From contig LVVQ01000001.1 of NCBI GenBank assembly GCA_006954405.1, positions 557,161-621,160 on the forward strand: a stretch of DNA of 64,000 nt, given 5' to 3'. The stretch comes from Candidatus Methanarcanum hacksteinii. GTDB lineage: Archaea > Thermoplasmatota > Thermoplasmata > Methanomassiliicoccales > Methanomethylophilaceae. The notes under the pieces were generated by a model. It saw nothing but the letters and a program-made list of their open reading frames with translations, searched no databases and was not told the DNA's origin. Positions 1 to 64,000 of the stretch are shown piece after piece. The translations under genes were made by a program, and so were the position numbers. How positions within the stretch are numbered: the stretch's first letter is position 1; each line of letters opens with the position of its first letter.

Positions 1-1020
1 ACCAGGAGCATAGAGCTCCAGATCATAGCATTTGGAGCATGAGAAGCTCATGTCTCCAGTGCAGAGGAGGAGCACTCTGTATGGGAGTCCAAGTCCTACG
101 ATGAGGTCCTCAGCATTCTTCCTGAGTTCCTCGAGTCTCGCATACGAATTCTCAGGGAGCACGAAATTGACCATCTCGGTCTTCCTGAACTCATGTACGC
201 GGATGATCCCTTTTGTATCCGCATGCTTACCTACTTCGCGCCTGTATGATGTGAGGTTCGCGGTGTAGTAGATCGGGAGCTGTTCCTTCTCTAGGATCTC
301 ATCCTGCAAGAGGTTCGTTATGGGGACCTCTGCTGTCGGGTTGAGGAACATATCGTCTCTCTCAAGGTAGTACATATCGTCCTTGAGGTTAGGATACTGT
401 CCCGTTCCGATGACAGCGGCCTTGTTTATGATACCGGGGACAACGAGTTCAGTATATCCCTGTTTCATGTGTGTGTCGAGGAAGTAGTTGATAAGGGCAC
501 GTTCGAGTCTCGCACCATCGCCCTTCATGACATAGAATCCGCTTCCGGAGATCTTCACTCCTCTCTCGAATTCGATTATGTCGAGATCCTCTGCGATCTC
601 CCAGTGCTCTTTGGGTTTGAATGTGAATTTCCTCTTCTCTCCAACTTCGTAAACGACCACGTTGTCATGTTCATCCTTTCCGATGGGTACGGACTCATGG
701 GGTATGTTGGGGATGTTGAGGATGCAATCGGACCTGATGACCTCGAGTTCTGACATCCTATCATCATTCGCCTTGATCTTGTCAGCGACTTCGCGCATCT
801 CCTTGATCTTCGAATCCTTCTCTTCGCCTTTGGCCATCTTGGAGATCTCCATCGAGACCTCGTTCCTCAATTTCCTAAGGCGGTTGTTCTCATCAGTGAG
901 GGATCTCCACTCTGAATCCGCATCGAGAAGCCTGTCTAGGATGGCATCGTCCTTGTTCCTGTTCTTCAGCATGGTCCTGATCTTCTCAGGGTCCTGTCTG
1001 ATTACGTTAATGTCCAACAT
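1..1020 (-). CDS. serS: Seryl-tRNA synthetase, N-terminal part (C-terminus lies beyond the window start)
   Basis: Minus-strand translation from ATG (rc of 1018-1020) reads MLDINVIRQDPEKIRTMLKNRNKDD, a coiled-coil arm, followed by class II motifs (VHEFRKTEMV). The frame stays open to position 1. It is absent from the ORF track because it runs off the window edge. Confidence 0.85.
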   Translation of the reverse strand, partial: MLDINVIRQDPEKIRTMLKNRNKDDAILDRLLDADSEWRSLTDENNRLRKLRNEVSMEISKMAKGEEKDSKIKEMREVADKIKANDDRMSELEVIRSDCILNIPNIPHESVPIGKDEHDNVVVYEVGEKRKFTFKPKEHWEIAEDLDIIEFERGVKISGSGFYVMKGDGARLERALINYFLDTHMKQGYTELVVPGIINKAAVIGTGQYPNLKDDMYYLERDDMFLNPTAEVPITNLLQDEILEKEQLPIYYTANLTSYRREVGKHADTKGIIRVHEFRKTEMVNFVLPENSYARLEELRKNAEDLIVGLGLPYRVLLLCTGDMSFSCSKCYDLELYAPG

Positions 1021-1030
1021 TCGGATCAAC

Positions 1031-1324
1031 TCAGAATTTCTTTTGGCAGAGAGAGGTCCAGGTTCTCTTATCGGTCAGGATGACGACACTTCCGCGAACG
1101 TCAACGACTATCGCACCTGTCGCTTCGGCTAGATCATCTGCTATATCCTTCGTCTCGCTCTCTGCATTAGCGAGAACTTTGACCTTGATGAGACGGTTCT
1201 TCTTGATCTGCATCTTGATCTCTTCGTAGAGGCTGTCCTTCAGACCATCCTTGCCGACATGTACGGTCGGTTCGATCTCCAGTGCTCTGCGCATGAGTTC
1301 CTTCTTTGCTTCTCTCTCCGTCAT
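1031..1324 (-). CDS. YhbY/CRS1 (CRM-domain) RNA-binding protein
   Basis: The ORF 1031..1369 contains MTEREAKKELMRRALEIEPTVHVGKDGL...IKVKV, typical of YhbY. The likely ATG at 1324 abuts the Rpp21 stop codon. Confidence 0.55.
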   Translation of the reverse strand: MTEREAKKELMRRALEIEPTVHVGKDGLKDSLYEEIKMQIKKNRLIKVKVLANAESETKDIADDLAEATGAIVVDVRGSVVILTDKRTWTSLCQKKF

Positions 1325-1641
1325 TCTCTTTGCTCCCTGGTGTATGGCATACGTTTGATGGTGCCGCATTTGAGACAGGTGATCTTCACTCTCCCGTCAC
1401 CGATCCTTACTCTGCAATCGGCTTCGATGCTCAATGGCATCCCGCAACCCTTGCAGAATCTGACATCGTCCGGGATAGGCGTGCGTGTCTTCTGTCCAAT
1501 GCGTCTTGCGATGGAAACATATCTTATCGCCCTCTCGTCATCACCGTTCTTCGCGGCATCCTTTGAGAGTTCGAACAGCTTCGACATCCTATCGCTCGCG
1601 ATCTCAGATGCGATTTTCGATGAGATGCGTCTCCTTGCCAT
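1321..1641 (-). CDS. rnp4: Ribonuclease P protein component 4 (Rpp21/Rpr2 zinc ribbon)
   Basis: 106 aa with a basic N-terminus, a CKGCGMPL...CLKCG zinc ribbon and the archaeal Rpr2 architecture. Confidence 0.7.
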   Translation of the reverse strand: MARRRISSKIASEIASDRMSKLFELSKDAAKNGDDERAIRYVSIARRIGQKTRTPIPDDVRFCKGCGMPLSIEADCRVRIGDGRVKITCLKCGTIKRMPYTREQRE

Positions 1642-1716
1642 CGTATGCCCCTAATGTAGTTCCCCACATATGAGCGCATATAAAAGTTTGTGCGCATGTG
1701 CGCAATACATAGAGGC

Positions 1717-2751
1717 TTATGCGACATGCGAGAGCAACGCGGATTTGACCTCCAATTCCTCCTCGCTCAATCCCTCATCATCCGATTCGGTGTATTGGGA
1801 CCAGAGGAACACGAAGTAGTCGTGGAAGGATTGTACAGCAGAATCCCAGCTGTCACTCGAACTCATGATGCCTAGGTCCTCGTTCGAGAGTATCCATTTG
1901 TTGTTCTTGAATGAGACCTTCGCCTCGACCGGCGTGGTGACAGAGACATCTCCGGTGGGGGAGATCAACCTGTGGAACTTTATGGATTCCACTTCGCACA
2001 TATCCTCGGCATTGTCTATTGAGATCAGGTCTCCATTGTCGGAGTATGTGAACGTACCTGCAACGACGACGATGCAATCCCCGATGAATTGTAAAGACCT
2101 CTCCAACTCATCCCTGTCCTTGAATGAGATTCTGGAATGGACATCCTTGCCTGTAGAGAAGATGTATCTCGGTCCTTTTCCGGATTTGGATTGTGACCTC
2201 TCCAGTATCCCTATGGTCGCACCATCGAATGACAATCCTCTTCTCTTGATGAACGTCGAGAGTTTTTCAACATCGACATATCCGAATCTCTTGAGCTCAT
2301 CGGTCGATCCGTATTCAAGATGGAAACCATCGGAATCGACAAGATCCTGGTGTAGTGCTACGATGTCATAGATGATGGCATTCCTGTAGAGTGCATCGGC
2401 GAAATTATCCTCCATCCAATAACTCCCAGTACCATTTCCCATGACATCCAATGTCTCTTCCATCTTAGCAATGGTGTCCTCTATGATGTCACCGAATCCC
2501 TTGGTCTCAGGATCATCCGTAGAAGCGTTGAACGACATTTCACCGTTGCCATCCATATATATCCTGAACTTCTCATCGAACTTCGGATTGACAAGTGTCT
2601 GTATGCGGAGTTCTCTGGATGTCAGATATTCTCCGATATGAGTAAATAGATCCTGGATGTCGATCATGATCTGTCCTGCCAATGCGACAGGTACTCTGCT
2701 GTCATCTTTATCGGAGACGATGTTAACGGTGAAATTTACCATCTTGTGCAC
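1717..2751 (-). CDS. Hypothetical protein (344 aa, acidic, no recognisable domain)
   Basis: Long uninterrupted ORF with coding-like composition. No motif was recognised by eye. Confidence 0.4.
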   Translation of the reverse strand: MHKMVNFTVNIVSDKDDSRVPVALAGQIMIDIQDLFTHIGEYLTSRELRIQTLVNPKFDEKFRIYMDGNGEMSFNASTDDPETKGFGDIIEDTIAKMEETLDVMGNGTGSYWMEDNFADALYRNAIIYDIVALHQDLVDSDGFHLEYGSTDELKRFGYVDVEKLSTFIKRRGLSFDGATIGILERSQSKSGKGPRYIFSTGKDVHSRISFKDRDELERSLQFIGDCIVVVAGTFTYSDNGDLISIDNAEDMCEVESIKFHRLISPTGDVSVTTPVEAKVSFKNNKWILSNEDLGIMSSSDSWDSAVQSFHDYFVFLWSQYTESDDEGLSEEELEVKSALLSHVA

Positions 2752-2923
2752 CCTTTATGGATAAGGTTATGCAGACAACATTAAAGATAATTCGCATCAA
2801 TACCTCTGAAAAATAGGAAAGTCTTATATTGGTCGCTATTATCAAGAGGGAAGGATAGACAATATCGTTAAATACAGAATGACGATTGTCAGCCCTACTC
2901 ACTAACGATAATTGGTGGTGCAA

Positions 2924-3442
2924 ATGGCAAGAAAGCCCGCAGTAATGTACAGAGAAATCAAAGGAATGGCATACACCCGCAGAGAATACATGGGTGGTGT
3001 TCCTAACAGCAGGATCAGTCAGTTCGACATGGGAAACCTCAAAGACGAGTTCCCGATCACACTCACACTCAAATGCAAGAACCGTGTCCAGATCAGGCAC
3101 ACATCCCTCGAGGCAGGGCGTATCGCAGCCAACAGGGTCCTGACAAAGGATGCAGGTGTCGCAAACTATCACCTTAAACTCAGAGCATACCCCCACGTTG
3201 TCCTCAGGGAGAACAAACTTGCTACCGGCGCAGGAGCTGACCGTGTTTCAAGTGGTATGCGTTTAGCCTTCGGAAAGAATGTCGGTACTGCAGCAAGACT
3301 TGAATGCAACCAAGCAATCATGACTGTAAGCTGCACACCCGCAGCATTCAACACAGCAAAACTCGCACTTTGGAAAGCATCGATGAAGTACCCCACACCG
3401 TGCTACATCGATGTTGAGAAAGGTAAAGAGTTCGTCAACTGA
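2924..3442 (+). CDS. rpl10e: 50S ribosomal protein L10e (uL16)
   Basis: MARKPAVMYREIKGMAYTRREYMGGVP...AFGK. A GGTGGTG ribosome-binding site lies just upstream of the ATG at 2924. Confidence 0.85.
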   Translation: MARKPAVMYREIKGMAYTRREYMGGVPNSRISQFDMGNLKDEFPITLTLKCKNRVQIRHTSLEAGRIAANRVLTKDAGVANYHLKLRAYPHVVLRENKLATGAGADRVSSGMRLAFGKNVGTAARLECNQAIMTVSCTPAAFNTAKLALWKASMKYPTPCYIDVEKGKEFVN

Positions 3443-4431
3443 TGTTCGACCTGAAACTCAGTGATATTACTGCGTGGATCAGCGACAGAGGATATTCCTC
3501 TGTCGCACTCCAGTTGCCAGAAGGATTGAAGATAAGGGCAACTGAGATAATCGATTTTCTATCTGATAATACAGATTGTAGTTTTGTGATCCTGGGGGAT
3601 CCGTGTTATGGTGCATGTGACCTGTACGTGGATTACAAGGATGTCGCGGATGCATTGGTCCATTTTGGACATTCCCCGATACCTTCCCAAGGAGATGATG
3701 GCGATGTGTTCTATGTCGAATCGTTCTTCGATACCGACATAAGGGAGCACGTGAAGAATATCCTTGATGAATTGCCTGAGAAGGTCGGATTGTTGGCTAC
3801 GGTCCAATACGTTGGATGCATAAATCAGGCAAAGGAAGTCATAGAATCGAGCGGAAGGAAGGTATCCGTCGGTATCGGTGACAAGAGGATAATGTATCCT
3901 GGTCAGATCCTCGGTTGTAATTGTTCAGCCGCAGAGTCTGTGGCGAATGATGTTGATATGTTCCTATTCATCGGAGAAGGTGATTTCCATCCATTGGCGA
4001 CCGCTTTTGGTGTAGGGGCGCCTATGCGCGTACTCAATCCGATAACAGGTGAATTCAGATCCGTGGATGAGGTCAGGGACAGGATCCTTAGGAAGAGATT
4101 CGCAGCCATACAAAGAGCAGTGCCTGCTGAAAGCTATCTTGTCATCGTTTGTAGCAAGATCGGTCAGGAGAGGAATGCTCTTGCTGACGATATCATCAAT
4201 AAGATAAGATCGTCCAGGAAGAAGGCATACAAGGTATACATGAATGAGATCTCGCCACAAGGACTCATGGCATACAGAGTCGATGCATTCGTGAGCACTG
4301 CATGCCCTAGATTGGCCATGGATGATTATTCTAGATATGACAAACCAGTCCTTACGCCGATAGAGGCGGAGGTCGCATTGGGCATCCGCGAATGGGATGA
4401 TTATGTCTTCGATGCGATAAGGCCAGAGTAA
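3442..4431 (+). CDS. dph2: 2-(3-amino-3-carboxypropyl)histidine synthase Dph2 (diphthamide biosynthesis)
   Basis: 329 aa with conserved Cys residues in three-domain spacing (DPCYGACD, GCNCS, CSKIG). The ATG overlaps the L10e stop. Confidence 0.75.
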   Translation: MFDLKLSDITAWISDRGYSSVALQLPEGLKIRATEIIDFLSDNTDCSFVILGDPCYGACDLYVDYKDVADALVHFGHSPIPSQGDDGDVFYVESFFDTDIREHVKNILDELPEKVGLLATVQYVGCINQAKEVIESSGRKVSVGIGDKRIMYPGQILGCNCSAAESVANDVDMFLFIGEGDFHPLATAFGVGAPMRVLNPITGEFRSVDEVRDRILRKRFAAIQRAVPAESYLVIVCSKIGQERNALADDIINKIRSSRKKAYKVYMNEISPQGLMAYRVDAFVSTACPRLAMDDYSRYDKPVLTPIEAEVALGIREWDDYVFDAIRPE

Positions 4432-4460
4432 GAAGGACAGTATGTTTTGTTACGTCCGCA

Positions 4461-5243
4461 ATGGTTTATATCTTGAACGTGATGGGTGAGCAGATGTTCA
4501 CGACGCAATCCCTTTTCGACGGCCATATGCCATCTGGCGTAAGAATCGGCATCGGTAGCAGTGGAACGTCTGACAAGATATATGAGAGCACGAAGGAGTT
4601 CGGCGACTCTGTCACGGTCTACACGGATCCAGGACGTATGATAGACGACCTCTACGAAGGAAGGATCGATGCTGCAATACGCGGCGACATATCTTCATCC
4701 GAACTACTCCCGATCATCAAGAGAAGATTCGGTATCGATGAGTTGGAGAGGATAGTATTCCTTGAACCGATCGGAAGGAAGTTGATAATAACCGCTCCCG
4801 TAGGCATAGATGAGGGGTGGACGATCCAACAGAAACATGATCTCGTCACCCGGTCAGTGAGATTGATGGAACGTATCGGCATGGGTACGAGGATAGCGAT
4901 CATGTCTGGCGGGAGAAAGGACGATATCGGGCGCTGTAAGGCCGTGGACGATACGATAAGGGACGCATTGGAATTGGTGGACATCCTTGTGAAAGAAGGT
5001 TATGATGCATATCATTCAGAGATCCTTCTGGAGAACGCGGTCGACGAAGCGGATCTGATCATCGCACCCGACGGGATATCAGGCAATCTTCTGTTCAGAT
5101 CGATGCATTTCATCGGAGGAGCTTTGGCGCTTGGTGCACCTGTCATCAATATCGACAAGGTGTACATAGACACATCTCGTGCCAAAAAAGATTATAGAGA
5201 TTCAATAATGCTAGCAATGAGGTTGACGGAGGGAAAAAGATGA
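4461..5243 (+). CDS. Phosphotransacetylase-like protein (possibly methanogen marker protein 4 family)
   Basis: 260 aa with a PTA/PTB-like C-terminus (GNLLFRSMHFIGGALALGAPVIN). Family assignment is by recollection only. Confidence 0.4.
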   Translation: MVYILNVMGEQMFTTQSLFDGHMPSGVRIGIGSSGTSDKIYESTKEFGDSVTVYTDPGRMIDDLYEGRIDAAIRGDISSSELLPIIKRRFGIDELERIVFLEPIGRKLIITAPVGIDEGWTIQQKHDLVTRSVRLMERIGMGTRIAIMSGGRKDDIGRCKAVDDTIRDALELVDILVKEGYDAYHSEILLENAVDEADLIIAPDGISGNLLFRSMHFIGGALALGAPVINIDKVYIDTSRAKKDYRDSIMLAMRLTEGKR

Positions 5244-5713
5244 TGTTAGAGATAGACGGTGAGCATTCAGGAATAAGGTTTTCAGCATGTCATTTCATCC
5301 CAAGACATGAGAAGTGTTCTAGACTTCATGGACACTCATACATCCTTAGGCTCAGGGTCGATGGGGACATCGGAGAGAACGGTATGATCATGGATTTCGT
5401 ATCGTTGAAGAAGGAACTTAGGAAGTTCGTCGATGAATTTGATCACAGGACCCTCCTTCCAGGTAAATCAGACATCGTCAAGATAACGGATGATGATGAT
5501 TCCTACGATGTCATCTGCGATTCGAAGAGATACGTCTTCCCCAAATCGGATGTCGTCATATTGGATGTACCTACGACTACGGCCGAGGAGATGACCAAGA
5601 TGATGGTCAACAGGATGGTGAATGACATAGAATTCCCCAAGAATGTGCGCTCGATCTCCATAGGAATGGATGAGGAGAGGGGACAGACCGCTTGGTACAC
5701 GTTGGAGGTGTGA
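5240..5713 (+). CDS. queD: 6-carboxy-5,6,7,8-tetrahydropterin synthase QueD (PTPS family)
   Basis: CHFIPRHEKCSRLHGHSY motif; 157 aa. Confidence 0.8.
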   Translation: MMLEIDGEHSGIRFSACHFIPRHEKCSRLHGHSYILRLRVDGDIGENGMIMDFVSLKKELRKFVDEFDHRTLLPGKSDIVKITDDDDSYDVICDSKRYVFPKSDVVILDVPTTTAEEMTKMMVNRMVNDIEFPKNVRSISIGMDEERGQTAWYTLEV

Positions 5714-6387
5714 CCATTCCCAAAGCAGTCGTTCTTCTATCCGGCGGGTTGGATTCTACGACCTGCCTCGCTCAATCCATCGCTGATGGCAATGAGCCGA
5801 TAGCACTCAGTTTCAGATACGGTCAGAGACATACCAAGGAGCTCAAATCGGCGGCGAATGTTGCAGCATATTATGGTGTGAAGCACATAATCATCGATAT
5901 GGACCTCAGTATGTTCCATTCCGCACTCACAGATATGTCACTTGATGTTCCTGAGAACAGGGATGAGGATTCGATGGGATCGGACATTCCGATAACATAT
6001 GTGCCTGCGAGGAACATAATCATGCTGTCCGTGGCCGCCGGTGTTTGCGAATCATTCGGTGCGGATAAGATATACATCGGTGTGAACTCGGTGGATTATT
6101 CAGGTTATCCTGATTGTCGTCCGGAATTCATCAAAGCCTTCGAGGATGCCATCAACAAGGGTACGAAAGCAGGAGTGGAAGGCCATCCGATCAAGATCGT
6201 GACCCCGATCCAATATGCTTCAAAATCGGATATCGTGAAGTTAGGGAAGAAATTGGGCGCTCCTTTGCATCTCACGTGGTCATGCTACGAAGGCGGAGAG
6301 AAGGCTTGTGGTAAGTGTGATTCATGTCAACTCCGTCTGAAGGGATTCGCGGATGCAGGATACAAGGACGAGATAGAGTACGAGTGA
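5692..6387 (+). CDS. queC: 7-cyano-7-deazaguanine synthase QueC
   Basis: KAVVLLSGGLDS PP-loop and a C-terminal CxxC...C zinc site. Start is a TTG at 5692 with a GAGGAGAGG ribosome-binding site; a GTG at 5710 overlapping the queD stop is an alternative. Confidence 0.85.
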   Translation: MVHVGGVTIPKAVVLLSGGLDSTTCLAQSIADGNEPIALSFRYGQRHTKELKSAANVAAYYGVKHIIIDMDLSMFHSALTDMSLDVPENRDEDSMGSDIPITYVPARNIIMLSVAAGVCESFGADKIYIGVNSVDYSGYPDCRPEFIKAFEDAINKGTKAGVEGHPIKIVTPIQYASKSDIVKLGKKLGAPLHLTWSCYEGGEKACGKCDSCQLRLKGFADAGYKDEIEYE

Positions 6388-6392
6388 TACAG

Positions 6393-7016
6393 ATGATGAT
6401 TTCCGAGACGTTCAGATCGATCCAGGGAGAAGGTAAGAGGATTGGTGCCCTAACGTATTTCATAAGGACCGTCGGATGCAATCTCGACTGTTCATGGTGT
6501 GATACGCAATACGCGATGAATGGCGGAGGGGACTTATCGATCGAAGAACTGATCGATCTGGTGAGATCAGATGATGAGATCTGTCTTACAGGCGGAGAGC
6601 CATTATTGCATCGTGAATCAGCGATTCTCATAGAGAAGTTGACAGAGATGGGGAAGACCGTGGTCGTGGAGACCAACGGTTCCGTGGATCTCTCCAACAT
6701 GCCGAACAATGACAATGTGATCTACAGTATGGATATCAAATGCCCATCATCTCACATGGAGGATCGCATGATGTTCTCAAATATCGATCTTCTTCAAGCT
6801 AAGGATCAGGTCAAATTCGTCATCTCGGACGGGAATGATCTGGAGTATGCCATCTCGGTAGTCGAGAGATACAGCCCGAAGTGTGAAGTGATATTCTCTC
6901 CAGTGGGAGGGATGGATATCGAACCGCTCGCTGAGGAGATCATAGCGAGAAGATTGAAGGTAAGGGTCCTCCCCCAATTGCATAAGTTGATATGGGGAAA
7001 TAAGAAGGGTGTTTAA
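6393..7016 (+). CDS. queE: 7-carboxy-7-deazaguanine synthase QueE (radical SAM)
   Basis: MMISETFRSIQGEG...VGCNLDCSWCDT; ATG 6 nt after the queC stop. Confidence 0.8.
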   Translation: MMISETFRSIQGEGKRIGALTYFIRTVGCNLDCSWCDTQYAMNGGGDLSIEELIDLVRSDDEICLTGGEPLLHRESAILIEKLTEMGKTVVVETNGSVDLSNMPNNDNVIYSMDIKCPSSHMEDRMMFSNIDLLQAKDQVKFVISDGNDLEYAISVVERYSPKCEVIFSPVGGMDIEPLAEEIIARRLKVRVLPQLHKLIWGNKKGV

Positions 7017-7354
7017 GCGAACTTCCTGTCGCGTTCCACCCTTCTTTTGAATGCATTCATGCATTCTTCCACAGTGCCTTCCTCATCGAATGATACCTTG
7101 ATTCCGGCTTTGGTCAGTATGTCGTATCCGTGGGAACCGATCCCCCTAGTTATCACTGCATCCACGCCGATGCCAACGATCGCGTTGGCTACCTTCATAC
7201 CTGCGCCTTCCGCATCCATGAACTCATTCTTGACCACTTCGTAATCCAGTGTGTCATAATCCACGATAAGGAAGTATGGTGCGTGACCGAAGTCCTCAGA
7301 TACCTCTGATGACAGGTCATCGCCATCGGATAGCACGCCGACCTTCATATTCAT
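7013..7354 (-). CDS. NifX/NifB-C-like dinitrogenase FeMo-cofactor-binding domain protein
   Basis: 113 aa: KVGVLSDGDDLSSEVSEDFGHAPYFLIVDYDT... Confidence 0.6.
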   Translation of the reverse strand: MNMKVGVLSDGDDLSSEVSEDFGHAPYFLIVDYDTLDYEVVKNEFMDAEGAGMKVANAIVGIGVDAVITRGIGSHGYDILTKAGIKVSFDEEGTVEECMNAFKRRVERDRKFA

Positions 7355-8163
7355 TCCACTGTCTTTATGATCTTGTCCACGATCGTGTTGAATGCTTTCG
7401 CGGATTCGGACTCAGGTGCATCTATGACAATTGGCATGCCCGAATCTCCAGAATCCACGATCTTCGGTTCGATCGGGATCTTTCCAAGGAATTGTATGTT
7501 CATGTTCTTTGCGGTAGCCACTCCACCGCCTGATTTGAAGATCTCAGTGATCTCTCCGCAGTGAGGACATACGAATCCGCTCATGTTCTCAATCAATCCT
7601 ATGATCGGTATCTCTACCTGTGCTGAGAATGTCACTGTCTTCCTGCAATCCATGAGTGCAACATCCTGCGGTGTGGTGACAAGGACGATACCGTCCGCTT
7701 TCTTCATGAGTTGTGCGACAGAGATCGCTTCATCGCCCGTTCCTGGGGGCATATCGACGACAAGGTAGTCCAAGTCTCCCCATTTGACGTCCTCGATGAA
7801 TTGTCTGATGGCTGTTCCTTTCACAGGGCCTCTCCAAACGATTGCCGAGTCCTTGTTCGGAAGGAGGAATTCCATGGATATGACCTTCAATGATGGTGGT
7901 ACGAGGACAGGTATCAATGATTCATCCTGCACGTCGAGTTGCTCATACTCTACGCCGAACATCTTCGGGATGTTGGGGCCGGTGATATCGACATCCATTA
8001 TCCCTGTCTGATAGCCTTTCATGGACAGGGCCATAGCTATATTGGATGACACGGTACTCTTACCGACTCCTCCTTTTCCGCTCATGACGATGATTATGTG
8101 TTTGATCTTTCCAAGACTCTCTTGGAGTTTGAAGTCCTCAGCGTTGATCATTGGTTTGGGCAT
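7351..8163 (-). CDS. Mrp/NBP35 (ApbC) family Fe-S cluster carrier ATPase
   Basis: GKGGVGKST Walker A and a CPHCG motif. The track start at 8187 is TTG; the first ATG (MPKPMINAEDF) is at 8163. Confidence 0.8.
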   Translation of the reverse strand: MPKPMINAEDFKLQESLGKIKHIIIVMSGKGGVGKSTVSSNIAMALSMKGYQTGIMDVDITGPNIPKMFGVEYEQLDVQDESLIPVLVPPSLKVISMEFLLPNKDSAIVWRGPVKGTAIRQFIEDVKWGDLDYLVVDMPPGTGDEAISVAQLMKKADGIVLVTTPQDVALMDCRKTVTFSAQVEIPIIGLIENMSGFVCPHCGEITEIFKSGGGVATAKNMNIQFLGKIPIEPKIVDSGDSGMPIVIDAPESESAKAFNTIVDKIIKTVE

Positions 8164-8247
8164 GATATCAATCCTGTGAAGTTCCAATTAACTTCGTTAA
8201 TGCGGGTAATGGTGAACTCTTTATTAGCCGTTTGCTATATCTCACTC

Positions 8248-8637
8248 ATGCCACTGGGTGATCCGCATGGCGGGAATTTCATATACACCAACGAAGGCCT
8301 ACCTAACGGTATCGCGGCCATATCCATCCCTACGAAGAATGTCGATCGTTCAATCAGGTTCTACGTGGAATTATTGGGATTAAAATTGTTGTCACGCAGT
8401 GATGCTGTCGCGATCCTATCTGTCGGGAAGGATATCATCATCCTCAGGAAGTCGGATGTGGTCGGCGTGGATACAGGCCTTTACCTTAGCACCGAGAGTC
8501 CTTTCGATCTCCACAGGAGATTGATAGATGAGGGCGTGATATTCGTGATCGATCCGAAAAGAGTCGATATCGGATTGATAACAAGATTCAAGGACGATGA
8601 CGGGAACATCATCGGCGCTATAGAGATAAATCAATAA
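8248..8637 (+). CDS. VOC/glyoxalase-family protein
   Basis: IRFYVELLGLKLL...VIFVIDP...DDDGNIIG. Track ORF 8098.. overlaps the mrp start. The ATG at 8248 sits about 25 nt downstream of a TTTATTA box, so it is probably leaderless. Confidence 0.5.
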   Translation: MPLGDPHGGNFIYTNEGLPNGIAAISIPTKNVDRSIRFYVELLGLKLLSRSDAVAILSVGKDIIILRKSDVVGVDTGLYLSTESPFDLHRRLIDEGVIFVIDPKRVDIGLITRFKDDDGNIIGAIEINQ

Positions 8638-8673
8638 CAAAAATAAAGGAGGGGCTTGCGCCCCTTTAATGTT

Positions 8674-10209
8674 TCAATAGAATTTTCCAGCTGTCGCTTC
8701 ATCGAATTCTCTCTTGATTTCCTCGGTAGGCTCTTCGGTCATTCTGCTGACGATGACACCTACGATCAATGAGAGGATGAATGCTGGGAGAAGTTCGTAC
8801 AATCCGCTATCCCATACGAATGTCTGGATTCCGAACATGTTTCCGAACACTCCTCCCGATATGAACAGCGTGTTCCATAAGATGACTGTCAGGAATCCGA
8901 CGATCATGGATGCGAGTGCACCCTGTCTGTTCATGCGCTTCCAGAACAATGCAAGGACCATGACAGGTCCGAATGATGCACCGAATCCGGCCCAAGCGAA
9001 TGAGACGAGGCCCATGATGTTGTTGTTTCCGCTGAGTGCTATCAACACACCGATGACTGCGATGATGGCGACGCATATCCTGGACATCCACATCAGCCTG
9101 TTGTCCTCGATCTTCTTCTCTCCCTTCTTGTTGTAGAGATCGTTGGTTATCGCGGATGCAGCGACCAGTAATTGTGAATCGGCTGTACTCATTATAGCAG
9201 CCAAGATCGCAGCATAGAGGAATCCTGCGATGATCGGTGCACTGTTGCCGAAGAGGTTCGAGACCATCTGAATGAACACATTCTCTGCATCGAAACCTGC
9301 TGGGTTCCCGAGATATACGCGACCGATGACTGCGATGAATCCCACAGATGCGAGTGCAACGACGACCCAAAGTGTACCGATGCGGCGTGCGACCTTCACT
9401 TCCTCAGGGTTCTTAATCGCCATGTACCTGACAAGGATGTGAGGCATACCTACGTATCCAAGACCCCATGCAAGGCATGACAGCAATACGATGGCTGTTA
9501 TCGGTTCTCCGCCTGACCATAAGAGATTGGTACCGTTCTCGACCAAGGAATTGAATGTTGAGGATACTGTATCCCATCCGCCTCCGATCTCTCCGAGTGC
9601 TACCAACGGGACAACGACAACGGCGATGATCATCATTATCGATTGGATGAAGTCGGTCCAACAGACAGCCTTGAATCCGCCCGAAAATGTGTATAACACT
9701 ATGATGAATCCTGTGATGATGACAGCCAACTCATAACCTATCTCGCTGAACACGAGGTTGAAGAGTTTTCCGCCTGCAACGAATCCTGATGCGACATATA
9801 TCGTGAAGAAGAACAGGATGGCGACACCCGTCACGACCCTTATGTATCCCTTATCATCTCTGAAACGGTTGGAGAAGAACACAGGGACCGTAAGTGAATT
9901 GTTACATTTTTCCGAATATTTTCTTAGACGTTTGGCAACGAACAGCCATGCGAGGTAGGAACCTATCGCAAGGCCGATACCGATCCAGATCTGGCCCATT
10001 CCAAAAAGATAGATGGAACCGGGTAGACCCATGAGTAGCCATCCGCTCATGTCTGATGCTTGTGCGGACATCGCTGTCACGTATGGGTTCATATCCCTTC
10101 CGCCGAGAACATAATCGGACATGTTGTGGGTTTTGTTGTAGAAATAGAAGCCCACACCCAATACCACTATGAAGTAGATGATGAAGGCCAATAAGACAAG
10201 CATATCCAT
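8674..10209 (-). CDS. Sodium:solute symporter (SSS family, PutP-like)
   Basis: 511 aa, multi-TM, with an N-terminal YVLGGRDMNPYVTAMSAQASDMSGWLLMGLPG signature. Confidence 0.8.
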   Translation of the reverse strand: MDMLVLLAFIIYFIVVLGVGFYFYNKTHNMSDYVLGGRDMNPYVTAMSAQASDMSGWLLMGLPGSIYLFGMGQIWIGIGLAIGSYLAWLFVAKRLRKYSEKCNNSLTVPVFFSNRFRDDKGYIRVVTGVAILFFFTIYVASGFVAGGKLFNLVFSEIGYELAVIITGFIIVLYTFSGGFKAVCWTDFIQSIMMIIAVVVVPLVALGEIGGGWDTVSSTFNSLVENGTNLLWSGGEPITAIVLLSCLAWGLGYVGMPHILVRYMAIKNPEEVKVARRIGTLWVVVALASVGFIAVIGRVYLGNPAGFDAENVFIQMVSNLFGNSAPIIAGFLYAAILAAIMSTADSQLLVAASAITNDLYNKKGEKKIEDNRLMWMSRICVAIIAVIGVLIALSGNNNIMGLVSFAWAGFGASFGPVMVLALFWKRMNRQGALASMIVGFLTVILWNTLFISGGVFGNMFGIQTFVWDSGLYELLPAFILSLIVGVIVSRMTEEPTEEIKREFDEATAGKFY

Positions 10210-10313
10210 TTGATACTCTCCGTAATACTATGGGAAATGCAATTATAATATAAATGAGGGATGGGGGAAGCTGGACGCTTTTCCGACGTATCGTCGAACG
10301 GCCATCATAACCT

Positions 10314-11486
10314 TTAGGTGATAGAGTCTGTACTCTTCATTCGTTTCACAAGGTATGTGCATGTGAATATCAGAGCGATCATCGTGAATGCACCGCCCAC
10401 ATAACCGATCGAACCGATCGATATCGTATCCGTGGTTATACCTCCGATGATGGATCCCATCGCTATCCCTACATTGAATATCCCGCTGTACATGGACATC
10501 GAGATCGCGGATGCATCCATGGGCGATGTGCGTATGGCCTCACTTTGGAATGATACGTTGAATGCGGTCGCGAAGAATCCCCAGAACATACAGATCATCA
10601 TCATCGTGATAGCGGAATATGCGGATACATTCAGGAGCATGAGGCATACGGATACGCCCAATATCGAACCGATCAGGAATTCGTAACGTATCCTGTCGTA
10701 GTATTTGATGAAGACGAAACTTCCGACTATGCCCGCGAATCCAAAGATCGTAAGACCGACGGTCGTCATCGATTCGGATAGGTTCGCTATTTGTATCATG
10801 AATGGTTCGATGTAGCTGTATCCTGTGTAGTATCCTGTGACGAATATCGCTATGACGACATATATCCCGACGAGGGCTTTGTTCCTGAAGAGTTCCGGAA
10901 GCCTTCTCAATGTGAACGTACCTGGATTCTCCACTCTGGGGAACACTATCACAAGAAGGATCAATGCGAATATCGCCACTATGGCGATGGATATGAATGA
11001 TGCTCTCCATCCCATCGCGAGACCTATCATCCTTCCTATCGGAAGGCCAGCGATCATAGCGATGGATGTTCCCGTGGCCACCATGCTTATTGCCAACCTT
11101 CTGTATTCCATGGTCACGACCCTGACAGCCAACGGAGTGGCTATGGACCAGAATATCGAATGCGAGACTGCCACGCCAAGACGTGCCATGATGAGCATCT
11201 CATAACTGTCGGATATCCCCGACAATATCTGGAATCCTGCGAAAAGGGCTATGCACATCAATAGCATTCTGCGATACTCCATCTTCCTCAGGAGGAGCAT
11301 TATGGGCAAGGATAGTATCGCCACAGCCCAAGCGTAGATCGATATTATCATCCCTGCTTTGGATTCGGTTATCCCCAAGTCCATGGATATGTCCGTAAGC
11401 AACCCGATGGGCATGAATTCGGACATATTGAAAATGAATACGCTGATGGTTATGCCGATCAACGGTAACCAGTTCTTTGGGGACAT
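10314..11486 (-). CDS. MFS transporter
   Basis: 390 aa with about 12 predicted TM helices and an MFS-like repeat structure. Confidence 0.7.
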   Translation of the reverse strand: MSPKNWLPLIGITISVFIFNMSEFMPIGLLTDISMDLGITESKAGMIISIYAWAVAILSLPIMLLLRKMEYRRMLLMCIALFAGFQILSGISDSYEMLIMARLGVAVSHSIFWSIATPLAVRVVTMEYRRLAISMVATGTSIAMIAGLPIGRMIGLAMGWRASFISIAIVAIFALILLVIVFPRVENPGTFTLRRLPELFRNKALVGIYVVIAIFVTGYYTGYSYIEPFMIQIANLSESMTTVGLTIFGFAGIVGSFVFIKYYDRIRYEFLIGSILGVSVCLMLLNVSAYSAITMMMICMFWGFFATAFNVSFQSEAIRTSPMDASAISMSMYSGIFNVGIAMGSIIGGITTDTISIGSIGYVGGAFTMIALIFTCTYLVKRMKSTDSIT

Positions 11487-11599
11487 CGTGGATGCTCGAT
11501 GTACAACTTGTGGATAAAGATTATTACATCACCATATCGAATCGAAGGGATGTGAGGGATGATAGGGCCCTTCGAATCCTCATCGAAGGGCGATGTCAA

Positions 11600-12814
11600 T
11601 CAGTTTCCGACGTTAGCTTTGGTCACAGCTGCATCGATCTCGTTCCTGAGATGATCAGGAAGTCCGTTGATGCCTCCGACGAGGAATCCTCTGACGATCA
11701 TACTGACCGCATCATCCTCCGACAGTCCGCGTGACATAAGATATTCGATCTGATCCCTTGCGATCTTACCGACAGCGGCCTCGTGCGTCATCTCGACATC
11801 CGCTACCGTCGATTCAAGTTCTGGGATGGCATCCGTGCTACCGCCATCGGAGAGCATGATGCTTCTGCATTCGAGGTGTGCTTTCACACCAGGTGCATGA
11901 CCCTCCAGACGACCGCGTGCCTTGATCTTACCTCCGTGAACGATGTTCCTGGAGATGATCTCCGCTGAAGTGTTCGGTGCATTGAGTATGACGCTACCGC
12001 CCATATCGACATCAGAACCCTCGTTCGCGATGCAGATTGTGTTCATCTTGCATGTGGCACCCTCGCCATTGAGATAACAGGCAGGATAGCTCTGCAATGT
12101 GCCTACAGGTTTTAACAGGACGTAGTTGTTGACGTACCTTCCACCCTTCTCCACTATGCATGCGGTCCTGGGACGGACAGCCGTCTGTGTTCCCCAGTTA
12201 TGGATCATGGAGAATACGACAGATCCTCCTTCCTTGACATAGATCTCCGATACACCGACGTGCAATGCGTCATTGACATGGTTGCCTGTGGCGCATCCTG
12301 TGATGATCTCCAACGATGCGTTCTTATCGACGATGACGATATTGTGGAGCGTCTGTATGGATTTCTTGCTGTCTATCATCATGCACGTCTGCACAGGATT
12401 CTTCACCTTGTATCCTGGTTTGACATAGATGAAATAACCATCTCCGTCTTCGAGACATGTCTTCGCAGTGTACTTGTCCTTGTCAGGTTTCACTGCATTC
12501 CAGTAGTAGTCCTTCACCCAATCATACTTGGCGAGGGCCTCTTTCGTGGACATGACTTCCACGCCCTCTTCAGCCTTGTTGTTGCAGTGACTCATGGCGT
12601 TATCGATGAACATGATCGTTCCGTCACGACCTTCCTCATTGGATACGACACCGATATCGTCCATGATCGCACGTGTGGCCTCATCCGCCTTCTCAAGATC
12701 ATCGATCTCATGCGGTTCGAAGGAACCCAATTCATAATGGTCGAGGTCGATATCCGGGCCGTATGCCGCTTTTTTGTCAAGTGCTTCCTTCAATCCATCT
12801 TTACCATTCTGCAT
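11600..12814 (-). CDS. sufB: Fe-S cluster assembly protein SufB/SufD
   Basis: C-terminal SufBD beta-helix region. The start was moved to the ATG for MQNGKDGLKEAL at 12814, which overlaps the sufC stop by 25 nt. Confidence 0.75.
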   Translation of the reverse strand: MQNGKDGLKEALDKKAAYGPDIDLDHYELGSFEPHEIDDLEKADEATRAIMDDIGVVSNEEGRDGTIMFIDNAMSHCNNKAEEGVEVMSTKEALAKYDWVKDYYWNAVKPDKDKYTAKTCLEDGDGYFIYVKPGYKVKNPVQTCMMIDSKKSIQTLHNIVIVDKNASLEIITGCATGNHVNDALHVGVSEIYVKEGGSVVFSMIHNWGTQTAVRPRTACIVEKGGRYVNNYVLLKPVGTLQSYPACYLNGEGATCKMNTICIANEGSDVDMGGSVILNAPNTSAEIISRNIVHGGKIKARGRLEGHAPGVKAHLECRSIMLSDGGSTDAIPELESTVADVEMTHEAAVGKIARDQIEYLMSRGLSEDDAVSMIVRGFLVGGINGLPDHLRNEIDAAVTKANVGN

Positions 12815-13545
12815 GATATGCACTCTCCGTAACCCCTTTCTCTGATGTCCTTGAGTATGTCCATCGGACGACCCGTGCATCTGATGAGCCCTTCCTTGAG
12901 GACGAATGCCTTGTCGGCACCGATGTAGTCGAGGATCTGTCCAGTGTGTGTTATGACAAGTGAGGAGACATGTCTCTTCGAGTTAGAACCGCAATTCTCG
13001 CATTTGCCGTTGTTCTTGGTGTAGAGCAGGTCGTGTACCTTCTTTCCGATGAGATCGATGCTTTCGAGATCGACTCCGGACTCAGGTTCGTCCAGGAGTA
13101 CGAATTCAGGTTCCTGTGCCGTCAGTTGCAGGAGTTCGGATCTTTTGATCTCTCCGCCAGAGAAACCGACGTTCACATCCCTTGCAAGGAAGTTATCCAT
13201 CCTGAAATCGGTCGCATCAGGGACATCCTTTCCATTCGCCGTGGCCTTCACAAGGTCTCCGAGTTTCACTCCTACGACATTCGGTGGTCTTTGCATCATC
13301 ATGCCTATTCCGAGTTTAGCACGCTCATTCACAGGCATATCCGTGATGTCAATCCCTTCGAATATGATCTTTCCACTCGTCACTTTGCATGTTCCGTATC
13401 CCATCACCGCTGCGAGGAGCGTGGATTTGCCTGAACCGTTGGGACCGAAGAGCACACAGGTCTCCCCTTCTCCAACACTCAATGTGACGCCTTTGAGGAT
13501 CTCCCTTCCACCGGCTTCAACGTGAAGATCGACGATGTCTAACAT
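12790..13545 (-). CDS. sufC: Fe-S cluster assembly ATPase SufC
   Basis: GPNGSGKST Walker A, LSGGE signature and the SufC D-loop. Confidence 0.85.
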   Translation of the reverse strand: MLDIVDLHVEAGGREILKGVTLSVGEGETCVLFGPNGSGKSTLLAAVMGYGTCKVTSGKIIFEGIDITDMPVNERAKLGIGMMMQRPPNVVGVKLGDLVKATANGKDVPDATDFRMDNFLARDVNVGFSGGEIKRSELLQLTAQEPEFVLLDEPESGVDLESIDLIGKKVHDLLYTKNNGKCENCGSNSKRHVSSLVITHTGQILDYIGADKAFVLKEGLIRCTGRPMDILKDIRERGYGECISCRMVKMD

Positions 13546-13694
13546 TCTCTCACCTTGGTGGGGTCATACACGTTAATGTAATTAAAATATTCATAACGGC
13601 GTTAACTCACACCTCTCGATAGATGCGTCAAGCAATACCATCTGCGCACATCATTGCCGATTTGTTTATACGGCATCATTCATAACGTGTAGGC

Positions 13695-14267
13695 ATGAAG
13701 GTCGTTGCACTGAACGGGAGTCCACGTCTACTAGGGAACACATCCAATGCATTGAACGTGGTCCTTGATGAACTCAATAAGGAAGGTATCGATACCGAAT
13801 ACATCCAGGTCTATGAGGATCACATGAATCCATGTAACCATTGCAGTTCATGCGAGGTGCGCGGAGACGGGAGATGTGTCGCAGAGGACGACAATATGAA
13901 TCTCTACCTTGACAAGATGAAAGCGGCCGACGGGATAATATTGGCATCCCCAACATACTATGGATCATGTACGGCTCAATTGAAGATATTCCTGGAACGT
14001 GCTGGATTGGCATGCATGTTCGATAAGGATCGCCCACTCAGAGGAAAGGTAGGGGCGGCATTGGTCATCCAAGAACGCAATGGAGGGTACGCCGTCTATT
14101 CAGAATTGGTCAATTGGATGCTCAGCAATGAGATGACAGTAGTCGGTTCCAATCCATTGTGTGTGATCAACGCGAAGAACCCGTTCGACTATGAGAATGA
14201 TGAGAAAGGGATGAAAGCCCTGAAGATGATGTCCAAGAACATCATCTCAGAGCTAGAGAAAAGATGA
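13695..14267 (+). CDS. NADPH-dependent FMN reductase / iron-sulfur flavoprotein-like
   Basis: MKVVALNGSPR...ILASPTYYGS flavodoxin-like fold with a CxxC..C cluster. Confidence 0.6.
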   Translation: MKVVALNGSPRLLGNTSNALNVVLDELNKEGIDTEYIQVYEDHMNPCNHCSSCEVRGDGRCVAEDDNMNLYLDKMKAADGIILASPTYYGSCTAQLKIFLERAGLACMFDKDRPLRGKVGAALVIQERNGGYAVYSELVNWMLSNEMTVVGSNPLCVINAKNPFDYENDEKGMKALKMMSKNIISELEKR

Positions 14268-14269
14268 AC

Positions 14270-15019
14270 TCAGAAGAATAGGAAGCCGCAACCTTCCTTC
14301 ACGGAGACGTTGGCCAAAGATTCCAAACGCTCGAGGGGTCCGGAGTATCTTCTCACATACATCTTCCCTTCCTCTGGAAGAGCGACTTTGAGGATCTCCA
14401 CCTCTTTGAGCAGTTCCTTCGCATCATCGGGTGTGAACTTCCTCTGTTCCTCGGAACTCTTGAGTGCGGATGCGATTATCCTGCAGTCATGTTTCTCCGC
14501 GATCTGAGGGAGAAGGCTGTTATTCGGTCCGAATGCACCTATGCACCCCCTTCCTTTATCCCATGATAACGGACATCTTGCACAGGCATCATTCATCTGA
14601 TCGAAATCGAGAAGGTCCCATCTCGTGAGACGGTCATCGGGTTTGGATAGTCCTATCGCTCTCTCTTTCTTGGAATCATCAAGTCTGTCAAGGAGGACCC
14701 AACCAGTGTACTTCTTTTGTATCTTAGGTCTGAGTTTCTCAAGATCCTCTTCCTTCTTCACCTTCTCGATGTATATGGCATCGGATTCCTCGTTGATCCT
14801 GTTCCTCTTGATGAATTCCTCGAAGTCGGAGAAGATATCCTTGGCATCCTCCAAAGAAACGAATTCATCGATCTCTGCCGCATCCGCGAATTGTGACGGA
14901 TCATCAACGATGACCTTCACGAAATCATTCTTATCACTGCGACAAACCGCATTCTTAGCTTCCATCTCACAGACACCGATGTTTATTCCCATCCAAAAGC
15001 ACCTCTCTGACGATATCAT
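14270..15019 (-). CDS. Hypothetical protein (Cys-containing: CARCPLSWDKGRGC)
   Basis: Track ORF to 15043 begins with GTG; the first ATG is at 15019, about 40 nt downstream of a TTATAACG box. Confidence 0.4.
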   Translation of the reverse strand: MISSERCFWMGINIGVCEMEAKNAVCRSDKNDFVKVIVDDPSQFADAAEIDEFVSLEDAKDIFSDFEEFIKRNRINEESDAIYIEKVKKEEDLEKLRPKIQKKYTGWVLLDRLDDSKKERAIGLSKPDDRLTRWDLLDFDQMNDACARCPLSWDKGRGCIGAFGPNNSLLPQIAEKHDCRIIASALKSSEEQRKFTPDDAKELLKEVEILKVALPEEGKMYVRRYSGPLERLESLANVSVKEGCGFLFF

Positions 15020-15089
15020 TCGCCGATGATATAACGTTATCACCGGTCAATCGCCATCGTTATAATCATTCAGATGTATCTAGAGGCCA

Positions 15090-15581
15090 ATGGCTGACAT
15101 AATGATACGTAAGAGGAAGAGGATGAGAGAGAAGGATATCAAGGCTCTCAAAGAGGATTTGAACACTTTGCTCTCGATCGAGACATTCGCTGATAAGGAT
15201 GTCATAGATATGGCCGAGAGTTCGGATTTCGATGTGATCTTCGTCAACAACTCGATCCTTGCTTTGGTGTATCAGGGAAAACCGTTCCTTACGATCAGAG
15301 GATTGTTGAAATACAGGCCAGAATCGTATTCGGTGACAGTGGATATGGGTGCTGTGCAGTATGTCACGAACGGTGCCGATGTGATGGGCCCAGGTATCGT
15401 GGGTGCGGACGACAGGATATCCGAGGGGGATCTCGTTTGGATAAAGGATTACAAGAACAATGCACCTTTGGCCGTAGGCGTCGCATTGCGTGATGCGGCA
15501 GGACTCAAGGGCAGGCAGAAGGGTAAGGCCATCCATACGATACACTACGTCGGAGACAAACTATGGAAATCCGGTGAGTGA
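15090..15581 (+). CDS. PUA-domain RNA-binding protein
   Basis: C-terminal PUA-like segment (GADVMGPGIVG...GDLVWIKDYKNNAPLAVGVAL). Confidence 0.55.
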   Translation: MADIMIRKRKRMREKDIKALKEDLNTLLSIETFADKDVIDMAESSDFDVIFVNNSILALVYQGKPFLTIRGLLKYRPESYSVTVDMGAVQYVTNGADVMGPGIVGADDRISEGDLVWIKDYKNNAPLAVGVALRDAAGLKGRQKGKAIHTIHYVGDKLWKSGE

Positions 15582-15925
15582 TGATGTTAGGCATCGGAAA
15601 GAGGAAGGATCTCAATATCAAATGCGATGCGATATTCGTGGATCTCTCGAAGGAGGAGATCCCGGGGGATGTCTCCGCGCAAAGGGTCAAAGTGATAAAG
15701 GTACGCAACCCGTCCGATGTCGAAAGATTACCTGGCGTGTTGTTATCGGAATGTGTCCTGATTGTGAATCTGGATGGGTTCAGCGGAGATGTGGATGCAT
15801 CCGTAGAGAGGATGAGGACGATGGCCCGTATGTCGAAGTTTGAGCATCAATCCATCAATCCGATGACCTTCATCTTCATCCCTGAGAAGGTCAAATTGAC
15901 GAATCTTGCCATACGTGAGAAGTGA
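15578..15925 (+). CDS. Hypothetical protein (115 aa)
   Basis: ORF translationally coupled to the PUA gene (ATGA overlap). Confidence 0.35.
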   Translation: MMMLGIGKRKDLNIKCDAIFVDLSKEEIPGDVSAQRVKVIKVRNPSDVERLPGVLLSECVLIVNLDGFSGDVDASVERMRTMARMSKFEHQSINPMTFIFIPEKVKLTNLAIREK

Positions 15926-15929
15926 GAGG

Positions 15930-17258
15930 ATGGCCAATAAGAGCAAGATCGTCCACGATCCCATCCATGGGAGCATAACCATCGCCCCACCTTTCTTGGA
16001 TATATTGGATAGGCATGAGATGCAGAGGATACGCTCGGTCAAACAACTTGGGTTGGGTGATCTGGTATTCCCTGGCGCGAATCACACGAGATTCGAGCAT
16101 TGTCTCGGCGTATACCATTTATCGGGAAGGATGGGCAAGGTCTTGGACTTGGATGACGAGGATGTCACGGCACTCATGGCGGCTGGTCTGCTCCATGATG
16201 TCTGTCACGCACCATTCTCACACACATTGGAGGAATCGATGGAATCCATCACCGGCAGGAATCACATGGATCTCGCCAGGGATCTGATATTAGGCAGGAT
16301 CCCCACATTCATGGAGAGGGACAGGGATATCCTGGATGGTATCGATTCAATATCGGAGATCCTGGAGGATGGCGGGATATCAGCGGACATGGTCTGCGAT
16401 CTCATTGCATATCCGAAATCAACGCTCGGTCCGTTCCATATAGGTGATGAGATGCCTTATTTCTCATCAAGGGACTATATGCACCAGGTCATCCACGGCC
16501 CTGTGGATTCGGATCAGATGGATTATCTTCTTAGAGATGCGCATTACACGGGTGTGAATCTCGGCACCATCGACATGGAGAGGTTGTTGAGTCAGATGGT
16601 GAAATACAACGATCAATTGGTCTTGAAGAGAGGAGGCATAGTCGCGGCAGAGGGACTCGTAGTCTCACGCCTGTTGATGCATTCCTCGGTATATTTCCAT
16701 AAGACCATACGTACGGCCGAGATGATGTTGGTGAAGGCCGTGGATGAGGCGATGGATCAAGGTTGCGACATGTCCGAGATGTATCTCATGACGGATTCCG
16801 ATCTCATCCAGAGGTTGATGTCGTTCGGAGGTAAGGCATCGGACATCACCAGGAATATCATGTTGCGCAGATTGTACAAGAAGGCGTACATTTTGTATTT
16901 CAGTTCGTTGAGCGATGACGATGTCATCGAATTGGCAAGATATGCTTTGGACTCGAATGCGAGGAAGGAATTGGAAGGGCGCATCGCTGCGAGAGCAGGA
17001 GTTGATGTGTCGGATGTCATCGTGGACATGCCGCCAAGATCCGCATTGCTGTCCGAGCAGAAGATCGGTAAGACCGATGTGAACATACTGGACGGCGGAA
17101 GGATCAGGACATTATCATCATTCTCGACCTTGGCTAGATCACTTCAGAGCAGGTCGAATTTCGATTGGGCCCTCATGGTATCCGCACCTGCAGGCATGGA
17201 GGGTGCGGTCGCTAAGGCTGCACGCAATATAATCGGAATAGAGGACGTCACCCTTTGA
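15930..17258 (+). CDS. HD-domain phosphohydrolase (dGTPase/SAMHD1-like, COG1078)
   Basis: HTRFEHCLGV...HDVCHAPFSH HD motif. Start moved to the ATG for MANKSKIVHDPIHG. Confidence 0.7.
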   Translation: MANKSKIVHDPIHGSITIAPPFLDILDRHEMQRIRSVKQLGLGDLVFPGANHTRFEHCLGVYHLSGRMGKVLDLDDEDVTALMAAGLLHDVCHAPFSHTLEESMESITGRNHMDLARDLILGRIPTFMERDRDILDGIDSISEILEDGGISADMVCDLIAYPKSTLGPFHIGDEMPYFSSRDYMHQVIHGPVDSDQMDYLLRDAHYTGVNLGTIDMERLLSQMVKYNDQLVLKRGGIVAAEGLVVSRLLMHSSVYFHKTIRTAEMMLVKAVDEAMDQGCDMSEMYLMTDSDLIQRLMSFGGKASDITRNIMLRRLYKKAYILYFSSLSDDDVIELARYALDSNARKELEGRIAARAGVDVSDVIVDMPPRSALLSEQKIGKTDVNILDGGRIRTLSSFSTLARSLQSRSNFDWALMVSAPAGMEGAVAKAARNIIGIEDVTL

Positions 17259-18699
17259 TGACGCCTATGGGCCTCATCCTGGCGACCTTACCGGTGAGTC
17301 CTGCATCACACACGACGGATACGACCTGACTGACATCCTTGTATGCCTGCGGGGCCTCCTCGACCAATCCCTCGTCGGAGCCGCTTCTCAAGTATATGTC
17401 GTCGCCGGACATGCGCGTCCTTATGGAGTCCGCAGTTATCGAACTGATTGCCTTCTTCCTGGACATGACCCTTCCAGCACCGTGACACGATGACCCGAAG
17501 GTCTCCTTCATAGATCCCGGCCTTCCGACTAATATGTACGTTCCTGTGCACATGTCACCAGGGATTATCACAGGTTGGCCGATGTTGCGATATCTCATCG
17601 TGATCTCAGATCTTCCAGCGGCGAAGGCCCTTGTCGCACCTTTCCTGTGCACCAGTACATCCATGGATTTTCCATCGACATCATGGCGTTCCTTCTTAGC
17701 TATGTTGTGCGCCACATCATACAACACTTCGATGCCCATGCTCTCTGCGGAACAACCCATGATCGTCTCGAAGGATTCTCTGATCCAATGTGTTATCATC
17801 TGACGATTGGCCCATGCGAAGTTCGCTCCGCATGACATCGCTTTGAAGTATCTCCCCCCGATATCGGTATCCAACGGGGCACATGCGAGTTGTCTGTCTG
17901 GAAGGGAGACTTTGTTGTCCCTTATGTATTGCTCCATACTCATGAGATAGTCCGTTGCGATCTGGTGGCCGCAACCTCTCGAACCGCAGTGTACGGTCAC
18001 GGTTATCTGTCCTTTCTCCAATCCGAATGATCTTGCGACATCCTCATCGAATATCTCATCGACCACATCCAATTCCAAGAAGTGGTTGCCTGAACCGAGC
18101 GATCCCAATTGAGGGATCCCCCTCTTCTTCGCTTTATCGCTGACGGTGGTCGGGTCCGCTGTGGCCATGGTCCCGCATTCCTCGGTGACATCCAGGTCCT
18201 TCTCCCATCCGAATCCATTCTCTACTGCCCATCTCGATCCCTCAGAGAGTATGTCGTTTATGACATTCATATCGACCCTGGTGAGTCCTTTCGAACCAAG
18301 GCCTGACGGGACGTTCTTGTAGAGGGCATCTATGAGATCGGACTTCTTACCCTTGATGTCATCCAACGTGAGATTGGTCCTTATGGTACGGACACCGCAA
18401 TTGATGTCGAAACCGATACCGCCAGGGGAGATGGATCCCGAATCAGCATCGACGGCAGCGACACCCCCTATGGGGAATCCGTATCCGAAGTGTATGTCAG
18501 GCATGGCCAAGGATCTGCCGACGATGCCTGGGAGGCATGCGACATTCGCTACCTGTTGCGGAGAATTATCGTCCATGATCGAATCCAACATGCTTTCGTT
18601 CGAGAAGATCACCGCATCGGTTCTCATACAAGGCATATGCTCTTTGGATATCTCCCATCTGTTATCATCGATCTTTCTGAATTTACCGCTCCAAGCCAT
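17248..18699 (-). CDS. rtcB: tRNA-splicing ligase RtcB
   Basis: 483 aa with GFDINCG, GSGNHF and HCGSRGCGHQ metal-site motifs. Confidence 0.9.
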   Translation of the reverse strand: MAWSGKFRKIDDNRWEISKEHMPCMRTDAVIFSNESMLDSIMDDNSPQQVANVACLPGIVGRSLAMPDIHFGYGFPIGGVAAVDADSGSISPGGIGFDINCGVRTIRTNLTLDDIKGKKSDLIDALYKNVPSGLGSKGLTRVDMNVINDILSEGSRWAVENGFGWEKDLDVTEECGTMATADPTTVSDKAKKRGIPQLGSLGSGNHFLELDVVDEIFDEDVARSFGLEKGQITVTVHCGSRGCGHQIATDYLMSMEQYIRDNKVSLPDRQLACAPLDTDIGGRYFKAMSCGANFAWANRQMITHWIRESFETIMGCSAESMGIEVLYDVAHNIAKKERHDVDGKSMDVLVHRKGATRAFAAGRSEITMRYRNIGQPVIIPGDMCTGTYILVGRPGSMKETFGSSCHGAGRVMSRKKAISSITADSIRTRMSGDDIYLRSGSDEGLVEEAPQAYKDVSQVVSVVCDAGLTGKVARMRPIGVIKG

Positions 18700-18734
18700 G
18701 ATTACATCTCACTAGATGAAGTTATTAGAAGTAA

Positions 18735-18810
18735 GGGCCGGGACCGAGATTTGAACCCGAGTCAAGGGATCCACAATCCCCTAGGATAACCAAGCTACCC
18801 TATCCCGGCC
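18735..18810 (-). tRNA. tRNA-His (anticodon GTG), with an encoded G-1
   Basis: Hand-folded. Acceptor GCCGGGA/TCCCGGC with an extra 5' G and discriminator C. Anticodon stem GGGGA/TCCCT with loop TTGTGGA. T-loop TTCAAATC. No encoded CCA. Confidence 0.8.
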
Positions 18811-19087
18811 ATATTTCAATCCGTGCATTGTATAGTTGTAGATAAAGTTATCTAATTCAATACTAAACGCTACGCTGTATCATCAAGAGTTATTTCGTTC
18901 CTCTGGAGTCATAAGAGGTCAGAAAGAGATTATGGACAGTAATGATCCATCAAAAGACAGAGCGTCAAGGTATGCTCTGTCAATGATCATTCTGATGGAG
19001 GGCGATTCAGATCCGCATCCGTGATATGTATAACGTATCGACGGTATCTTCGGACTCTTTCGTCTTATATATAAGTGAATTATATGA

Positions 19088-20008
19088 ATGCTCATGGCAA
19101 AACGCAACATCATCTCCGTCCTCGACATGAAGGACGATATGCCTCAGCTCGTTGAACTCGCCGAAAAGCTCAAGAAGGAACGTGGGAACCATGGAGAACC
19201 TCTGAGAGGGAAGACACTTGCAATGATATTCGAAAAGCCCAGCACAAGGACCAAGATATCATTCGATGTCGCGATGAGTGAACTCGGGGGACACCCGCTA
19301 TATCTTTCAGCAAGGGATATGCAGCTCGATCACGGCGAGACCGTTGAGGATACCGCAAGGGTGATGAGCCGTTTCGTACACGGGATAATGTACCGTGCAT
19401 TCGACTATAAGATGATGGATAGGCTCGGGGACAGTGCTACAGTCCCTGTGATCAGCGGATTGGACAATCTCGAACACCCATGTCAGGCGCTTGCTGATAT
19501 GCTCACGATAAAGGAGCACCTCGGCTCATTCAAGGGTAAGAAGCTCGTATATCTCGGAGATGGGAACAATGTCTGCAACTCGCTCCTCTATGCATGCGCC
19601 ATAATGGGTGTAGACATGATCGCATGCTGTCCGGCCGTCAGGATGCCGAATGCCGAGATCATGCTCGGTGCCGCACGTATCGCAGATCAGAACGGAAGTA
19701 AGATCCTGGCATCCCATGAACCTTTGGAAGCGTGCGTGGATGCAGATATCCTCTACACGGACACATGGGTCTCGATGGGCGACAGCACATCCGAAGAGGT
19801 AGCTGTGAAGATATTCAAGAAATATCAGATCAATCAGGAATTATTGGACATAGCGAAACCGAATTGCATCGTGATGCACTGTCTCCCATGCCACCGCGGA
19901 CAGGAGATAACCGATGATGTCATCGAAGGTCCGCACAGCGTGGTATTCGACGAGGCGGAGAACAGACTTCACGCACAGAAGGCCATCCTGTTGACACTTC
20001 TCAAATGA
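19088..20008 (+). CDS. argF: Ornithine carbamoyltransferase
   Basis: STRTK, HPLQ-like and HCLP motifs plus DTWVSMG; 306 aa. A TATA box (TTATATATAAG) lies about 25 nt upstream. Confidence 0.8.
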   Translation: MLMAKRNIISVLDMKDDMPQLVELAEKLKKERGNHGEPLRGKTLAMIFEKPSTRTKISFDVAMSELGGHPLYLSARDMQLDHGETVEDTARVMSRFVHGIMYRAFDYKMMDRLGDSATVPVISGLDNLEHPCQALADMLTIKEHLGSFKGKKLVYLGDGNNVCNSLLYACAIMGVDMIACCPAVRMPNAEIMLGAARIADQNGSKILASHEPLEACVDADILYTDTWVSMGDSTSEEVAVKIFKKYQINQELLDIAKPNCIVMHCLPCHRGQEITDDVIEGPHSVVFDEAENRLHAQKAILLTLLK

Positions 20009-21407
20009 GTTGGGATGCGACCATATCCTCGACTATGTCGAGGAATTGGTCCTCTTTGTCTACAGGTATCGTGGCCCCTGCCGCAACGTTGTGCCCTCCA
20101 CCATATCCGCCGACGATCTCAGCCGCCCTGTTCATGATGATGGACAGGTCCAACCCCCTTTCTCCCAATGAGCGGTCCGCTCTTGCAGAGACTTTCACTC
20201 CATCATCGGCTTTGGCGAATGCTATTATCGGCATCATCCGATTGAATCCCTCTGTACTTAATATCATGCCTGCAACTATTCCGACGACGGTGTCCTTTAT
20301 GGCATCGCCTGCGTCGAAGTATTGTATGAATTGTCTTCTGTGGATCAGATCGTTGTGCTTCACGTACTGCAGTGCTGATGAGATGTTCTTCCTATGTTCC
20401 GCACGATTCCTCTCAGCATCTGCCATCGCGGACTGTTCGCCGAAACATATCTTCACACCTGTAGGGGCATCATCATATCTTCCGCACGAGTTGAGAGAGG
20501 TCGCGAATTCCTTCGCATCCCTGAGGCCTCCTGTCAAGGGGAATCTAGGCAATGTGTATGTCTCCCCTATCAGTATCCATTCATCACACGGTCTGATGTG
20601 CTCTCTGAGCGCGTCACGTACCTTCTGTTTCTCATCTGGTGACAGGTCGAGCCATTTACGGCTCACATTGTTCTCGGTCAAAGGTATGCCTAGATCATCG
20701 AAGAACTCATGACATGCATGGGAATCATCCGTCAACCCATCCAGATTCGGATCGTTGCTGTATTGGATGAACTGCACCAGAGGTCTGCTTGCTCTCCCGA
20801 ATAATCTGAGATCCTTCTCTGCGATCACATCGCCATTGGCTATGGCATCGTTGAGTGCAATGCGATTGACGCCTATCAACCCATATTCATTGCGGTCCTG
20901 AAGATCCCCGCACGCACCTATCACACCAAGATATGCAAGGTCTCTGTTGGATTGGTCTATCGCTTTGGATATAAGGTATGTCGTGGTGGCACCGCAAGCC
21001 TCTGTGGATCCATCCATCCCATATGTGTGACAGTTCACATGTTCGATGATCTGAAAACTATCGAGCGTCAATTGTCCTCTGCGCCATTTGGGATCCGGTA
21101 CATGATGGTCGGAGACGACGATCCTGTCCCTTTTGTAATCAGAGAGGTATCCGCTCCCCAGGTCCACTATCCAAACGGTATCCTTGTCGGTCGTGTTTAT
21201 GGTGTGGATGGTGTCGCTATCCATCTTGTTCGCAAATAGTACGTTGTACTCCTTACCAAGACGTTCACATGTCTTCGACGCTATGGCCGCGGATGTTATC
21301 CCGTCCGCATCGATATGTGCGACTATGAGCACATCCTTGGCTTTGCGGATCATGTCCGCTGCGTGTTCCGCATCCGCCATCAATCTGTCGATCGGTTCAG
21401 AAGCCAT
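20001..21407 (-). CDS. DHH/DHHA1 phosphoesterase, archaeal RecJ/GAN (Cdc45-like) nuclease
   Basis: DHH motifs (HIDADGITS, DHH) and a C-terminal GGGH DHHA1 motif. Confidence 0.7.
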   Translation of the reverse strand: MASEPIDRLMADAEHAADMIRKAKDVLIVAHIDADGITSAAIASKTCERLGKEYNVLFANKMDSDTIHTINTTDKDTVWIVDLGSGYLSDYKRDRIVVSDHHVPDPKWRRGQLTLDSFQIIEHVNCHTYGMDGSTEACGATTTYLISKAIDQSNRDLAYLGVIGACGDLQDRNEYGLIGVNRIALNDAIANGDVIAEKDLRLFGRASRPLVQFIQYSNDPNLDGLTDDSHACHEFFDDLGIPLTENNVSRKWLDLSPDEKQKVRDALREHIRPCDEWILIGETYTLPRFPLTGGLRDAKEFATSLNSCGRYDDAPTGVKICFGEQSAMADAERNRAEHRKNISSALQYVKHNDLIHRRQFIQYFDAGDAIKDTVVGIVAGMILSTEGFNRMMPIIAFAKADDGVKVSARADRSLGERGLDLSIIMNRAAEIVGGYGGGHNVAAGATIPVDKEDQFLDIVEDMVASQLI

Positions 21408-22149
21408 GTTGTCTCACCAGTCTATCATAGGTCTCTTCAGCGACATTGACGAGATTCACTGTATCGGCGCGGTTGTATTCCGTCAACAGTTCCAAGGCAC
21501 GGGAGTCCCCGTTCTTCTTCCATGACTTCCATAAGCGTACCGCTTCCTCCCCGTCTATGTCGGATATGTCATCATCCCTCTTCAGTCCGAGCTCCACCTC
21601 GACCTTCTTGAGGCCTCCGGGCAACCCTGCCTTCCTGCAACCGAACCTCAGATCGAAATGAGGCATGTCGAAGTCGACTGTCGGAAAACTATTCTTCAAT
21701 ACAGGTACGTCGAAGCATCTCCCGTTGAATGTGACGAGCATCTTGACGCCATCCAATGCATCGGATAGCGATTCCGCATCGAGGTCCTTCTCACAGGTCA
21801 ATGTGGTCGTATCATCCTTCTTGTGGATGGTCACTACGGTCACCGTGGAATCCCTTTCCAATCCATCAGTCTCTATGTCCAGATATGCTACGTCATCATG
21901 GAATCTCCCATACAGTCTCCATTGTTCCCCTGGCGGTAGCATCTCGCCGAGCCCATAGCAGTCACGATCATCAAGGAGGTCGTATGCCTCAGCGAACAAT
22001 AGGTCGTATTCCGCTTTCTTGGAATCTTTGACACCGGGTATGTCGCTGGATTCCATGAAATCGCTCCAGGTATTGATGCCGGACGACCAGAGTCTACTCT
22101 CTTTGCCTTTTCCGATGCCCTTCGCGATCAGGAACGTACGCTCTATCAT
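21397..22149 (-). CDS. RNase H-like fold predicted exonuclease (YprB-like)
   Basis: DIETDGL exonuclease motif. Start placed at the ATG (MIERTF) about 30 nt downstream of a palindromic TATA box; the track start at 22248 is upstream of that promoter. Confidence 0.5.
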   Translation of the reverse strand: MIERTFLIAKGIGKGKESRLWSSGINTWSDFMESSDIPGVKDSKKAEYDLLFAEAYDLLDDRDCYGLGEMLPPGEQWRLYGRFHDDVAYLDIETDGLERDSTVTVVTIHKKDDTTTLTCEKDLDAESLSDALDGVKMLVTFNGRCFDVPVLKNSFPTVDFDMPHFDLRFGCRKAGLPGGLKKVEVELGLKRDDDISDIDGEEAVRLWKSWKKNGDSRALELLTEYNRADTVNLVNVAEETYDRLVRQHGF

Positions 22150-22172
22150 TGCAACCTGATGTACCGTCCTAC

Positions 22173-22186
22173 TAAAATATATTTTA
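22173..22186. promoter_or_regulatory. Palindromic TATA element (TAAAATATATTTTA) shared by divergent genes
   Basis: Perfect 14-nt AT palindrome centred between the minus ATG at 22149 and the plus ATG at 22208, each 25-30 nt away. Confidence 0.4.
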
Positions 22187-22207
22187 CTAGTGACAGGATA
22201 CACGGGC

Positions 22208-22933
22208 ATGGATTCCGTGGAGATAATGCCTGGCGTCAGAGTGACCAAGGAGAGGTGTCTTTACATCGACGATGGTCCAACTGTCGTACTTGGGGATCTT
22301 CACCTAGGCTATGAGAAGGCATTGGAGGAGGACGGGATGTTCATCCCTCGCATCAACACGGACTCGATAAGAGAGGAACTCAATCTTATAATATGCAAAT
22401 ATGAGCCGAAGCGCATCGTTCTCCTCGGGGACATAAAGCATGACTTCAAGAGGACGAGGTACGAAGGAAAGGAAGAGGTGCACAGGGTCATCGAACTTCT
22501 GAAGAATGCATCGGACGTCATAGTGGTGAAGGGGAACCATGATAATTTCCTTCAGAATATCCTGCAGGACACCGGCCTCATGGCGGTGGATTATGTGGAT
22601 ATCTGCGGTTTCAGGATGGAGCATGGACATGTGGATTCCGGAAAACGTCCTGTGATAATCGGACATGAGCATCCATCGGTCAAGGTGCATGGCGCCGTAT
22701 TCGGAGGCGTCAAGGTGCAGTGTTTCCTCCATCTGAAGAAAGACGGGATAATCGTGATACCTCCGTTCTCGCCTTTGTCATCAGGCTCGGATCTCACCTT
22801 GGCGGGGCCGGAGACGTTCATGTCTCCTGCTTGTAAGGCCGCAGACGTATCCGATGCGGATGTCTACGGTGTGACCGAGTTCGGTATACTCCCTATGGGC
22901 AAATTAGGCGATATCGAAAATTTGGAAATTTGA
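22208..22933 (+). CDS. Metallophosphoesterase (calcineurin-like, Mre11/SbcD-type motifs)
   Basis: GDLHLG, GDIKHD, GNHDN and GHEHP motifs. Start taken at MDSVEIMPG after the TATA box. Confidence 0.65.
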   Translation: MDSVEIMPGVRVTKERCLYIDDGPTVVLGDLHLGYEKALEEDGMFIPRINTDSIREELNLIICKYEPKRIVLLGDIKHDFKRTRYEGKEEVHRVIELLKNASDVIVVKGNHDNFLQNILQDTGLMAVDYVDICGFRMEHGHVDSGKRPVIIGHEHPSVKVHGAVFGGVKVQCFLHLKKDGIIVIPPFSPLSSGSDLTLAGPETFMSPACKAADVSDADVYGVTEFGILPMGKLGDIENLEI

Positions 22934-23086
22934 TATGTTAACATCATTAAGAGAGAAAGTTTTAAATATGCTCTTAATATACGCGCGTAATATAGTACAT
23001 GGATATATAATCCATCCATAAAACCCTTTATATCGGTTGAGGCGAATTATGTTCCATCGTCTTTTTGACAAGACGGAGGAATAGAA

Positions 23087-23725
23087 ATGAGCGCAGAAAT
23101 GGATGAACTCATCGACATTGTCGTAAAGGGTAAGATCAAAGAAGGAAAGGACGCAACACAGAGATGCCTCGATGCAGGACACGATGCAAAGGACATCATC
23201 TTCAACGGACTTTCAAAAGCAATGTCGATCGTCGGAGACAAGTACGCAGCAAAGCAGTACTTCCTTCCCCAGGTTCTTCTCTCGGCAAACACACTCTACA
23301 TGGGTCTCAACCTTGTTCTCCCTATGCTCACAGGAGCAGGCGGAGAGACAAAAGGTAAGGTCGTTCTTGCAGTCGTCGAGGGAGATGTCCACGACATTGG
23401 AAAGAACATCGTGAAAGCCATGCTTACCGGTCTCGGACTCACAATCTACGACTTGGGTAAGGATGTCCCGATCAAAGACATCGTCGAGAAGGCAAAGACA
23501 GAGGGAGCACAGATCATTGCAGAGTCCACACTCATGACACCTACACTCGCAGGTATGAAAGAGTGCGAGAAGATGCTCGCAGAGGAAGGACTCAAAGGAA
23601 AGATCAAGACAATGATCGGTGGTGGAGCAACCTCGAAAGAGTTCGCAGACCAGATTGGAGCAGACGGCTGGTCCTACGACGCAGTCGAGGCTTCACACGT
23701 TGCATCAGCATTCCTTGGGCTGTAA
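23087..23725 (+). CDS. Methyltransferase cognate corrinoid protein (B12-binding, MtaC/MtmC/MtbC-like)
   Basis: DVHDIGKN (DxHxxG) B12-binding motif, an N-terminal cap helix domain, and a GGAGG ribosome-binding site. Confidence 0.8.
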   Translation: MSAEMDELIDIVVKGKIKEGKDATQRCLDAGHDAKDIIFNGLSKAMSIVGDKYAAKQYFLPQVLLSANTLYMGLNLVLPMLTGAGGETKGKVVLAVVEGDVHDIGKNIVKAMLTGLGLTIYDLGKDVPIKDIVEKAKTEGAQIIAESTLMTPTLAGMKECEKMLAEEGLKGKIKTMIGGGATSKEFADQIGADGWSYDAVEASHVASAFLGL

Positions 23726-23765
23726 ACACGTAGAAGCAAATTCATACTTTTTCCCTCAACTTTTT

Positions 23766-23813
23766 CCCTCATGGGGGGATGTCCTGCCCCCCTTGAGGTT
23801 TTTCACATATTCT
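23766..23813 (+). terminator. Hairpin plus T-tract after the corrinoid protein gene
   Basis: CCCTCATGGGGGG / CCCCCCTTGAGGG 12-bp stem followed by TTTTT. Confidence 0.5.
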
Positions 23814-23899
23814 TCATCATTCCCTTTCTTCATGGAACGTTATACGGTATGTTCTGTGGTACTGCTCACTATTATACGGTATGCGTCGATACGTAATCT

Positions 23900-26110
23900 A
23901 TGAAACAGTCGGAATTCGATCAATGGGTCCAGGATTGGATCAAAAGAGAGAAGGAAGCAGGCAGGAAATGCTTCGAAGTTAAGAAATCCGGTAACAATTA
24001 CTACGTCTATTTCCAGTCGACAAGATATAATGCCGAGACGAAGAAGAGAGAGAAAGTATCCGGATATCTGGGCAAATTGGTCGAAGGAGAGGGACTGATC
24101 GAACCCGACACATACTCTGAGGATGATGAGAAGTCATCTGTTGCAAGGTATGGTCTCGGAATCGACACCGGAGGTACGTTCACGGATGCGGTCATCGTCG
24201 ACCTTGACGATTATTCCGTCGTGGTCAAGAAGAAATCGCCCACGACGCATCACGATCTGTCGATAGGATTGTACAATGCAGTGGATGCGGTCTTCAGATC
24301 TACGGATATCAGACCATCGGACATATCGCTCGTAGGAATATCCACTACATTGGCCACGAATTCAATCCTGGAAGGCAGTGGCGGAGAGGTAGGACTCATC
24401 CTCATAGGATGGAATCCGATGGAACCTGTCAATTTCGGTGAGAAGAAGCAGGTGATCATCAAGGGCGGTTGCGATAGCAAGGGCAGACAGATAGCCTCCA
24501 TGAGTAAGGATGAGGTCATCGCAGCATTGGACAGCATGAAGGGAGAGGTGGATGCGATCGCTATCTCGGGATTGTTCGCCAGTATGAATCCGTCACAGGA
24601 GAAGAAGGTGAAGGAATTGGCAGCATCCTATACAGGGCTTCCAACCGTTGCAGGACATGAGCTCTCTGCCGTTCTCGGTATCGATACAAGGGCAGAGACG
24701 GCTGTGTTGAATGCTAAACTGATCCCTGTCGTCAGTAAGTTCTTCGATGATGTGGAGGCGACATTCAGGAAGAAGGGCATAGAAGCACCGATAATGGCAT
24801 ACAAGGGAGACGGTTCCGTCATGACATTGGAACAGGCAAGGTTGTATCCTGTCGAGACCATACTTTCCGGACCCGCAGCCAGTTCCATGGGCGGAAAGAT
24901 ACTTTCAGGCCTCGAGGACTGTGTGATAGTGGATATCGGAGGCACATCCACAGATATCGCGATAATGGATTCTGGATTCCCTCAGATCCAATTCAACGGT
25001 GCATCGGTTGGAAAATGGAGGACCCGTGTGAAGGCTGTCGATATGTACACGGTCGCATTGGGCGGGGATTCGAGGATAAGAGTGGATGGACACAGCATCA
25101 CGATAGGTCCTGAGAGGGTACAACCATTATGCAGATTGGCCGAGAAGCACCCTGATGTGGTCGGCAAGATCATGCACTCCAACGTCTACGACTACTACGA
25201 GGCGGTCGATGATTATAACCTTCAGGTACTCACCGAGAAGGAACAGAGGGTGTACGACTCGACAATCGGAAAAGGACCTCTTTCGAACATGGAAGTGAAG
25301 AATGAGGTGGAAGGCCTCTGGATGATCGATGATGAATTATCCTCATTGGTCACGAAGGGTGCGATGATCCTGTCATCACTCACGCCTACGGATATAATGG
25401 TCTACGACGGTTCATTTAAATTGGGATCGAAGGACGGAGCGAGAGCAGGTGTCCATGCGGTGGGCGAGAAGCTCGGTATGACCGAGAGGCAAGCATCACG
25501 CATAGTCTTCGATGAGGTGAAGGAGAAGATCGCAGAGGCGGTCATGAGCAAGATGCTCGACGATCAGATGCTGGAATGGAGGGACAGAGGTTCAGAGCTC
25601 CTGCTGAGAAGGATGTTGACATTGCATCACGGCGATACCGCGATGAATATGAAACCAAGCTTCAGCATACCTGTCATCGGAGTGGGAGCACCATCTAAAT
25701 ACATGATGTCCGACCTCAGCGAGAGATTGGGTGCCGAGGTGGTCTTCCCCGATAACAACGATGTCGGTAATGCAGTAGGTGCTGTGTGCAGTAAGATAAG
25801 CGAATCGCTGTCAGGGAACGTGATCCCTACGCCCGACTACAAATTCTTGACGACAGTCCCGTTCATAGGCTCATCATACCATGTCCACTTGGATACGGCG
25901 ATATCATCCGCCAAACGCAGTCTGGAGTCATATCTCGAGAACAAGCTGAAGGCGATGGGTGCTAGGAATGTTATGACATCGTCCAAGATAAAGACATATA
26001 TGGCTTCTGAAGGAGGCATAGGGGATTACACCGATGAGGGATTATCGGGTACTGTGAACTATGTTGAGATAATATCAAGAGCGATAGGAGATCCACCTGA
26101 AAGGGATTGA
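23900..26110 (+). CDS. Hydantoinase/oxoprolinase (HyuA) family ASKHA ATPase with a unique ~90-aa N-terminal extension
   Basis: GLGIDTGGTFTDAVIVD hydantoinase_A N-terminal signature and a second DIGGTSTD ATPase motif; 736 aa. Confidence 0.7.
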   Translation: MKQSEFDQWVQDWIKREKEAGRKCFEVKKSGNNYYVYFQSTRYNAETKKREKVSGYLGKLVEGEGLIEPDTYSEDDEKSSVARYGLGIDTGGTFTDAVIVDLDDYSVVVKKKSPTTHHDLSIGLYNAVDAVFRSTDIRPSDISLVGISTTLATNSILEGSGGEVGLILIGWNPMEPVNFGEKKQVIIKGGCDSKGRQIASMSKDEVIAALDSMKGEVDAIAISGLFASMNPSQEKKVKELAASYTGLPTVAGHELSAVLGIDTRAETAVLNAKLIPVVSKFFDDVEATFRKKGIEAPIMAYKGDGSVMTLEQARLYPVETILSGPAASSMGGKILSGLEDCVIVDIGGTSTDIAIMDSGFPQIQFNGASVGKWRTRVKAVDMYTVALGGDSRIRVDGHSITIGPERVQPLCRLAEKHPDVVGKIMHSNVYDYYEAVDDYNLQVLTEKEQRVYDSTIGKGPLSNMEVKNEVEGLWMIDDELSSLVTKGAMILSSLTPTDIMVYDGSFKLGSKDGARAGVHAVGEKLGMTERQASRIVFDEVKEKIAEAVMSKMLDDQMLEWRDRGSELLLRRMLTLHHGDTAMNMKPSFSIPVIGVGAPSKYMMSDLSERLGAEVVFPDNNDVGNAVGAVCSKISESLSGNVIPTPDYKFLTTVPFIGSSYHVHLDTAISSAKRSLESYLENKLKAMGARNVMTSSKIKTYMASEGGIGDYTDEGLSGTVNYVEIISRAIGDPPERD

Positions 26111-26204
26111 GTCGCACGTTTCAAACAATTTCCGCTAAACACTTTTACCCCTCCCTTTCCTTTTTATAACTGTAATCATATCCTCCCGATAGAGGAGACT
26201 TATC

Positions 26205-27236
26205 ATGGCAATGACACCAAGAGAGAGAGTACTCGCAGCAATGAAACAGGAGAAGCTGGACAGACCCCCAGTCGCAGTCTTCACACAGTCAGCAACCATC
26301 GACCAGATGGATGCATTAAACATCTACTGGCCCGAAGCACACTCAGATGCAAAGATGATGTGCGAGCTCGGAGCAGCACAGGCAACCGTCTTCGGATTCG
26401 AAGCAGTCAGGTCCTCATTCTGTCTCACAGCAGAAGCAGAGGCACTCGGATGCAAAGTGGATCCTGGAAAGAAAGACAGGACACCTATGCTCAAAGCACA
26501 CCCCTTCAAATTCGACCCCATGTCCGGTGAATATGACGAGCCTAACCTCATGTCCCCTGAGGAGTTCCTCAAGACAGGAAGGCCCGCAGTCATTCTCGAG
26601 GCAACAAAACTCATGAAAGAGAAATACGGAAAGGACTACGCAGTCATCGCAGGTAACACTGGACCTTTCACACTCGCAGGTCACCTCGTTTCAACAGAGA
26701 ACCTCGTTTTCGGAATCATGATGGAGCCCGACAAGGTCAAAGAGTGGGTAGATGCAGTCAACCCCATCGTTAAAGCATACTGCCAGGCACTTTCAGACGC
26801 AGGAGCAGACATCATCCAGATGTCAGAGCCTTCAGCATCAACAGACCTTCTTTCACCCGACATGTTCACAGAGTATGCAGGATCATACGTCAAGGCATCA
26901 CTCGCAGCAACAAAGGGAGCAGACACAGTTCTTCACATCTGTGGAGACACAGCACCTATCCTCGACCACATGATCGAGACAGGCGTAACAGGTCTCTCAA
27001 TCGAGGAGAAAGTCGACTCCGCAGAGGCAGTCAAGATCGTCGGTGGACGTGCAGCACTCGTCGGAAACGTCGGTGTCGTCTCACCCTTGCTCCAGGGAAC
27101 ACCTGAGGACTGTGCAGCAGCAGGAAAGAGGATCGCAGAGGCAGGATTCAACGTAATCTCACCTGGATGCGGACTTTCAGCTCTTATCCCCGGTGCAAAC
27201 CTCAAAGCACTCGTCGACTCTGTCAAATCACTCTGA
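26205..27236 (+). CDS. Methylcobamide:CoM methyltransferase (URO-D family, MtaA/MtbA-like)
   Basis: 343 aa URO-D-like protein (MAMTPRERVLAAMKQEKLDRPPVAVF...) with conserved His and Cys near the C-terminus. Confidence 0.75.
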   Translation: MAMTPRERVLAAMKQEKLDRPPVAVFTQSATIDQMDALNIYWPEAHSDAKMMCELGAAQATVFGFEAVRSSFCLTAEAEALGCKVDPGKKDRTPMLKAHPFKFDPMSGEYDEPNLMSPEEFLKTGRPAVILEATKLMKEKYGKDYAVIAGNTGPFTLAGHLVSTENLVFGIMMEPDKVKEWVDAVNPIVKAYCQALSDAGADIIQMSEPSASTDLLSPDMFTEYAGSYVKASLAATKGADTVLHICGDTAPILDHMIETGVTGLSIEEKVDSAEAVKIVGGRAALVGNVGVVSPLLQGTPEDCAAAGKRIAEAGFNVISPGCGLSALIPGANLKALVDSVKSL

Positions 27237-27360
27237 TTGCAGAATCACAAACGAATTAATCAAGGGGGCATCAGCCCCCACTTCTACATATACTTCGATA
27301 CGTTTTCGTTGCAAGGCCATTTTATACTCAACATTCCAATGCACTGGAAGAGGATTTACT

Positions 27361-29001
27361 ATGGCATACGGAATAGCACTCGATCTCGGTACGAGCGGGT
27401 TCAGATCCCACCTTGTCGATCTTGACAAAGGTGCCAAGATTATTGATACGGCGATAACGGTCAGACACCCGCTTCCGGGTGCGAACATAATGGATCATAT
27501 GCACTTCTGGATGACTTCAGGAAGGGCGATCACGCATAACATCATCGCGCAGACGGTGTACGATCTCATAAGCCTCTATGGAAAGGAGAAACTCTCTGAG
27601 GTGAAGAAGATATCAGTCTGCGGTAATCCCATCCAGTTGTCATTGTTCGAGGACATCGAGATAAGGGATTTGGCATTCGCTGGTGAGAACAAGATCAAGA
27701 ACCTCGGTGTGACCCCTCCATTAAGGAAGGCACACATAACCACTGCTGGTGATATCGGGCTGTTAGGCATCAATCCCGAGGTGGAGGTGCTCATGCCCCC
27801 TGCGATAAGGCACGAGATCGGTGCTGATGCATTGGCCATGATAATAAAATCCGGTATGCTTGACAAGAAAGAGGTCTGCATGGTCACCGATTATGGTACG
27901 AATGCAGAGATGGGACTCTACCTGGACGGTGAATTGTATTCAGGTTCCGCTGCTGCCGGTCCAGCGATGGAAGGTCAATCCATTGAACAGGGTGTCCTCG
28001 CATCACCGCGTGCGATCTCGGATGTCAATATCGCAGATGACGGTACATGGGAGAACGTCGTACTTGACGATCATCTGATCCCTGTGACGACCGCTAAGGT
28101 GGATCCTGTGACCGGAAATACAGTCAGGATCCTGGACTACAAGGCGAAAGGGATCACAGGAACAGGTACCGTATCATGCATATCTGAAGGTCTCAGATCG
28201 GGCGTGATCACACTTCCCGGAATAAAGACCCCAGATAACAAGATCCATCTCGTGGACGGTGTAACGATATCCGCCAACGATGTACACGAAGCAGGGAAGG
28301 CCATGGGTGCAATCCGTGCAGGTCACAGGACTCTGATGTATGAGGTAGGTCTCTCCGATGCTGATGTGAAGACTATGTACATGGCTGGTGCTTCAGGAAC
28401 ATATGTTGATCCTGTAAAAGCACAGTATTGCGGAATGATACCTCGCGTATTGGATGAGGTGTATCAGCTCGGTAACACATCATTGATGATGGCTCACGAT
28501 CTGCTCAAATCCGATGGTGCTCTCGATATGATGCAGGATGTTGCGAATTCGATCTCTGCGAACCACATAATGTTCGCAGGGAATCAGAAGTTCGAAGACA
28601 TGTACGTCCTCGAGCTCGCATATTGGGATGAGGGTATGCCATACGACATGTACAACGAATTGATGGTAGCATCTGGATTCCCGCCGCTCCCTGAGATCGT
28701 ACATCCGAAGATATGCAAGAGGATCGTGAAATCGGACATACCTGAGGTCGGTGCAGGAATACACACTTTGGATCCTGTCGGTATGATCATGACAGGTATA
28801 TTCGACGGATGCACCGGATGCAGGAAATGTCAGCGCGGATGCCCTGAGAAGGCATTGACCGTGACCGATACGCCCGACGGAGCGCACATGATAAACGTAC
28901 GTTCCGACCTCTGTCTCGGTACCGCATGTAAGGCATGTGAATTCAATTGCCCAGAGAAGGTCTATTCTTTCACAGATCTCAAAGTGCAATACAAACTCTG
29001 A
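27361..29001 (+). CDS. ramA: Corrinoid reductive activation protein RamA (ASKHA domain plus C-terminal 2x[4Fe-4S] ferredoxin)
   Basis: MAYGIALDLGTSGFRSHLVDL N-terminus and C-terminal CTGCRKCQRGCP...CKACEFNCP. Start moved from the track's 27193 to the ATG after a TTTTATAC box. Confidence 0.8.
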   Translation: MAYGIALDLGTSGFRSHLVDLDKGAKIIDTAITVRHPLPGANIMDHMHFWMTSGRAITHNIIAQTVYDLISLYGKEKLSEVKKISVCGNPIQLSLFEDIEIRDLAFAGENKIKNLGVTPPLRKAHITTAGDIGLLGINPEVEVLMPPAIRHEIGADALAMIIKSGMLDKKEVCMVTDYGTNAEMGLYLDGELYSGSAAAGPAMEGQSIEQGVLASPRAISDVNIADDGTWENVVLDDHLIPVTTAKVDPVTGNTVRILDYKAKGITGTGTVSCISEGLRSGVITLPGIKTPDNKIHLVDGVTISANDVHEAGKAMGAIRAGHRTLMYEVGLSDADVKTMYMAGASGTYVDPVKAQYCGMIPRVLDEVYQLGNTSLMMAHDLLKSDGALDMMQDVANSISANHIMFAGNQKFEDMYVLELAYWDEGMPYDMYNELMVASGFPPLPEIVHPKICKRIVKSDIPEVGAGIHTLDPVGMIMTGIFDGCTGCRKCQRGCPEKALTVTDTPDGAHMINVRSDLCLGTACKACEFNCPEKVYSFTDLKVQYKL

Positions 29002-29072
29002 TTCAGATGGGGGCCACACCCCTATTCTCTTTCTTAGATACATTTTATATGTAGTATTAACATCCTTAAGGC

Positions 29073-29771
29073 ATGTCGGACAACAGCGTATTCGCAGAGA
29101 AGTTCAAGACGATTCTCAAGCTCAGACACGAGCCTGTGGCTGTAAAATTGGTAAAGAAGGATGAGGAGTATCCAGCAGGTTATGACGCACCTTCCGAGCA
29201 GATGACTCACTGTCAAGCCGTGATGGGAGCGAAGAATGGAAATTCATACAAGATGCCTGCAGCTATGCAGTCATGCAACGTCGGTGCATCCACTTTGGGA
29301 ATGATCCCGAAGCCTGAGAAGGTCATCAGTGGCGAGTTCCATGCGAATATAGGTATACACGAGTCGCCTGATGCGGCCAAAGCGATGATCGCCGCTGCCG
29401 TTGACGTTCCCTTCGAGACACAGGGCGAGGTCGTATGCCCACTGAAGGATGCGAATTTCATACCTGATGTTGTAGTCTTCGTCGACATACCCGAGAGGAT
29501 CTATTGGTTCGAGGCATTCCTCACACGTAAGGTCGGAGGGCGCGTAACATACACCACAGCACCGTTCCAATGCGCATGTGAGGATGTCACTGCGATACCC
29601 ATCGTATCAGGCAAGCCGAACATCTCGATCGGTTGTTTCGGTTGCAGGAAGAGGACGGATATGAAGGCTGACGAGATGGCTATCGGTGTTCCCTACAGCT
29701 TGATCGCAGAGATGGTATCCGATCTCGACATCTACAAGGACGGCGTCTTCCTCAAAGCAAAGAGGGACTGA
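29073..29771 (+). CDS. DUF169-family protein
   Basis: 232 aa with conserved Cys pattern (HCQAV, CNVG, CFGC). Confidence 0.5.
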   Translation: MSDNSVFAEKFKTILKLRHEPVAVKLVKKDEEYPAGYDAPSEQMTHCQAVMGAKNGNSYKMPAAMQSCNVGASTLGMIPKPEKVISGEFHANIGIHESPDAAKAMIAAAVDVPFETQGEVVCPLKDANFIPDVVVFVDIPERIYWFEAFLTRKVGGRVTYTTAPFQCACEDVTAIPIVSGKPNISIGCFGCRKRTDMKADEMAIGVPYSLIAEMVSDLDIYKDGVFLKAKRD

Positions 29772-29780
29772 TGTCCGAAC

Positions 29781-29820
29781 GGTCCCGCCTATGTCGAATG
29801 GCGGGACCAATTTCTTATTT
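29781..29820 (+). terminator. Hairpin plus T-tract after the DUF169 gene
   Basis: GGTCCCGCC / GGCGGGACC 9-bp stem followed by AATTTCTTATTT. Confidence 0.5.
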
Positions 29821-29889
29821 AACCACATGGTCTGTGGATTTAACTATTGTTTAGATAGATTAAATACGATGATTGCGTAACGTCGTTGC

Positions 29890-30369
29890 ATGGCAGAGCT
29901 GATCGACAGGAAAGATGTTGAGATCCTGAAACGGTTGAAGGTGGATTCTAGAACCCCTATGGGTAGCATAGGGAACAAATTGAACATATCCAAGGCAACC
30001 GTGAGCCGTCGTGTGGCAAGGATGGAGGATGAGAACATCATCCGCAAATATTCCATGGATGTGGACCTTACCAGTATGGGCATCATGAAATCATTGGTGA
30101 TGATACAGGTCGTAGGTACCCCCACGGCAGTGATCATAGATCAGCTCAGGGATTATGAGGAGATCGGTGGCATCTACAAGACATTCGGTGATCACAATAT
30201 CATATGTGAGATATACACGAAGAATGTGGATGAGATATACGAGATGATCCAATCCAAATTGTTGAAGATGCCAAGCGTCAGGAACGTGGAGGTAGATGTC
30301 CTCATAGGGGAGGAGACTCTCAATGAGAATGCAGACCTCAAACTCTATGAGAAAGGATTGAAGGAGTGA
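29890..30369 (+). CDS. Lrp/AsnC-family transcriptional regulator
   Basis: HTH (ISKATVSRRVARMEDENII) followed by a RAM domain. Confidence 0.8.
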   Translation: MAELIDRKDVEILKRLKVDSRTPMGSIGNKLNISKATVSRRVARMEDENIIRKYSMDVDLTSMGIMKSLVMIQVVGTPTAVIIDQLRDYEEIGGIYKTFGDHNIICEIYTKNVDEIYEMIQSKLLKMPSVRNVEVDVLIGEETLNENADLKLYEKGLKE

Positions 30370-30373
30370 CATC

Positions 30374-31597
30374 ATGGCTGGGATCATACTCAATCGTTGT
30401 CCGAAGGTGTCTGCAGATACAGGGATAAGGGTCGTTCCGCCAGAAGAGACGCTCAAGAGAGTGATCCCCCTCTTGGATAAGGCAGGGATGGAGCCGCTAG
30501 AGGATATCACCGATAAGGACAACATAGGCATTCCAGTCTATTCCGTGTACAGGAAGAAGACTGCGAAGGGAACGTTCGGTAATTACAATGGTAAAGGCGC
30601 CACACCCGAACAGGCGATGGCATCAGCCGCGATGGAAGCCATCGAAAGATACAGTGCTGAATTACATGATGACGATGAGATAGTACTTGGTACGATACAA
30701 CAGGTAAGGGACAACGGTCCGATGATAGAACCGGATGATCTGATCCTTCCTGCGCGTGTTATGTACAATCTCGAAGCGGCAGATATTGCATGGACAACAG
30801 GATATGACCTCATACAAGGCCAAGAGGTATGGGTCCCGGCATGTGCAGTGTACTATCCATACTATCCCGATGGGGATCTGCAATTGTTCAGATTCCACAC
30901 GAACGGCATAGCATCAGGGAATACCATCGAAGAAGCGATACTGCATGGTATGTTTGAAGTCATAGAGAGGGATGCATGGTCGATAGCGGAAGCATTCGAC
31001 AGGACGAATGCCGACATAGTGATAGATGATGAGGATTCCGTGCCTGGAAAACTCCTCAAACAGTTCAGAGATAATGGAGTGGAGATACACCTCAAGGATC
31101 TGACCAGTGATCTTGGCATACCTACGATCGGAGCATCATCCGATGATGTTTCCACGAAGGATCCCGAGCTTTTGAACATAGGCGTAGGGACACATCTCGA
31201 TCCTGTCATCGCTGCAACCAGAGCATTGACAGAGGTAGCACAGAGCAGGACCACTCACAAACATGGATTGAAGGTCAATGCGAATCTTGTCAAAGTGACC
31301 AAAGAGATGGGCTATGAGAGGATCAAGGCTGTGAACAGACTCTGGTATTCCGACAACGACAAGAAGATAAGATTGTCGGAGATGCAGAATCTCTCAACAC
31401 CCTATGTGAGGGATGATATCGAAGTGGTACTTGGAAGCCTGGTGGAGCATGGATTCGAACGTGCAGTGGTAGCGGACCTTACAAGAGATGATGTGAACAT
31501 ACCTACAGTAAGGATGATCATTCCCGGAATGGAGGTATCCACGATGGATTCGGAACGCGAAGGCCCAAGACTCTGGGGAAGATGGCCAAAACGGTGA
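30374..31597 (+). CDS. ycaO: YcaO-domain protein (candidate McrA thioamidation enzyme)
   Basis: EAIERYSA and EVIERDAWS YcaO ATP-binding motifs; immediately upstream of mcrB. Confidence 0.8.
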   Translation: MAGIILNRCPKVSADTGIRVVPPEETLKRVIPLLDKAGMEPLEDITDKDNIGIPVYSVYRKKTAKGTFGNYNGKGATPEQAMASAAMEAIERYSAELHDDDEIVLGTIQQVRDNGPMIEPDDLILPARVMYNLEAADIAWTTGYDLIQGQEVWVPACAVYYPYYPDGDLQLFRFHTNGIASGNTIEEAILHGMFEVIERDAWSIAEAFDRTNADIVIDDEDSVPGKLLKQFRDNGVEIHLKDLTSDLGIPTIGASSDDVSTKDPELLNIGVGTHLDPVIAATRALTEVAQSRTTHKHGLKVNANLVKVTKEMGYERIKAVNRLWYSDNDKKIRLSEMQNLSTPYVRDDIEVVLGSLVEHGFERAVVADLTRDDVNIPTVRMIIPGMEVSTMDSEREGPRLWGRWPKR

Positions 31598-31709
31598 AAG
31601 AACGAGTAATAGGTTCAATAAAAAACAACCATTAAATATCAAAAAGCAGGCGGTTTTTGTCGATTCAAACTTCATTTATAAATGGCCAAAAAATGGTCTT
31701 TTTTATCTT

Positions 31710-31726
31710 AACAATCGATAATTGTT
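31710..31726. promoter_or_regulatory. Perfect 17-nt palindrome AACAATCGATAATTGTT upstream of the mcr TATA box
   Basis: Self-complementary sequence centred about 26 nt upstream of the TATA box at 31741. Confidence 0.35.
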
Positions 31727-31740
31727 AGAAATGCTTTACT

Positions 31741-31748
31741 TTATATGC
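31741..31748 (+). promoter_or_regulatory. mcr operon TATA box (TTATATGC) with an A-rich BRE-like flank
   Basis: The position implies a transcript start near 31770 and a 5'UTR of about 60 nt ending in GGAGGT, 5 nt before the mcrB ATG. Confidence 0.45.
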
Positions 31749-31829
31749 TAAAATGGCATACGGAAGAACTACAAGGGGAGGCAAAAAGGTTAGCCCTTTT
31801 GCTGATTTATGAATAAACGGAGGTATGAA

Positions 31830-33164
31830 ATGCCAAAATACAATGACGTAATAGATCTGTATGACGACAGAGGAAAGCGTATCGCTAAACAGATTCCTCT
31901 GGAGGCAATCAGTCCGTTGCGCAACAATGCAATCAAGAGAATTGCAGCAATGACCGAGAGGACGATCGCAGTCAACCTCGCCGGAATCGAGAAAGCTCTC
32001 AAGACCGGTTCAATGGGTGGAGACGGTGCAATCATCAAGGGAAAAGAAATTGACATCCCCCTCGTGAAGAATGCAGACAAGATTGCAAAAGCAGTAAAAG
32101 AAATGGTCCAGGTAGAAGAGGGCGACGATACAATCGTCAACGTGAAAGCTGACGGAAAGAGTCTCGTCGTTGTCGTACCTGAGGCAAGGATGCGCGCAGG
32201 AATCGAGTACACAACTGGATTCACATGTGTCGCAGCAGCAACAGTACAGGCAATCATCGACGAATTCAAGATCCCGATGTACAAGGCAAACATGGTCAAG
32301 GGAGCAGTATGGGGAAGATACCCCCAGACAATGACCTTCACCGGTTCAAACGTAAAGTCAATCCTTGAGGTTCCTCAGAACAACGAAGGTGCAGGTTACG
32401 CACTCAGGAACATCATGGCAAACCACGTCGTTGCACTTGTAGGCAGGAACGCAATGCAGGGTGTTGCACTTTCAGCAATCTTCGAGCAGACAGCATCATT
32501 TGAGATGGGTGACGCAATCGGTCCGTTCGAGAGAGGACACCTCCTCGCACTCGCATATGAGGGACTTAACGCAAACAACATGCTCTACTCAATCGTCAAG
32601 AAGAACGGAAAGACCGGAACAGTCGGTACCGTTATCGAGACACTCATGGAGAGGGCAATCGAAGACGGAGTCATCAAGGTGAAAGAAACACTCCCCAGCG
32701 GATACAAGGTCTACACAACCGATGATCTCATGCTCTGGAACGCATACGCAGCAGTCGGTCAGGTCGCAGCAGTCATGGTCAACGTTGGAGCAGCAAGGGC
32801 AGCACAGGGTGTTCCCTCAACAATCCTCTACTACAACGATCTCCTTGAGCACGAGACAGGCCTGCCTTCAACAGACTACGGACGTTCAATGGGAGTTTGT
32901 GTTGGAATGTCATTCTTCTCACACTCGATCTACGGTGGAGGAGGACCTGGACTGTTCCACGGAAACCACGTTGTTACAAAGCACTCTAAGGGAGTTCTGA
33001 TCCCCGCTGTCACAGCAGGTAACTGTCTTGATGGTGGAACACAGACCTTCTCAGCAGAGGCAACATCAGGATTGTTCAAAGAAGTCTTCGGAGACGTTCC
33101 TGAGTTCAAGACACCGATGCAGATTGTCGCCGCGGAGGCAAAGAAAGTCGCAAAGAAGCTGTGA
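31830..33164 (+). CDS. mcrB: Methyl-coenzyme M reductase beta subunit
   Basis: [17 protein letters not shown]-terminus; about 444 aa. Confidence 0.9.
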
Positions 33165-33170
33165 TGTAAA

Positions 33171-33602
33171 ATGTCAGAGAGTACCAATAATTCAGACCCC
33201 AATTATGCCGGAGTACCTCTTCCTGAGGTATGGATTCAAAGTCAGCGTCTGCTTGGAGCAGATAGTACAGAGAAAGTGTTGAAAGCATTGGAGGGTGTGG
33301 AGAAGATCAGGCAGATCAACCTCAAGGGCGAAAGTCTCCCCGCCACCATCAACAGTGGCCCTAACAAAGGCTTGCCCAACAATCACACCGAACGCAGGAT
33401 GATCAATTTCTGCGGAAAGGATGTTGAACTCAAACATCTGGTAGGTGATTTCTACATTGAGCTTTCCGTCAACAATGAGGATGAGCTGAATGAGAAAGTG
33501 AAGGAGATCGAGGAAGCTGTCAAGGACACTATGCCTTTCGGTTACAGTGTTCAGGTCGGAAGGTACTCCAAGTACAGAGCATCAATGCACGATTATAGAT
33601 AA
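33171..33602 (+). CDS. mcrD: Methyl-coenzyme M reductase operon protein D
   Basis: 143 aa in the canonical position between mcrB and mcrG. Confidence 0.8.
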
Positions 33603-33613
33603 GGTGTTTAATT

Positions 33614-34387
33614 ATGGCATATAAGAGACAATTCTACCCTGGTGAGTCCATTCCTGCAAAGAACAGGAGAAGATACATGGACCCCAAACAGAACCTTAAG
33701 AAACTGAGAGACATCGCAATGGATGATGTCGTCAGGATCATGGGACACAGGAACCCTGGAGAGGAATACAAGTCGATCCACCCCCCGATCGAGGAGGGAA
33801 AGGAGCCCGACTGTCCTATCAGGGCACTCGTTAAACCGATCGAGGGAGCAAAGCACGGAGACCGTGTAAGGTACATCCAGTTCACGGATTCAGTCTACTT
33901 CGCACCCATCTCGCCCTACCAGAGGGCATGGATGTACCTCTCCAGGTACAGAGGTATCGATACAGGTACACTGTCCGGAAGGCAGATCATTGAGATGCGT
34001 GAGAGGGATCTCGAGAAGATCGCAAAAGAAATGATCGACAACGAGACATTCGACCCTGCACTCACTGGAATCAGGGGTGCAACAGTTCACGGACACGCAT
34101 GCCGTCTCGATGAGCACGGACTCATGTTCGATGCATGGCAGAGGTATGTCTGGGACGACAAGAAGAAAGAAGTCGTATACGTCAAGGATCAGGTTGCACT
34201 TCCCCTTGACAGGAGAATCTCCGTTGGAAAGCCCGCAAAGATGGATGACCTCAAGAAGAGGACAACAATCTTCAGAGCAGACGGTGTAGACATGAGAGAC
34301 GACAAAGAGGTTACCATGTACGGTCTCAGGATCCACAAACTGAGGACACTCGGTGGTTACCAGCCCTACAAAGTTAAGGGGATCTGA
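33614..34387 (+). CDS. mcrG: Methyl-coenzyme M reductase gamma subunit
   Basis: [12 protein letters not shown]...RRRYMDP N-terminus; 257 aa. Confidence 0.9.
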
Positions 34388-34392
34388 TTAAG

Positions 34393-36051
34393 ATGGCAGC
34401 AAAAGAAAGGTTGTTTATTGACGCCTGTAAGAAGAAATTCAAAGAGGACCCAACCAGCATCGAGACAAAGTTCTACTGCTACGGCGGATGGAAACAGTCA
34501 AAGAGAAAGGTCGAGTTCGTAGAAGCAGCAAACAAGATCGCAAAGCAGCGTGGCATACCCATGATGAACCAGGACATCGGAGTTCCGCTCGGACAGAGGT
34601 CCTGGATGCCCTACCAGCTCTCACACACAGATATCTTCGTAGAGCCGGATGATCTTCACTGCATCAACAATGCTGCAATTCAGCAGGCATGGGACGACAT
34701 CAGGAGGACAGTCCTCGTTGGTCTCGACTCACCCCACAACACAATCGAGAGAAGGCTTGGAAAAGAAGTCACACCTGAGACAATCAACGAGTACCTCGAG
34801 GCAGTTAACCACACAATGCCCGGAGGAGCTGTTGTTCAGGAACACATGGCTGAGATCAACCCTGCACTCGCATACGACTCATACGTCAAGGTCTTCACCG
34901 GAAACGACGAGCTCGCAGACGAGATCGACAAGAGGTTCCTCATCGATATCAACAAGCAGTTCTCAAAGGACCACGCAAAACAGCTCAAAGCAGCAATTGG
35001 AAACACACTCATGCAGGCAGTCCGTGTCCCGACAATCGTCGGACGTGTCATGGATGGAGGTACAATCTCGAGGCACGCAGCTATGCAGATCTCGATGGCT
35101 TTCATCACATCATACAAACTCGCAGCAGGAGAGGCAGCAATTGCCGACTTCGCATACTCTGCAAAACACCAGTGTATCAACATGGGTACCATGATGCCCG
35201 CAAGGCGTGCAAGAGGACCCAACGAGCCTGGAGGAATTCCCTTCGGATTCATGGCAGATATCGCACAGTCAGACCGTGTACACCCGGACGACCCCGGACG
35301 TGCAGCTCTTGAAGCAGTCGCACTTGGTGCAATCGTCTTCGACCAGATCTACCTCGGTGGATACATGTCTGGTGGAGTAGGATTCACACAGTACGCATCA
35401 GCAGCATACACTGACAACATCCTTGAGGATTACACATACTATGCAATCGACTACATCAAGGACAAGTTCGGTGGCTTCGGAAAACTCAACCCCGAAGACT
35501 TCGACAAGCTGATCCAGCTCGGAGATGACATCAACTCATACGCACTCGAGTCCTACGAGAAGTACCCCGCAATCATGGAGGCACACTTCGGTGGATCACA
35601 GAGGGCAACAGTTGCAGCAGCAGCAACCGGTATCGCAGGTTCAATGGCTACCGGTGTCGCAGACTGCGGTCTCAACCTCTGGTACCTCTCAATGCTCCAG
35701 CACAAGGAGAGGACAGGAAGGCTCGGATTCTACGGATACGACCTTCAGGATCAGTGTGGTTCAGCCAACTCATTCGCATACAGGTCCGATGAGGGTCTGC
35801 CCATGGAATTGAGGGGTCCGAACTACCCCAACTACGCAATGAACGTCGGTCACCTCTCTGGATACACAGGTATCCCGAAGGCAGCTCACGCAGCACGCGG
35901 AGACGCATTCACAGCCAACCCATTCATCCGTATCGCATTCGCAGACCCGAGCCTTGTGTTCGACTTCGCGAACGTCACAAAAGAGATCGGACGTGGCGGA
36001 CTTCGTGAATTCAAGCCTGCAGGTGAGAGGACCGCAATCATTAAGGCATAA
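34393..36051 (+). CDS. mcrA: Methyl-coenzyme M reductase alpha subunit
   Basis: 552 aa. Contains the [12 protein letters not shown] region (the thioglycine and didehydroaspartate site) and a Gly-rich C-terminal region. Confidence 0.9.
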
Positions 36052-36062
36052 GCGTGAAACAC

Positions 36063-36341
36063 ATGCAACTGGGTGAGATCTACAAATACATGCCAACATC
36101 GACTGTTGGGAAAGTGGTGGATATTCGTGAGAAGGACGGTAAGACTTGGGCTTTGCTCGATTTCACTGGCCTTTGGTACGATGTTTCAAAGCTCACTCCT
36201 GCGGATGTAAGTGAATATAAGGAGATCTCGTTCAAATACAGAGAGAGGTCCTTCGATTCCAGCGTTAGGTCCGTTGAGGAACTGGCGAAGGAGATTCAGG
36301 ACGTCGACATATCTGACTTTACACCCAGTGGCGGCGGATGA
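36063..36341 (+). CDS. Small hypothetical protein immediately after mcrA (92 aa)
   Basis: ATG 12 nt after the mcrA stop. The track start at 36054 is GTG. Confidence 0.4.
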   Translation: MQLGEIYKYMPTSTVGKVVDIREKDGKTWALLDFTGLWYDVSKLTPADVSEYKEISFKYRERSFDSSVRSVEELAKEIQDVDISDFTPSGGG

Positions 36342-36360
36342 ACGCTTAACCAAACCAAAC

Positions 36361-36420
36361 CTTTTACACTTTTTACCTTTTTTTTACTTTTGTAAAAACG
36401 AACGTGTTTTTCAACATTCT
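36361..36420 (+). terminator. Oligo-T rich region (probable mcr operon terminator)
   Basis: CTTTTACACTTTTTACCTTTTTTTTACTTTTG: repeated T5-T8 runs typical of archaeal termination. Confidence 0.45.
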
Positions 36421-36506
36421 ATGTTTTACCACCCACACTTATTTTTACAATGAACTGTTTATTACGAAGTCGTCGCAATATGCGATAAAATAAGGGGAGG
36501 GATTTG

Positions 36507-36743
36507 ATGGCAAAGACATCGTTCAATCTCAAGGATCCGGCGACTTTCGTTGGTTTCATCTTGGGACTTCTTGCAACAGCGCTCTTCAACGTGTTGGGAT
36601 TGATTATCCTTATCGTTGTTGTGCTGTTCTATTATTTCACCAACAAGAAGAACGTTGTGCCCGCATTGATCGGTGCACTCGTCGGTATTGTTATCGGCAT
36701 CGTGATCAACATCATAGTCGGTGGCGTTATCGCGTTATTCTGA
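36507..36743 (+). CDS. Small membrane protein (2 TM)
   Basis: Two hydrophobic helices; a GGGAGGG ribosome-binding site at 36494. Confidence 0.4.
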   Translation: MAKTSFNLKDPATFVGFILGLLATALFNVLGLIILIVVVLFYYFTNKKNVVPALIGALVGIVIGIVINIIVGGVIALF

Positions 36744-36796
36744 TGAAATAAAAGGCCAAGAAACAAACATCTTAATTTTTTCTACACCTATGCCAC

Positions 36797-37057
36797 ATGA
36801 CAGCAATCGATCGAGATGATGATATGTTTAGAAGGAAGAGTAAAGTGAACGTGAGGAGGAAATCTCCAGTGAAATCTATCAGAGATTTCGAGAAAGATCT
36901 TCTTAGGAATAACAAAGGTGGCGGAAAGGTCACCAATTGTCATATAGATAGGGATGAATTCACTATCACGATCGATATCGATGATGCTAAATTCGAGATG
37001 ACTTATGGGCAGGCAGCTCTGATCCTCGTGGCGTTAAAAGGCATCTACAATAAATGA
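36797..37057 (+). CDS. Hypothetical small basic protein (86 aa)
   Basis: ORF only. Confidence 0.3.
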   Translation: MTAIDRDDDMFRRKSKVNVRRKSPVKSIRDFEKDLLRNNKGGGKVTNCHIDRDEFTITIDIDDAKFEMTYGQAALILVALKGIYNK

Positions 37058-37112
37058 TCGAGTGCGGGTATTGATAAATATTAATTCAATATTGACAGGG
37101 ATTGTGAACTGA

Positions 37113-37667
37113 ATGATGGCTGAGAATGATTATCTGATCGGAAAGGATGTCATCACCAAGGATGCGTACAAGTTAGGGGAGATACAAGATTACTCTTGTG
37201 AGACTGTATCCTGGAGCATCATGGGTCTTAGGGTGAAGAGTGGCAATAATGTGGCGCCGTTATTGAACATCGGTAGCGGCAAATCCATGATTTTGCTTCA
37301 GCCAGATGATTTCACGATAAATGATGTTGTGCTTTTGGATGACACAATAGAGGAAGTCAGATCTAAGATCACTGCGGATAGGTCGGATTACCTTTCGATC
37401 AATTCGATGATCGGTATGAGTGTATATGCCTCTGACGGATTGTTGGTCGGAACGATTGATTCCATCGAAGTAGATTATTCCAAATGGAAATTGATCTCGA
37501 TGCAAGTAAAGTTGGACAAGGCTGCACATCAAGCTCTAGGTGTCAAGAAGATCCTATTCGGTAAGAAGATATCGGGGATCCTCATGTCGCAGATAGACGG
37601 CATAAGGGATTCCGTGATATTATCCCTTGATACTGACAGTATAAGGGGTCAGATGATCATCCTTTGA
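37113..37667 (+). CDS. PRC-barrel domain protein (two tandem PRC-like repeats)
   Basis: Repeated (I/V)xGKDV...LGEIxD and SxxIGMSVYASDGLLVGTIDSIEVD modules. Confidence 0.5.
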   Translation: MMAENDYLIGKDVITKDAYKLGEIQDYSCETVSWSIMGLRVKSGNNVAPLLNIGSGKSMILLQPDDFTINDVVLLDDTIEEVRSKITADRSDYLSINSMIGMSVYASDGLLVGTIDSIEVDYSKWKLISMQVKLDKAAHQALGVKKILFGKKISGILMSQIDGIRDSVILSLDTDSIRGQMIIL

Positions 37668-38211
37668 CCGTATTGAATGCTACGAGGATGGATGCGTATT
37701 TTCCATTATCTTCCATCCCGTGCCATTTCCTAATCATCTTGTCACATGTAGGCGCAGGACTGCATGATATGACATCGAAGCATCCGTTGCTCTCATTCAA
37801 CTCAGGGAATGGAACAGGCGGCATGATGAATGATTCGCTACCTCCTGGTGGTATCTCAACATAGGGAAATATGACGAAACCATCCGACAACCAGAGTACG
37901 TCGTCTCTGTTCCTGTATTCCGCAGATGTCTCGGGGAAGACTTCGGTACCTAGGAGTTTCCCATCACTTGAAAGCAGGATTACAGTGGGTTTTGGCGGTG
38001 GCCTGAACCTGGGATCCTTGACGATACAGATGACTTTCTCCCTTTTCAGAGCTTCCATATAACCTAGATTACAAACTGTGATTCCTCCGCAGGCCTTCAC
38101 GGTATTCTCCTCGGCCTGTACCTCTGCTTTGATCTTGTCATCGAGGTAGAAGGCGTCGATGACACCTCTGAGTCCTTTCAGCAGTTTGATATGCTGGTCA
38201 TCTTCACACAT
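37657..38211 (-). CDS. Hypothetical Cys-containing protein (184 aa)
   Basis: ATG at 38211 (track start 38217 is GTG). The motifs VKACGGITVCNLGY and CSPAPTCDKM are not recognised. Confidence 0.4.
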   Translation of the reverse strand: MCEDDQHIKLLKGLRGVIDAFYLDDKIKAEVQAEENTVKACGGITVCNLGYMEALKREKVICIVKDPRFRPPPKPTVILLSSDGKLLGTEVFPETSAEYRNRDDVLWLSDGFVIFPYVEIPPGGSESFIMPPVPFPELNESNGCFDVISCSPAPTCDKMIRKWHGMEDNGKYASILVAFNTVKG

Positions 38212-38234
38212 GTTCACTCGTATGTTTACTTGTT

Positions 38235-39128
38235 CTAAAATACCTTATCCTCGGAAAGTTTCGTTACGATAGGCCCTTTGGACGTCAGTATCTCCTTTAT
38301 GTCGACGACACCGATGGCTGCGATCGCTTTCCCATCGAGATCGATCGGAGTGACGACGACTTTGATACCTTTATATGGTCCACTTGTAGCGATCTTCCTT
38401 ATGCACGTTTTTGTGCGGATGACATCCTCTAGGACCTCTCCGGTGTATGCATTGTCGATGACGACCCCATTCTCGATTCTCACACCAAGGTCATCCCTGC
38501 TCTTCGCACAGACGGGAAGTCCACCTACCAATTCGTGTATCGCGAACGCGAGTGACAATATCTCTCCGGTGGATGATCTCGATGATAGGATGTCCTTGAT
38601 GCCTTTCTGTAATCTTAGGCCGCCCATCGTATTTAATGCGGCCGATATCGCACCGCATTCCGCGAGTTCGTAGGAATCTGCCGTACCGATGATCACCGCA
38701 TCATCGTTCCTTACCGCGAATATGTCTCTGATGATCTTCTCGGTATCCTTGTCCACGGGGTAATCTGAACCAGGGAAGATGAGGCGGTTGTTGGAACATA
38801 TCAATGTCGTAGCACCCTTCGCACCCGATATGATTGCCGAATCCCTCTCCTCACAACCGAATGAGATCCTTCTGGAGGCATGTCTGATCAGTACGGCACA
38901 GTTGTACATGCCGATGGTGAGGTCATGTAGGACGATCGGTTTCGCATCCAGGAATATCAATCCTCTGTATTCATCCCCTTCCTTTGTCAGTGTGATCCCA
39001 CTCTTTCCGATCTCTATGTATTTGTTCTCGAGGAGGATATTCAGGATCGTCCTTGTGCTGCCTTCTCCGATGCCAAGTACCGATGATAGTTTCTTCCTTC
39101 CGATCGGTTCATCGACATCCATGGACAT
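38235..39128 (-). CDS. Putative regulator: N-terminal winged-helix domain plus C-terminal uncharacterised domains
   Basis: GRKKLSSVLGIGEGSTRTILNILLENKYIEIGKSGITLTKEG resembles a wHTH. The track start at 39260 is TTG; the first plausible ATGs are at 39128 and 39122. Confidence 0.4.
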   Translation of the reverse strand: MSMDVDEPIGRKKLSSVLGIGEGSTRTILNILLENKYIEIGKSGITLTKEGDEYRGLIFLDAKPIVLHDLTIGMYNCAVLIRHASRRISFGCEERDSAIISGAKGATTLICSNNRLIFPGSDYPVDKDTEKIIRDIFAVRNDDAVIIGTADSYELAECGAISAALNTMGGLRLQKGIKDILSSRSSTGEILSLAFAIHELVGGLPVCAKSRDDLGVRIENGVVIDNAYTGEVLEDVIRTKTCIRKIATSGPYKGIKVVVTPIDLDGKAIAAIGVVDIKEILTSKGPIVTKLSEDKVF

Positions 39129-39329
39129 GATCGATTTCCATATGTGATAATCATTGAATTTCGGGGCAGGCCCACAGATCCTGACGTTGGATGATGGATG
39201 CATCATACATCCAGTGTTCTGTTCGGATATAACAATTCTGGTGTTGTCAGTCGTAGCCAATATTAACGCGACTAATCTTTACACACGATAAAGGCACGCT
39301 TTATCTATTTAAAAGTGATAACGCTGTTT

Positions 39330-40949
39330 ATGTCAAATGAATCTGTCGAACTTTTAAAATTAGAGAATGTCTCGAAAGTTTATGACGGAAGGACTGTGCT
39401 CAACAATGTCAGTGCTACTTTGTCAAGCGGTAAGATCCTCGGTCTTATCGGAAAGAGCGCAGCCGGAAAAAGTGTTCTGATCCATATGATCAGAGGTTCT
39501 GATGATTACGCACCCACTTCAGGCAGGGTGCTCTATCATGTCAACATATGCCCCAAGTGTGGAAACCTTGACCTTCCGTATTCAGGTCACGTATGTACGA
39601 AATGCGGTGCTGAACCGAAGACAGAATGGGTGGACTACTGGGCACTCCCCGAACGCGATCCTGTCAGACAGGAGCTCAAACAACGTATCTCCATCATGTT
39701 GCAGAGGACGTTCGCTCTCTTCGGAGACAGTACGGTGATGGAGAATATATTCGAAGCCATCGGAGATAAGGTCTCTGAGAAGGAGAAGATCGAGAAGACC
39801 ATCGAGCTCTTGGAATTCGTCAACATGACTCACAGGATAACGCACATCGCGCGTGACCTTTCAGGAGGAGAGAAACAGCGTGTCGTCATGGCAAGACAGC
39901 TTGCGAAGAACCCGTTGATATTCCTCGCTGACGAACCAACAGGTACTCTCGATCCGTATACCGCCAACATCGTTCACGAGAGGTTGGTTAAATATGTGCG
40001 CGAGAACAACATCTGTATGGTATTCGCATCACATTGGCCGGAGGCCATCAACAAGATGGCGGATGAGGCGATATGGCTCGACTCAGGTAACGTCGTCATG
40101 AGTGGCGATCCTAAGACCGTCACATCCAAATTCATGGAGGAATACCACTTCGAGAGAAGGAAGGATACCAAGCTCGGAGAGCCTCTCATCGTTCTCGAGA
40201 ACGTGAAGAAACATTACTTCTCCGTCGTGAGAGGTGTCGTGAAGGCTGTGGATGGAGTATCATTCACCATAAGGGAGAATGAGATATTCGCGATGGTCGG
40301 TATCTCTGGTGCAGGTAAGACCACGACATCCCGTATGATCGCAGGTATGACTCCAGTAACATCTGGTGTCGTCAAGATCAAGATCGGTGACGATTGGGTG
40401 GATATGAGCGAATCAGGATTCATGGGCAAGGGAAGGGCGACACCATACATCGGTGTCCTCCACCAGGAATACACATTGTATCCGTTCGATACCATCCTCA
40501 AGAACCTCACAGTCTGCATAGGGATGACGATGCCTGCCGAGATCGCCAAAGTGAAGGCGATACAGGTCCTTCAGAGCGTAGGATTCCCAAGGAAGGATAT
40601 CGAGAAGGTCCTGTACTCATACCCCGATGCATTGTCTGTCGGTGAGCAACAGAGGGTCGCATTCGCACAGGTCCTCATCAAAGAACCCCGTATCGTCATC
40701 TTGGATGAACCTACGGGAACGATGGATCCGATAACAAAGGTCACTGTCGCCAAAGCCGTGTTGAATGCGAGGGACAACCTCGGTGAAACGTTCGTCGTCG
40801 TCAGTCACGACATGGATTTCATCCTCAATTGTTGCGACCGTGCCGTTCTCTTCAAGAACGGAAAGGTCATCGAGGAAGGAAAGCCGGAAGAGATCGTCAA
40901 CGGTTTCGACAAGATAGAAAAAGAATTGGAAAATGGTGAACAACAGTGA
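39330..40949 (+). CDS. atwA: Methyl-coenzyme M reductase system component A2 (tandem ABC ATPase)
   Basis: Two Walker A sites ([16 protein letters not shown]), two LSGGE/LSVGE signatures and a CPKCG...CTKCG zinc ribbon insert in domain 1. Confidence 0.85.
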
Positions 40950-41569
40950 AACAGAAGATTGGAAGGCATCTCAGTTTCGTTGAGTGCCGTGAATCCATGG
41001 GGATGGGTCAGGGCGGAGGCTTGGCGCAGAGAGCGACCATCTCGGAAAGCGGCAGGGATGTTGTCGCCATCGCCATGGGCCCTGGAAGAAGACACATCAC
41101 GAAACCTGTGTGCGAGATCACGTACGCACTCAGGGAAGAAGGTATCGACACGTCGGTCTTGGTCCTTAACGCGGGTGCAGGTGTGCCTGCGGATGCAGAG
41201 GATGTTTCCCATGGACAGTGTATGGGATTGGATCCGATCGAAGTGGAGAGGATACAACAATTCAAAGTGGCATTGATACACCTCGGGAATGTCCGCAGCC
41301 ACATAATATGGAAAGCGAGACTCATCCTCAGGAATGTCGACATCCCTGCGATAGTGGTATGTCAATGTCCTGTGGATTTCGAGGATTTCGCCGCCATCGG
41401 TGTGAAGACGAAGGATGTCATGCCACCCGATGATAAGGTGAACACCAAAGGGACCATAATAGAGATTGTCAACGGAGTCATAAGAGGGATCTCATGCCCT
41501 CAGGATAAGTTGGATGAGATCGTTTCGAAGGTACAGAGCATGCTCCCTAAACAGGAGGAGTCGAGATGA
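40946..41569 (+). CDS. mcrC: Methyl-coenzyme M reductase protein C
   Basis: [18 protein letters not shown]...[15 protein letters not shown] matches the McrC consensus. The GTG start overlaps the atwA stop (GTGA). Confidence 0.85.
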
Positions 41570-43083
41570 AGGTATTCGTCAACGGCAAGGAGAAGGAGTT
41601 GCCATCGAAAGCAACACTCAAATCGGCATTGACCGGCGAGCATTACGTTAAGGGTACGCTTGTATCGATCCACCTCTCGACCGAGAAGTTGGTCAAGGAA
41701 TCCGATGATTTCGAGATCGTCACAGAGAGGGGTAGCATGGTGATCCATCTTGACGATACTCCGGATGCGAAGATCTGGAGATCGAAGGTAAGTTATATGT
41801 CCGAACTCTTCCTGAGATGGAGGACAGAGAGGCTCGATGCCTTCGGTTCATTCTCTACAGATATAGAGTTCGATCAGACGGAAGGGATCTACAAGCGTTT
41901 CGATTGTTTCTTCTCATTGGGAGGGAATGATAATTCCACGACATACATGATGATCGCGAGGAAGGACCATAAGAGATCATATGGTGCTGGTAGCGGTCGC
42001 ATAGGACACATCACGAAAGGGAGGCACATCCTGGACATATTCCAAGAGGGAGACAGGATCATAGAGGTCAAGCCTTTGATATCCGAAGAGAGTACGGAGA
42101 ACGTCATAGTCACGACCGATCTCTCATTCAAGCTCGAGGACGGATATTCCGTCGACACGCACGTGAGGATAAAGCTCGACGAATCATCACCGGAGAGTGC
42201 GGAGCATGTATTGATCCTGTCGGACAAAGGTCATATGCACATATCGGACACATCTGGAAGCTATGCGGCCTGTAGTGAGGATCAGGATATCTCGATGGAG
42301 ATCGAGGACAGAAGGGTGAGGGACATAGGTTCGGTCACCGTGAGGAATCAGGGTGTCGGATTAGGAAGGATATTCATCTACAAGGAGAAGAGGCAGTTAT
42401 CAGAGGTGCACAATTACGCAGGTACCGTGATAAGCGGTATGCCCATAGTCAAGATGGCCAAGGGCGATAGCAGCATCAGTGTTGTGACAGAACCTCTTCG
42501 TTTGTTGACTGTCGGTATGACGCAGAAGAAAGCATCGGAATTCCTCGATTCCAGAGGCGTGAAGCAGGAAAGGGTAGGTGACGTCGATGATGATGCGATT
42601 GTTGTCGAACAGATACCTGAAAGGACTATCGATGCATTGAAGGCTGGAAAGGTCAAGACATTCGCTGTGAAAAAGGACAGGATCTACAGGATATCCTTGG
42701 ACAGGAAGAAATCTCCATTGAGCGTCCATTATTTCGAGAAGGTCACAGGCTTGAGTCATAAGCCCATAGGTTCGTTGAAGGTGTTCTTCATGTTCGATGG
42801 GATGCCCATGGTGCAGTTCGAAGGCGATCCGAGCAGAGCGCATATGCTCTATCCCGATGAACCGTTCAAGAAGTGTAAACGCGGAGACATCGGTGTAACG
42901 AATCAGGCAAGACCCAATGCAGGCCTAATAGGCATAAGGTTGGAGGACAGCAAGGAGTACGGACCTACCGGTGAGGAGGGATATGGTACGAACATCCTCG
43001 GAAAATTCGAGGATGACCTTGATGAATTCTTAAAGAAGACTGATGATGAGGAGGTCATCTATGTCACGGAGGAGAGATTATGA
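41566..43083 (+). CDS. mmp3: Methanogenesis marker protein 3
   Basis: 505 aa. The ATGA overlap with mcrC, the size and the position match the mmp3 slot of the Mcr activation cluster. Confidence 0.55.
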
Positions 43084-43502
43084 GTGAAGAGAGAGAAACA
43101 AGACTTCTCATGATATCGCCCACATCCAATATAACACCGGATCAGCTCTCGCGTACGATCCACTCCATGGGCGAGAGGATCACAGTGAAGGAGACCTGCT
43201 ACGGATGTCTCATCGAAGGGCCTAGTGAGGTCGTGAGGCGTGTACGTGATAGGGCTAGAGAGATGGATCGTAACGCCATATTCTCGAAGATCAGAGCATA
43301 TCCCGCGAGCGACCCAAGAAGATGCCGTGCACAGCATGGTACCAGGCCTGGTTATTCCCAATTGGAGATGGAATGGAAGGCCCTTACCAACATAGAGGCT
43401 GGACTCGATGCATTGGATAGAGGAGAGGAGATCAAGGAACCCACTCCTAAGAAACAACTTTCAGTAATGGAATTTAAGAAAATATGTGAGGCGAACCAAT
43501 GA
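43080..43502 (+). CDS. mmp6: Methanogenesis marker protein 6 (probable)
   Basis: 140 aa with translationally coupled overlaps on both sides. Assigned by size and synteny only. Confidence 0.4.
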   Translation: MSEERETRLLMISPTSNITPDQLSRTIHSMGERITVKETCYGCLIEGPSEVVRRVRDRAREMDRNAIFSKIRAYPASDPRRCRAQHGTRPGYSQLEMEWKALTNIEAGLDALDRGEEIKEPTPKKQLSVMEFKKICEANQ

Positions 43503-43951
43503 AGGTGTTCATCGACCCCCCAAACAGTATGATTTTATTCGATTTGATAGAGAGGTTCGGACATGAGCCCCTCAGTACAATGGCAGCACTCCAAGAGAGG
43601 GTGGACAATATAGAGATAGATATGCCTCCGATGAATGTGACATTGGATGACGTCATCAAAGGACTCAAATATGCAGGTATAGAGGTACCGTCAGGTATCA
43701 GAGGAAGACTTGCGATATGGGGCCCCCTAATCGAGGAAGCGGATGCCGCTGTCGTCATGGAAGGGGCACCGTTCGCCTTCGGATGTGTCGGCTGTGAACG
43801 TTCCAACCTCATGGTCAAGTATCTGTTGCAGAGGCGCGGGATACCCGTGGTCACTGTCAATTATCCCGAGAATGAGGAAGAAGGTAAACTCGTGGTTGCC
43901 AAGATAAAGGAATTCTTGGACAAGCTCAATGATAAGAGGGAGGTGGATTGA
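43499..43951 (+). CDS. mmp5: Methanogenesis marker protein 5 (probable)
   Basis: 150 aa; [10 protein letters not shown] motif; coupled overlaps. Assigned by size and synteny only. Confidence 0.4.
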
Positions 43952-45180
43952 TGTCCGAGTTGATCAAGATTGCACAGTTGTCATGCGGAACCGAATACAG
44001 CAGTGTCCAGTATGAGATAGAGAAGGCCGCACGCAGTGTCGGTGCCAAGATAGTATATCCTGACGTATCCGCTGCAGATGTGGATGATGCGGTGCAGAGA
44101 TTCGGTTTCAACCCAAGGTCTCCGCAGCTCAAATTGATGATTGCACGTGCCGTCCAATTGGCTGATGGACTCTACGATGCTGATGCAGTGTTCATCGCAA
44201 CATGCTTCAGATGTGCCGAGGCCGCACTCGTGAGGAATGAACTCAGAAGATTCATCCAAGAGAACACAAGACTCCCTGTGGTCACATACTCGTTCACAGA
44301 GAGGCTCAAGGCATCGCAGCTCCTCACAAGGATGGAGGCATTGGTCACCATAGTGGCAAGGAAGGAACTCCTTGCCAGAGAGAAGCAATCCGGATTGACC
44401 GCAGGATTGGATTCGGGTTCATCCACGACCAAGGCTGTCATCATGAGGGATAACAAGATCATAGGGAAGGCATGGATGCCCACAGGTAATGTGGTGGAAT
44501 CCGCCACATCTGTCCTTGAGGATGCACTGAAACAAGCTGGCGTGAAATTATCTGATATTGAGGCGATAGGCACGACAGGATACGGACGTTTCACTCTCGG
44601 TAAACATTTCAACGCCAAATTGGTCCAAGAGGAATTGACGGTCAACTCCAAAGGAGCCGTATGGTTGGCTGACAGACAGAGGGGAGAGGCGACCATCATC
44701 GATATAGGCGGGATGGATAACAAAGCGATAACCGTCCGTGATGGTGTCCCTGATAACTTCACCATGGGTGGTGTCTGTGCAGGTGCATCCGGTCGTTTCA
44801 TGGAGATGACCGCCAGAAGGCTCAAGATCGATGTAGCTGACCTTGGAAAATATGCAGTGAAAGGGGACTGGAGGAATGCCAAGATGAACTCATACTGTTC
44901 AGTCTTCGGTATACAGGACCTTGTCACGACACTCGGTGAAGGGAAATCATTCGAGGATGTCGCGGCCGCAGCATGTCATTCAGTGGCCGAACAGGTCTAT
45001 GAGCAACAGCTTCAGGAGGTCGATGTGAGGCATCCGATCATCCAGGTCGGAGGTACATCGCTCAATGCCGGACTTGTCAAAGCCGTCGGCGAGGTCCTTG
45101 GAGAGGCACCTATCGTGCCTCCGAACTCACAGTACATCGGAGCCGTCGGAGGAGCACTTCTGAGTTCAGGATTCCTGTGA
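43951..45180 (+). CDS. mmp15: Methanogenesis marker protein 15 (BadF/BadG/BcrA/BcrD-type ATPase)
   Basis: C-terminal ASKHA ATPase ([28 protein letters not shown]). The ATG overlaps the preceding stop (TGATG). Confidence 0.65.
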
Positions 45181-45189
45181 GGTGTCCAT

Positions 45190-45750
45190 ATGCTTATCGA
45201 TGTGACCGGTACGGAAGAATATGCATGCGAAGCATACAAGAAGCTCTTCGAGGACATCATGAACGATGTCGGCAAGGCAACGATGATAGATCGTGCTAAG
45301 TTGGTGCTCAAACCAGAGGTCCCTCTGTTCATATTCAGCGTCAGATTGATCAATGAGCCGACGAACAAAGTCGTTTCCGATGCCGCGGATCTGAGGCAGG
45401 AAGGATCCGACACACACGTCTCCATCTCCGATGAGAGATATGCTCCCGAGATCATAGCATCACTCTGGAAGAATTATGGCAGGGATAAGGTCGAACAACA
45501 GACGAGATTCGATCTCACCGTATACGGCGGGGATGAGAAGGCCATATCGAATTACCAGATATCATCTGGAGAGGAAGCAAAGAAAGAGATCATCGGTGCA
45601 CTCTGGAGGGTCATGCCTGAGGGCATCAAGAACAGACACAACATGTCCGATGGCAACGTGATAACGATAGTCGCCACGGAGGAGCTGATGCATCCAGAGA
45701 TGATAGATGAGGGTGTGAGCGTGCACAAGTCGATGAAGGAGGTTGCCTGA
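45190..45750 (+). CDS. mmp17: Methanogenesis marker protein 17 (probable)
   Basis: 186 aa; assigned by size and position. Confidence 0.45.
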   Translation: MLIDVTGTEEYACEAYKKLFEDIMNDVGKATMIDRAKLVLKPEVPLFIFSVRLINEPTNKVVSDAADLRQEGSDTHVSISDERYAPEIIASLWKNYGRDKVEQQTRFDLTVYGGDEKAISNYQISSGEEAKKEIIGALWRVMPEGIKNRHNMSDGNVITIVATEELMHPEMIDEGVSVHKSMKEVA

Positions 45751-46682
45751 TGTTCGAGGTCATGATGTATGATGGAGGCATCTATCGTTCGGATGAGTTG
45801 TTCGAAGCGATAGAGGATGTTGGCGGTGTCGTATTGCAGAGGACGAGGAGCGCACAGCTTCTCACTGTCACCATGTCCATCCCAGGTGAGGACAAGGAGA
45901 TGCTGTCGGAGAAATGCAGGGAGATCGGAGGCGAAGTGAAGAATGTTCCCCTTGCAGGTACAGAGATCGCAGTGGTCGGATGTACGTTAGGAAGACACCA
46001 CATGCCGCACCCGATATGCGACATAGCCGAGGAGATCAGACAATACGGGGGCATATCCGTTGTCATGGGCCTTGCAAGAGGCAGGGGTAAGAGCACCTCC
46101 CAGATATCAGCCAAAGAGAAGGGTATAATCGAGGAATACGATGCAGCGGTGTTCATGCTTGGTAATTTCAAACAATGCATCGAATCCAAGAAGGCATTGT
46201 TCGATGACATCGATATCCCTGTGATCCTAGTATGCGGTCCACAGCCTGACGGTCTCGATGAGGATTGTGAGGCTATCGTGTCCGGTGTCGGCCGTAAGGC
46301 AGAGAGGATGAGGACCACGGATGAGAGGAAGAAACTTACTGAGATCGCCGACGTCGTTGATCAAGTCATCAGGAAAAGAAGGGCGATGTTCGAGGAGGAT
46401 CCTCTGTTCGTCCATCCTGCTGAATTGAAACAGTTGTTGGAGACATATGAGCCGATAGACATGAGTCTCAGACCTGCACCCATCGTCCTTCACCTGGACG
46501 GCCTTAGGGTCAAGATACCATATAGCGAACACAAGGATTATTTCGATAATCTGACCGTCTATGGTAGGAAACTGACGGACATAGCTAGGATCTCAGAGTC
46601 CAAGATCGATGACAGTAGTACGATCATAAGGATAAAGACGAAGTCAGAGGTCGATGACGAGGATCGCAGGAAGGGCATATGA
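45750..46682 (+). CDS. mmp7: Methanogenesis marker protein 7 (probable)
   Basis: 310 aa; TGATG coupling with the upstream gene; last gene of the cluster. Confidence 0.5.
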   Translation: MFEVMMYDGGIYRSDELFEAIEDVGGVVLQRTRSAQLLTVTMSIPGEDKEMLSEKCREIGGEVKNVPLAGTEIAVVGCTLGRHHMPHPICDIAEEIRQYGGISVVMGLARGRGKSTSQISAKEKGIIEEYDAAVFMLGNFKQCIESKKALFDDIDIPVILVCGPQPDGLDEDCEAIVSGVGRKAERMRTTDERKKLTEIADVVDQVIRKRRAMFEEDPLFVHPAELKQLLETYEPIDMSLRPAPIVLHLDGLRVKIPYSEHKDYFDNLTVYGRKLTDIARISESKIDDSSTIIRIKTKSEVDDEDRRKGI

Positions 46683-47098
46683 TCCGTAAGGGGACATATG
46701 TCCTCTTCCTCCACATCCCATGTGATACCATTGTCAACGTAGGTTCAATCGGTCCAATCCCATTCCAAGAAGGATATTACTGCTATGTGGGCAGTGCGAT
46801 GGGCGGGTTGGACCAGCGCATCAATAGGCATATCTCCAAAGAGAAGAGATTGCGGTGGCACATCGATTATCTGACAATGGCATCCGATGAAGTATATGCA
46901 TTCGAATCCAGCGGAGACTGTATCCCGGAATGTGATTTGGCGAAATTGTTGTCCGACAATGGTTCCACCCCGGCGGTCGAGGGATTCGGATGTTCTGATT
47001 GTAATTGTGCAACGCATCTTTTCCGTGCTGAACCAGCATTTTTGGAAAGTATCCTAGTAAAAAATGGTCTTACGAAATTCGTACCAAAAATTGAATAA
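46679..47098 (+). CDS. DUF123 / GIY-YIG-superfamily (Uri-like) endonuclease domain protein
   Basis: GTYVLFLH...YYCYVGSA...RINRHISKEK...RWHIDYL; coupled (ATGA) to mmp7. Confidence 0.55.
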   Translation: MIRKGTYVLFLHIPCDTIVNVGSIGPIPFQEGYYCYVGSAMGGLDQRINRHISKEKRLRWHIDYLTMASDEVYAFESSGDCIPECDLAKLLSDNGSTPAVEGFGCSDCNCATHLFRAEPAFLESILVKNGLTKFVPKIE

Positions 47099-47213
47099 AC
47101 TTATTATATTCGAAACATGAGGTTTTTAGTTTATATACTCAGGAAGGAAGGGTTATAAACACTAATCTATTTTACAGCACTATCAAGTCACACTGTAAAG
47201 TGAGGGACAGAAT

Positions 47214-48815
47214 ATGAAAGGCGTAGAAAACTTATCACGCAAAGTGACTCCCGAAGTCATCAATAAATTGATCGAGATCTGTGGAAAGGACGATGTCAAC
47301 ACAGGTGAGATGGACAGACTCCTTTACGCTCACGATCTTGCACCTTTGCCAAAGGAAGCAGGTATTGCGTTCAAACACATTCCTGATGTAGTCGTCAGGC
47401 CCGAGTCCGTACAGGAACTCTCCAAGATCGCAGCACTCGCATTCAAGACAGGCGTCGCAGTGACACCCAGGGGAGCATCCTCATGGGGTCTCGGAGGATC
47501 CATGCCCGTTGAGGGAGGTATCCTTCTCGACATGTCCGCCAAGATGAACAAGGTCATCGCTGTGGACAAGGTCAACATGACAGTCAAAGCACAGGCAGGA
47601 TGCACATGGAAGCAGATCATGGATGCATGTGATGCAGAGGGTCTCTTCGTTGGATCCACACCTTCATCATTCCCCTCAGCAACGCTCGGCGGATGGGTCT
47701 CCACCGGTGGAATCGGAATCGGCGGATACAAATACGGAGGAGCAAGGGAGAACATCATGAACCTTGAGGTCGTCCTCTCGGATGGTATGGTCATCAACAC
47801 AGGTTACGACAGCATCGGTAACAACATGTCCGGATACAACCTCAACCAGCTCTTCGCAGGTGCAGAGGGTACACTCGGATTCATAGGCACGGTCACACTC
47901 AGGGTATACCCCAAGGGTGAACTCAGGTACCTCGGCTACGACTTCGACAAACTGAAGGACATGCACGGACCTATCCAGAAGATCGTCAACCACCCCAGCG
48001 TAAAGCCGCTCCACATCGCATGGTCTGACAGTTACCACTTCGACAACCAGAGGAAAGCAGGACTTCACGCACCTGATGTGTCCAACCTCTTCCTCGTCAC
48101 ACTTCAGGGAGCACCCGAGTTCCTTGACCTCGAAGAGAAGACGATCGATGCTATCGTAGAGGAAGCAGGCGGAAGGAAGGTCTCAAGCGAGATCTGCGAG
48201 CACGAGTGGGAAGAGAGATGCTACGAGTACAGGTGCCGCAAGGCAGGTATCGGATCGATCCCCGCAGAGGTCGTTGTGGAAGTACAGCACTGGGGAGAGT
48301 TCGTCGACGAGTGTTACAAGGGATTCGAAGCAATGAAGATGGAGCCCGGAGGAATCGTCGGAATGATCTCTGACCGCAGCACAGCGATGTTCATGCCTTA
48401 CTACTTCAAGGATGATGAGAGCATGCTCGGAATGCTCGCATTCGCATACAACTTCTACATGGGCGACAAGGCAATGCTCTACGGCGGTCGTTCACTCGGA
48501 TTTGGCGTCTTCTTCGCATCGAACCTCGATGTTGTCCACCCCGGTGATGAACCTGCAGTGATGAGGGACATCAAGACATTGATGGATCCCCACGACATCG
48601 TCAACCCCGGACACCTCGTCTGCGGAAAGACAAGGTTTGGAATCAACCTCGACAAGAACATCATGGGTGTCGCATCGAAGCTCATGGTCGGTGTCAAGAA
48701 GTTGTTACCCAAGGACTCAAGATTCGAATCCAACCTCGGAAGGTTCTACTACAACCAGCTCGAGGAAGAGAAGATGGAGTCCCTTGAGGTCACATACGGA
48801 AAGGGAACCGAGTAA
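47214..48815 (+). CDS. FAD-linked oxidase (GlcD/D-lactate dehydrogenase-like, FAD_binding_4)
   Basis: PRGASSWGLGGS...GGWVSTGGIGIGGYKYG FAD-binding region; 533 aa. Confidence 0.7.
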   Translation: MKGVENLSRKVTPEVINKLIEICGKDDVNTGEMDRLLYAHDLAPLPKEAGIAFKHIPDVVVRPESVQELSKIAALAFKTGVAVTPRGASSWGLGGSMPVEGGILLDMSAKMNKVIAVDKVNMTVKAQAGCTWKQIMDACDAEGLFVGSTPSSFPSATLGGWVSTGGIGIGGYKYGGARENIMNLEVVLSDGMVINTGYDSIGNNMSGYNLNQLFAGAEGTLGFIGTVTLRVYPKGELRYLGYDFDKLKDMHGPIQKIVNHPSVKPLHIAWSDSYHFDNQRKAGLHAPDVSNLFLVTLQGAPEFLDLEEKTIDAIVEEAGGRKVSSEICEHEWEERCYEYRCRKAGIGSIPAEVVVEVQHWGEFVDECYKGFEAMKMEPGGIVGMISDRSTAMFMPYYFKDDESMLGMLAFAYNFYMGDKAMLYGGRSLGFGVFFASNLDVVHPGDEPAVMRDIKTLMDPHDIVNPGHLVCGKTRFGINLDKNIMGVASKLMVGVKKLLPKDSRFESNLGRFYYNQLEEEKMESLEVTYGKGTE

Positions 48816-48827
48816 AACAATGGAATC

Positions 48828-48870
48828 GAGGGAGTTCAACTCCCTCTTCCAATCTTTATCTGATTTTAAA
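48828..48870. terminator. Bidirectional hairpin terminator between convergent genes
   Basis: GAGGGAG TTCAA CTCCCTC perfect 7-bp stem with T-rich flanks. Confidence 0.5.
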
Positions 48871-49531
48871 AACGTCCGATGAGTTCGGATATGTTATTGA
48901 GAATCTCTGGTCTATGATCGTATGATTCCCACATGGTGCGGCTGTGCTCATTTTGGGCCAATCCGATGAATGCCGCTCCTGAATCCCTAGCACAGAGATA
49001 ATCCGTCACAGCATCTCCGACATAGATCATCTCATCGGTTCTTACGCCCAATCCCTTCGCAAGATACTCCATGGCCACAGGGTTCGGTTTCTGTTCACCG
49101 ACAGGATGGTCATCGTACGCCTCTATCGCATCGAAATATCCTGTAAGGTCAAATCTATCCATGGTCTTGAGGACATACCCTCTGTGGCCTCTCGAAAGAA
49201 GCCCTATCTTGTATCCTTTCGATGATATCTCGTCAAGGAGCTCTCTCACCATCGGGAACGGTTTCGAACTAGAGATGTTCAACGTCTCTATCCTCGTGGA
49301 TTCCTCATTGACCATGCGTTCCAATTCATCAGAGCTGATATCTTTCCCGATCGAATGCAGATAATCGATACCTGCGACCAACATATCCTTCTCGGACATT
49401 ATATGGGCGAAGACCCTGCTCGGTACACCCAAGGATGTCAATACATCATGTTCGACCATCCCCAGTCTAGCATAGTCGATATCACTGTCGATCAAGGTTC
49501 CATCCATATCGAATCCGATGGCTTTGAACAT
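48866..49531 (-). CDS. HAD-superfamily hydrolase
   Basis: FDMDGTL motif I, LSRG motif II, K...GDAVTD motifs III/IV. Confidence 0.7.
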   Translation of the reverse strand: MFKAIGFDMDGTLIDSDIDYARLGMVEHDVLTSLGVPSRVFAHIMSEKDMLVAGIDYLHSIGKDISSDELERMVNEESTRIETLNISSSKPFPMVRELLDEISSKGYKIGLLSRGHRGYVLKTMDRFDLTGYFDAIEAYDDHPVGEQKPNPVAMEYLAKGLGVRTDEMIYVGDAVTDYLCARDSGAAFIGLAQNEHSRTMWESYDHRPEILNNISELIGRF

Positions 49532-49562
49532 GATCGGTCAATGTGCATAGGAGGATATAAGT

Positions 49563-49862
49563 GTCAGGTGAGGGTAGTAGCCCCCCTTCTGTTTAAAGCG
49601 GCATTCAACTTCGCATTCTACCCACGGGTCCCGGGCAGGTCTTCCCCGTTGTATGAACTTGCTCCGATGGGGAGTCGCCGTTTCACCAAATCTCCGGAAA
49701 TGTCACCACCAGGTGGATCATCCTATGGCCGGAACTGTGTCGTTTCTGAGCCCTTGCCACGACTCTCGCCGTACAGGCTTACGCCTGTCCATCTTGCCCT
49801 TGGAGGAGGGAACTTCCTCAGCTGGATCCAGTCTTACCGTCGGCCGCTCTCCCTCTCCTGAC
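49563..49862 (-). ncRNA. rnpB: RNase P RNA (archaeal type A-like)
   Basis: Minus-strand transcript matches universal RNase P RNA regions. The P4 5' strand GAGGAAGUU-CCCUCC pairs with the 3' strand ACAGAA-GGGGGG-CU. A P10-12 GGUGAAACGG motif is present. The P15-16 region (CGGAGCAAG..UUCAUA..ACGG..CCCGGGACCCGUGGGUAG) is recognisable. A P1 terminal helix (GUCAGGAGAGGG / CCCUCACCUGAC) closes the molecule. A TAAAATAT box lies about 25 nt upstream. Confidence 0.7.
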
Positions 49863-49882
49863 ATTACGGGTTATCGGATGTA

Positions 49883-49891
49883 GATATTTTA
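49883..49891. promoter_or_regulatory. TATA element between RNase P RNA (minus) and fprA (plus)
   Basis: ATATTTTA lies 22-27 nt from the RNase P RNA 5' end and from the fprA ATG at 49910. Confidence 0.4.
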
Positions 49892-49909
49892 CAGTAACGC
49901 AACGACATC

Positions 49910-51097
49910 ATGATTAAATCATCACTGTGCGATACCGACCTCATGATTGCCAAGTTGTCGGATTCGATACAGATGATCACAGAAGAGGATGATGATCTAG
50001 ACCTCTTTGAATGCAGATACCCTATACCAGATGGTGTAACGTACAATTCGTACGTGATATCCGATGAGAAGATCGCTGTTTTGGATACGATGGACGCACG
50101 CAGATCGCAAGCATGGGAACAGGATATATCCGCGATCTTGGACGGTAGTGAGCCCGATTACCTTGTGGTACACCACATGGAGCCCGATCATGCCGCTTGC
50201 ATAGGGGAATTCTCATCCAAGCATCCGAAGATGAAGATCGTCGGTAACGAGAGGACGTTCAAGATGATCGAACAGTTCTTCGGGAAGGGATTCGAAGACA
50301 GGAGATTGATCGTGGAGGATGGATATGTCTTGGAGCTTGGGAAACATTCATTGAAGTTCATAACAACGCCGATGGTCCATTGGCCGGAGGTTATGATGTC
50401 GTATGAGGCATCGGAGAAGATCCTCTTCACCGCCGACGCGTTCGGAAGATTCGGACCATCCGATCCGAATTATGATTGGGTCCTTGGCGCAAGGCGTTAT
50501 TATTACAACATAGTCGGGAAATACGGCCCTCAGGCAGCTAAGGCACTGGAGAAGGTAGCTTCATTGGATGTGAGATCGATATGCCCTCTGCATGGCCCTG
50601 TGCTCAATGAGGATCTTGGAACCTATGTCGACTATTACGTCAAATGGGCCAATTACAAGGCAGAATCGAACGGGGTCTTGATCGCATATACATCCGTATA
50701 CGGTAACACGAAGAAGGCTGCATACGATCTACTCGATATTCTGAAGAAGAAAGGTGTCGAGGCCGAGATCATCGATGTTGCCCGTACTGACGTATCATAT
50801 CTCATAGAGAAGGCATTCTTCTACAGCAAGATGGTGGTCGCAACGACCACATACGAAGCAGGGATATTCCCTGTGATGGCCAATTTCCTCTTGGAATTGA
50901 AGGACAAGAGATACTCATCCCGTGATGTGGGAGTGATCGAGAACGGATCATGGACTCCTGCAGCAGGTGCGGAGATAGAGAGGATATTCTCATCGATGGA
51001 AGGTGTGAGACTCGTACGTCCGAGGATAACAATAAGGTCAGCAATGAAGGATGAACAGATGGTGGAATTATCCGATCTGGCTGAAAAATTGGCATGA
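49910..51097 (+). CDS. fprA: Flavodiiron protein FprA (F420H2 oxidase-type A-type flavoprotein)
   Basis: Metallo-beta-lactamase motif (HHMEPDH) plus a C-terminal flavodoxin domain (LIAYTSVYGNTKKAA). Confidence 0.8.
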   Translation: MIKSSLCDTDLMIAKLSDSIQMITEEDDDLDLFECRYPIPDGVTYNSYVISDEKIAVLDTMDARRSQAWEQDISAILDGSEPDYLVVHHMEPDHAACIGEFSSKHPKMKIVGNERTFKMIEQFFGKGFEDRRLIVEDGYVLELGKHSLKFITTPMVHWPEVMMSYEASEKILFTADAFGRFGPSDPNYDWVLGARRYYYNIVGKYGPQAAKALEKVASLDVRSICPLHGPVLNEDLGTYVDYYVKWANYKAESNGVLIAYTSVYGNTKKAAYDLLDILKKKGVEAEIIDVARTDVSYLIEKAFFYSKMVVATTTYEAGIFPVMANFLLELKDKRYSSRDVGVIENGSWTPAAGAEIERIFSSMEGVRLVRPRITIRSAMKDEQMVELSDLAEKLA

Positions 51098-51181
51098 GTT
51101 GGAAATAATGTGGAAAACATCCTCGATTGAACGTTGTTAAAACCAAAAGCTTATTAATTACGTTCTAATCGGGGGTATGCT

Positions 51182-51268
51182 TGCAAGGGTAGTCAAGCAT
51201 GGCCAACGACGCTAGCTTGAGGGGCTAGTCCTTAGTGGTCCGCGAGTTCAAATCTCGTCCCTTGCACC
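51182..51268 (+). tRNA. tRNA-Leu (anticodon GAG) with encoded CCA
   Basis: Hand-folded. Acceptor GCAAGGG/CCCTTGC, anticodon stem CTAGC/GCTAG with loop TTGAGGG, a long variable arm, T-loop TTCAAATC, discriminator A and CCA. Confidence 0.8.
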
Positions 51269-51428
51269 ACTTTATCATCCTATTACCACAAGAGCTTGAG
51301 CGCTCGACAATGAATCCTGATAGCGTGAGCTGAGATTGAAATTCTGGGATCATGTTGTTTTCTAACTCCATGGTAATGGATAGCTATGTTCAAGAAAACT
51401 TTATGAGAACGCAGAAGCATCTGAAATC

Positions 51429-51767
51429 ATGTACTGTCAGTATTGCGGAAGAGAGATTCCGGATGGTGCGGCATACTGCCCTGATTGCGGAAGCAAGGTC
51501 GGTCTTGTGCCCTCAACGTACGCTTCACCATATCCCGTCTACAATCGGATGCCGAAAGAACCATCGACTTTGGGTCCATTCTTGCTAGGGATGTTCCTTG
51601 GACTCATCGGAGTCATAGTCGCAGTACTGGTCTACAACGGTAACGATGGCCCATACACGAAGAATCCGACAACTCACGCACTCGTTTGGAGCATATTGGG
51701 AATATTGGTCTGGATACCGATAATGATCATTCTATTCTCATTGATGTCGATCGGGTCATCAGTGTGA
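51429..51767 (+). CDS. Zinc-ribbon plus 2-TM membrane protein
   Basis: N-terminal CQYCG...CPDCG zinc ribbon followed by two hydrophobic helices. Confidence 0.45.
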   Translation: MYCQYCGREIPDGAAYCPDCGSKVGLVPSTYASPYPVYNRMPKEPSTLGPFLLGMFLGLIGVIVAVLVYNGNDGPYTKNPTTHALVWSILGILVWIPIMIILFSLMSIGSSV

Positions 51768-51844
51768 ATCACAGATGAAGTTCGACGAGAAGAATCCATC
51801 TGAAGTATTGCATCAGTGTTGATTTGGAATCCGCTACTTCACAC

Positions 51845-52528
51845 TCATGCCATCAATGATCTGTAGAAATCGGTGATCGAATCGAATTCGACCTTCACAC
51901 CCTCTTTCATCCAATCATCCGATCTGAATGCACCGGTGGTGACCGCTATGAAATCGGTGCCCGCATCCTTGGCGCATCTGTAGTCCATACCATGGTCACC
52001 GAAATAGAGTATCTCATTCGTCTTCACATTCAATCTATCTGCCATGTGCTGCATCGCAATAGGCGAAGGTTTCGATTCCTCCTCTGGGTAATCATCCCTT
52101 GCGATGAGACAATCTACCCTCTTCAGTGAATCACACTTCTTCAATACGGCTTCGGCATATTCCCTGCATCCTCTGGTCAATACACCAGTGGATAGGCCGA
52201 AAGAATGGATCAGATCCAACAATGGATTCGTTCCATCGAACGGTCTAGCCTCATCCACCCTCTCCATCTCGATGTCACGTGCCATCTTGGATATGTTGGC
52301 CCCTATCTTGTAGATGTCCTCGACCTTGTTGTGCTTCTTAAGGTATTCAATGCCGGAATCTATGTTGAATTTGAAACTCTCGCTGCGATCGATCGCAGTC
52401 TCCGGAACCCCGAGTCTGACCATCTCATCGAATGCAACATTCGCCATCTTGACATAATCGACTTTCGTATTGAGCAATGTTCCATCCATATCAAAACAGA
52501 CGGCTTTGTATTTCGGGTTCAGCTTCAT
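51845..52528 (-). CDS. HAD-superfamily hydrolase (paralog of 48866..49531)
   Basis: FDMDGTL motif and GDHGMD motif IV. Confidence 0.7.
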   Translation of the reverse strand: MKLNPKYKAVCFDMDGTLLNTKVDYVKMANVAFDEMVRLGVPETAIDRSESFKFNIDSGIEYLKKHNKVEDIYKIGANISKMARDIEMERVDEARPFDGTNPLLDLIHSFGLSTGVLTRGCREYAEAVLKKCDSLKRVDCLIARDDYPEEESKPSPIAMQHMADRLNVKTNEILYFGDHGMDYRCAKDAGTDFIAVTTGAFRSDDWMKEGVKVEFDSITDFYRSLMA

Positions 52529-52619
52529 TGGTTGATGGTATGTGATAACATGGATTTATATCCGTTCTCTGTACCGTCGAACGATAGGTTATAATCGCAT
52601 CCTACAGATATGGTGTGAC

Positions 52620-53939
52620 ATGGATCTGTTCGATACTACGAGGAAGGAGATATTGGCCAGGGAAGCGCCCCTTGCGAATCGTATGAGGCCAAAGACCATC
52701 GAGGATGTGGTCGGACAGGAACATATCCTTGGAAAGGACAAACTCCTGTATCGTTCGATCAAGGCCGATAGGATCAGTTCCTTGATATTCTATGGCCCTC
52801 CAGGTACTGGGAAGACGACCTTAGCACAGGTCATAGCCAATACGACAAAGGCGGATTTCAGAGAGATGAACGCCACATGTGCTGGAAAGAAGGATATGGA
52901 GGATGCGGTCAAGCATGCGCAGGACATACTGGGCATGAACGGGAGAAGGACGATACTATTCATCGACGAGATCCATCGTTTCAACAAGGGTCAGCAGGAT
53001 TACCTATTACCATTCGTCGAGAACGGCACCATAATACTCATTGGCGCTACGACAGAGAACCCATATTTCGAGGTGAATCGCGCATTGATATCACGCTCGA
53101 TGGTATTGGAACTCAAACCGTTGGATCGTGAGGACATCATCACGATATTGAAACATGCGATCTCCGATGCAGATAACGGATTGGGGAAGGAGAAGATATC
53201 CATCGATGATGATGCGTTAGTATTCTTGGCCGATATGTGCAACGGCGATGCTAGATCGGCGTTGAATGCATTGGAGATAGCATTCCTCACTACAGATCGT
53301 GATGCTGATGGTTCCATCCATATAGACGTGGATGTCGCATCATCATGCATACAGAAACGCATACTTGGATACGACAAGGACGGGGACAATCACTACGACA
53401 CGATCTCTGCTTTCATAAAGAGCATGCGCGGCTCTGATCCAGATGCCACCGTGTATTATCTGGCTAGGATGTTGTATGCAGGGGAGGATGTGAAGTTCAT
53501 TGCAAGGCGCATAATGATATGTGCCTCCGAGGACGTATCCAATGCCGATCCCCAAGCTATCATCATCGCTACGGCAGCCTCACAGGCCGTCGAGCGGATA
53601 GGTATGCCTGAGGCCAGGATAATCCTAGCACAAGCCGCGATATATGTCGCATGCGCCCCGAAGAGCAACTCATCCATCACAGCGATAGATGCTGCCATGA
53701 ACTCGGTCAAGAATGAGCCCATGGGGCAGATCCCGCCATATCTGAAGGATGCACATTACAGCAGTGCGAAGGAGTTGGGCCGTGGATTGACGTACAAGTA
53801 TCCTCACAACTATCCTGATCACTATGTGGAGCAACAATATCTTCCAGATGCTGTCAAGGATCGCAAGTTCTATGAGCCATCCGATAGTGGATATGAGAAA
53901 TCGATAAAGAGGTTGTTCGAGAGGATAGGTAAACGTTAG
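52620..53939 (+). CDS. rarA: Replication-associated recombination protein A (RarA/MgsA AAA+ ATPase)
   Basis: GPPGTGKTT Walker A and the ILFIDEIHRFNK box; start at the ATG for MDLFDTTRKE. Confidence 0.85.
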   Translation: MDLFDTTRKEILAREAPLANRMRPKTIEDVVGQEHILGKDKLLYRSIKADRISSLIFYGPPGTGKTTLAQVIANTTKADFREMNATCAGKKDMEDAVKHAQDILGMNGRRTILFIDEIHRFNKGQQDYLLPFVENGTIILIGATTENPYFEVNRALISRSMVLELKPLDREDIITILKHAISDADNGLGKEKISIDDDALVFLADMCNGDARSALNALEIAFLTTDRDADGSIHIDVDVASSCIQKRILGYDKDGDNHYDTISAFIKSMRGSDPDATVYYLARMLYAGEDVKFIARRIMICASEDVSNADPQAIIIATAASQAVERIGMPEARIILAQAAIYVACAPKSNSSITAIDAAMNSVKNEPMGQIPPYLKDAHYSSAKELGRGLTYKYPHNYPDHYVEQQYLPDAVKDRKFYEPSDSGYEKSIKRLFERIGKR

Positions 53940-54931
53940 TTCGGATTCTCGCAGATCTTCACTATCTGTTCTATGAATCCATACGTACCCGTTCCGCCGC
54001 CGACATCAGGCGTACGGAATCCCCTCTTGTATGCAGAACGTATGGCTTCCCACAGTTTATTGCCTTCATCCTTGTATCCAAGGAAATCAAGCATCATGGC
54101 TGCGCATCTTAGGGATGCCGTCGGATTCGTCGCGTTATATCCTGCAAGGTCAGGATTGGATCCATGGAGCGGTCTGAACAATCCTCTCGTCCTATTGATC
54201 GTCGCACACGGTACGAGATATGTGCCGCCTGTCAGCTTCGCCACCATCTCCGATAGCACATCGGAGAATGGACTGTATGAGATCACCGTATCGATCGTGT
54301 TGGGTTTGGTCAGGATCCTGGAGGCCAACTCAGGGATGCTCACATCATCGGATGATATCGAAGTACCAACCATGCATCTGTGGAATGATTCGATGGACAT
54401 CGACTCCATCTCACTCGCAGGATCGCCCTCATGCGCAAAGAGGATCGTTTTGGAATCATTCCTTTCAGCATATTCCCTCGATGCGATGAATGTCCTGTCC
54501 ATCTCTGAATACAGATATGATCTGGTGACATCGACGCTATCTATGTCGTTGATCTCTGTTACGTTGACATCATCAGAAGCGTTCCTTATGAACGTGGCAT
54601 CGATGTCGATCGAACTCAACTCAGGGATTATAGATTCTATGCGTCTTATATTCAATTCCAATCTCATCCTTCTTTCGATCTCCGTTATAGGATTCCTGAA
54701 GGATCTGTCATCGGTAGGGATGGTGATGCCGCCCATCAGGACGGCATCACATTCGTCGATGATCTCAAGTGTCGATACAGGGAGTGATTCCCCAGTCCTT
54801 TTGTAGCATTCGTAGCCGCAGTCAGCGGAGATCATGTCGATATCTCCGGTCAGTGCCTTGAGCACCGATACTGCGGCAGTCGTCACTTCAGGACCTACGC
54901 CGTCACCTGAGAGCACCGCGATCTTCTTCAT
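53936..54931 (-). CDS. Isocitrate/isopropylmalate dehydrogenase-family protein (LeuB/AksF-like)
   Basis: N-terminal IAVLSGDGVGPEV and a C-terminal G-rich NAD site; 331 aa. Confidence 0.7.
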   Translation of the reverse strand: MKKIAVLSGDGVGPEVTTAAVSVLKALTGDIDMISADCGYECYKRTGESLPVSTLEIIDECDAVLMGGITIPTDDRSFRNPITEIERRMRLELNIRRIESIIPELSSIDIDATFIRNASDDVNVTEINDIDSVDVTRSYLYSEMDRTFIASREYAERNDSKTILFAHEGDPASEMESMSIESFHRCMVGTSISSDDVSIPELASRILTKPNTIDTVISYSPFSDVLSEMVAKLTGGTYLVPCATINRTRGLFRPLHGSNPDLAGYNATNPTASLRCAAMMLDFLGYKDEGNKLWEAIRSAYKRGFRTPDVGGGTGTYGFIEQIVKICENPN

Positions 54932-55881
54932 CAGAGCCTATCCTCAACGGCTGCCATGATGAGCGGGAGGTTGATCGTAGCATCTCCTTCCACGGTCATC
55001 TTCTTGGCATTGGCCTTGACCTTACCCCATGAGACGGCCTCTCTGATCTGTGCACCGGAGAGTGAACCGTCGTATTCCTGTGCTGTCGTGAGGTAGATCG
55101 CATAATCCAATCCTCCGCGGAACTGATTCCACCAGATGACGTGGTGTTTCGAGATACCTCCGCCGATGATGATCGCACCCGTGTTCTTCGCCTCATCCGT
55201 CATCTCGCTGAGCATCTGCTCATCAGCGAAGAGATCGATCCTGAGCTTTCTGTGCATCTGGTAGTACATCCAGAGCTGACATCCGAATGAACCGTCCGTG
55301 ATACCGGGGACGACTATGGGTACGTTGTGTTTATGACACTGATACAGAAGTGAGTCCTCATTATCGAGTCTCGCACCGACCTGATCTATGATCTCGTGTG
55401 TGGACAATGATGTGGTGTCCTTGAAGATGTCATCGAACATAGGGAGGAGGTTATCCTCAAGAACGATACCATAGCAGTCGTCGGGTACGAGGACGTTACC
55501 GAGCCTGCTGATACCATTGTCCCTGAGTTTCGCATCATCCATCAAGAAGTCGCCTTTGTAGTATGAGGCCCATGTCCTTGAAAGGTCGTGGTCCAATGTT
55601 CCGCATGTTGTGATTATGACATCGATGAATCCTTTCTTCACCATGTCGACGATGACACCGCGCGTACCTGTCGCCATGATGCATGCAGGGAATGACAGGA
55701 TGCGAAGACAATCCTTCTTCTTGAACATCTTCTCTACGATGTCAGCGGCATCTGAGAGTTTCTGTGCTGTGAATCCGCCTGATTTTCCCATCATCTTGAC
55801 GAGATCATTGGCCGTCATCCCTTTCTTGATCTTGATATCCTTGACTGCAACGAGTTTCTTGTTATCAAAAGTTGCTACCAT
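54931..55881 (-). CDS. dys: Deoxyhypusine synthase
   Basis: 316 aa with DHS family signature regions (GGGISKHH, TTAQEYDGSLSGA). Confidence 0.8.
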   Translation of the reverse strand: MVATFDNKKLVAVKDIKIKKGMTANDLVKMMGKSGGFTAQKLSDAADIVEKMFKKKDCLRILSFPACIMATGTRGVIVDMVKKGFIDVIITTCGTLDHDLSRTWASYYKGDFLMDDAKLRDNGISRLGNVLVPDDCYGIVLEDNLLPMFDDIFKDTTSLSTHEIIDQVGARLDNEDSLLYQCHKHNVPIVVPGITDGSFGCQLWMYYQMHRKLRIDLFADEQMLSEMTDEAKNTGAIIIGGGISKHHVIWWNQFRGGLDYAIYLTTAQEYDGSLSGAQIREAVSWGKVKANAKKMTVEGDATINLPLIMAAVEDRL

Positions 55882-55957
55882 GATACTAACTTCCGTTATG
55901 CGGTGGTTACGGCCTCTTATTAATTAAGTTTATCAATTGACCAAAGAAGGATCGAAT

Positions 55958-57514
55958 TCAATCCTTCTTCCTGAGTAACGGTAATGCATGCAAGAAGAAA
56001 CGGATGAGTCCTCTCTTACTTCCGAAGAGACTTTGCGTCATCTCGGTCTGTATGTCCGTACCCTCTTTCGTGTACGGTGTCCACCACGGATCATTGCTCC
56101 AAGCACCCTTATCCTCATGCAGATGCTGTATCTCCATCAGACTCAGGAATCCTTCCTCGCCATGGCTCTTCCCGAATCCGCTCATGTGTGTCCCGCCCCA
56201 TGGGAGCGAAGGCATACCATAGTTGTACAGCAGGTTGTTCACGTTGACCATGCCCGAATTCATCCTTCCTGCCAATTCATGTCCGTATTGGATATCCTCA
56301 GTCCATACCGAACCGCCAAGGGCATACGGACAACTGTTGTTGAGTTCTATAGCTTCATCGTCATCATCGAATGGAACTATCGTTGTGAATGGCCCGAACA
56401 CTTCGGTCGTGTACAGTTCGCTGCCAACAGGTATATCGGTGATCACGGCAGGTTCGAGGAACCATCCCTCGAGTCCTTCCACTCTCTTGCCTCCATATAC
56501 GACATTTGCACCGAGTTCCTTCGCTCTTTCAACAGCATCCAGTACGTCATGCATCGCCCTCTCATTGATGACAGGTCCGATGGATATCGTCGGATCGTTG
56601 TAGTCATATCCTATCTTCAGCCCTTTCACTCTCTCTACGAATTTTGATACGAAATCATCATAGATCGAACTGTGGACCATGATCCTCTGCACTCCGACAC
56701 ATACTTGCCCAGAGTTCACATAGGATCCCCAGACGGCAGCTTTGATCGCTCTATTGATGTCAGCATCCTTCAGGATGATCATAGAATCGCATCCTCCGAG
56801 TTCAAGGGATACAGGAGTGAGGTTATCCGCGGCTGAACGCATTATGCTCATGCCCGTATCAGTCCCACCCGTGAACATGATCCTTCTCACCGAGGGGGAT
56901 TGCACCAATGCATTGCCTATCCCCGAACCATGGATGCAGATGACGAGATCATCAGGGAATCCTGCTTTTTTGAATAGTGATGATATCAACTCTCCGCAGA
57001 GAGGCGTCTCGGATGAAGGTTTGAGTATGACTGAATTCCCGACGGCAACGGATGACATGCATTCTGTGAACGGGATGCAGATCGGGAAGTTGTATGGCGA
57101 TATGCAAGCGGTGATACCCGCGGGTTTGTATCTGATGTAGGATCTGCGCCCCATGGCACGCATCATCATGTCCATGGGTTCTATCTTCCTGCGTATCTCG
57201 AATTTGAATCTGTTGAGCCAATCGGCACAGTACTTTGCATGCGCTGATGATACAAAGAATTCCGTGTTGATGCATTCCGCCTTCGGTTTACCCGTTTCCT
57301 TATGCACAGTGAGTCCGAGTTCTTCCACATCATCGGCGATGATCTTACTCAATCTTCTGAAATACTCGCTCCTTCTCTTTGGAGGTATCTTAGCCCATTC
57401 CCTCTGTGCCTTATCACTCCTTTCGATTATAGAGTCGATTTCCGACACGTCTATCGTTTCAACAGAACCTATCTCTTCGGTGGTCGCAGGGCAATAAGAT
57501 TTCAGTATTCCCAT
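55958..57514 (-). CDS. Aldehyde dehydrogenase family protein
   Basis: LELGGCDS with catalytic Cys and the FTGGTDTG NAD site. Confidence 0.8.
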   Translation of the reverse strand: MGILKSYCPATTEEIGSVETIDVSEIDSIIERSDKAQREWAKIPPKRRSEYFRRLSKIIADDVEELGLTVHKETGKPKAECINTEFFVSSAHAKYCADWLNRFKFEIRRKIEPMDMMMRAMGRRSYIRYKPAGITACISPYNFPICIPFTECMSSVAVGNSVILKPSSETPLCGELISSLFKKAGFPDDLVICIHGSGIGNALVQSPSVRRIMFTGGTDTGMSIMRSAADNLTPVSLELGGCDSMIILKDADINRAIKAAVWGSYVNSGQVCVGVQRIMVHSSIYDDFVSKFVERVKGLKIGYDYNDPTISIGPVINERAMHDVLDAVERAKELGANVVYGGKRVEGLEGWFLEPAVITDIPVGSELYTTEVFGPFTTIVPFDDDDEAIELNNSCPYALGGSVWTEDIQYGHELAGRMNSGMVNVNNLLYNYGMPSLPWGGTHMSGFGKSHGEEGFLSLMEIQHLHEDKGAWSNDPWWTPYTKEGTDIQTEMTQSLFGSKRGLIRFFLHALPLLRKKD

Positions 57515-57562
57515 GGAACTCTGTATGTCCGCATGGTTTAATTTGATTATCCGCGTCCATAG

Positions 57563-58021
57563 GTGTCTTTATTACATGAAGTAATCATGTCATACAGCAT
57601 GATGTTGATGGAGAGATGCTGTGATTATCCCGAACTACTCGAATCGTTGAGAGGGAGATCGGTACTGATATGGTCGTGCTCCATATGCGCATCATTATGC
57701 AATGGCATAGGCAGCAAAGCATCGGCGGAATCATTGTCTGATAGGCTGACATCCGATGGGATAGATGTGAAAGGCATCATCATGACCGGTGCAGCATGCA
57801 TAATGAGTAAGGTCAGATCCACGTCGGACGATTCTGGGATCGATGGTTCGGATGTCATACTGGCTCTGTCATGCAACATGGGTTCCGATAACATTTCTCG
57901 CGTGACCGGCAAGGATGTCATGAACCCCATCATCACCATCGGTTACGGATATCTCGATGATGACGGGATACCTCGTCTTCCTGATGGTTCTACGTTATCA
58001 TCGAAATCATCTCCGTTCTGA
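57563..58021 (+). CDS. Hypothetical Cys-rich protein (strand uncertain)
   Basis: ORF only. A 104-aa antisense ORF also exists at 57625..57939, and the composition is not decisive. Confidence 0.25.
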   Translation: MSLLHEVIMSYSMMLMERCCDYPELLESLRGRSVLIWSCSICASLCNGIGSKASAESLSDRLTSDGIDVKGIIMTGAACIMSKVRSTSDDSGIDGSDVILALSCNMGSDNISRVTGKDVMNPIITIGYGYLDDDGIPRLPDGSTLSSKSSPF

Positions 58022-58099
58022 GTTTATATAAATTATTTACCTATCCTTTTTATACAACAACGAATGTTGGGGGCTCAGCAACATTAGGAGTTAACTATA

Positions 58100-60310
58100 A
58101 TGATTGAGTTCACCATGGACAACTTGTTGTGGATGGTACCTGTCGCTGCAGTTATCGCCTTGGTGGTTGCCGCTGTTTTCTTCAAACAGATATTCTCGAA
58201 GGACAAAGGAACCCCCGAGATGCAGGCAATCTCCGATAAGATCGAGGAAGGAGCTATGGCTTACCTCGCAAGGCAGTACAAGACTATCGCTATCATCGCA
58301 CTTGTTGTTGCTATCATCATCTTCGCAGTAGGATTCTGCGAGGATTTCAAAGACTACTTGAACGGAAAGGTCGCAGTAGCGTTCCTCATCGGTGCAGGAT
58401 GCTCGATCCTCTCCGGTTACATCGGAATGAAGGTCTCTGTCAATTCTAACATCAGGACATCGGCTGCAGCAACACGCTCGCTCGATGAGGCATTCAAGAC
58501 ATCATTCCGCGGAGGAGCGATCTCAGGAATCGCAGTGTCCGTCCTCTCACTCGCAGGACTCTTCGCTGTGTTCTTCCTCTACGACATCTGGTGTGACGGC
58601 GATATGACCGCTACACTCCACTCGGTCGTGGGTTACGCATTCGGTGCATCTATGGCAGCTCTCTTCGCACAGCTCGGAGGAGGTATCTACACCAAAGCCG
58701 CAGATGTCGGAGCGGATCTCGTCGGAAAGGTCGAGGCAGGTATTCCCGAGGATGACCCCAGGAACCCCGCTGTCATCGCAGATCTCGTCGGAGACAACGT
58801 CGGTGACTGTGCAGGACGTGGAGCAGATATCTTCGAATCCACAGCCGCTGAGATCATCGGTTCGATGGTCATTGGTCTTGCAGTCGTCAAGCTCTCAACA
58901 GTTGGGATCTTCAACAACAACTTCATCTACCTTCCGCTTGTCATCATGGCATTCGGACTCATCGCATCCTTGGTCGGAATCTTCTGTGTACGTCTCAAGG
59001 ATGAGGATGCAGACGTCATCAAGTCACTCAACCTCGGTTACTATGTGACTATGGCCCTCGTCATCGTTACGATGATATTCTCATGCTATTGGCTTCTCAA
59101 TGGCGACAACGGCCTCACACAGATCGGTGGATTGTCAGTGACGGTCAACTGGTGGATGTTCGCAATCGCTGGAATCGTCGGTATCGCACTTGGACTCGTC
59201 GTCGTCTATGTCACACAGTACTACACAGGCGACCACAAACCAGTCAAGACGATCGCGGAACAGTCCGAATCAGGACCTGCAACGAACGTCATCATGGGTC
59301 TCTCGGTCGGTATGGAGTCCACAGTCATCCCTGTGGTCTGCATCGGTATCGCAATTATCGCAACATTCCTCCTTGGTTACTTCGCCATCGATGGAGCATT
59401 CGTCGACTCTACATACAAGATGACGATGGGACTTTACGGAACAGCGATCGCAACCGTCTCTATGCTCGCATCATCCGCATTCATCCTCGCAGAGGATACG
59501 TTCGGACCGATCACGGACAACGCAGGCGGTATCGCGGAGATGTCCAACCAGCCTGAAGAGGTAAGGAACAGGACAGACAAGCTCGATTCCGTCGGTAACA
59601 CAACAAAAGCACTCACGAAAGGATACGCAATGTCATCCGCTGCACTCGCAGCATTCCTTCTGTTCGCAGCATTCTTCGAGATCGTTGCCGAGCACAACGG
59701 AACAACGATCATCGCTGAGATGAACCAGGTCGTTCTTGGAAATCCCCTGATCTTCGTCGGAGGACTCATCGGAGCAGCACTCGTGTTCTTCTTCGCATCA
59801 CTCGCTATACGTGCAGTTGGAACGGCTGCCGGTGAGATGGTCCAGGAGGTCCGTGAGCAGTTCAAGGATGGAAAGATCATGGCTGGAGAGAAACAGCCTG
59901 AATACGGAAGGTGTGTCGATATCGCAACGAAATCCGCCCTCAGGCAGATGGTCGTTCCCGCACTCCTGCCTATCCTCGTACCTGTCGTCTTCGGACTCCT
60001 TTACAGGTACGCTCTGCCTACAGAGTTCCAGGTACTCGCACCCTATGCGGTCGGCGGACTCATCATGGTAGCTACCATCGTCGGTATCCTCATGGCCAAC
60101 TTCCTCAACAACGGTGGAGGAGCATGGGATAACGCAAAGAAATACATCGAGACCGGTGCACACGGAGGAAAGAAGTCACCTGCACACGCAGCAGCTGTTG
60201 TCGGTGATACCATCGGTGATCCGTTCAAGGACACTGCAGGACCTTCGATCCACGTTCTGGTCAAACTGCTCTCGACCATCTGTTTGGTCACAGCAGTCCT
60301 GTATCTCTAA
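58100..60310 (+). CDS. hppA: Membrane-bound proton/sodium-translocating pyrophosphatase
   Basis: 736 aa, about 16 TM helices, with GGG..TKAADVGADLVGKVE and DNVGDCAGRGADIFES motifs. Confidence 0.9.
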   Translation: MIEFTMDNLLWMVPVAAVIALVVAAVFFKQIFSKDKGTPEMQAISDKIEEGAMAYLARQYKTIAIIALVVAIIIFAVGFCEDFKDYLNGKVAVAFLIGAGCSILSGYIGMKVSVNSNIRTSAAATRSLDEAFKTSFRGGAISGIAVSVLSLAGLFAVFFLYDIWCDGDMTATLHSVVGYAFGASMAALFAQLGGGIYTKAADVGADLVGKVEAGIPEDDPRNPAVIADLVGDNVGDCAGRGADIFESTAAEIIGSMVIGLAVVKLSTVGIFNNNFIYLPLVIMAFGLIASLVGIFCVRLKDEDADVIKSLNLGYYVTMALVIVTMIFSCYWLLNGDNGLTQIGGLSVTVNWWMFAIAGIVGIALGLVVVYVTQYYTGDHKPVKTIAEQSESGPATNVIMGLSVGMESTVIPVVCIGIAIIATFLLGYFAIDGAFVDSTYKMTMGLYGTAIATVSMLASSAFILAEDTFGPITDNAGGIAEMSNQPEEVRNRTDKLDSVGNTTKALTKGYAMSSAALAAFLLFAAFFEIVAEHNGTTIIAEMNQVVLGNPLIFVGGLIGAALVFFFASLAIRAVGTAAGEMVQEVREQFKDGKIMAGEKQPEYGRCVDIATKSALRQMVVPALLPILVPVVFGLLYRYALPTEFQVLAPYAVGGLIMVATIVGILMANFLNNGGGAWDNAKKYIETGAHGGKKSPAHAAAVVGDTIGDPFKDTAGPSIHVLVKLLSTICLVTAVLYL

Positions 60311-60318
60311 ACAAGTTT

Positions 60319-60345
60319 AAGGGAGGTAATCCCTCCCTTCATTTC
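60319..60345 (+). terminator. Hairpin after hppA
   Basis: AGGGAGG TAAT CCCTCCCT followed by TCATTTCT. Confidence 0.45.
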
Positions 60346-60428
60346 TATACTATATCCTTATACGCGTATGCGTGTAATCAGCTTTATATAAGAGGGCTTT
60401 AATCTCCAGCCATTCAAGAGGATATCCT

Positions 60429-60992
60429 ATGTACATGATAACACAGGCCGAGAGGGTAGTGCGCATACCTCCAGCAGATCTTGGTGAAGACATAGACAAA
60501 GTCATCGATGCCCTCACATGGGATTCATTCGAAGGACAGATCGGACCTAACAAGGAGATAACTATCCTTGTACAGGATGTCGAGACCATTGGACCTGGAC
60601 GTATCGTTCATGGAGACGGAGCGGTCTATCAGACGGTCAAATTCAATCAGCTCGTATTCAAACCGAAAGAGAACGAGATCATCGAGGGTGAGGTCGTAGA
60701 GATAGTCAAATTCGGTGCTTTCATCAGATTCGGTCCGTTGGACGGACTCCTTCACGTGAGTCAGGTGTTGGATGACCGTGTCGATATCGATGCAGAGAAT
60801 CAGAGGCTCATCGGAAAGGACACTGGAAGGACCCTCAACATCGGAGACATCGTCAGGGCAAGGATCGTCAGTATCGACCTCAACGAGAAGAATCCCCAGG
60901 ATAGTAAGATCGGATTAACGATGCGCCAACCCGGTCTGGGAAGACTCGAATGGATCGAGGAAGACAAGAGGAAACAGGAGGCTGATGCCTGA
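60429..60992 (+). CDS. rpoE: DNA-directed RNA polymerase subunit E' (Rpo7, S1 domain)
   Basis: An OB/S1 fold following an N-terminal Rpo7 domain. A TATA box (CTTTATATAAG) lies about 30 nt upstream. Confidence 0.8.
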   Translation: MYMITQAERVVRIPPADLGEDIDKVIDALTWDSFEGQIGPNKEITILVQDVETIGPGRIVHGDGAVYQTVKFNQLVFKPKENEIIEGEVVEIVKFGAFIRFGPLDGLLHVSQVLDDRVDIDAENQRLIGKDTGRTLNIGDIVRARIVSIDLNEKNPQDSKIGLTMRQPGLGRLEWIEEDKRKQEADA

Positions 60993-61183
60993 TGGTCGGA
61001 CCTGTTTACAAAGCATGCAAACAGTGCAGCTTCATCTCTGAAGAGGACACATGCCCCCGCTGCGGAGGACAGACATCCAGAGAATGGCAGGGCTACCTCG
61101 TGGTCATAGACTATGAGAAATCCGACATAGCTAAACAGATGGGCATCTCATCCAATGGGAAATATGCCCTGAGGGTGCGTTGA
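60992..61183 (+). CDS. spt4: Transcription elongation factor Spt4 (RNAP subunit E'')
   Basis: CKQC...CPRCG zinc ribbon; 63 aa; TGATG coupling to rpoE'. Confidence 0.65.
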   Translation: MVGPVYKACKQCSFISEEDTCPRCGGQTSREWQGYLVVIDYEKSDIAKQMGISSNGKYALRVR

Positions 61184-61188
61184 TCCAA

Positions 61189-61689
61189 ATGTCCGGCAGA
61201 AGGATCCCTGGGGGGAGAAGAGATCTCTTCAAGGAACCGCTGGGCACAGATTTGGATGAAACTGAACTCAAACAACATAACGCTGCAAAGATGATCACTG
61301 TTGGGGATGTGGTATCTCTGACGGTGAGGAGGAACGGCATGACGCCACTCCTGTCCATCTATGATGGATACACGGAGAGGCATGAGATGACCGGGTTCGC
61401 CACCTATGTCGAAAGTCATGGGTTGGAAGAGAAGGTCATCGTCAATCCTGCAGGTACGGTAACCTGTGAGCTTGAAGATGCCATAAGAAACGCGATTACT
61501 GGTGAGGCAGGGATAATACGTGTCGAAGGCGAGGAGGATCTGGCAGTGATGCCGTGTATCCTGAACGCGCCTGATGGCTACGATATCATCTATGGTTGGC
61601 CAGGAAAAGGGATGATGTGCGTCACCACGGACGAACACATCCGCAAAAGAGTAAAAGAACTCTGGAATATGATGGAGGACTTTGAATGA
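61189..61689 (+). CDS. DUF359 protein (archaeal GTP-dependent dephospho-CoA kinase family)
   Basis: ITVGDVVS motif. ATG at 61189 (track start 61180 is TTG). Confidence 0.6.
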   Translation: MSGRRIPGGRRDLFKEPLGTDLDETELKQHNAAKMITVGDVVSLTVRRNGMTPLLSIYDGYTERHEMTGFATYVESHGLEEKVIVNPAGTVTCELEDAIRNAITGEAGIIRVEGEEDLAVMPCILNAPDGYDIIYGWPGKGMMCVTTDEHIRKRVKELWNMMEDFE

Positions 61690-62006
61690 AGATGGAAATC
61701 AACGAGAAGAAAGAGAACGTCATCCTCAAAAGGACTGAGGTACGTTTCACAATCGACCACAAAGGCGAGTCAACACCCAGCAAAGGCGCTGTCGTTGACG
61801 AGCTTGCAAAGAAACTGGATGCAAAGAGGGATGCAATCGTCCTCAACAACATCGATACAGTCTACGGAAGCGGACTCTCCAAGGGTTACGCAAAGGTATA
61901 CGTAACGAAAGAGGACGCACAGGCTATCGAGCCCGAATACATCCTCAAGAGGAACGGAATCCAGAAGCCCGAGTACAAGGCACCTGAGGCCACAGAGGGA
62001 CAGTGA
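61686..62006 (+). CDS. rps24e: 30S ribosomal protein S24e
   Basis: NxILKRTEVRF...DHKGESTPS. Confidence 0.8.
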   Translation: MKMEINEKKENVILKRTEVRFTIDHKGESTPSKGAVVDELAKKLDAKRDAIVLNNIDTVYGSGLSKGYAKVYVTKEDAQAIEPEYILKRNGIQKPEYKAPEATEGQ

Positions 62007-62011
62007 TTTAG

Positions 62012-62185
62012 ATGGCAGCTAAAGCAGAAGCTAAGAAATCAGTCAAGAAAGGTGACGCATACAAGGATGGACAGAGGACAAAGCCTGTCTGCCCCAAGTG
62101 TGGACCTGGTGTGTTCATGGCAACACACGGTGACCGTGTATCATGCGGAAAATGCGGATATACAGAGTTCACGAAGAAAGAGTAA
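62012..62185 (+). CDS. rps27ae: 30S ribosomal protein S27ae (zinc ribbon)
   Basis: Hand-translated 57 aa: [57 protein letters not shown]. It is below the ORF track's size cutoff. Confidence 0.75.
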
Positions 62186-62300
62186 GGAAGGAAAAATCTT
62201 CATTCGGTCTCCTCCCTCTCAAGCGGAGACTCAGGATCCCCGGTTCATCGACGGGTTTCAAACCTCTTACCCTTCCCAATTCTTCTACATTAATTTGATT

Positions 62301-62374
62301 GGACCTGTAGTATAGCTTGGATAGCATTGGAGCCTCCGGAGCTCTCGACCCGGGTTCAAATCCCGGCAGGTCCG
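62301..62374 (+). tRNA. tRNA-Arg (anticodon CCG)
   Basis: Hand-folded. Acceptor GGACCTG/CAGGTCC, anticodon stem GGAGC/GCTCT with loop CTCCGGA, T-arm CCGGG-TTCAAAT-CCCGG, discriminator G, no encoded CCA. The D-arm pairing is imperfect in the manual fold. Confidence 0.75.
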
Positions 62375-62397
62375 CTTCAGATTCAGGTTCGAATCCA
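62358..62397 (+). repeat. Direct repeat copy 1 (tRNA-Arg 3' end plus 23 nt downstream)
   Basis: AAATCCCGGCAGGTCCGCTTCAGATTCAGGTTCGAATCCA; a second copy lies at 63937-63976. Confidence 0.55.
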
Positions 62398-62559
62398 TAT
62401 TGTAGATTAGCCTGTGATTTCTGGATATACAATTTTTCTAGATTTTTCGAAAGTCTTTGTGAATATTGCACAAATCTACGATTTATCAAATTATTATAAA
62501 CTTATTACATAAATCCACGATTAATAAAAGATATATACATGCTATGCCATGTCTAAAAC

Positions 62560-63747
62560 ATGGGGAAGTATCTGGTACGTGAGCAATACCTCAGTAAGAT
62601 TCGTGCGGGTCGTGATGACACAGGGGTTATCAAGGTCATAACGGGAATGAGACGTTGCGGAAAATCAGTCATTCTTGAATTATATGCGGAAGAGCTCAGA
62701 CAGTCCGGCATTTCCGAGGAAGACATAATCTTCATCAATTTCGAGAAGTTTGAGTTCCAGAAGATAAAGACCAGCGAACAGCTGAATGATTATCTTCATC
62801 AGAGGATCGATCCGAACCGCATAATGTACGTTCTGTTGGACGAGATACAGGATGTGAAGGATTGGGAACTATCCCTTTCGGCACTTAATGCAGAGAAGAA
62901 CTGTGATGTTTATGTTACTGGTTCCAACTCAGATATGCTTTCATCACAGCTAGCCACCCGTATATCCGGCCGTCACACGGAGGTCGAGGTATTTCCTTTG
63001 TCCTTCTCTGAATACATGGAGATGCATGGATACACCGATAGGGAGAAGGCATTCATCGAATATCTTGAATGTGGGGGGTTACCGGGAGTAGACCCTTCGA
63101 GGGATCAAAGGTACAGGCAGGACTATCTCCAGGGCGTATACAACACCATCGTCGTCAAGGACGTACTGAGGCACGTCAACGTTAGCGACCCCATGAAGGT
63201 GGAGGCGATTGCGAGGTTCCTATATGCAAATATAGGCAACATCACTAGCAAGTCTTCCGTAGCGGAGGGCACAGGAATCCCCGAGTCCACTGTGGGGATA
63301 TATATGAAGGCCATGGAGGATGCGTTCCTCATACTCCCATGCGACCGTTACGATATGGTAGGAAAGAAATTGTTTTCGACCATCGGGAAATATTATGTCA
63401 CCGATCTGGGGATGAGGAAAGCCGTTCTGAATATCGCCGCAGGCACCGACATAAGCAAACCTTTGGAGAATCTCGTATACGTTGAACTGCTACGCAGAGG
63501 GTATAACGTCAGGGTCGGATGTTACAGGGATTCTGAGGTGGATTTCATCGCCGTGAGATACGACACCATGGAGTACATCCAGGTATGTCAGACTATGATG
63601 TCGGATGACACCAGGAAACGGGAGATCAAACCTCTGACGAGGCCGAAGGACAATTATGTTAAGACTGTCTTGACTCTGGACCGCTTCGGTCTTGGGAACG
63701 AGAACGGGATACTGATTAGGAATGTTTTGGATTGGTTGCTGGAGTAA
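62560..63747 (+). CDS. AAA-family ATPase with DUF4143 C-terminal domain (COG1373-type)
   Basis: Walker A GMRRCGKS and Walker B VLLDEIQ; 395 aa; sits in an AT-rich segment. Confidence 0.7.
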   Translation: MGKYLVREQYLSKIRAGRDDTGVIKVITGMRRCGKSVILELYAEELRQSGISEEDIIFINFEKFEFQKIKTSEQLNDYLHQRIDPNRIMYVLLDEIQDVKDWELSLSALNAEKNCDVYVTGSNSDMLSSQLATRISGRHTEVEVFPLSFSEYMEMHGYTDREKAFIEYLECGGLPGVDPSRDQRYRQDYLQGVYNTIVVKDVLRHVNVSDPMKVEAIARFLYANIGNITSKSSVAEGTGIPESTVGIYMKAMEDAFLILPCDRYDMVGKKLFSTIGKYYVTDLGMRKAVLNIAAGTDISKPLENLVYVELLRRGYNVRVGCYRDSEVDFIAVRYDTMEYIQVCQTMMSDDTRKREIKPLTRPKDNYVKTVLTLDRFGLGNENGILIRNVLDWLLE

Positions 63748-63936
63748 TTTTGATAATTATGGGGTTTCTGTTTTTATGACGTCATCGACAAAGGATATGG
63801 GATCGGCATCAGTTACTGCGTGATTGATCGTTTCTGATGTTAATGATAAATGAAGGCTATTAATCAACGGTACGTACCAATATACTCTACACGATACCAT
63901 GCCGTATCTGATTTTTTCATGTCTGGCCTATGTATA

Positions 63937-63976
63937 GGGCGGATCCCGGCGGGTCCGCATCAGATTCGAGTTCGAA
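63937..63976 (+). repeat. Direct repeat copy 2 (partial tRNA-Arg 3' end plus downstream motif)
   Basis: GGATCCCGGCGGGTCCGCATCAGATTCGAGTTCGAATCCC; about 33 of 40 positions identical to copy 1. Confidence 0.55.
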
Positions 63977-64000
63977 TCCCACGTTGACATTTAAATAGTA

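Follow-up and report, generated by a model that had tools for sequence, protein, structure and literature searches.

A HyuA-like ATPase in the mcr-adjacent corrinoid cluster of "Candidatus Methanarcanum hacksteinii" is probably a helper of corrinoid proteins

The genome of the gut methanogen "Candidatus Methanarcanum hacksteinii" contains a cluster encoding a corrinoid protein, a methylcobamide:coenzyme M (CoM) methyltransferase (MT2), and a reductive activase, with a HyuA-family ATPase in their midst and no substrate-specific methyltransferase (MT1). This arrangement raises the question of whether the ATPase stands in for the missing enzyme or serves the corrinoid protein in another way.

Gene content and genomic context

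The cluster occupies positions 23087-29771 of the 64-kb stretch of DNA that was analyzed (referred to here as the window) and consists of five ORFs, all on the + strand, at the positions given in a sequence-only reading of the locus. Profile matches bore out the gene content described there (corrinoid, HyuA, MtaA/MtbA type, RamA, and DUF169). The features of the region are as follows.

23087..23725, + strand: corrinoid protein, 212 aa, of the His-on cobamide-binding type (Pfam B12-binding_2 and B12-binding)
23767..23803, + strand: GC-rich hairpin followed by TTTTT, a possible terminator or attenuator, directly after the corrinoid gene
23840..23883, + strand: two exact copies of TTATACGGTATG, a putative promoter or operator-like element, upstream of the ATPase gene
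23900..26110, + strand: stand-alone HyuA-family ASKHA ATPase, 736 aa (Pfam PF05378 and PF01968)
23900..24139, + strand: N-terminal domain of the ATPase, ~80 aa, helix plus beta-sheet, present only in the 734-757-aa form
26205..27236, + strand: MtaA/MtbA-type methylcobamide:CoM methyltransferase (MT2; URO-D, TIGR01463, NF004889)
27361..29001, + strand: RamA, ATP-dependent reductive activase of corrinoid proteins (TIGR04270)
29073..29771, + strand: DUF169 protein with invariant Cys residues (DUF169, 190 bits)
29890..36051, + strand: Lrp/AsnC regulator, YcaO (McrA glycine thioamidation), mcrB, mcrD, mcrG, and mcrA, a conserved downstream context

Upstream, the neighbors of the cluster are an SbcD-like phosphoesterase, an RNase H-like protein, and RecJ; downstream, they are Lrp, the McrA-thioamidation YcaO (TIGR03266, 420 bits), and the methane-forming enzyme genes mcrBDGA. 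The assignment of the mcr genes rests on synteny with the Pfam-annotated loci L001, L003, and L005, together with tblastn identities of 83-90%.

The corrinoid protein carries the DxHxxG (GDVHDIGKN), SxL, and GG motifs and is 63-83% identical across syntenic loci. It scores 182 bits against TIGR02370, under the cutoff of 215, and none of the named models, led by MtgC and MtbC, reaches its cutoff. The MT2 exceeds the cutoffs of TIGR01463 mtaA_cmuA (331.7 bits; cutoff, 235.4) and NF004889 (332 bits; cutoff, 244) and stays under the equivalog cutoffs of MtaA (327 versus 400) and MtbA (250 versus 600); its identity is 73-80% where the syntenic locus adjoins mcr and falls to 56-68% in L008-L011, which are more distant. 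RamA, for which the start of the ORF at 27193-29001 was revised to the ATG at 27361, scores 694 bits against TIGR04270 (cutoff, 500) and contains RACo_C_ter, Raco_middle, and 2x[4Fe-4S] ferredoxin domains. In the DUF169 protein, four Cys residues are invariant and two are nearly invariant; a fold search gave no informative neighbor, and comparison with DUF1638 revealed no homology.

The intergenic gaps of the cluster measure 71-174 bp. The hairpin has a folding energy of -24.4 kcal/mol (z, -3.17), which none of 200 shuffled sequences matched, and its sequence is not conserved in relatives. L003-L007 and L014 retain the 11-mer TTATACGGTATG upstream of the orthologous ATPase gene, as does L001 with one mismatch; in L001, L005, and L014, the 11-mer is paired with its own reverse complement. 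No further match with 0-1 mismatch was found in the window. Given these gaps, the hairpin with its T run, and a dedicated motif before the ATPase gene, co-transcription of the cluster is not assured.

Search for a substrate-specific methyltransferase

The MtaB, MtmB, MtbB, and MttB families gave no match among the scanned ORFs of ≥300 aa in the 64-kb window; the four other ORFs of this size are, by synteny, RtcB, OTCase, McrB, and McrA. A scan of the window with TAG read through likewise gave no pair of split ORFs that looks like a pyrrolysine methyltransferase. Both absences had been stated in the sequence-only reading, and both held; an adjacent, co-transcribed MT1, which that reading had named as evidence against itself, was looked for, and no MT1 was found within or beside the cluster.

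In the genomes described by Borrel et al. (2014; PMC4153887), mtxC1 is a corrinoid gene whose methyl compound is uncertain, "mta/mtbA1" and "MAP" are treated as general components (Table S10 and Fig. S6), and the mtaBC, mtmBC, mtbBC, and mttBC pairs are located elsewhere. The corrinoid gene of the window is the equivalent of mtxC1, and its MtaA-type and RamA genes correspond to mta/mtbA1 and MAP, respectively. The corrinoid, MT2, and RamA genes therefore look like shared components, with the MT1 pairs encoded elsewhere. While the gene content and the lack of an MT1 were read correctly from the sequence alone, the proposal of a self-contained methyl-donor module finds no support, since MT2 and RamA are treated as general components in these genomes.

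Domains and predicted structure of the ATPase

Pfam assigns the ATPase a Hydant_A_N domain (aa 86-243) and the first half of Hydantoinase_A (aa 264-407), and its PDB profile matches are N-methylhydantoinase, caprolactamase alpha, and the HyuA-type subunits of acetone and acetophenone carboxylases. Foldseek aligned an AF2 model (pLDDT, 73.5) full length with HyuA-type subunits (~700-760 columns; E values, 1e-22 to 1e-28), with RACo (4c1n and 3zyy) and HgdC as distant fold matches. The ATP motifs are intact: the phosphate motifs read DTGGTFTD (89-96) and DIGGTSTD (345-352), and the core residues of each do not vary in alignments. Two other descriptions of the protein were rejected, namely, a HyuA domain plus an unknown C terminus (the HyuA fold is full length, and only the first ~80 residues are extra) and a TIM barrel. 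As the predicted structure is a HyuA fold and not the TIM-barrel fold of an MT1, it does not support the ATPase as an MT1 stand-in.

The N-terminal domain is strongly conserved among 25 sequences of 734-757 aa and was not present in any more distant homologue aligned (≤48% identity). It matched no Pfam family at E values up to 10, and a database search with this domain alone retrieved only fragments of the same protein. A HyuB gene turned up neither in the 64-kb window nor among those neighbors of relatives that were Pfam scanned or had precomputed Pfam annotation. In the literature searched, hydantoinase is never mentioned together with Methanomassiliicoccales and the role of the ATPase is essentially undiscussed, which agrees with the earlier statement that this protein lies outside the described methanogenic methyltransferase systems.

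Synteny and distribution of relatives

The corrinoid-HyuA-MtaA-RamA-DUF169 order, singled out for checking when the locus was first read, is conserved across Methanomassiliicoccales down to ~60% identity. At 61-71% identity, loci labeled Methanomethylophilaceae, Methanomassiliicoccaceae, and "Thermoplasmatales" keep this order through Lrp, YcaO, and mcrBDGA; the HyuA-like gene is thus not an insertion in one genome. At 41-48% identity, the corrinoid-HyuA-URO-D core is still present, and MtrA/MtrH, ~1 kb downstream of RamA, replaces the DUF169-Lrp-YcaO-mcr block. Order-wide synteny could stem partly from inheritance rather than function.

Among the matches listed, at least 18 of 82 non-orthologous family loci have a corrinoid protein within 10 kb, accompanied by methyltransferases of the URO-D type (13 loci), the MttB type (4 loci), or neither (1 locus). 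These loci come from archaea and bacteria, are scattered over most clades of the neighbor-joining tree, and in several cases also contain RACo, DUF1638, or a CobW-type GTPase. MttB-type MT1 enzymes lie beside HyuA-like relatives in L022, L033, L057, and L063, and URO-D-type MT1 enzymes do so in L051, L060, L066, and others. Independent, differently arranged associations with corrinoid genes occur in Chloroflexota, Coriobacteriia, Eubacteriales, Desulfobacterales, and several paralogue clusters of Methanomassiliicoccales; HyuA-like paralogues in metagenome-assembled genomes of this order adjoin their own corrinoid/URO-D pair (L018, L020, L026, L031, L035, L048, L071, and L083), a distribution that mirrors that of RamA paralogues. 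A large alphaproteobacterial clade has no corrinoid gene within 10 kb at the loci listed, and the HyuA-like gene is not beside corrinoid genes in Methanosarcinaceae (L046, L061, and L069). The common denominator of the corrinoid-linked loci is the corrinoid protein, not one particular MT1. Since the relatives' corrinoid clusters have their own MT1 enzymes, from two families, a substrate-specific role for the ATPase is argued against, as is its use in place of an MT1.

DUF1638-HyuA fusions account for 22 of the 149 nearest 50%-cluster representatives, and three Cys residues and one His residue of DUF1638 are invariant. DUF1638 also adjoins a HyuA-like gene in L031, L033, L056, and L083 and follows RACo, beside a HyuA-like gene, in L051 and L060. 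Of five fusion loci checked, none lies within a corrinoid cluster, and one has a cobamide-synthesis-type CbiA/CobQ neighbor. In Phaeobacter, the split B12 methionine synthase needs, besides the enzyme parts, DUF1638 and a RamA-like protein, which have coinciding phyletic patterns (PMC5764234); both are induced in Ruegeria on glycine betaine (PMC12478193). In strain DCMF, a HyuA-family protein is encoded in a glycine-betaine methyltransferase cluster and strongly induced with it (PMC9768040).

Role of the ATPase

The HyuA-like ATPase is probably an undescribed helper of corrinoid proteins, not the missing substrate-specific enzyme. Among the three roles suggested at first (a substrate-activating or demethylating component, a second, non-RamA corrinoid repair ATPase, and part of an undescribed methyl-donor pathway), the second matches the evidence best. 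We give an even chance to the reading that the cluster is a conserved, mcr-adjacent common block in which the ATPase is an accessory factor that uses ATP to act on the corrinoid protein. The cluster would then be the common methyl-transfer and corrinoid-maintenance block of Methanomassiliicoccales rather than a complete pathway for one donor, with the MtaA/MtbA-type enzyme as shared MT2, RamA as shared reductive activase, and substrate-specific MT1/corrinoid pairs encoded elsewhere. The 736-aa ATPase would have lost its HyuB catalytic partner or never had one. We infer that it would most likely spend ATP on the corrinoid protein itself, for cobamide loading or exchange or for remodeling of that protein for reactivation. 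RamA would act side by side with it, and a possible further partner would be DUF169 in this cluster and DUF1638 in other lineages.

To our knowledge, characterized HyuA enzymes phosphorylate small substrates, never proteins or cofactors, which counts against the preferred reading. In published in vitro reconstitutions of methyl transfer from methylamine and glycine betaine, RamA or chemical reductants reportedly suffice; because these succeed without such an ATPase, it is not strictly needed for catalysis or reductive activation. The fusion loci outside corrinoid clusters and the alphaproteobacterial clade likewise weigh against the preferred reading.

We consider it unlikely that the URO-D enzyme performs the transfer from donor to corrinoid as well as that from corrinoid to CoM, in the manner of MtsA with methylthiols, with MT1 unneeded and the ATPase auxiliary or an unrelated neighbor. 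The MtsB/MtsA pair likewise consists of a corrinoid protein and one URO-D methyltransferase (PMC4153887), URO-D enzymes act as MT1 elsewhere, and the same order has paralogous corrinoid/URO-D/HyuA-like clusters. However, M. luminyensis and "Ca. M. alvus" have separate mtsA/mtsB, the URO-D gene being classed as mta/mtbA1, and "Ca. M. intestinalis" lacks mtsAB yet has mtxC1 and mta/mtbA1 in Table S10 (PMC4153887). Kröninger et al. (2017) took the M. luminyensis equivalent of this gene as mtbA, the top-scoring models of the window enzyme are MtaA and MtbA, and the ATPase would be left unexplained. An ATP-dependent methyl-donor pathway, in which the ATPase phosphorylates or activates a methyl donor (e.g., one with a poor leaving group) and the MtaA-like enzyme carries its methyl group, by way of the orphan corrinoid protein, to CoM, appears distinctly unlikely. 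The presence of relatives in clusters that already hold a full MT1/corrinoid set, from either of two unrelated MT1 families, is unexpected for a substrate-specific activator, the fusion partner DUF1638 is tied to B12 reactivation of methionine synthase, an enzyme with unrelated methyl donors, no HyuB-type second subunit is present for processing a phosphorylated intermediate, and the cluster is universal in the order whatever the substrate range. These points are set against the lack of an MT1 in the window and of an assigned substrate for mtxC1 (PMC4153887), as well as the nature of the family: every characterized HyuA-family enzyme uses ATP to activate a small carbonyl or lactam substrate, and the nearest named models of the ATPase are caprolactamase alpha and acetophenone carboxylase subunits.

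ASKHA ATPases include established drivers of uphill electron transfer (RACo; HgdC/BcrAD type; reviewed in PMC7317905), and RACo and HgdC are among the distant fold matches of the ATPase. By analogy with archerase or RACo-type metallo-ATPases, the ATPase and Cys-rich DUF169/DUF1638 might supply or energize low-potential electrons for RamA-type Co(II)-to-Co(I) reduction, as the position of DUF169 after RamA here and of DUF1638 after RACo in L051 and L060, the invariant Cys residues of both, and the DUF1638 fusions would allow. This reading is quite improbable, given that the HyuA-like protein itself has no evident Fe-S or other redox motif, RamA has its own ATPase and ferredoxin domains, and DUF169 and DUF1638 are nonhomologous, neither with an assigned cofactor and the former with no informative fold neighbor. 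It is highly improbable that the gene is a coincidental neighbor, active in lactam, oxoproline, or hydantoin turnover and retained here by inherited gene order only. Membership of the HyuA family at the Pfam level and the many relatives away from corrinoid genes (the alphaproteobacterial clade and Methanosarcinaceae L046, L061, and L069) would fit such a role, but the independent, variously arranged corrinoid associations in archaea and bacteria, the DUF1638 fusions, co-induction of a HyuA-family protein with a glycine-betaine methyltransferase cluster (PMC9768040), and the lack of HyuB, a partner in classical hydrolyzing or carboxylating HyuA systems, do not.

Comparison with known systems

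The ATPase shares its fold, Pfam domains, and ASKHA motifs with the HyuA subunits of hydantoinase, 5-oxoprolinase, caprolactamase, and acetone and acetophenone carboxylases. In contrast to them, it has no companion HyuB-type subunit, either across the 64-kb window or next to the relatives that were checked, matches the Hydantoinase_A profile over the first half only, carries an extra 80-aa N-terminal domain, and is set in a context of corrinoid methyl transfer rather than lactam or ketone metabolism; identity to solved members is 16-20%. Like RamA and RACo, it is an ASKHA-superfamily ATPase from a corrinoid methyltransferase cluster. Unlike them, it has no Fe-S, RACo_C_ter, or Raco_middle domain and no TIGR04270 match, and it accompanies rather than replaces them, with a genuine RamA encoded two genes downstream.

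In glutamate (methylaspartate) mutase operons, with the order mutS-mutL-mutE, the ASKHA ATPase GlmL/MutL also follows a small B12-binding protein and precedes the catalytic subunit. ASKHA-type reactivases such as DdrA and EutA serve adenosylcobalamin enzymes, a cofactor-maintenance role similar to that proposed here. The ATPase has a weak Pfam MutL match (34.9 bits, aa 87-155) and is not a GlmL member, given its NCBIfam GlmL score of 29.5 bits against a cutoff of 475; the two are alike in logic and gene order.

With the DUF1638/RamA-like pair of split methionine synthase and MtgBCD (PMC5764234 and PMC12478193), the link is that fusions to DUF1638 are frequent among HyuA-like relatives. In the window, DUF1638 is absent, the nonhomologous DUF169 sits after RamA, and Price et al. 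(2018; PMC5764234) list no HyuA-like gene among the required genes. The "HydA" of bacterial glycine-betaine clusters (Holland et al., 2022; PMC9768040) is alike at the level of the N-methylhydantoinase A family and is encoded among, and co-induced with, MttB-type MT1, MT2, corrinoid proteins, and transporters; its host is bacterial, an MT1 is present, and no function was proposed for it. The mtxC1, mta/mtbA1, and MAP genes of Borrel et al. (2014; PMC4153887) are the counterparts of the corrinoid, MT2, and RamA genes of the window, also near mcr, while the intervening ATPase and the DUF169 protein go unmentioned there. One number is free between the M. luminyensis accessions WP_019176763 and WP_019176765, a gap that, judged from the numbering, is consistent with an ATPase gene between them.

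Gene content of the cluster and its surroundings

The cluster consists of five open reading frames (ORFs) on the forward strand. Pfam and NCBIfam searches assigned these ORFs the gene content proposed by the sequence-only reading, as follows:

23087-23725 (+), corrinoid protein; Pfam B12-binding_2 and B12-binding, DxHxxG motif GDVHDIGKN
23900-26110 (+), 736-aa HyuA-family protein (referred to here as the ATPase); Hydant_A_N and the first half of Hydantoinase_A
26205-27236 (+), URO-D-fold MtaA/CmuA-family methyltransferase (MT2); TIGR01463, 331.7 bits against a cutoff of 235.4
27361-29001 (+), RamA; TIGR04270, 694.1 bits against a cutoff of 500
29073-29771 (+), DUF169 protein; PF02596, 190 bits

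The MT2 gene passes a second subfamily model (NF004889; 332 bits versus a cutoff of 244) but falls below both NCBIfam equivalog cutoffs (MtaA_Meth, 327 versus 400; MtbA, 250.5 versus 600). The corrinoid protein likewise fails the methylamine-type model TIGR02370 (182.1 bits versus 215.3) and scores far below the cutoffs of the NCBIfam models for MtgC, MtbC, and MtaC. RamA contains the Pfam domains RACo_C_ter (216.6 bits) and Fer4_7 (residues 540 to 589, the C-terminal 2x[4Fe-4S] region). Its ORF was listed with a GTG start at 27193, overlapping the MtaA gene; judging from the family match and from the motif MAYGIALDLGTSG, translation truly starts at the ATG at 27361. The cluster is flanked on the 5' side by genes for an SbcD-like phosphoesterase, an RNase H-like protein, and RecJ, and on the 3' side by an Lrp-type regulator, the McrA-thioamidation YcaO, and mcrBDGA.

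Elsewhere in the window, positions 38235 to 46682 hold a run of methanogenesis-associated genes, which encode a DUF4443/DUF2111 protein bearing an N-terminal DNA-binding domain, a double ABC ATPase that is probably A2-like (component A2), a 505-aa ORF without a Pfam match, a BcrAD/BadFG-type ATPase, and McrC. An archaeal RNase P RNA lies at 49566-49859 (-; 205.6 bits), and tRNA genes lie at 18736-18809 (-) and 62301-62374 (+). The ORF at 58100-60310 was considered as a paralogue of the ATPase and rejected: it encodes an H+-translocating pyrophosphatase without similarity to the ATPase, and the equal length of 736 aa is a coincidence.

The absence of a substrate-specific methyltransferase

Among the scanned ORFs of at least 300 aa in the 64-kb window, Pfam and NCBIfam models gave no matches to the substrate-specific methyltransferases (MT1) MtaB, MtmB, MtbB, and MttB, or to HyuB (PF02538), the partner subunit in classical HyuA/HyuB enzymes. 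The four other ORFs of this size (RtcB, OTCase, McrB, and McrA) were assigned by synteny. Reading through TAG codons across the window revealed no pair of split ORFs that looks like a pyrrolysine methyltransferase. Since these scans of the window yielded neither an MT1-family match nor a TAG-split pair of this kind, the observation that the cluster lacks both an MT1 and an amber-split gene is confirmed.

The interpretation placed on that observation, a module without MT1 in which the ATPase occupies the MT1 slot, is not supported. The ATPase has no MT1-family match, and its predicted structure is an ASKHA/HyuA fold rather than a TIM barrel. Much of the cluster, moreover, is already on record. 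Near mcr, Borrel et al. (2014; PMC4153887, Table S10 and Fig. S6) reported "mtxC1," a corrinoid gene of uncertain methyl compound, together with "mta/mtbA1" and several "MAP" (RamA-type) genes, and placed the substrate-specific mtaBC, mtmBC, mtbBC, mttBC, and mtsAB elsewhere in the three genomes studied. These authors, too, left the MT2 gene as "mta/mtbA"; its equivalent in M. luminyensis (WP_019176765) was named mtbA by Kröninger et al. (2017; PMC5688252). The MT2 and RamA of the cluster are therefore best read as shared components, for which a missing MT1 is no anomaly.

With the exception of the ATPase and DUF169, then, the components of the cluster have been catalogued. Neither PMC4153887 nor PMC5688252 mentions a hydantoinase. 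The M. luminyensis accessions of mtxC1 (WP_019176763) and mta/mtbA1 (WP_019176765) leave one number between them, into which, judging from the numbering, the ATPase gene would fit. Our literature search returned no paper joining "hydantoinase" and Methanomassiliicoccales, and a single paper that notes a HyuA-type gene inside a corrinoid methyltransferase cluster. In that work, a HyuA-family protein within the glycine-betaine methyltransferase cluster of strain DCMF was strongly induced along with the cluster, and "HydA" was drawn in a comparative figure of the glycine-betaine clusters of other anaerobes, with no function proposed (Holland et al. 2022; PMC9768040). In the literature searched, this bacterial case is the one mention of the family in association with corrinoid systems, and it was left uninterpreted.

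The ATPase is a HyuA-family protein with an added N-terminal domain

The ATPase matches Hydant_A_N (112.2 bits, cutoff 25.2) and Hydantoinase_A (110.4 bits, cutoff 22.9) in Pfam. A profile built from 25 homologues retrieved only HyuA-type chains from the PDB, namely, N-methylhydantoinase, caprolactamase alpha, and subunits of acetone and acetophenone carboxylases. An AF2 model (pLDDT 73.5) was predicted to adopt the HyuA fold along its full length, with best Foldseek matches to 9h03_A, 5l9w_B, 5svc_B, and 6yra_A (706 to 761 aligned columns; E values for HyuA-type chains of 1e-22 to 1e-28). Because the alignment spans the whole model, the C-terminal 330 residues correspond to the usual second half of a HyuA protein, in divergent form, and the idea that they make up a separate MT1-like domain was rejected. 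The core residues of the two ASKHA phosphate motifs, DTGGTFTD (residues 89 to 96) and DIGGTSTD (345 to 352), are invariant in 25 sequences of at least 60% identity, as well as in 11 sequences down to 39% identity; judged by these motifs, the protein is likely an active ATPase. It falls far below the NCBIfam equivalog cutoffs for caprolactamase alpha (107.8 versus 1000) and for acetophenone carboxylase alpha and gamma (77.8 versus 1500 and 62.5 versus 1250, respectively). As in the window, no HyuB was found near relatives of the ATPase, among the neighbors that were Pfam scanned or carried precomputed Pfam annotation.

Residues 1 to 80 form an extra domain of helix and beta-sheet, which is limited to the 734- to 757-aa form of the protein found in mcr-adjacent clusters. 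This domain matched no Pfam family at E values up to 10, and when it was searched against a database, all hits were fragments of this protein. A suspected resemblance to transposase N termini could not be substantiated.

Conservation of the locus

Nearly all of the best 120 homologues of the ATPase are 734 to 757 aa long and at least 59% identical to it, and the named sequences among them belong to Methanomassiliicoccales. The closest is 99% identical, and its 90%-identity cluster includes TQS78037.1 (Candidatus Methanarcanum hacksteinii). The full order of corrinoid protein, HyuA-like protein, MtaA, RamA, DUF169, Lrp, YcaO, and mcrBDGA is retained at loci with 61 to 71% identity, labeled Methanomethylophilaceae, Methanomassiliicoccaceae, and "Thermoplasmatales." At every syntenic locus examined, in metagenome-assembled genomes (MAGs) labeled as two families, the ATPase holds the same position beside MT2, RamA, and mcr. 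Because this order is kept in relatives and no canonical MT1 lies beside the cluster, neither a housekeeping gene inserted in one genome nor an adjacent MT1 accounts for the arrangement.

In distant relatives (41 to 48% identity), the ATPase is ∼660 aa long and lacks the N-terminal domain. One homologous locus, L008, has the core genes for corrinoid protein, HyuA-like protein, and URO-D in that order. Three others (L009 to L011) retain this core plus RamA, with a helix-turn-helix (HTH) gene ahead of the ATPase gene and with MtrA/MtrH genes ∼1 kb 3' of RamA in place of DUF169-Lrp-YcaO-mcr. The product of the HTH insert (L009, 9246-9989; L010, 9172-9912) is 246 aa long and has a winged-helix domain at its C terminus; no similarity was found between it and the N-terminal domain of the ATPase. 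L009 and L010 also carry a second URO-D gene on the opposite strand, and in both, RamA is followed by a metallo-beta-lactamase-fold gene and then MtrH/MtrA, where closer relatives have DUF169.

Putative transcription signals

Intergenic gaps within the cluster measure 71 to 174 bp. Directly 3' of the corrinoid gene lies a GC-rich hairpin, CCTCATGGGGGG...CCCCCCTTGAGG, followed by TTTTT (23767-23803; -24.4 kcal/mol, z about -3.2). Its sequence is not conserved among relatives, and it may be a terminator or attenuator parting the corrinoid gene from the ATPase gene. An exact 12-mer, TTATACGGTATG, occurs twice (23840-23851 and 23872-23883), 17 to 48 nt 5' of the ATPase start. This element is kept 5' of orthologous genes whose intergenic regions are otherwise unalignable (L003, 2733-2743; L005 to L007, 9958-9968; L014, 9954-9964) and is paired with its reverse complement, TACCGTATAAC, in L001, L005, and L014. 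It has the appearance of a conserved promoter or operator, for which the Lrp gene downstream of the cluster is a candidate regulator. Together, these sequence features suggest a separate, regulated promoter for the ATPase gene, so co-transcription of the five genes cannot be taken as given. Bacterial-type promoter and terminator scans, whose models are ill-suited to archaea, performed no better than on shuffled sequences.

The wider family recurs beside corrinoid proteins

In an exhaustive search of 50%-identity representatives, the 736-aa form was a single tight cluster nested in a large family of solo HyuA-like proteins of ∼650 to 700 aa, which share 32 to 48% identity with the ATPase over almost their full length. 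To survey the contexts of this family, we scanned a genome collection, obtaining at least 80 loci (a sample rather than a census), and probed them for corrinoid proteins, URO-D, MttB, RACo, DUF1638, DUF169, and CobW-type GTPases, with Pfam spot-checks. Among the matches listed, there was one full-length orthologue of the ATPase, and 18 of 82 non-orthologous loci had a corrinoid protein within 10 kb of the HyuA-like gene. The methyltransferase in these 18 listed loci was of the URO-D type in 13, of the MttB superfamily in 4 (Anaerolineae), and neither in 1. The URO-D group includes paralogue clusters of Methanomassiliicoccales (corrinoid, URO-D, [corrinoid], CobW, HyuA, [HyuA], [DUF1638]), loci of Coriobacteriia and Eubacteriales (URO-D, corrinoid, URO-D, HyuA, RACo, DUF1638), and a Desulfobacterales locus (URO-D, corrinoid, RACo, x, HyuA). 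In a neighbor-joining tree of the matches listed, corrinoid-linked loci are dispersed over most clades, the exception being a large, mainly alphaproteobacterial clade without corrinoid neighbors. In bacteria, the family is met again in clusters for glycine betaine and in demethylase clusters of the URO-D type. Its constant partner is the corrinoid protein, not one particular MT1.

Several further features of these loci were recorded. A CobW/G3E-type GTPase gene is present in L018, L019, L020, L031, L035, L048, L056, L083, and L084; such CobW-bearing corrinoid/URO-D/HyuA-like paralogue clusters are mostly from Methanomassiliicoccales, and in L019 the GTPase is the sole other cluster component detected beside the HyuA-like gene. 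The GTPase is possibly another maturation factor of these systems. Some corrinoid clusters contain two HyuA-like genes, adjoining in L018, L020, and L035 and a few kilobases apart in L022 and L036. The copies are close paralogues in L036 and belong to different clades in L018, L020, L022, and L035, where they recall the alpha/gamma HyuA-type pair of acetophenone carboxylase. L084, labeled Bifidobacteriaceae, has the typical order of corrinoid, URO-D, CobW, and HyuA. In the tree, a Methanomethylophilaceae sequence is the sister of its HyuA-like protein, and the clade around the two is mainly from Methanomassiliicoccales; the contig is probably archaeal and was mis-binned.

Links to DUF1638

By Pfam and HMM searches, DUF1638 is fused N-terminally to the HyuA-like body in 22 of the 149 nearest representatives, and it neighbors the HyuA-like gene in L031, L033, L051, L056, L060, and L083. 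The three-part B12-dependent methionine synthase of Phaeobacter needs two extra genes, encoding DUF1638 and a RamA-like protein, and the phyletic distributions of the two nearly coincide (Price et al. 2018; PMC5764234). Both are also induced in Ruegeria on glycine betaine (PMC12478193). The fusions, taken with these genetic data, connect the HyuA-like family with the reactivation or maintenance of corrinoids, and do so in systems whose methyl donors differ entirely from those of methanogens. None of the five fusion loci inspected lay in a methyltransferase cluster, and none of the 149 representatives was a corrinoid-HyuA fusion of the kind that would provide Rosetta-stone evidence. The sole B12-related neighbor in the five loci is a CbiA/CobQ-type (cobyrinic/cobyric acid amidotransferase-like) gene directly 3' of the fusion in L098 (3310-4872). 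DUF1638 was absent from the window by tblastn. That DUF169 might be its distant homologue was rejected (hhalign probability, 0.5%), and sequence searches found no solved relative of either.

Possible roles of the ATPase

Among the roles offered by the sequence-only reading, that of a second ATPase directed at the corrinoid protein, besides RamA, is the best supported. We consider it most likely that the ATPase acts on the corrinoid protein and not on the methyl substrate. In the version we prefer, it would serve as an ATP-dependent chaperone or reactivase for cobamide loading or exchange on the corrinoid protein, or would remodel that protein for RamA. Activation of the methyl substrate is less likely; it agrees poorly with the DUF1638 link and with the occurrence of the family irrespective of the type of MT1. 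A variant of the preferred version has the ATPase, with Cys-rich DUF169 or DUF1638, energizing electrons for RamA. ASKHA metallo-ATPases of this electron-delivery kind have been reviewed (PMC7317905), and the place of DUF169 after RamA in the window matches that of DUF1638 after RACo in L051 and L060; against this parallel, the two domains are non-homologous, and a fold search with DUF169 gave no informative neighbor. Alternatively, in a manner resembling MtsAB, the URO-D enzyme would perform both half-reactions on the orphan corrinoid protein, making an MT1 unnecessary. This arrangement leaves the ATPase unexplained and conflicts with the separate mtsAB genes present in two of the three genomes of Borrel et al. 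(PMC4153887).

A broader form of the chaperone/reactivase reading is tentative and, with all its parts taken jointly, rather unlikely. Solo HyuA-like ATPases would then be a widespread, unrecognized third accessory class of corrinoid-dependent methyltransferase systems, spanning archaea and bacteria and partnered by DUF1638 or, in Methanomassiliicoccales, by DUF169 and an orphan corrinoid protein. They would be ATP-driven machines that load, exchange, or rescue the cobamide of the corrinoid protein, distinct from reductive activation by RamA/RACo yet working with it, and methane formation by methylotrophic methanogens of the gut would require them as a core, mcr-linked component.

In the guts of humans and livestock, Methanomassiliicoccales are major methyl-reducing methanogens, and all of their methane passes via corrinoid proteins. 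A conserved ATPase without an assigned role marks a gap in the accepted parts list of the pathway, and its frequent fusion partner, DUF1638, is a genetically required, unexplained factor of B12-dependent methionine synthase. Given the bacterial clusters and the DUF1638 fusions, the function of the ATPase could explain how corrinoid methyltransferases are kept loaded and active in vivo, an upkeep that in vitro reconstitutions get around by chemical reductants. The ATPase could also serve as a target for methane mitigation. Were the gene dispensable, the finding would shrink to a conserved neighbor without known function.

In its logic, the proposed role resembles that of GlmL/MutL and the ASKHA-type reactivases of adenosylcobalamin enzymes. 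The match of the ATPase to MutL (PF13941) is confined to residues 87 to 155 (profile positions 3 to 65 of 450; 34.9 bits), and its score against the GlmL model NF040745 is far below the cutoff (29.5 versus 475 bits), so the relationship is one of analogy, not membership. The mutS-mutL-mutE operon runs from B12-binding protein to ASKHA ATPase to catalytic subunit, an order that the corrinoid protein, ATPase, and methyltransferase of the cluster parallel.

Follow-up and report, generated by a model that had tools for sequence, protein, structure and literature searches.

The window, that is the whole 64-kb stretch of DNA analysed here, is read as part of the genome of a methyl-reducing gut methanogen of the family Methanomethylophilaceae in the order Methanomassiliicoccales, its animal-gut origin being taken from the names of metagenome records (e.g. 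'GAIO21'). It harbours a ycaO gene located between a gene encoding a transcription regulator of the Lrp/AsnC family and an mcr operon (31830-36051) in which mcrB, mcrD, mcrG and mcrA were all found to be complete by Pfam and NCBIfam searches (Table 1). The homology behind the gene assignments is strong and not attributable to chance. The initial annotation had placed the regulator gene directly upstream of ycaO and had given a gap of 232 nt between ycaO and mcrB, and both statements proved to be exact: 4 nt separate lrp from ycaO, ycaO runs to 31597 including its stop codon, and mcrB starts with an ATG at 31830. The latter position, within an open reading frame opening at 31809, was taken as the mcrB start according to the start called on identical contigs and a GGAGGT motif just before this ATG.

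Table 1. Features of the ycaO-mcr locus and of the neighbouring MCR activation gene cluster (positions within the window).
Feature	Coordinates	Strand	Support or remark
DUF169 (COG2043) gene, conserved upstream neighbour of the cluster	29073..29771	+	PF02596, E=5.8e-56
lrp/asnC, Lrp/AsnC-family transcription regulator	29890..30369	+	HTH_24, HTH_AsnC-type and AsnC_trans_reg domains
ycaO, McrA-glycine thioamidation protein (methanogenesis marker 1), 407 aa	30374..31597	+	PF02624, TIGR03266
ycaO-mcrB spacer, 232 nt; position of tfuA in the sister clade	31598..31829	.	sequence inspection
mcrB	31830..33164	+	MCR_beta_N E=1e-78, MCR_beta E=1e-132
mcrD	33171..33602	+	PF02505; TIGR03260, 106 bits (cutoff 100)
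mcrG	33614..34387	+	PF02240, E=9e-130
mcrA, predicted substrate of YcaO	34393..36051	+	TIGR03256, 911.8 bits (cutoff 767.75)
DUF2098 gene	36054..36341	+	PF09871; starts 3 nt after mcrA
atwA (A2)-mcrC-mmp3-mmp6-mmp5-mmp15-mmp17-mmp7, MCR activation gene cluster	39315..46682	+	NCBIfam

The ycaO product matches the PF02624 profile over its full length (positions 1-325 of 325, E=1e-89) and reaches 419.7 bits against the equivalog model TIGR03266 (cutoff 365), with an alignment spanning positions 2-375 of the 376 in the profile. Its top match in the PDB is MJ1094 of M. jannaschii (E=1.7e-70), near homologs carry names such as 'YcaO-related McrA-glycine thioamidation protein [Ca. Methanomethylophilaceae archaeon]', and the exact protein is present in many metagenome assemblies. 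In an alignment of 81 YcaOs, 71 columns show a conservation of at least 97%, and the window protein keeps all of them, including E88, E91, E195, E198 and R199. Purifying selection still acts strongly on the gene, with a dN/dS of 0.023 in comparison with a 93%-identical ortholog. According to its TIGR03266 equivalog score the product is predicted to be a bona fide McrA-glycine thioamidation enzyme. Scores against other YcaO types were far below the respective cutoffs, both for azoline-forming cyclodehydratases of the TOMM/SagD type (TIGR03604, 178.8 bits, cutoff 219.25) and for the ribosome-associated YcaO (S12 accessory factor, NF040716, 28.3 bits, cutoff 700). The former type is also rejected by the gene context, as ycaO neighbours lrp and mcrB and is accompanied neither by a gene for an E1-like/ocin-ThiF partner nor by a precursor gene. 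Since the protein is of the Mcr-associated (methanogenesis marker 1) type, the reservation made in the initial annotation, that it might group with azoline-forming or ribosomal YcaOs, no longer applies.

The genes lrp and ycaO probably share a transcript of their own. The spacer between ycaO and mcrB contains oligo-T runs (31654-31658 and 31699-31704) and TTTATA boxes (31675 and 31740); judged from these motifs only, which may represent a terminator and a promoter, the mcrBDGA-DUF2098 genes are probably transcribed from their own promoter in the spacer. The target motif of the McrA family is kept 4.1 kb downstream of ycaO, and the predicted thioglycine site within it is Gly448 (codon 35734-35736). 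The DUF2098 protein gave profile matches to the PDB chains 8s7x_L and 8s7v_L and a fold match to 8s7v_L (E=3e-4, TMt 0.87), and is homologous to a small subunit of the complex that activates MCR. In the activation gene cluster further downstream, which also contains mcrC (40946-41569) outside the mcrBDGA operon, matches above the cutoff were obtained for TIGR03269, TIGR03264, TIGR03268, TIGR03272, TIGR03271, TIGR03286 and TIGR03291; the putative mmp7 (TIGR03274) remained below it (307 bits, cutoff 349).

In about 90% of methanogens tfuA is located directly downstream of ycaO. The initial annotation had reported that no TfuA-like ORF is present in the window, and profile searches in every frame bear this out. 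A TfuA HMM built from Pfam-verified TfuAs found nothing at E<=10 among all window ORFs of at least 50 aa, and its best hit among 1788 stop-to-stop segments of at least 20 aa, covering the six frames of the 64-kb window, had an E-value of 1.2 (5 bits). PF07812 was likewise absent from the precomputed Pfam annotation of the called genes (~1-61 kb of the window). The same six-frame search, run with the filters off, led us to reject a pseudogenized or residual tfuA in the window.

The locus was compared with 80 species-representative ycaO loci and 9 further contigs resembling the sister clade. In the following, clade A denotes the clade of the window (Methanomethylophilaceae) and clade B its sister clade of the Methanomassiliicoccaceae type. 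The 19 clade-B loci (10 representatives and the 9 further contigs) show the order DUF169-lrp-ycaO-tfuA-mcrBDGA-DUF2098, and seven clade-A loci (the window, L009, L013, L015, L020, L021 and L026) show the same order minus tfuA. Thus, both clades share the DUF169 gene upstream of lrp-ycaO, the DUF2098 gene after mcrA, and the McrA target motif; the lrp-ycaO adjacency is conserved in both but not in other methanogen orders. No NCBIfam equivalog was matched by the window Lrp. The gap between ycaO and mcrB amounts to 209-278 nt in clade A versus 834-982 nt in clade B, tfuA filling the difference: in clade B, ycaO and tfuA overlap at the stop codon of the former, and tfuA is followed by the mcr promoter region, with 218-313 nt between tfuA and mcrB. 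Of the 17 clade-A loci, seven have ycaO adjoining the mcr operon, and no TfuA was found within about 6 kb of ycaO in any of the 17, including those in which ycaO is located apart from mcr. This pattern suggests that the tfuA ORF alone was deleted in an ancestor of clade A, as a clade-wide, ORF-sized event at the locus. The physical linkage of ycaO and mcr, which the initial annotation had considered notable, is real; however, it is found throughout the order with or without tfuA and is not special to the window genome, and it had already been noted in Methanomassiliicoccus by Nayak et al. 2017 (PMC5589413).

One of the closest known counterparts is the cluster of Methanomassiliicoccus and other Methanomassiliicoccaceae (PMC5589413 Fig. 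2; L023-L030, L035, L037, L048, L089-L098), which has the gene order of the window and mcrC outside the operon but retains tfuA between ycaO and mcrB; the YcaO proteins are 43-51% and the McrA proteins 72-77% identical to those of the window. The ycaO-tfuA pair of Methanosarcina acetivorans (McrA Gly465; PMC5589413) has the YcaO family (TIGR03266), the McrA target motif and the expected chemistry, i.e. ATP-dependent O-phosphorylation of the backbone followed by sulfur attack, in common with the window. There, tfuA and ycaO overlap at the ycaO stop and the pair lies apart from mcr, whereas the window lacks tfuA and has lrp-ycaO 232 nt upstream of mcrB. A third group of counterparts comprises MJ1094 (PDB 6PE3/6PEU) and the M. 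kandleri YcaO (PDB 6CI7/6CIB), which are standalone McrA-type YcaOs without an identifiable genomic tfuA. In M. jannaschii and M. kandleri the absence of tfuA is documented genome-wide, whereas for the window it was seen at the locus and in the 64-kb window; both species are hyperthermophiles, while the window organism is found in metagenomes that, judged by their record names, come from animal guts. Since these two species lack tfuA and nevertheless contain thioglycine (PMC5589413), TfuA is not obligatory and an adjacent tfuA is not a defining feature of the TIGR03266 family.

In a neighbour-joining tree the clade-A YcaOs are monophyletic on a long stem, sharing 48% identity with clade B and 44% with other TfuA-using methanogens. 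The window YcaO branches with neither MJ1094 (39% identity) nor the M. kandleri enzyme (31%), and these known TfuA-less YcaOs themselves do not form a clade. Because of this lack of grouping, the loss of tfuA in clade A appears to be independent of that in M. jannaschii and M. kandleri. The initial annotation had suggested, as one of two options, a TfuA-independent YcaO as in some thermophilic methanogens, which was to be checked by clustering; tfuA is indeed missing where the sister clade carries it, but a shared ancestry with the thermophile enzymes is not seen. At positions invariant in 65 TfuA-using YcaOs, clade A carries the fixed replacements A43E, A253G, Q295H, R300K and D302N. They do not constitute a general sequence signature of TfuA-independent YcaOs, since the TfuA-independent MJ1094 keeps the TfuA-type residues at all five positions.

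We propose, with a probability of roughly 65%, that in the Methanomethylophilaceae YcaO thioamidates Gly448 of McrA independently of TfuA, following an ancestral deletion of tfuA from the order-wide cluster. With only this ORF removed, ycaO would have come to lie some 210-280 nt upstream of mcrB. Its product would convert Gly448 to thioglycine in an ATP-dependent reaction, presumably by O-phosphorylating the Tyr447-Gly448 backbone amide, which sulfide would then attack directly without TfuA hydrolysing a ThiS-type thiocarboxylate. In vitro, thioamidation requires ATP and an external sulfide source (PMC7581889), and the direct use of sulfide would fit what the TfuA-less enzymes of M. jannaschii and M. 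kandleri do in vitro. For YcaOs of organisms living at high sulfide levels, the ThiS/TfuA delivery route tends to be absent (PMC13063428), and a sulfide-rich gut habitat would likewise make this route dispensable. However, the gut rationale may not explain the original loss, because some clade-A members are MAGs from sediment or brine (L015, L020). As to the wider claim that the whole clade lacks tfuA genome-wide and forms thioglycine by YcaO alone, we consider it slightly favoured.

Alternatively, and as already envisaged in the initial annotation, tfuA may have been relocated within the chromosome and may still serve YcaO via the ThiS-thiocarboxylate route. A separation of both genes does occur in methanogens: in the Methanobacterium-type loci L041, L051, L054, L059 and L069 no tfuA was found within 6 kb, and in L068 it is located 2 kb downstream, so that non-adjacency alone does not prove absence. 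Moreover, the window gives a view of only about 64 kb of the genome, and a divergent clade-A TfuA could rank below the best 120 database relatives of a clade-B TfuA. However, these 120 relatives are all most similar to clade-B TfuAs, and none of them is named as Methanomethylophilaceae, whereas YcaO matches are. The relocation is furthermore disfavoured because all nine divergent Methanomassiliicoccales-like TfuAs that were looked up are located in ycaO-tfuA-mcrB loci (six of the nine were compared with the window and are all of the sister-clade type; one of the other three is on a contig with cut flanking genes). According to Nayak et al. (PMC5589413), ycaO and tfuA always form one locus when both are present, and the clean removal of a single ORF is more parsimonious. 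Taken together, a relocated tfuA seems unlikely. In our literature search no paper was found that joins TfuA or YcaO with the Methanomethylophilaceae, and the supplements of Nayak et al. 2017 do not list taxa of this family (PMC5589413).

The five fixed replacements in the clade-A YcaOs might also reflect the acquisition of a non-homologous partner in place of TfuA, such as another sulfur-transfer protein or the HAD-family hydrolase of 222 aa which is encoded directly after ycaO in one clade-A subclade (L010, L011, L012, L014 and L034, with adjacent stop and start codons in L011). Two paralogs of this hydrolase with 30-37% identity are encoded in the window (48866-49531(-) and 51845-52528(-)). 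However, the adjacency is limited to that subclade and absent from the locus of the window, and the five replacements are no general signature, since MJ1094 has the TfuA-type residues at these positions. The typical substrates of HAD enzymes are phosphate esters, and no member of this family is known to have a role in sulfur delivery. Such a replacement is thus regarded as improbable.

It seems least probable of all that thioglycine is not formed in clade A and that YcaO is retained for another substrate or a chaperone-like role in MCR assembly: the Methanomassiliicoccales already lack mmp10 (bioRxiv 10.1101/211441) and mcmA (PMC7058361), and neither an MCR of this order in the PDB nor other MCR structure or mass-spectrometry data for it were found, but the window YcaO passes the thioamidation equivalog model with its family-conserved residues kept, ycaO is under strong purifying selection and still lies beside the mcr operon in part of the clade-A loci, and every MCR examined as of 2017 contained thioglycine (PMC5589413).

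Both the ycaO-mcr linkage and the existence of TfuA-less methanogens have been published, and the locus does not represent a new kind of system; on locus-level evidence, it extends the small known group of methanogens without tfuA by one lineage. Sulfur delivery to the thioglycine site without TfuA has been studied only in two hyperthermophiles, and a mesophilic, host-associated clade with tfuA deleted beside a sister clade retaining it offers a clean comparative system. If clade A lacks tfuA genome-wide, TfuA-independent thioamidation would have arisen independently once more, and for the first time in mesophiles. The long stem branch of the clade-A YcaOs and the replacements A43E, A253G, Q295H, R300K and D302N would then be adaptations to the loss of tfuA, and the TfuA-retaining sister family with its otherwise identical synteny would provide a natural matched pair for mapping the dependence of YcaO on TfuA. 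Active methanogenesis would furthermore be compatible with a smaller complement of MCR modification genes that lacks mmp10, mcmA and tfuA. Nearly all methane of biological origin is formed by MCR, and the Methanomethylophilaceae, which include major methyl-reducing methanogens of gut and rumen, contribute to enteric methane.

Other genes at the locus were also considered as sources of a sulfur carrier. The DUF2098 protein, which ends in an invariant PSGGG, was rejected as a ubiquitin-like carrier of the ThiS/MoaD type replacing the TfuA route. In its AF2 model the protein forms a small barrel of the Tudor/SH3-like type, followed by a tail without order, and lacks a beta-grasp fold. Among the fold matches, the DUF2098 subunit from the MCR activation complex (8s7v_L) ranks first; this subunit is bound by a loop of McrC in the published structure. 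In part of the sister clade, moreover, the protein terminates in PSGT or PSGAG. The small ORFs at 36211-36453, 36504-36743 and 36797-37057 were rejected as well, having neither family matches nor GG termini; one of them resembles a membrane peptide.

Six genes, all on the plus strand, make up the lrp-ycaO-mcrBDGA region of the window. The gap of 232 nt between ycaO and mcrB reported in the initial annotation was confirmed exactly, since mcrB starts with the ATG at position 31830 according to the gene calls on contigs with an identical protein and to a GGAGGT preceding this ATG (the mechanical ORF extends from 31809). The Lrp regulator was also correctly placed directly upstream of ycaO, only 4 nt separating the two genes, and the comparison of ycaO loci showed this pairing to be specific to the order Methanomassiliicoccales. 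Judged by sequence motifs, lrp-ycaO and mcrBDGA-DUF2098 may form separate transcripts: the spacer between ycaO and mcrB contains two oligo-T runs, each with a TTTATA box after it.

Coordinates of the genes in the window and of HAD-family hydrolase genes following ycaO in related loci
Feature	Locus	Position	Strand	Remarks
Corrinoid protein, hydantoinase_A-like protein, methyltransferase, RACo-type activase	window	23087-29001	+	directly upstream of DUF169-lrp-ycaO
Lrp/AsnC regulator	window	29890-30369	+	HTH_AsnC and AsnC_trans_reg domains
YcaO	window	30374-31597	+	407 aa; PF02624 full-length, E=1e-89
McrB	window	31830-33164	+	Pfam MCR_beta_N, MCR_beta
McrD	window	33171-33602	+	Pfam MCR_D
McrG	window	33614-34387	+	Pfam MCR_gamma
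McrA	window	34393-36051	+	Pfam MCR_alpha_N, MCR_alpha
DUF2098	window	36054-36341	+	starts 3 nt past mcrA stop, as in both Methanomassiliicoccales clades
CggR_N/PH0730-like HTH, DUF4443, DUF2111 protein	window	38235-39260	-	341 aa; divergent from atwA-mcrC-mmp
atwA (component A2)-mcrC-mmp3-mmp6-mmp5-mmp15-mmp17-mmp7	window	39315-46682	+	tightly packed, co-directional, 3 kb downstream of mcr operon
mcrC	window	40946-41569		5 kb downstream of mcr operon
HAD paralog	window	48866-49531	-
HAD paralog	window	51845-52528	-
H+-pyrophosphatase	window	58100-60310		736 aa
HAD hydrolase	L010	7232-7957
HAD hydrolase	L011	3124-3792
HAD hydrolase	L012	1612-2280
HAD hydrolase	L014	2432-3051
HAD hydrolase	L034	806-1540

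The search for TfuA was seeded with the genes directly downstream of ycaO in other methanogens, four of which were confirmed by Pfam (PF07812, E about 1e-45). The resulting profile detected TfuA in 57 fetched loci and had no match at E<=10 among the ORFs of at least 50 aa in the window. A broader TfuA profile, run with filters off against all 1788 six-frame segments of the window of at least 20 aa, gave a best E-value of only 1.2, and PF07812 was not among the precomputed Pfam annotations of the genes called in about 1-61 kb of the window. The two profile searches and the Pfam annotation bear out the earlier claim that the window encodes no TfuA.

A YcaO alignment scan of the GTDB species representatives yielded 80 loci for comparison, and two Methanomassiliicoccales clades were cleanly apart among the compared ycaO loci: clade A, the Methanomethylophilaceae including the window, and its sister clade B of the Methanomassiliicoccaceae type. 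Identities to the window are 58-93% (YcaO) and 84-99% (McrA) in clade A versus 43-51% and 72-77% in clade B. None of the 17 clade-A ycaO loci contains tfuA, whereas it is always present in clade B, overlapping the ycaO stop codon. The distance from the ycaO stop to the mcrB start is 209-278 nt in clade A versus 834-982 nt in clade B, where tfuA fills about 620-690 nt and leaves a tfuA-mcrB spacer of 218-313 nt. Seven loci of clade A (L009, L013, L015, L020, L021, L026 and the window itself) have the order DUF169-lrp-ycaO-mcrBDGA-DUF2098, and 10 clade-B loci and nine further contigs found via TfuA homologues have DUF169-lrp-ycaO-tfuA-mcrBDGA-DUF2098. A single deletion at the base of clade A, removing nothing but the tfuA ORF, would explain this most simply; later, ycaO moved away from mcr in other genomes of the clade.

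In five clade-A loci of one subclade, in which ycaO lies away from mcr, a HAD-family hydrolase of roughly 222 aa directly follows ycaO, its start codon being adjacent to the ycaO stop in L011; the two genes may be functionally paired or merely syntenic. These hydrolases are 57-81% identical to each other and the HAD paralogs of the window, 17-20 kb away, only 30-37%. The closest species-representative locus, L009 (contig CAVJRF010000014.1; YcaO 93%, McrA 99%, full lrp-ycaO-mcrBDGA cluster), was deposited as "Eggerthellaceae bacterium" and is evidently an archaeal contig mis-binned into a bacterial MAG.

We consider tfuA to be absent from the whole genome of the window's organism with a probability of about 0.7. 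The alternative, a tfuA encoded elsewhere in this genome, is disfavoured by the best 120 relatives of clade-B TfuA among 5.8 billion proteins, all of which are closest to clade-B TfuAs; none of these 120 bears a Methanomethylophilaceae name, although YcaO matches do. All nine more divergent relatives looked up belong to ycaO-tfuA-mcrB loci (the flanking genes being cut in one contig, L096), and McrA is of the clade-B type in the six that were compared with the window. Furthermore, ycaO and tfuA have been described as one locus wherever both are present (Nayak et al., PMC5589413). However, Methanobacterium or Methanobacteriaceae-type loci depart from this published statement of a single overlapping locus: five (L041, L051, L054, L059 and L069) lack tfuA in the roughly 6 kb around ycaO, and in a sixth (L068) tfuA lies 2 kb downstream. 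Thus, a separation of the two genes does occur.

The window YcaO exceeds the cutoff of TIGR03266, the NCBIfam equivalog "YcaO-related McrA-glycine thioamidation protein" (419.7 versus 365 bits), and falls below those of the SagD-type cyclodehydratases (178.8 versus 219.25) and, by far, of the ribosomal S12-accessory YcaO (28 versus 700). It therefore does not group with the azoline-forming or ribosomal YcaOs, the grouping named in the initial annotation as contrary to its reading. The nearest solved structure is the TfuA-independent MJ1094 of M. jannaschii (E=1.7e-70), and the M. kandleri YcaO comes next. Since McrA of the window has the motif [12 protein letters not shown], Gly448 (codon 35734-35736) is its predicted thioglycine site.

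For ycaO of the window compared with the 93%-identical L009 ortholog, dN/dS is 0.023, and every column that is at least 97% conserved across 81 YcaOs is intact. A neighbour-joining tree (Kimura distances) has a long stem under clade A, whose basal position may be due to long-branch attraction; mean YcaO identities are 48% between clades A and B, and 52% (clade B) and 44% (clade A) to other TfuA-using methanogens. Clade A carries the replacements A43E, A253G, Q295H, R300K and D302N at positions invariant in 65 TfuA-associated YcaOs. MJ1094 has the TfuA-type residues at all five, so that these replacements do not mark TfuA-independent YcaOs in general.

The usual task of TfuA is to free sulfide from a ThiS-type thiocarboxylate. 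By homology, YcaO would O-phosphorylate the McrA backbone amide at Gly448 with ATP, and a sulfide equivalent would then displace the phosphate (PMC5589413, PMC7581889). The TfuA/ThiS-type route tends to be missing in organisms of sulfide-rich habitats (PMC13063428), and the window's organism may use free sulfide directly, in agreement with its apparent gut habitat. An identical YcaO occurs in MAG GCA_964306625.1 and on numerous contigs from metagenomes that, going by their record names, appear to be of animal-gut origin, and close homologues are named Candidatus Methanomethylophilaceae. The nearby genes for a corrinoid protein (B12-binding), an MtaA/URO-D-like methyltransferase and RACo fit a methyl-reducing member of the Methanomassiliicoccales. 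Together with a hydantoinase_A-like 736-aa protein, unrelated to the H+-pyrophosphatase of equal length, they directly precede DUF169-lrp-ycaO, so that methyl-transfer genes abut the MCR cluster.

The observation in the initial annotation is real and its interpretation partly right, while this kind of system is already known: ycaO(-tfuA) beside the Methanomassiliicoccus MCR operon has been published (Nayak et al. 2017, PMC5589413), as have methanogens without TfuA, namely M. kandleri and Methanocaldococcus (PMC5589413). Mmp10 (bioRxiv 10.1101/211441) and mcmA (PMC7058361) are known to be missing from Methanomassiliicoccales. We found no text reporting the absence of tfuA from Methanomethylophilaceae, which the colours in Fig. 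2 of Nayak et al. may show. What may be new is that mesophilic, host-associated methanogens show a clean, family-wide, ORF-sized deletion of tfuA, with the gene kept in the sister family.

Because the atwA-to-mmp7 cluster, which includes mcrC outside the mcr operon, is so close to mcr, a stretch of 17 kb encodes YcaO, MCR, DUF2098 and every protein of the published MCR activation complex; the mmp7 score is below the NCBIfam cutoff (307 versus 349 bits). DUF2098 matches 8s7v_L, the McrC-bound DUF2098 subunit of the M. maripaludis MCR activation complex, and is modelled as a small Tudor/SH3-like barrel whose tail is disordered. Its gene also follows mcrA in L009, L013, L021, L024-L030 and the clade-B-like contigs L089-L095. 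The protein ends in PSGGG throughout the window's clade and in PSGAG or PSGT in parts of clade B; 113 of the 120 database homologues listed end in GG. The 341-aa protein encoded divergently from atwA had no NCBIfam family match; it may regulate the activation cluster.

Follow-up and report, generated by a model that had tools for sequence, protein, structure and literature searches.

A three-part mosaic of genes between mcrA and atwA in Candidatus Methanarcanum hacksteinii, with a candidate corrinoid-type regulator

Candidatus Methanarcanum hacksteinii is a gut methanogen of the Methanomassiliicoccales in which a block of six open reading frames (ORF1 to ORF6) separates mcrA (34393-36051) from atwA, and this arrangement raises the question of which of these genes have anything to do with Mcr. 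The original prediction held that the block as a whole supplies candidates for new factors in Mcr maturation, assembly or regulation. We analyzed the surrounding 64-kb stretch of DNA (the window) and compared it with related loci and metagenomes. All six ORFs were found at the positions and on the strands predicted, including the Cys-motif protein on the minus strand (ORF5) and the winged-helix (wHTH) gene divergent from atwA (ORF6). Synteny over 80 related loci was uneven: ORF1, ORF5 and ORF6 occur order-wide, while ORF4 is limited to the family, ORF2 to the genus and ORF3 to the species. The six ORFs are not a single functional unit and form a mosaic of three kinds of genes. On the sequence evidence, we give a probability of roughly 0.6 to the account that ORF1 is a subunit of the Mcr activation machinery, that ORF6 is a corrinoid-type regulator binding a palindrome that we call P1, and that ORF5 belongs to the regulon of ORF6, the remaining genes being insertions. 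The features are listed in Table 1.

Table 1. Genes, domains and putative promoter elements of the block and of related promoters in the window.
Feature	Position	Strand	Remarks
ORF1, DUF2098 protein, 92 aa	36063..36341	+	alternative GTG start 36054 gives 95 aa
T-rich stretch 3' of ORF1	36360..36392	+	read off the sequence
ORF2, 78 aa, two hydrophobic segments	36507..36743	+	hydropathy; pI 9.7
ORF3, 86-aa basic orphan	36797..37057	+	species-restricted
ORF4, 184-aa PRC-barrel protein	37113..37667	+	part of Methanomethylophilaceae
ORF5, 184 aa, Cys64, Cys146 and Cys152 conserved	37657..38211	-	predicted second gene of ORF6 operon
ORF6, predicted transcription factor, 322/323 aa	38235..39206	-	wHTH, DUF4443, DUF2111
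ORF6 wHTH	38961-39149	-	PF21715 4e-9; PF22167 3e-8
ORF6 DUF4443	38628-38915	-	PF14544 4e-28
ORF6 DUF2111	38298-38540	-	PF09884; 106.8 bits, cut-off 27
P1 palindrome ATGGATGCATCATACATCCAG over ORF6 start codons	39194..39214		candidate operator; PWM 27.4
ORF6 TATA-like box AATTGTTATATCC	39225..39237	-	about 24 nt upstream of start codon
P2, ATTAACGCGACTAAT, TTAAC(G/A) element	39262..39276		about 25-35 nt upstream of atwA TATA box
atwA TATA-like box TTTATCTATTTAAAA	39300..39314	+	atwA ATG at 39330
Second strong P1, ATGGATATATAATCCATCCAT	22999..23019		PWM 29.6, best in window
P2-like palindrome TTAACAAT-CGATA-ATTGTTAG	31708..31728		just upstream of mcrB TATA box (31739-31748)

ORF1 had been described as a soluble protein encoded directly after mcrA, and this description holds: its ATG lies 11 nt past the mcrA stop codon, and the protein is acidic (pI 4.6). 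It belongs to the Pfam family DUF2098 (PF09871), with a score of 72.9 bits (cut-off, 25; E = 2.7e-20) over 92 of the 94 positions in the model. A profile built from 22 Methanomassiliicoccales homologues of ORF1 also matched the DUF2098 protein in solved complexes (PDB 8S7X_L, 8S7V_L and 9H1L; E = 4e-8). In M. maripaludis, DUF2098 co-purifies with McrC and is bound by the McrC loop C138-I168 (PMC12176620); the McrC encoded in the window aligns to 8S7V_I (E = 6e-74), and the DUF2098-binding loop is conserved. The gene lies directly 3' of mcrA in 78 of the 80 related loci, a position already pointed out for Methanomassiliicoccales in 2014 (PMC4153887), and in 59 of 61 loci the two genes are separated by -4 to +22 nt. 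In addition, a run of at least five T within 120 nt past the DUF2098 stop codon was present in 49 of 61 related loci, and the T-rich stretch at this place in the window is likely the archaeal terminator of an mcrBDGA-DUF2098 transcript. Judged by its arrangement, ORF1 behaves as a fifth gene of the mcrBDGA operon. It would thus serve the MCR activation machinery as its DUF2098 subunit, co-transcribed with mcrBDGA and docking on the flexible McrC loop that M. hacksteinii retains. The view of ORF1 as an Mcr-related factor is therefore supported, but it is not new.

ORF2, ORF3 and ORF4 are narrowly distributed. ORF2 is a mini-protein of 78 or 79 aa with the two predicted hydrophobic segments; it matched no family over threshold in Pfam or NCBIfam, and among the 80 loci its tblastn matches were confined to the five closest species (56-60% identity). 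ORF3 is basic (pI 9.4), as had been noted, and matched neither a Pfam or NCBIfam family nor, by tblastn, any of the 80 loci. At the nucleotide level, the nearest species gave no match to the region around ORF3 (36746-37111), and the 90%-identity cluster of ORF3 contains only Ca. Methanarcanum hacksteinii or close relatives. ORF4, which had been read as a tandem PRC-barrel protein, has one Pfam PRC match (residues 93-133, E = 2.6e-7) and over residues 10-135 also matches 8qzo_A, a PRC-barrel protein of 182 aa (E = 0.003); the second repeat is plausible, so that ORF4 probably has two. Its position and strand are kept in about 21 loci. We consider that these three genes would be lineage-restricted insertions with no observed link to Mcr.

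The whole gap between mcr and atwA might be a permissive slot that gathers unrelated genes, with none except ORF1 acting on Mcr, a reading that we regard as doubtful. The content of the gap does vary greatly, with YcaO, transporters, a cytidylate-kinase-like gene or orphan ORFs present depending on the locus, and in addition to the narrow spread of ORF2, ORF3 and ORF4, a connection of PRC-barrel proteins with cell division in archaea has been described (bioRxiv 10.1101/2023.03.28.534520). However, the cassette ORF6-(DUF6951)-ORF5 and its placement against atwA persist order-wide, in loci whose McrA proteins are 72-99% identical, and P1 also occurs at mcrB promoters. ORF5 itself is found across the Methanomassiliicoccales and is confined to that order. 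Its conserved cysteines are C64, C146, C152 and, mostly, C158; neither cysteine of the CGGITVC motif singled out in the original prediction is conserved. In most relatives the operon reads ORF6-DUF6951-ORF5, and in M. hacksteinii ORF5 and ORF6 are adjacent genes that are predicted to be co-transcribed. In the account that we favor, ORF5 would join the regulon of ORF6 by operon membership.

The original prediction placed the start of ORF6 at TTG 39260 (341 aa). Because the resulting 19-residue extension is not conserved (0.13, vs. about 0.6 for the remainder) and database homologues are 314-323 aa long, the start is almost certainly, on these grounds, ATG 39206 or 39203 (323 or 322 aa). Therefore, the intergenic region toward atwA would span about 39207-39329, rather than the 39129-39329 earlier given as the shared promoter region. 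The TIGR03269 match of atwA starts at residue 14 of the GTG-started ORF, and atwA thus most likely begins at ATG 39330. The statement that no gene of the block has an assigned function also needs correction, since ORF1 is a DUF2098 protein and ORF6 contains DUF4443 and DUF2111. The N-terminal winged helix of ORF6 is of the CggR/PH0730 type. Residues 49-205 of ORF6 match the structure of PH0730 (2P8T; E = 3.6e-13), and throughout the order the recognition helix keeps a near-invariant sequence, LGIGEGS(T/V/I)RT, matching the invariant arms of the putative operator. The best-conserved part of ORF6 is DUF2111 (0.78), for which a PAS/GAF-like sensor fold is predicted. With 77 representative clusters at E <= 1e-3, DUF2111 makes up a small family, and in P0244 the domain order is reversed (DUF2111-wHTH-DUF4443). 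Among nine contexts of DUF2111 elsewhere, a stand-alone gene lies between mmp6 and mmp5 in four, from Methanobacteriales-like and Methanofastidiosa loci, and the domain lies away from mmp operons in the other five; in the window it forms part of ORF6 and is thus encoded apart from the mmp3-mmp6-mmp5-mmp15-mmp17-mmp7 operon. The DUF2111 part of ORF6 is not Mmp6, which belongs to a different family (DUF2102), and neither ORF6 nor this part matched an NCBIfam (methan_mark) model at E <= 1.

The promoter elements in the window were assigned from sequence alone. P1 has the consensus ATGGATG-N7-CATCCAT, and the window contains two strong sites, one at the ORF6 start and one at the promoter of a corrinoid-protein gene; the maximum score in shuffled windows was 20.5. 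At ORF6, the promoter geometry is that of a leaderless gene, as far as its elements can be read. The second site precedes the TATA box (23026-23036) of the corrinoid-protein gene (23087-23725) by 6 nt. This gene encodes the two B12-binding domains, and URO-D/MtaA-like and RACo/RamA-like genes come after it. This arrangement recurs in locus L007 and in four metagenome loci (L130, L181, L191 and L211). Upstream of mcrB in the window there is no P1 (best PWM score -6.0).

In 48 of 55 related loci, P1 is placed after the TATA box and before the ORF6 start codon, and the hexamer TGGATG was present in 43 of the 52 intergenic regions between ORF6 and atwA, where 9 were expected. Across 1.34 Mb of related loci, 67 P1 sites scored at least 18 (shuffled loci, 0): 48 at the 5' end of ORF6, a count that is partly circular in that the PWM was trained on ORF6-proximal sites, 16 no more than 220 nt upstream of mcrB and 3 at other places. 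The mcrB sites come from the sister family (16 of 64 relatives) and, like the corrinoid and metagenome sites, are independent of the training set. At the mcrB and corrinoid promoters the order is P1, a spacer of 6-7 nt and TATA; P1 lies downstream of TATA at ORF6 and transporter genes and immediately upstream of it at mcrB and the corrinoid protein.

A scan of metagenomes yielded 120 P1 matches, 78 of which are perfect palindromes (1 in 8 expected). At 13 sites, P1 lies beside stand-alone wHTH-DUF4443 genes whose proteins are 32-39% identical to ORF6, and its presence at the promoters of both ORF6 and these distant family members is the signature of family-wide autoregulation. Genes with a cobalamin theme are transcribed away from P1 in 56 of the 120 loci; they include CbiE (above cut-off), CobZ (E = 2e-41), CobN (E about 0), FecCD (E = 3e-81) and the B12-independent NrdD (E = 2e-137). 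Genes for BtuF, a CobD-like protein and ABC uptake are also linked to P1. The commonest neighbor is an ECF-S-like membrane protein, with family scores below threshold, and in three loci a single P1 lies between a regulator gene and an ECF-S-like gene that are transcribed away from each other. The argument for cobalamin is weaker where it relies on BtuF-type binding proteins, since these also carry siderophores or haem.

From homologies, synteny, the conservation and placement of the motif, and its co-occurrence with particular genes, we infer that ORF6 is most likely an autoregulated transcription factor of corrinoid type. It would be a one-component regulator whose PH0730-type winged helix binds P1, presumably as a dimer, with DUF4443 and the PAS/GAF-like DUF2111 as effector or dimerization modules. 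Bound between TATA and the leaderless start, ORF6 would block RNA polymerase and repress its own operon with ORF5, while at the corrinoid operon and the sister-family mcrB, P1 abuts the upstream edge of BRE/TATA, which would suit activation or competition with TFB. The company of P1 in other archaea, namely stand-alone wHTH-DUF4443 genes, genes of cobalamin synthesis, salvage and uptake, and NrdD, suggests that a corrinoid, or a signal closely linked to one, is most likely the effector.

The original prediction put forward, as one possibility, that ORF6 controls the divergent atwA-mcrC-mmp operon through the shared promoter. Its regulatory half is supported in kind, in that ORF6 looks like a ligand-sensing transcription factor and a conserved operator-like palindrome lies in the region shared with atwA. 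In 51 related loci, as in the window, ORF6 and atwA are divergently transcribed neighbors (intergenic distance, 97-433 nt), stand-alone DUF2111 genes occur inside the mmp operons of other methanogens, and ORF1 is homologous to a true partner in the activation complex. However, P1 keeps a fixed distance from the ORF6 start, while its distance from atwA varies with intergenic length, and atwA has its own conserved element, P2. Of the 52 intergenic regions between ORF6 and atwA, 28 contain TTAACG, where 1.9 would be expected, and 24 contain TTAACA, where 1.6 would be expected. P2 lies 71-73 nt before the atwA ATG in ten regions read by eye and 55-60 nt before it in five others, and the TATA-like box of atwA has a conserved TTTATAT-type counterpart in relatives, placed at the same distance as the box in the window. 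P1 is also found at corrinoid genes, at cobalamin genes and at the mcrB promoter of the sister family, and these data point to a corrinoid-type regulon that would reach methanogenesis genes rather than to a dedicated atwA-mmp regulator. The reading of the entire block as new Mcr factors thus appears improbable: only ORF1 bears it out, as the homologue of an already known McrC-binding protein, and ORF2, ORF3 and ORF4 have a narrow spread and no observed link to Mcr.

Alternatively, P1 might be bound by another factor, such as a stand-alone PH0730-like paralogue or a global regulator, with ORF6 acting at the protein level, for example by presenting DUF2111 to the activation machinery. We judge this quite improbable. 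The high conservation of DUF2111 and its free-standing, mmp-operon-encoded form in some methanogens would agree with such a role; metagenomic P1 sites accompany regulators without DUF2111, P1 is absent at 7 of the 55 ORF6 promoters, where the recognition helix is unchanged, and a paralogue could sit elsewhere in the genome, of which the window covers 64 kb. On the other hand, the wHTH of ORF6 is intact with a near-invariant recognition motif, and P1 accompanies both most ORF6 promoters and the distant family members. It is very improbable that P1 instead works as RNA, folding into a hairpin at the 5' end of the mRNA that controls how ORF6 is translated or how stable its message is: the palindrome in the window was marked as a stem-loop and overlaps the start codons, but in most relatives the ATG directly follows P1 with TATA only about 25 nt upstream, so that most of P1 would stay untranscribed, P1 lies upstream of TATA at the mcrB and corrinoid promoters, and the region matched no Rfam family.

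The three-part account can be set against known systems. ORF1 shares its Pfam family with the DUF2098 protein of the M. maripaludis activation complex (8S7V/8S7X/9H1L chain L), the profile match covering the N-terminal SH3-like core; however, the pairwise likeness is weak (E about 0.3 for the single sequence), the ORF1 gene is joined into the mcr operon right after mcrA, and the Methanomassiliicoccales proteins finish with an invariant PSG(G/T) tail. ORF4 has the PRC-barrel domain in common with Haloferax CdpB1-3 (bioRxiv 10.1101/2023.03.28.534520), but as a 184-aa protein with two probable repeats. ORF5 has at best a distant fold resemblance to the nitroreductase/FMN-oxidoreductase superfamily, which includes BluB, iodotyrosine deiodinase, the B12 chaperone CblC and the cobalamin domain of reductive dehalogenase; it gave no sequence-family match to this superfamily, and Foldseek returned nothing. 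ORF6 has the same domain order, wHTH followed by DUF4443, as PH0730 of Pyrococcus horikoshii, a family listed among predicted archaeal transcription factors (PMC6316755), but carries an additional C-terminal DUF2111; the literature searched gave no target site or effector for PH0730. Its likeness to IclR-type one-component regulators, which combine a wHTH with a GAF-like effector domain, is an analogy of design and not family membership: DUF4443 is inserted between these parts, and no IclR model of Pfam or NCBIfam matched. For TrmBL1/Tgr and SurR of Thermococcales, the effect depends on the position of the site relative to BRE/TATA. P1 resembles their sites in that one palindrome is placed on either side of TATA at different promoters, although ORF6 comes from an unrelated protein family and the sign of its regulation is proposed here purely by inference. 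Finally, Rodionov and colleagues reportedly proposed a 'CBL-box' for a hypothetical archaeal B12 regulator in 2003. The genes linked to P1 are the same set as in this proposal and in the bacterial cobalamin riboswitch regulon (synthesis, salvage, BtuF/FecCD/ABC uptake and NrdD), whereas P1 is not an RNA element but a DNA palindrome beside a protein regulator.

What appears new in the block of six open reading frames (ORF1-ORF6) between mcrA and atwA is the pairing of the winged-helix (wHTH)-DUF4443(-DUF2111) family of ORF6 with a palindrome, ATGGATG-N7-CATCCAT (P1), and the reach of P1 to corrinoid methyltransferase promoters and, in the sister family, to the mcr promoter. The local gene order is Lrp/AsnC regulator, YcaO (marker 1), mcrB, mcrD, mcrG, mcrA, the block, atwA (A2), mcrC, mmp3, mmp6, mmp5, mmp15, mmp17 and mmp7. 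Exact copies of all six ORF proteins are filed under the species name Candidatus Methanarcanum hacksteinii (Methanomethylophilaceae, Methanomassiliicoccales), and the McrA of the window is 95-99% identical to that of close relatives. The original prediction, which proposed the whole block as candidates for new Mcr maturation, assembly or regulatory factors, had described the block essentially correctly, and the six frames it delimited are genuine. Some details changed. The start assigned to the wHTH gene ORF6, TTG 39260, is almost certainly wrong and should be ATG 39206 or 39203, the 19 extra residues being unconserved and the homologues 314-323 aa long. In ORF5, the cysteines of the motif CGGITVC are unconserved, and the conserved ones are C64, C146 and C152. 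Two of the proteins said to have no assigned function belong to named families.

We mapped each ORF onto 80 McrA-anchored loci (L001-L080), one per species and order-wide (McrA 72-99% identical). Many of the loci without ORF6 are truncated contigs. ORF6 is on the minus strand in all loci carrying it, as is ORF5 in every locus placing it between mcrA and atwA, and ORF6 and atwA are direct neighbours, separated by 97-433 nt (51 loci and the window). The order-wide distribution therefore revealed a conserved core, DUF2098 (ORF1) and an ORF6-(DUF6951)-ORF5 cassette, amid variable filler. The DUF6951 (PF22263) gene is Cys-rich, encodes ~110 aa and stands between the ORF6 and ORF5 homologues in most relatives (L009, L020-L080). 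It is absent from the window and its nearest relatives and has been lost in the window's lineage; DUF6951 has no solved structural relative. This gene is sometimes duplicated (e.g. L025, about 13160-13850). In addition, ycaO occupies two alternative positions within the order, being upstream of mcrB in the window and within the block, on the minus strand, in L027, L035, L039, L041, L045, L049, L052, L054 and L056. An Rfam scan of 35900-39500 gave zero matches, and a repeat search found nothing relevant.

As for the filler, ORF2 is a small membrane protein evolving rapidly. ORF3 is an orphan at the species level; the DNA under it has no counterpart in the nearest species, and it recurs inside Candidatus Methanarcanum hacksteinii itself. 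ORF4 is a PRC-barrel protein, and such proteins have been tied to archaeal cell division (bioRxiv 10.1101/2023.03.28.534520). Nothing ties any of these three to Mcr and their distributions are narrow, so the proposal that they are Mcr factors is unsupported.

Features of the mcr-atwA region and the corrinoid cluster, with the occurrence of each ORF in related loci
Feature	Window position	Setting	P1 matrix score	Occurrence in the 80 loci
P2-like element	22937-22951	near corrinoid gene		
P1 site	22999-23019	6 nt upstream of corrinoid-gene TATA box	29.6	
Hydantoinase/oxoprolinase-like (736 aa) and DUF169 proteins	23900-26110, 29073-29771	corrinoid cluster, beside RamA-like activase		
MtaA-like gene	26205-27236	corrinoid cluster		
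P1-like site, ATGGATGCATTAAACATCTAC	26307-26327	~100 nt inside MtaA-like gene	16.5	
ycaO (McrA-glycine thioamidation gene)	30374-31597	preceded by Lrp/AsnC regulator		
P2-like element	31708-31728	before mcrB TATA box		
mcrB-leader element, ACAAGGGGAGG	about 31775-31790	counterpart of the element in L058-L076		
mcrA	end 36051	before the block		
ORF1		directly after mcrA		78/80
ORF2				five nearest species only, 56-60% identity
ORF3				0/80
ORF4				same position in about 21 Methanomethylophilaceae loci
ORF5				67/80
ORF6	38235-39206	minus strand, divergent from atwA		58/80
P1 site	39194-39214	over ORF6 start	27.4	
P2	39262-39276	atwA upstream		
mcrC	40946-41569	directly after atwA, 4-nt overlap		

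ORF1 belongs to Pfam DUF2098 (72.9 bits). A profile of 22 order-wide homologues matched chain L of PDB entries 8S7X, 8S7V and 9H1L (E 4e-8), the single sequence reaching the DUF2098 chain of the solved complex at E 0.3 only. These entries represent the M. maripaludis MCR activation complex, in which DUF2098 was co-purified with tagged McrC and is gripped by the McrC loop C138-I168 (PMC12176620). The McrC of the window matches that of M. maripaludis with E 6e-74, and the loop holding DUF2098 is conserved. In 59 of 61 loci the ORF1 homologue starts -4 to +22 nt relative to the mcrA stop, and a T-rich tract lies downstream of ORF1, not of mcrA; this tight spacing and the tract suggest that ORF1 behaves as a fifth gene of the mcr operon. 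The position of mcrC after atwA, with overlapping ends, sets it apart from the mcr operon, so the operon would be mcrBDGA-DUF2098, with McrC expressed together with the activation genes. For ORF1, then, an Mcr-linked role is borne out by the match to chain L and the conserved McrC loop, but it was previously known. DUF2098 was listed in 2007 as methanogen-specific COG4014 (PMC1852104), a 2011 study found its phylogenetic profile to mark methanogens perfectly (PMC3226654), and its adjoining mcrA in Methanomassiliicoccales was noted in 2014 (PMC4153887). The ORF1 findings are nothing new in kind and confirm DUF2098 as hard-wired into the mcr operon in Methanomassiliicoccales. We also noted that the ORF1 homologues of this order share an invariant C-terminal tail, (T/M)PSGGG or PSGT, outside the stretch aligning with the solved M. 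maripaludis protein. In addition, relatives L058-L076 and the window share the element GCAAGGGGA(A/G)C roughly 30 nt 3' of the mcrB TATA box, a finding suggestive of a conserved feature in the 5' leader of the mcr mRNA.

The ORF6 protein comprises a CggR/PH0730-type winged helix, DUF4443 and DUF2111, the first two matching the PH0730 crystal structure (2p8t) with E 3.6e-13. Its helix-turn motif LGIGEGS(T/V/I)RT is nearly invariant across the order, within which DUF2111 is the best-conserved portion. DUF2111 forms a small family, with 77 representative clusters among 1.8 billion proteins, mainly free-standing proteins of about 125 aa. In three Methanobacteriales-like contigs, and also in Methanofastidiosa, mmp6 and mmp5 flank a free-standing DUF2111 gene, which shows that the MCR-activation gene cluster occasionally includes this predicted PAS/GAF-like domain, as a member not recognised before. 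Five other contexts hold free-standing genes elsewhere (two tandem pairs by ThiS/RpiA, one by BirA/BioY and two with unrelated neighbours). In the protein P0244, the reversed order DUF2111-wHTH-DUF4443 provides an independent tie between DUF2111 and the wHTH-DUF4443 modules. Judging from the gene order in Gao & Gupta, DUF2111 may be COG4048/MMP0311. COG4029 was rejected as its equivalent; published work assigns COG4029 to marker 6, and the Mmp6 of the window is DUF2102, another family. The tandem DUF2111 genes of two metagenome contigs (L085 2458-3273, L088 7560-8378), by ThiS and ribose-5-phosphate isomerase genes with two-component genes flanking, are in a setting quite unlike the mmp operon. 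Repetition also occurs within proteins (18 DUF2111-like stretches in P0255, 2321 aa; six in P0309, 1036 aa; a tandem in P0242, 241 aa), which is unexpected in a small sensor-like domain.

P1 was found by end-anchored alignment of the ORF6-atwA intergenic regions, in which TGGATG occurs in 43 of 52 against 9 expected. In the ORF6 sense it lies directly between TATA box and start codon. Because only some 25 nt separate the ORF6 TATA box from the ATG, a leaderless transcript is expected, its start covered by P1, which is the usual location of an archaeal repressor site. P1 as an RNA hairpin was rejected on geometry, that is, on its position relative to TATA and ATG; a sigma-70 promoter scan, meaningless for an archaeon, had as its sole useful output a hairpin at 39195-39213. 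A weight matrix trained on 37 non-window sites found only two strong matches in the 64-kb window, where the shuffled maximum was 20.5. Apart from that at the ORF6 start, the match lies before a gene for a B12-binding corrinoid protein, heading a cluster with an MtaA-like methyltransferase and a RamA-like activase. In 1.34 Mb of related loci, 67 sites scored at least 18: the ORF6 5' end accounts for 48 (in 48 of 55 loci), the 220 nt before mcrB for 16 (in 16 of 64), and the other 3 are elsewhere, one of them at the equivalent of the corrinoid gene in L007; the shuffled loci held no site scoring at least 18. The mcrB sites come mainly from Methanomassiliicoccaceae-type genomes and have the same arrangement as the corrinoid gene (P1, 6-7 nt, TATA). 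P1 is absent from the mcrB promoter of the window. The recognition helix is identical whether or not the ORF6 promoter has P1. The weaker site inside the MtaA-like gene may be due to chance, because its score is within the shuffle range. Also in the corrinoid cluster, the hydantoinase/oxoprolinase-like and DUF169 proteins have no obvious role in methyl transfer.

As an independent test, public metagenome contigs were scanned for the exact pattern TGGATRNATWATCCATCCA, and 120 loci (L092-L211) were returned. The perfect palindrome TGGATGGAT(A/T)ATCCATCCA was present in 78 of them, compared with one in eight expected. Just downstream of 13 sites is a stand-alone wHTH-DUF4443 gene, only 32-39% identical to ORF6, and in 56 of the 120 loci the genes transcribed away from P1 fit a cobalamin theme. 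These genes encode BtuF-type binding proteins with FecCD permeases and ABC ATPases, CbiE, CobN, CobZ and CobD-like enzymes, corrinoid proteins, the anaerobic ribonucleotide reductase NrdD, the B12-independent isozyme, and, frequently, an ECF-S-component-like membrane protein. P1 overlaps the start at transporter genes, whereas at mcrB and corrinoid genes it precedes the TATA box. One P1 site serves as the point from which the genes for the regulator and for this membrane protein diverge in three loci. This pattern is as expected of an autoregulated transcription-factor family that would govern a cobalamin-type regulon. The commonest neighbour of the perfect palindrome is a six-helix membrane protein of ~180-200 aa (e.g. 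L095, L099, L124, L175, L185, L207), which could be a component for the uptake of corrinoids or cobalt not recognised so far; its ECF-S-component similarity is sub-threshold only, with zero NCBIfam match. We also observed an unusual architecture in L101, L147, L161 and L204, where the P1-linked NrdD is fused to an N-terminal ArsR-like HTH and an ATP-cone domain.

The example offered by the original prediction was a regulator of the atwA-mmp operon. P1 could act on atwA from 70-100 nt away. At atwA the TATA box precedes the ATG by about 27-35 nt, and about 25-35 nt upstream of this box lies a conserved element that differs from P1, TTAAC(G/A) (P2), often within TTAAC-N4-GTTAA. P2 is 71-73 nt before the atwA ATG in ten regions read by eye and 55-60 nt in five others. 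For ORF6 the prediction was right in kind, as the protein is a probable regulator, but a corrinoid-type factor with a defined putative operator accounts for it better than a dedicated atwA regulator does.

The 357 homologues of ORF5 all lack annotation and any Pfam domain, and the named ones all come from Methanomassiliicoccales. ORF5 is well conserved, and CIVKDPRFRPPP and SCSPAPT are among its invariant motifs. It follows the ORF6 stop at only 23 nt and has a weak ribosome-binding site; the short gap argues for its membership in a putatively P1-controlled operon. Its AlphaFold model is confident (pLDDT 88.8); a profile search against PDB gave zero sequence relatives and Foldseek against PDB zero matches. 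A place in cofactor handling is suggested as a lead only.

Taking these results together, we give about one chance in four to the following joint reading. ORF6 would be the Methanomassiliicoccales form of the long-sought archaeal cobamide-responsive factor (PH0730/DUF4443 family), with a DUF2111 sensor taken from the MCR-activation cluster, and would couple corrinoid status, possibly also MCR activation state, to the corrinoid methyltransferase genes and, in Methanomassiliicoccaceae, to mcrBDGA; ORF5, distantly nitroreductase/BluB/CblC-like in fold and carrying conserved cysteines, would act as a new tetrapyrrole-handling protein (for cobamide or F430). Methanomassiliicoccales are obligately methyl-reducing, and in their gut and rumen members methane formation depends wholly on corrinoid methyltransferases. 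With P1 standing before genes for corrinoid proteins and, in one family, before the operon for methyl-coenzyme M reductase, the supply of cofactor could determine how much methane is formed, a link open to testing. The wHTH-DUF4443 family, a defined 21-bp site and a gene set are offered for testing.

Within the searchable literature, DUF4443 and DUF2111 had zero mentions, PH0730 appeared only in a list of predicted transcription-factor families, and no assignment of a cobalamin-sensing regulator or target site to the wHTH-DUF4443 family was found. Rodionov and colleagues reportedly put forward a 'CBL-box' for a hypothetical B12 regulator in archaea (in J Biol Chem, 2003); no text mentioning it was found within the same literature. 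To our knowledge, the B12 riboswitches used by bacteria are largely missing in archaea. The P1-linked gene set mirrors the bacterial B12-riboswitch regulon gene by gene.
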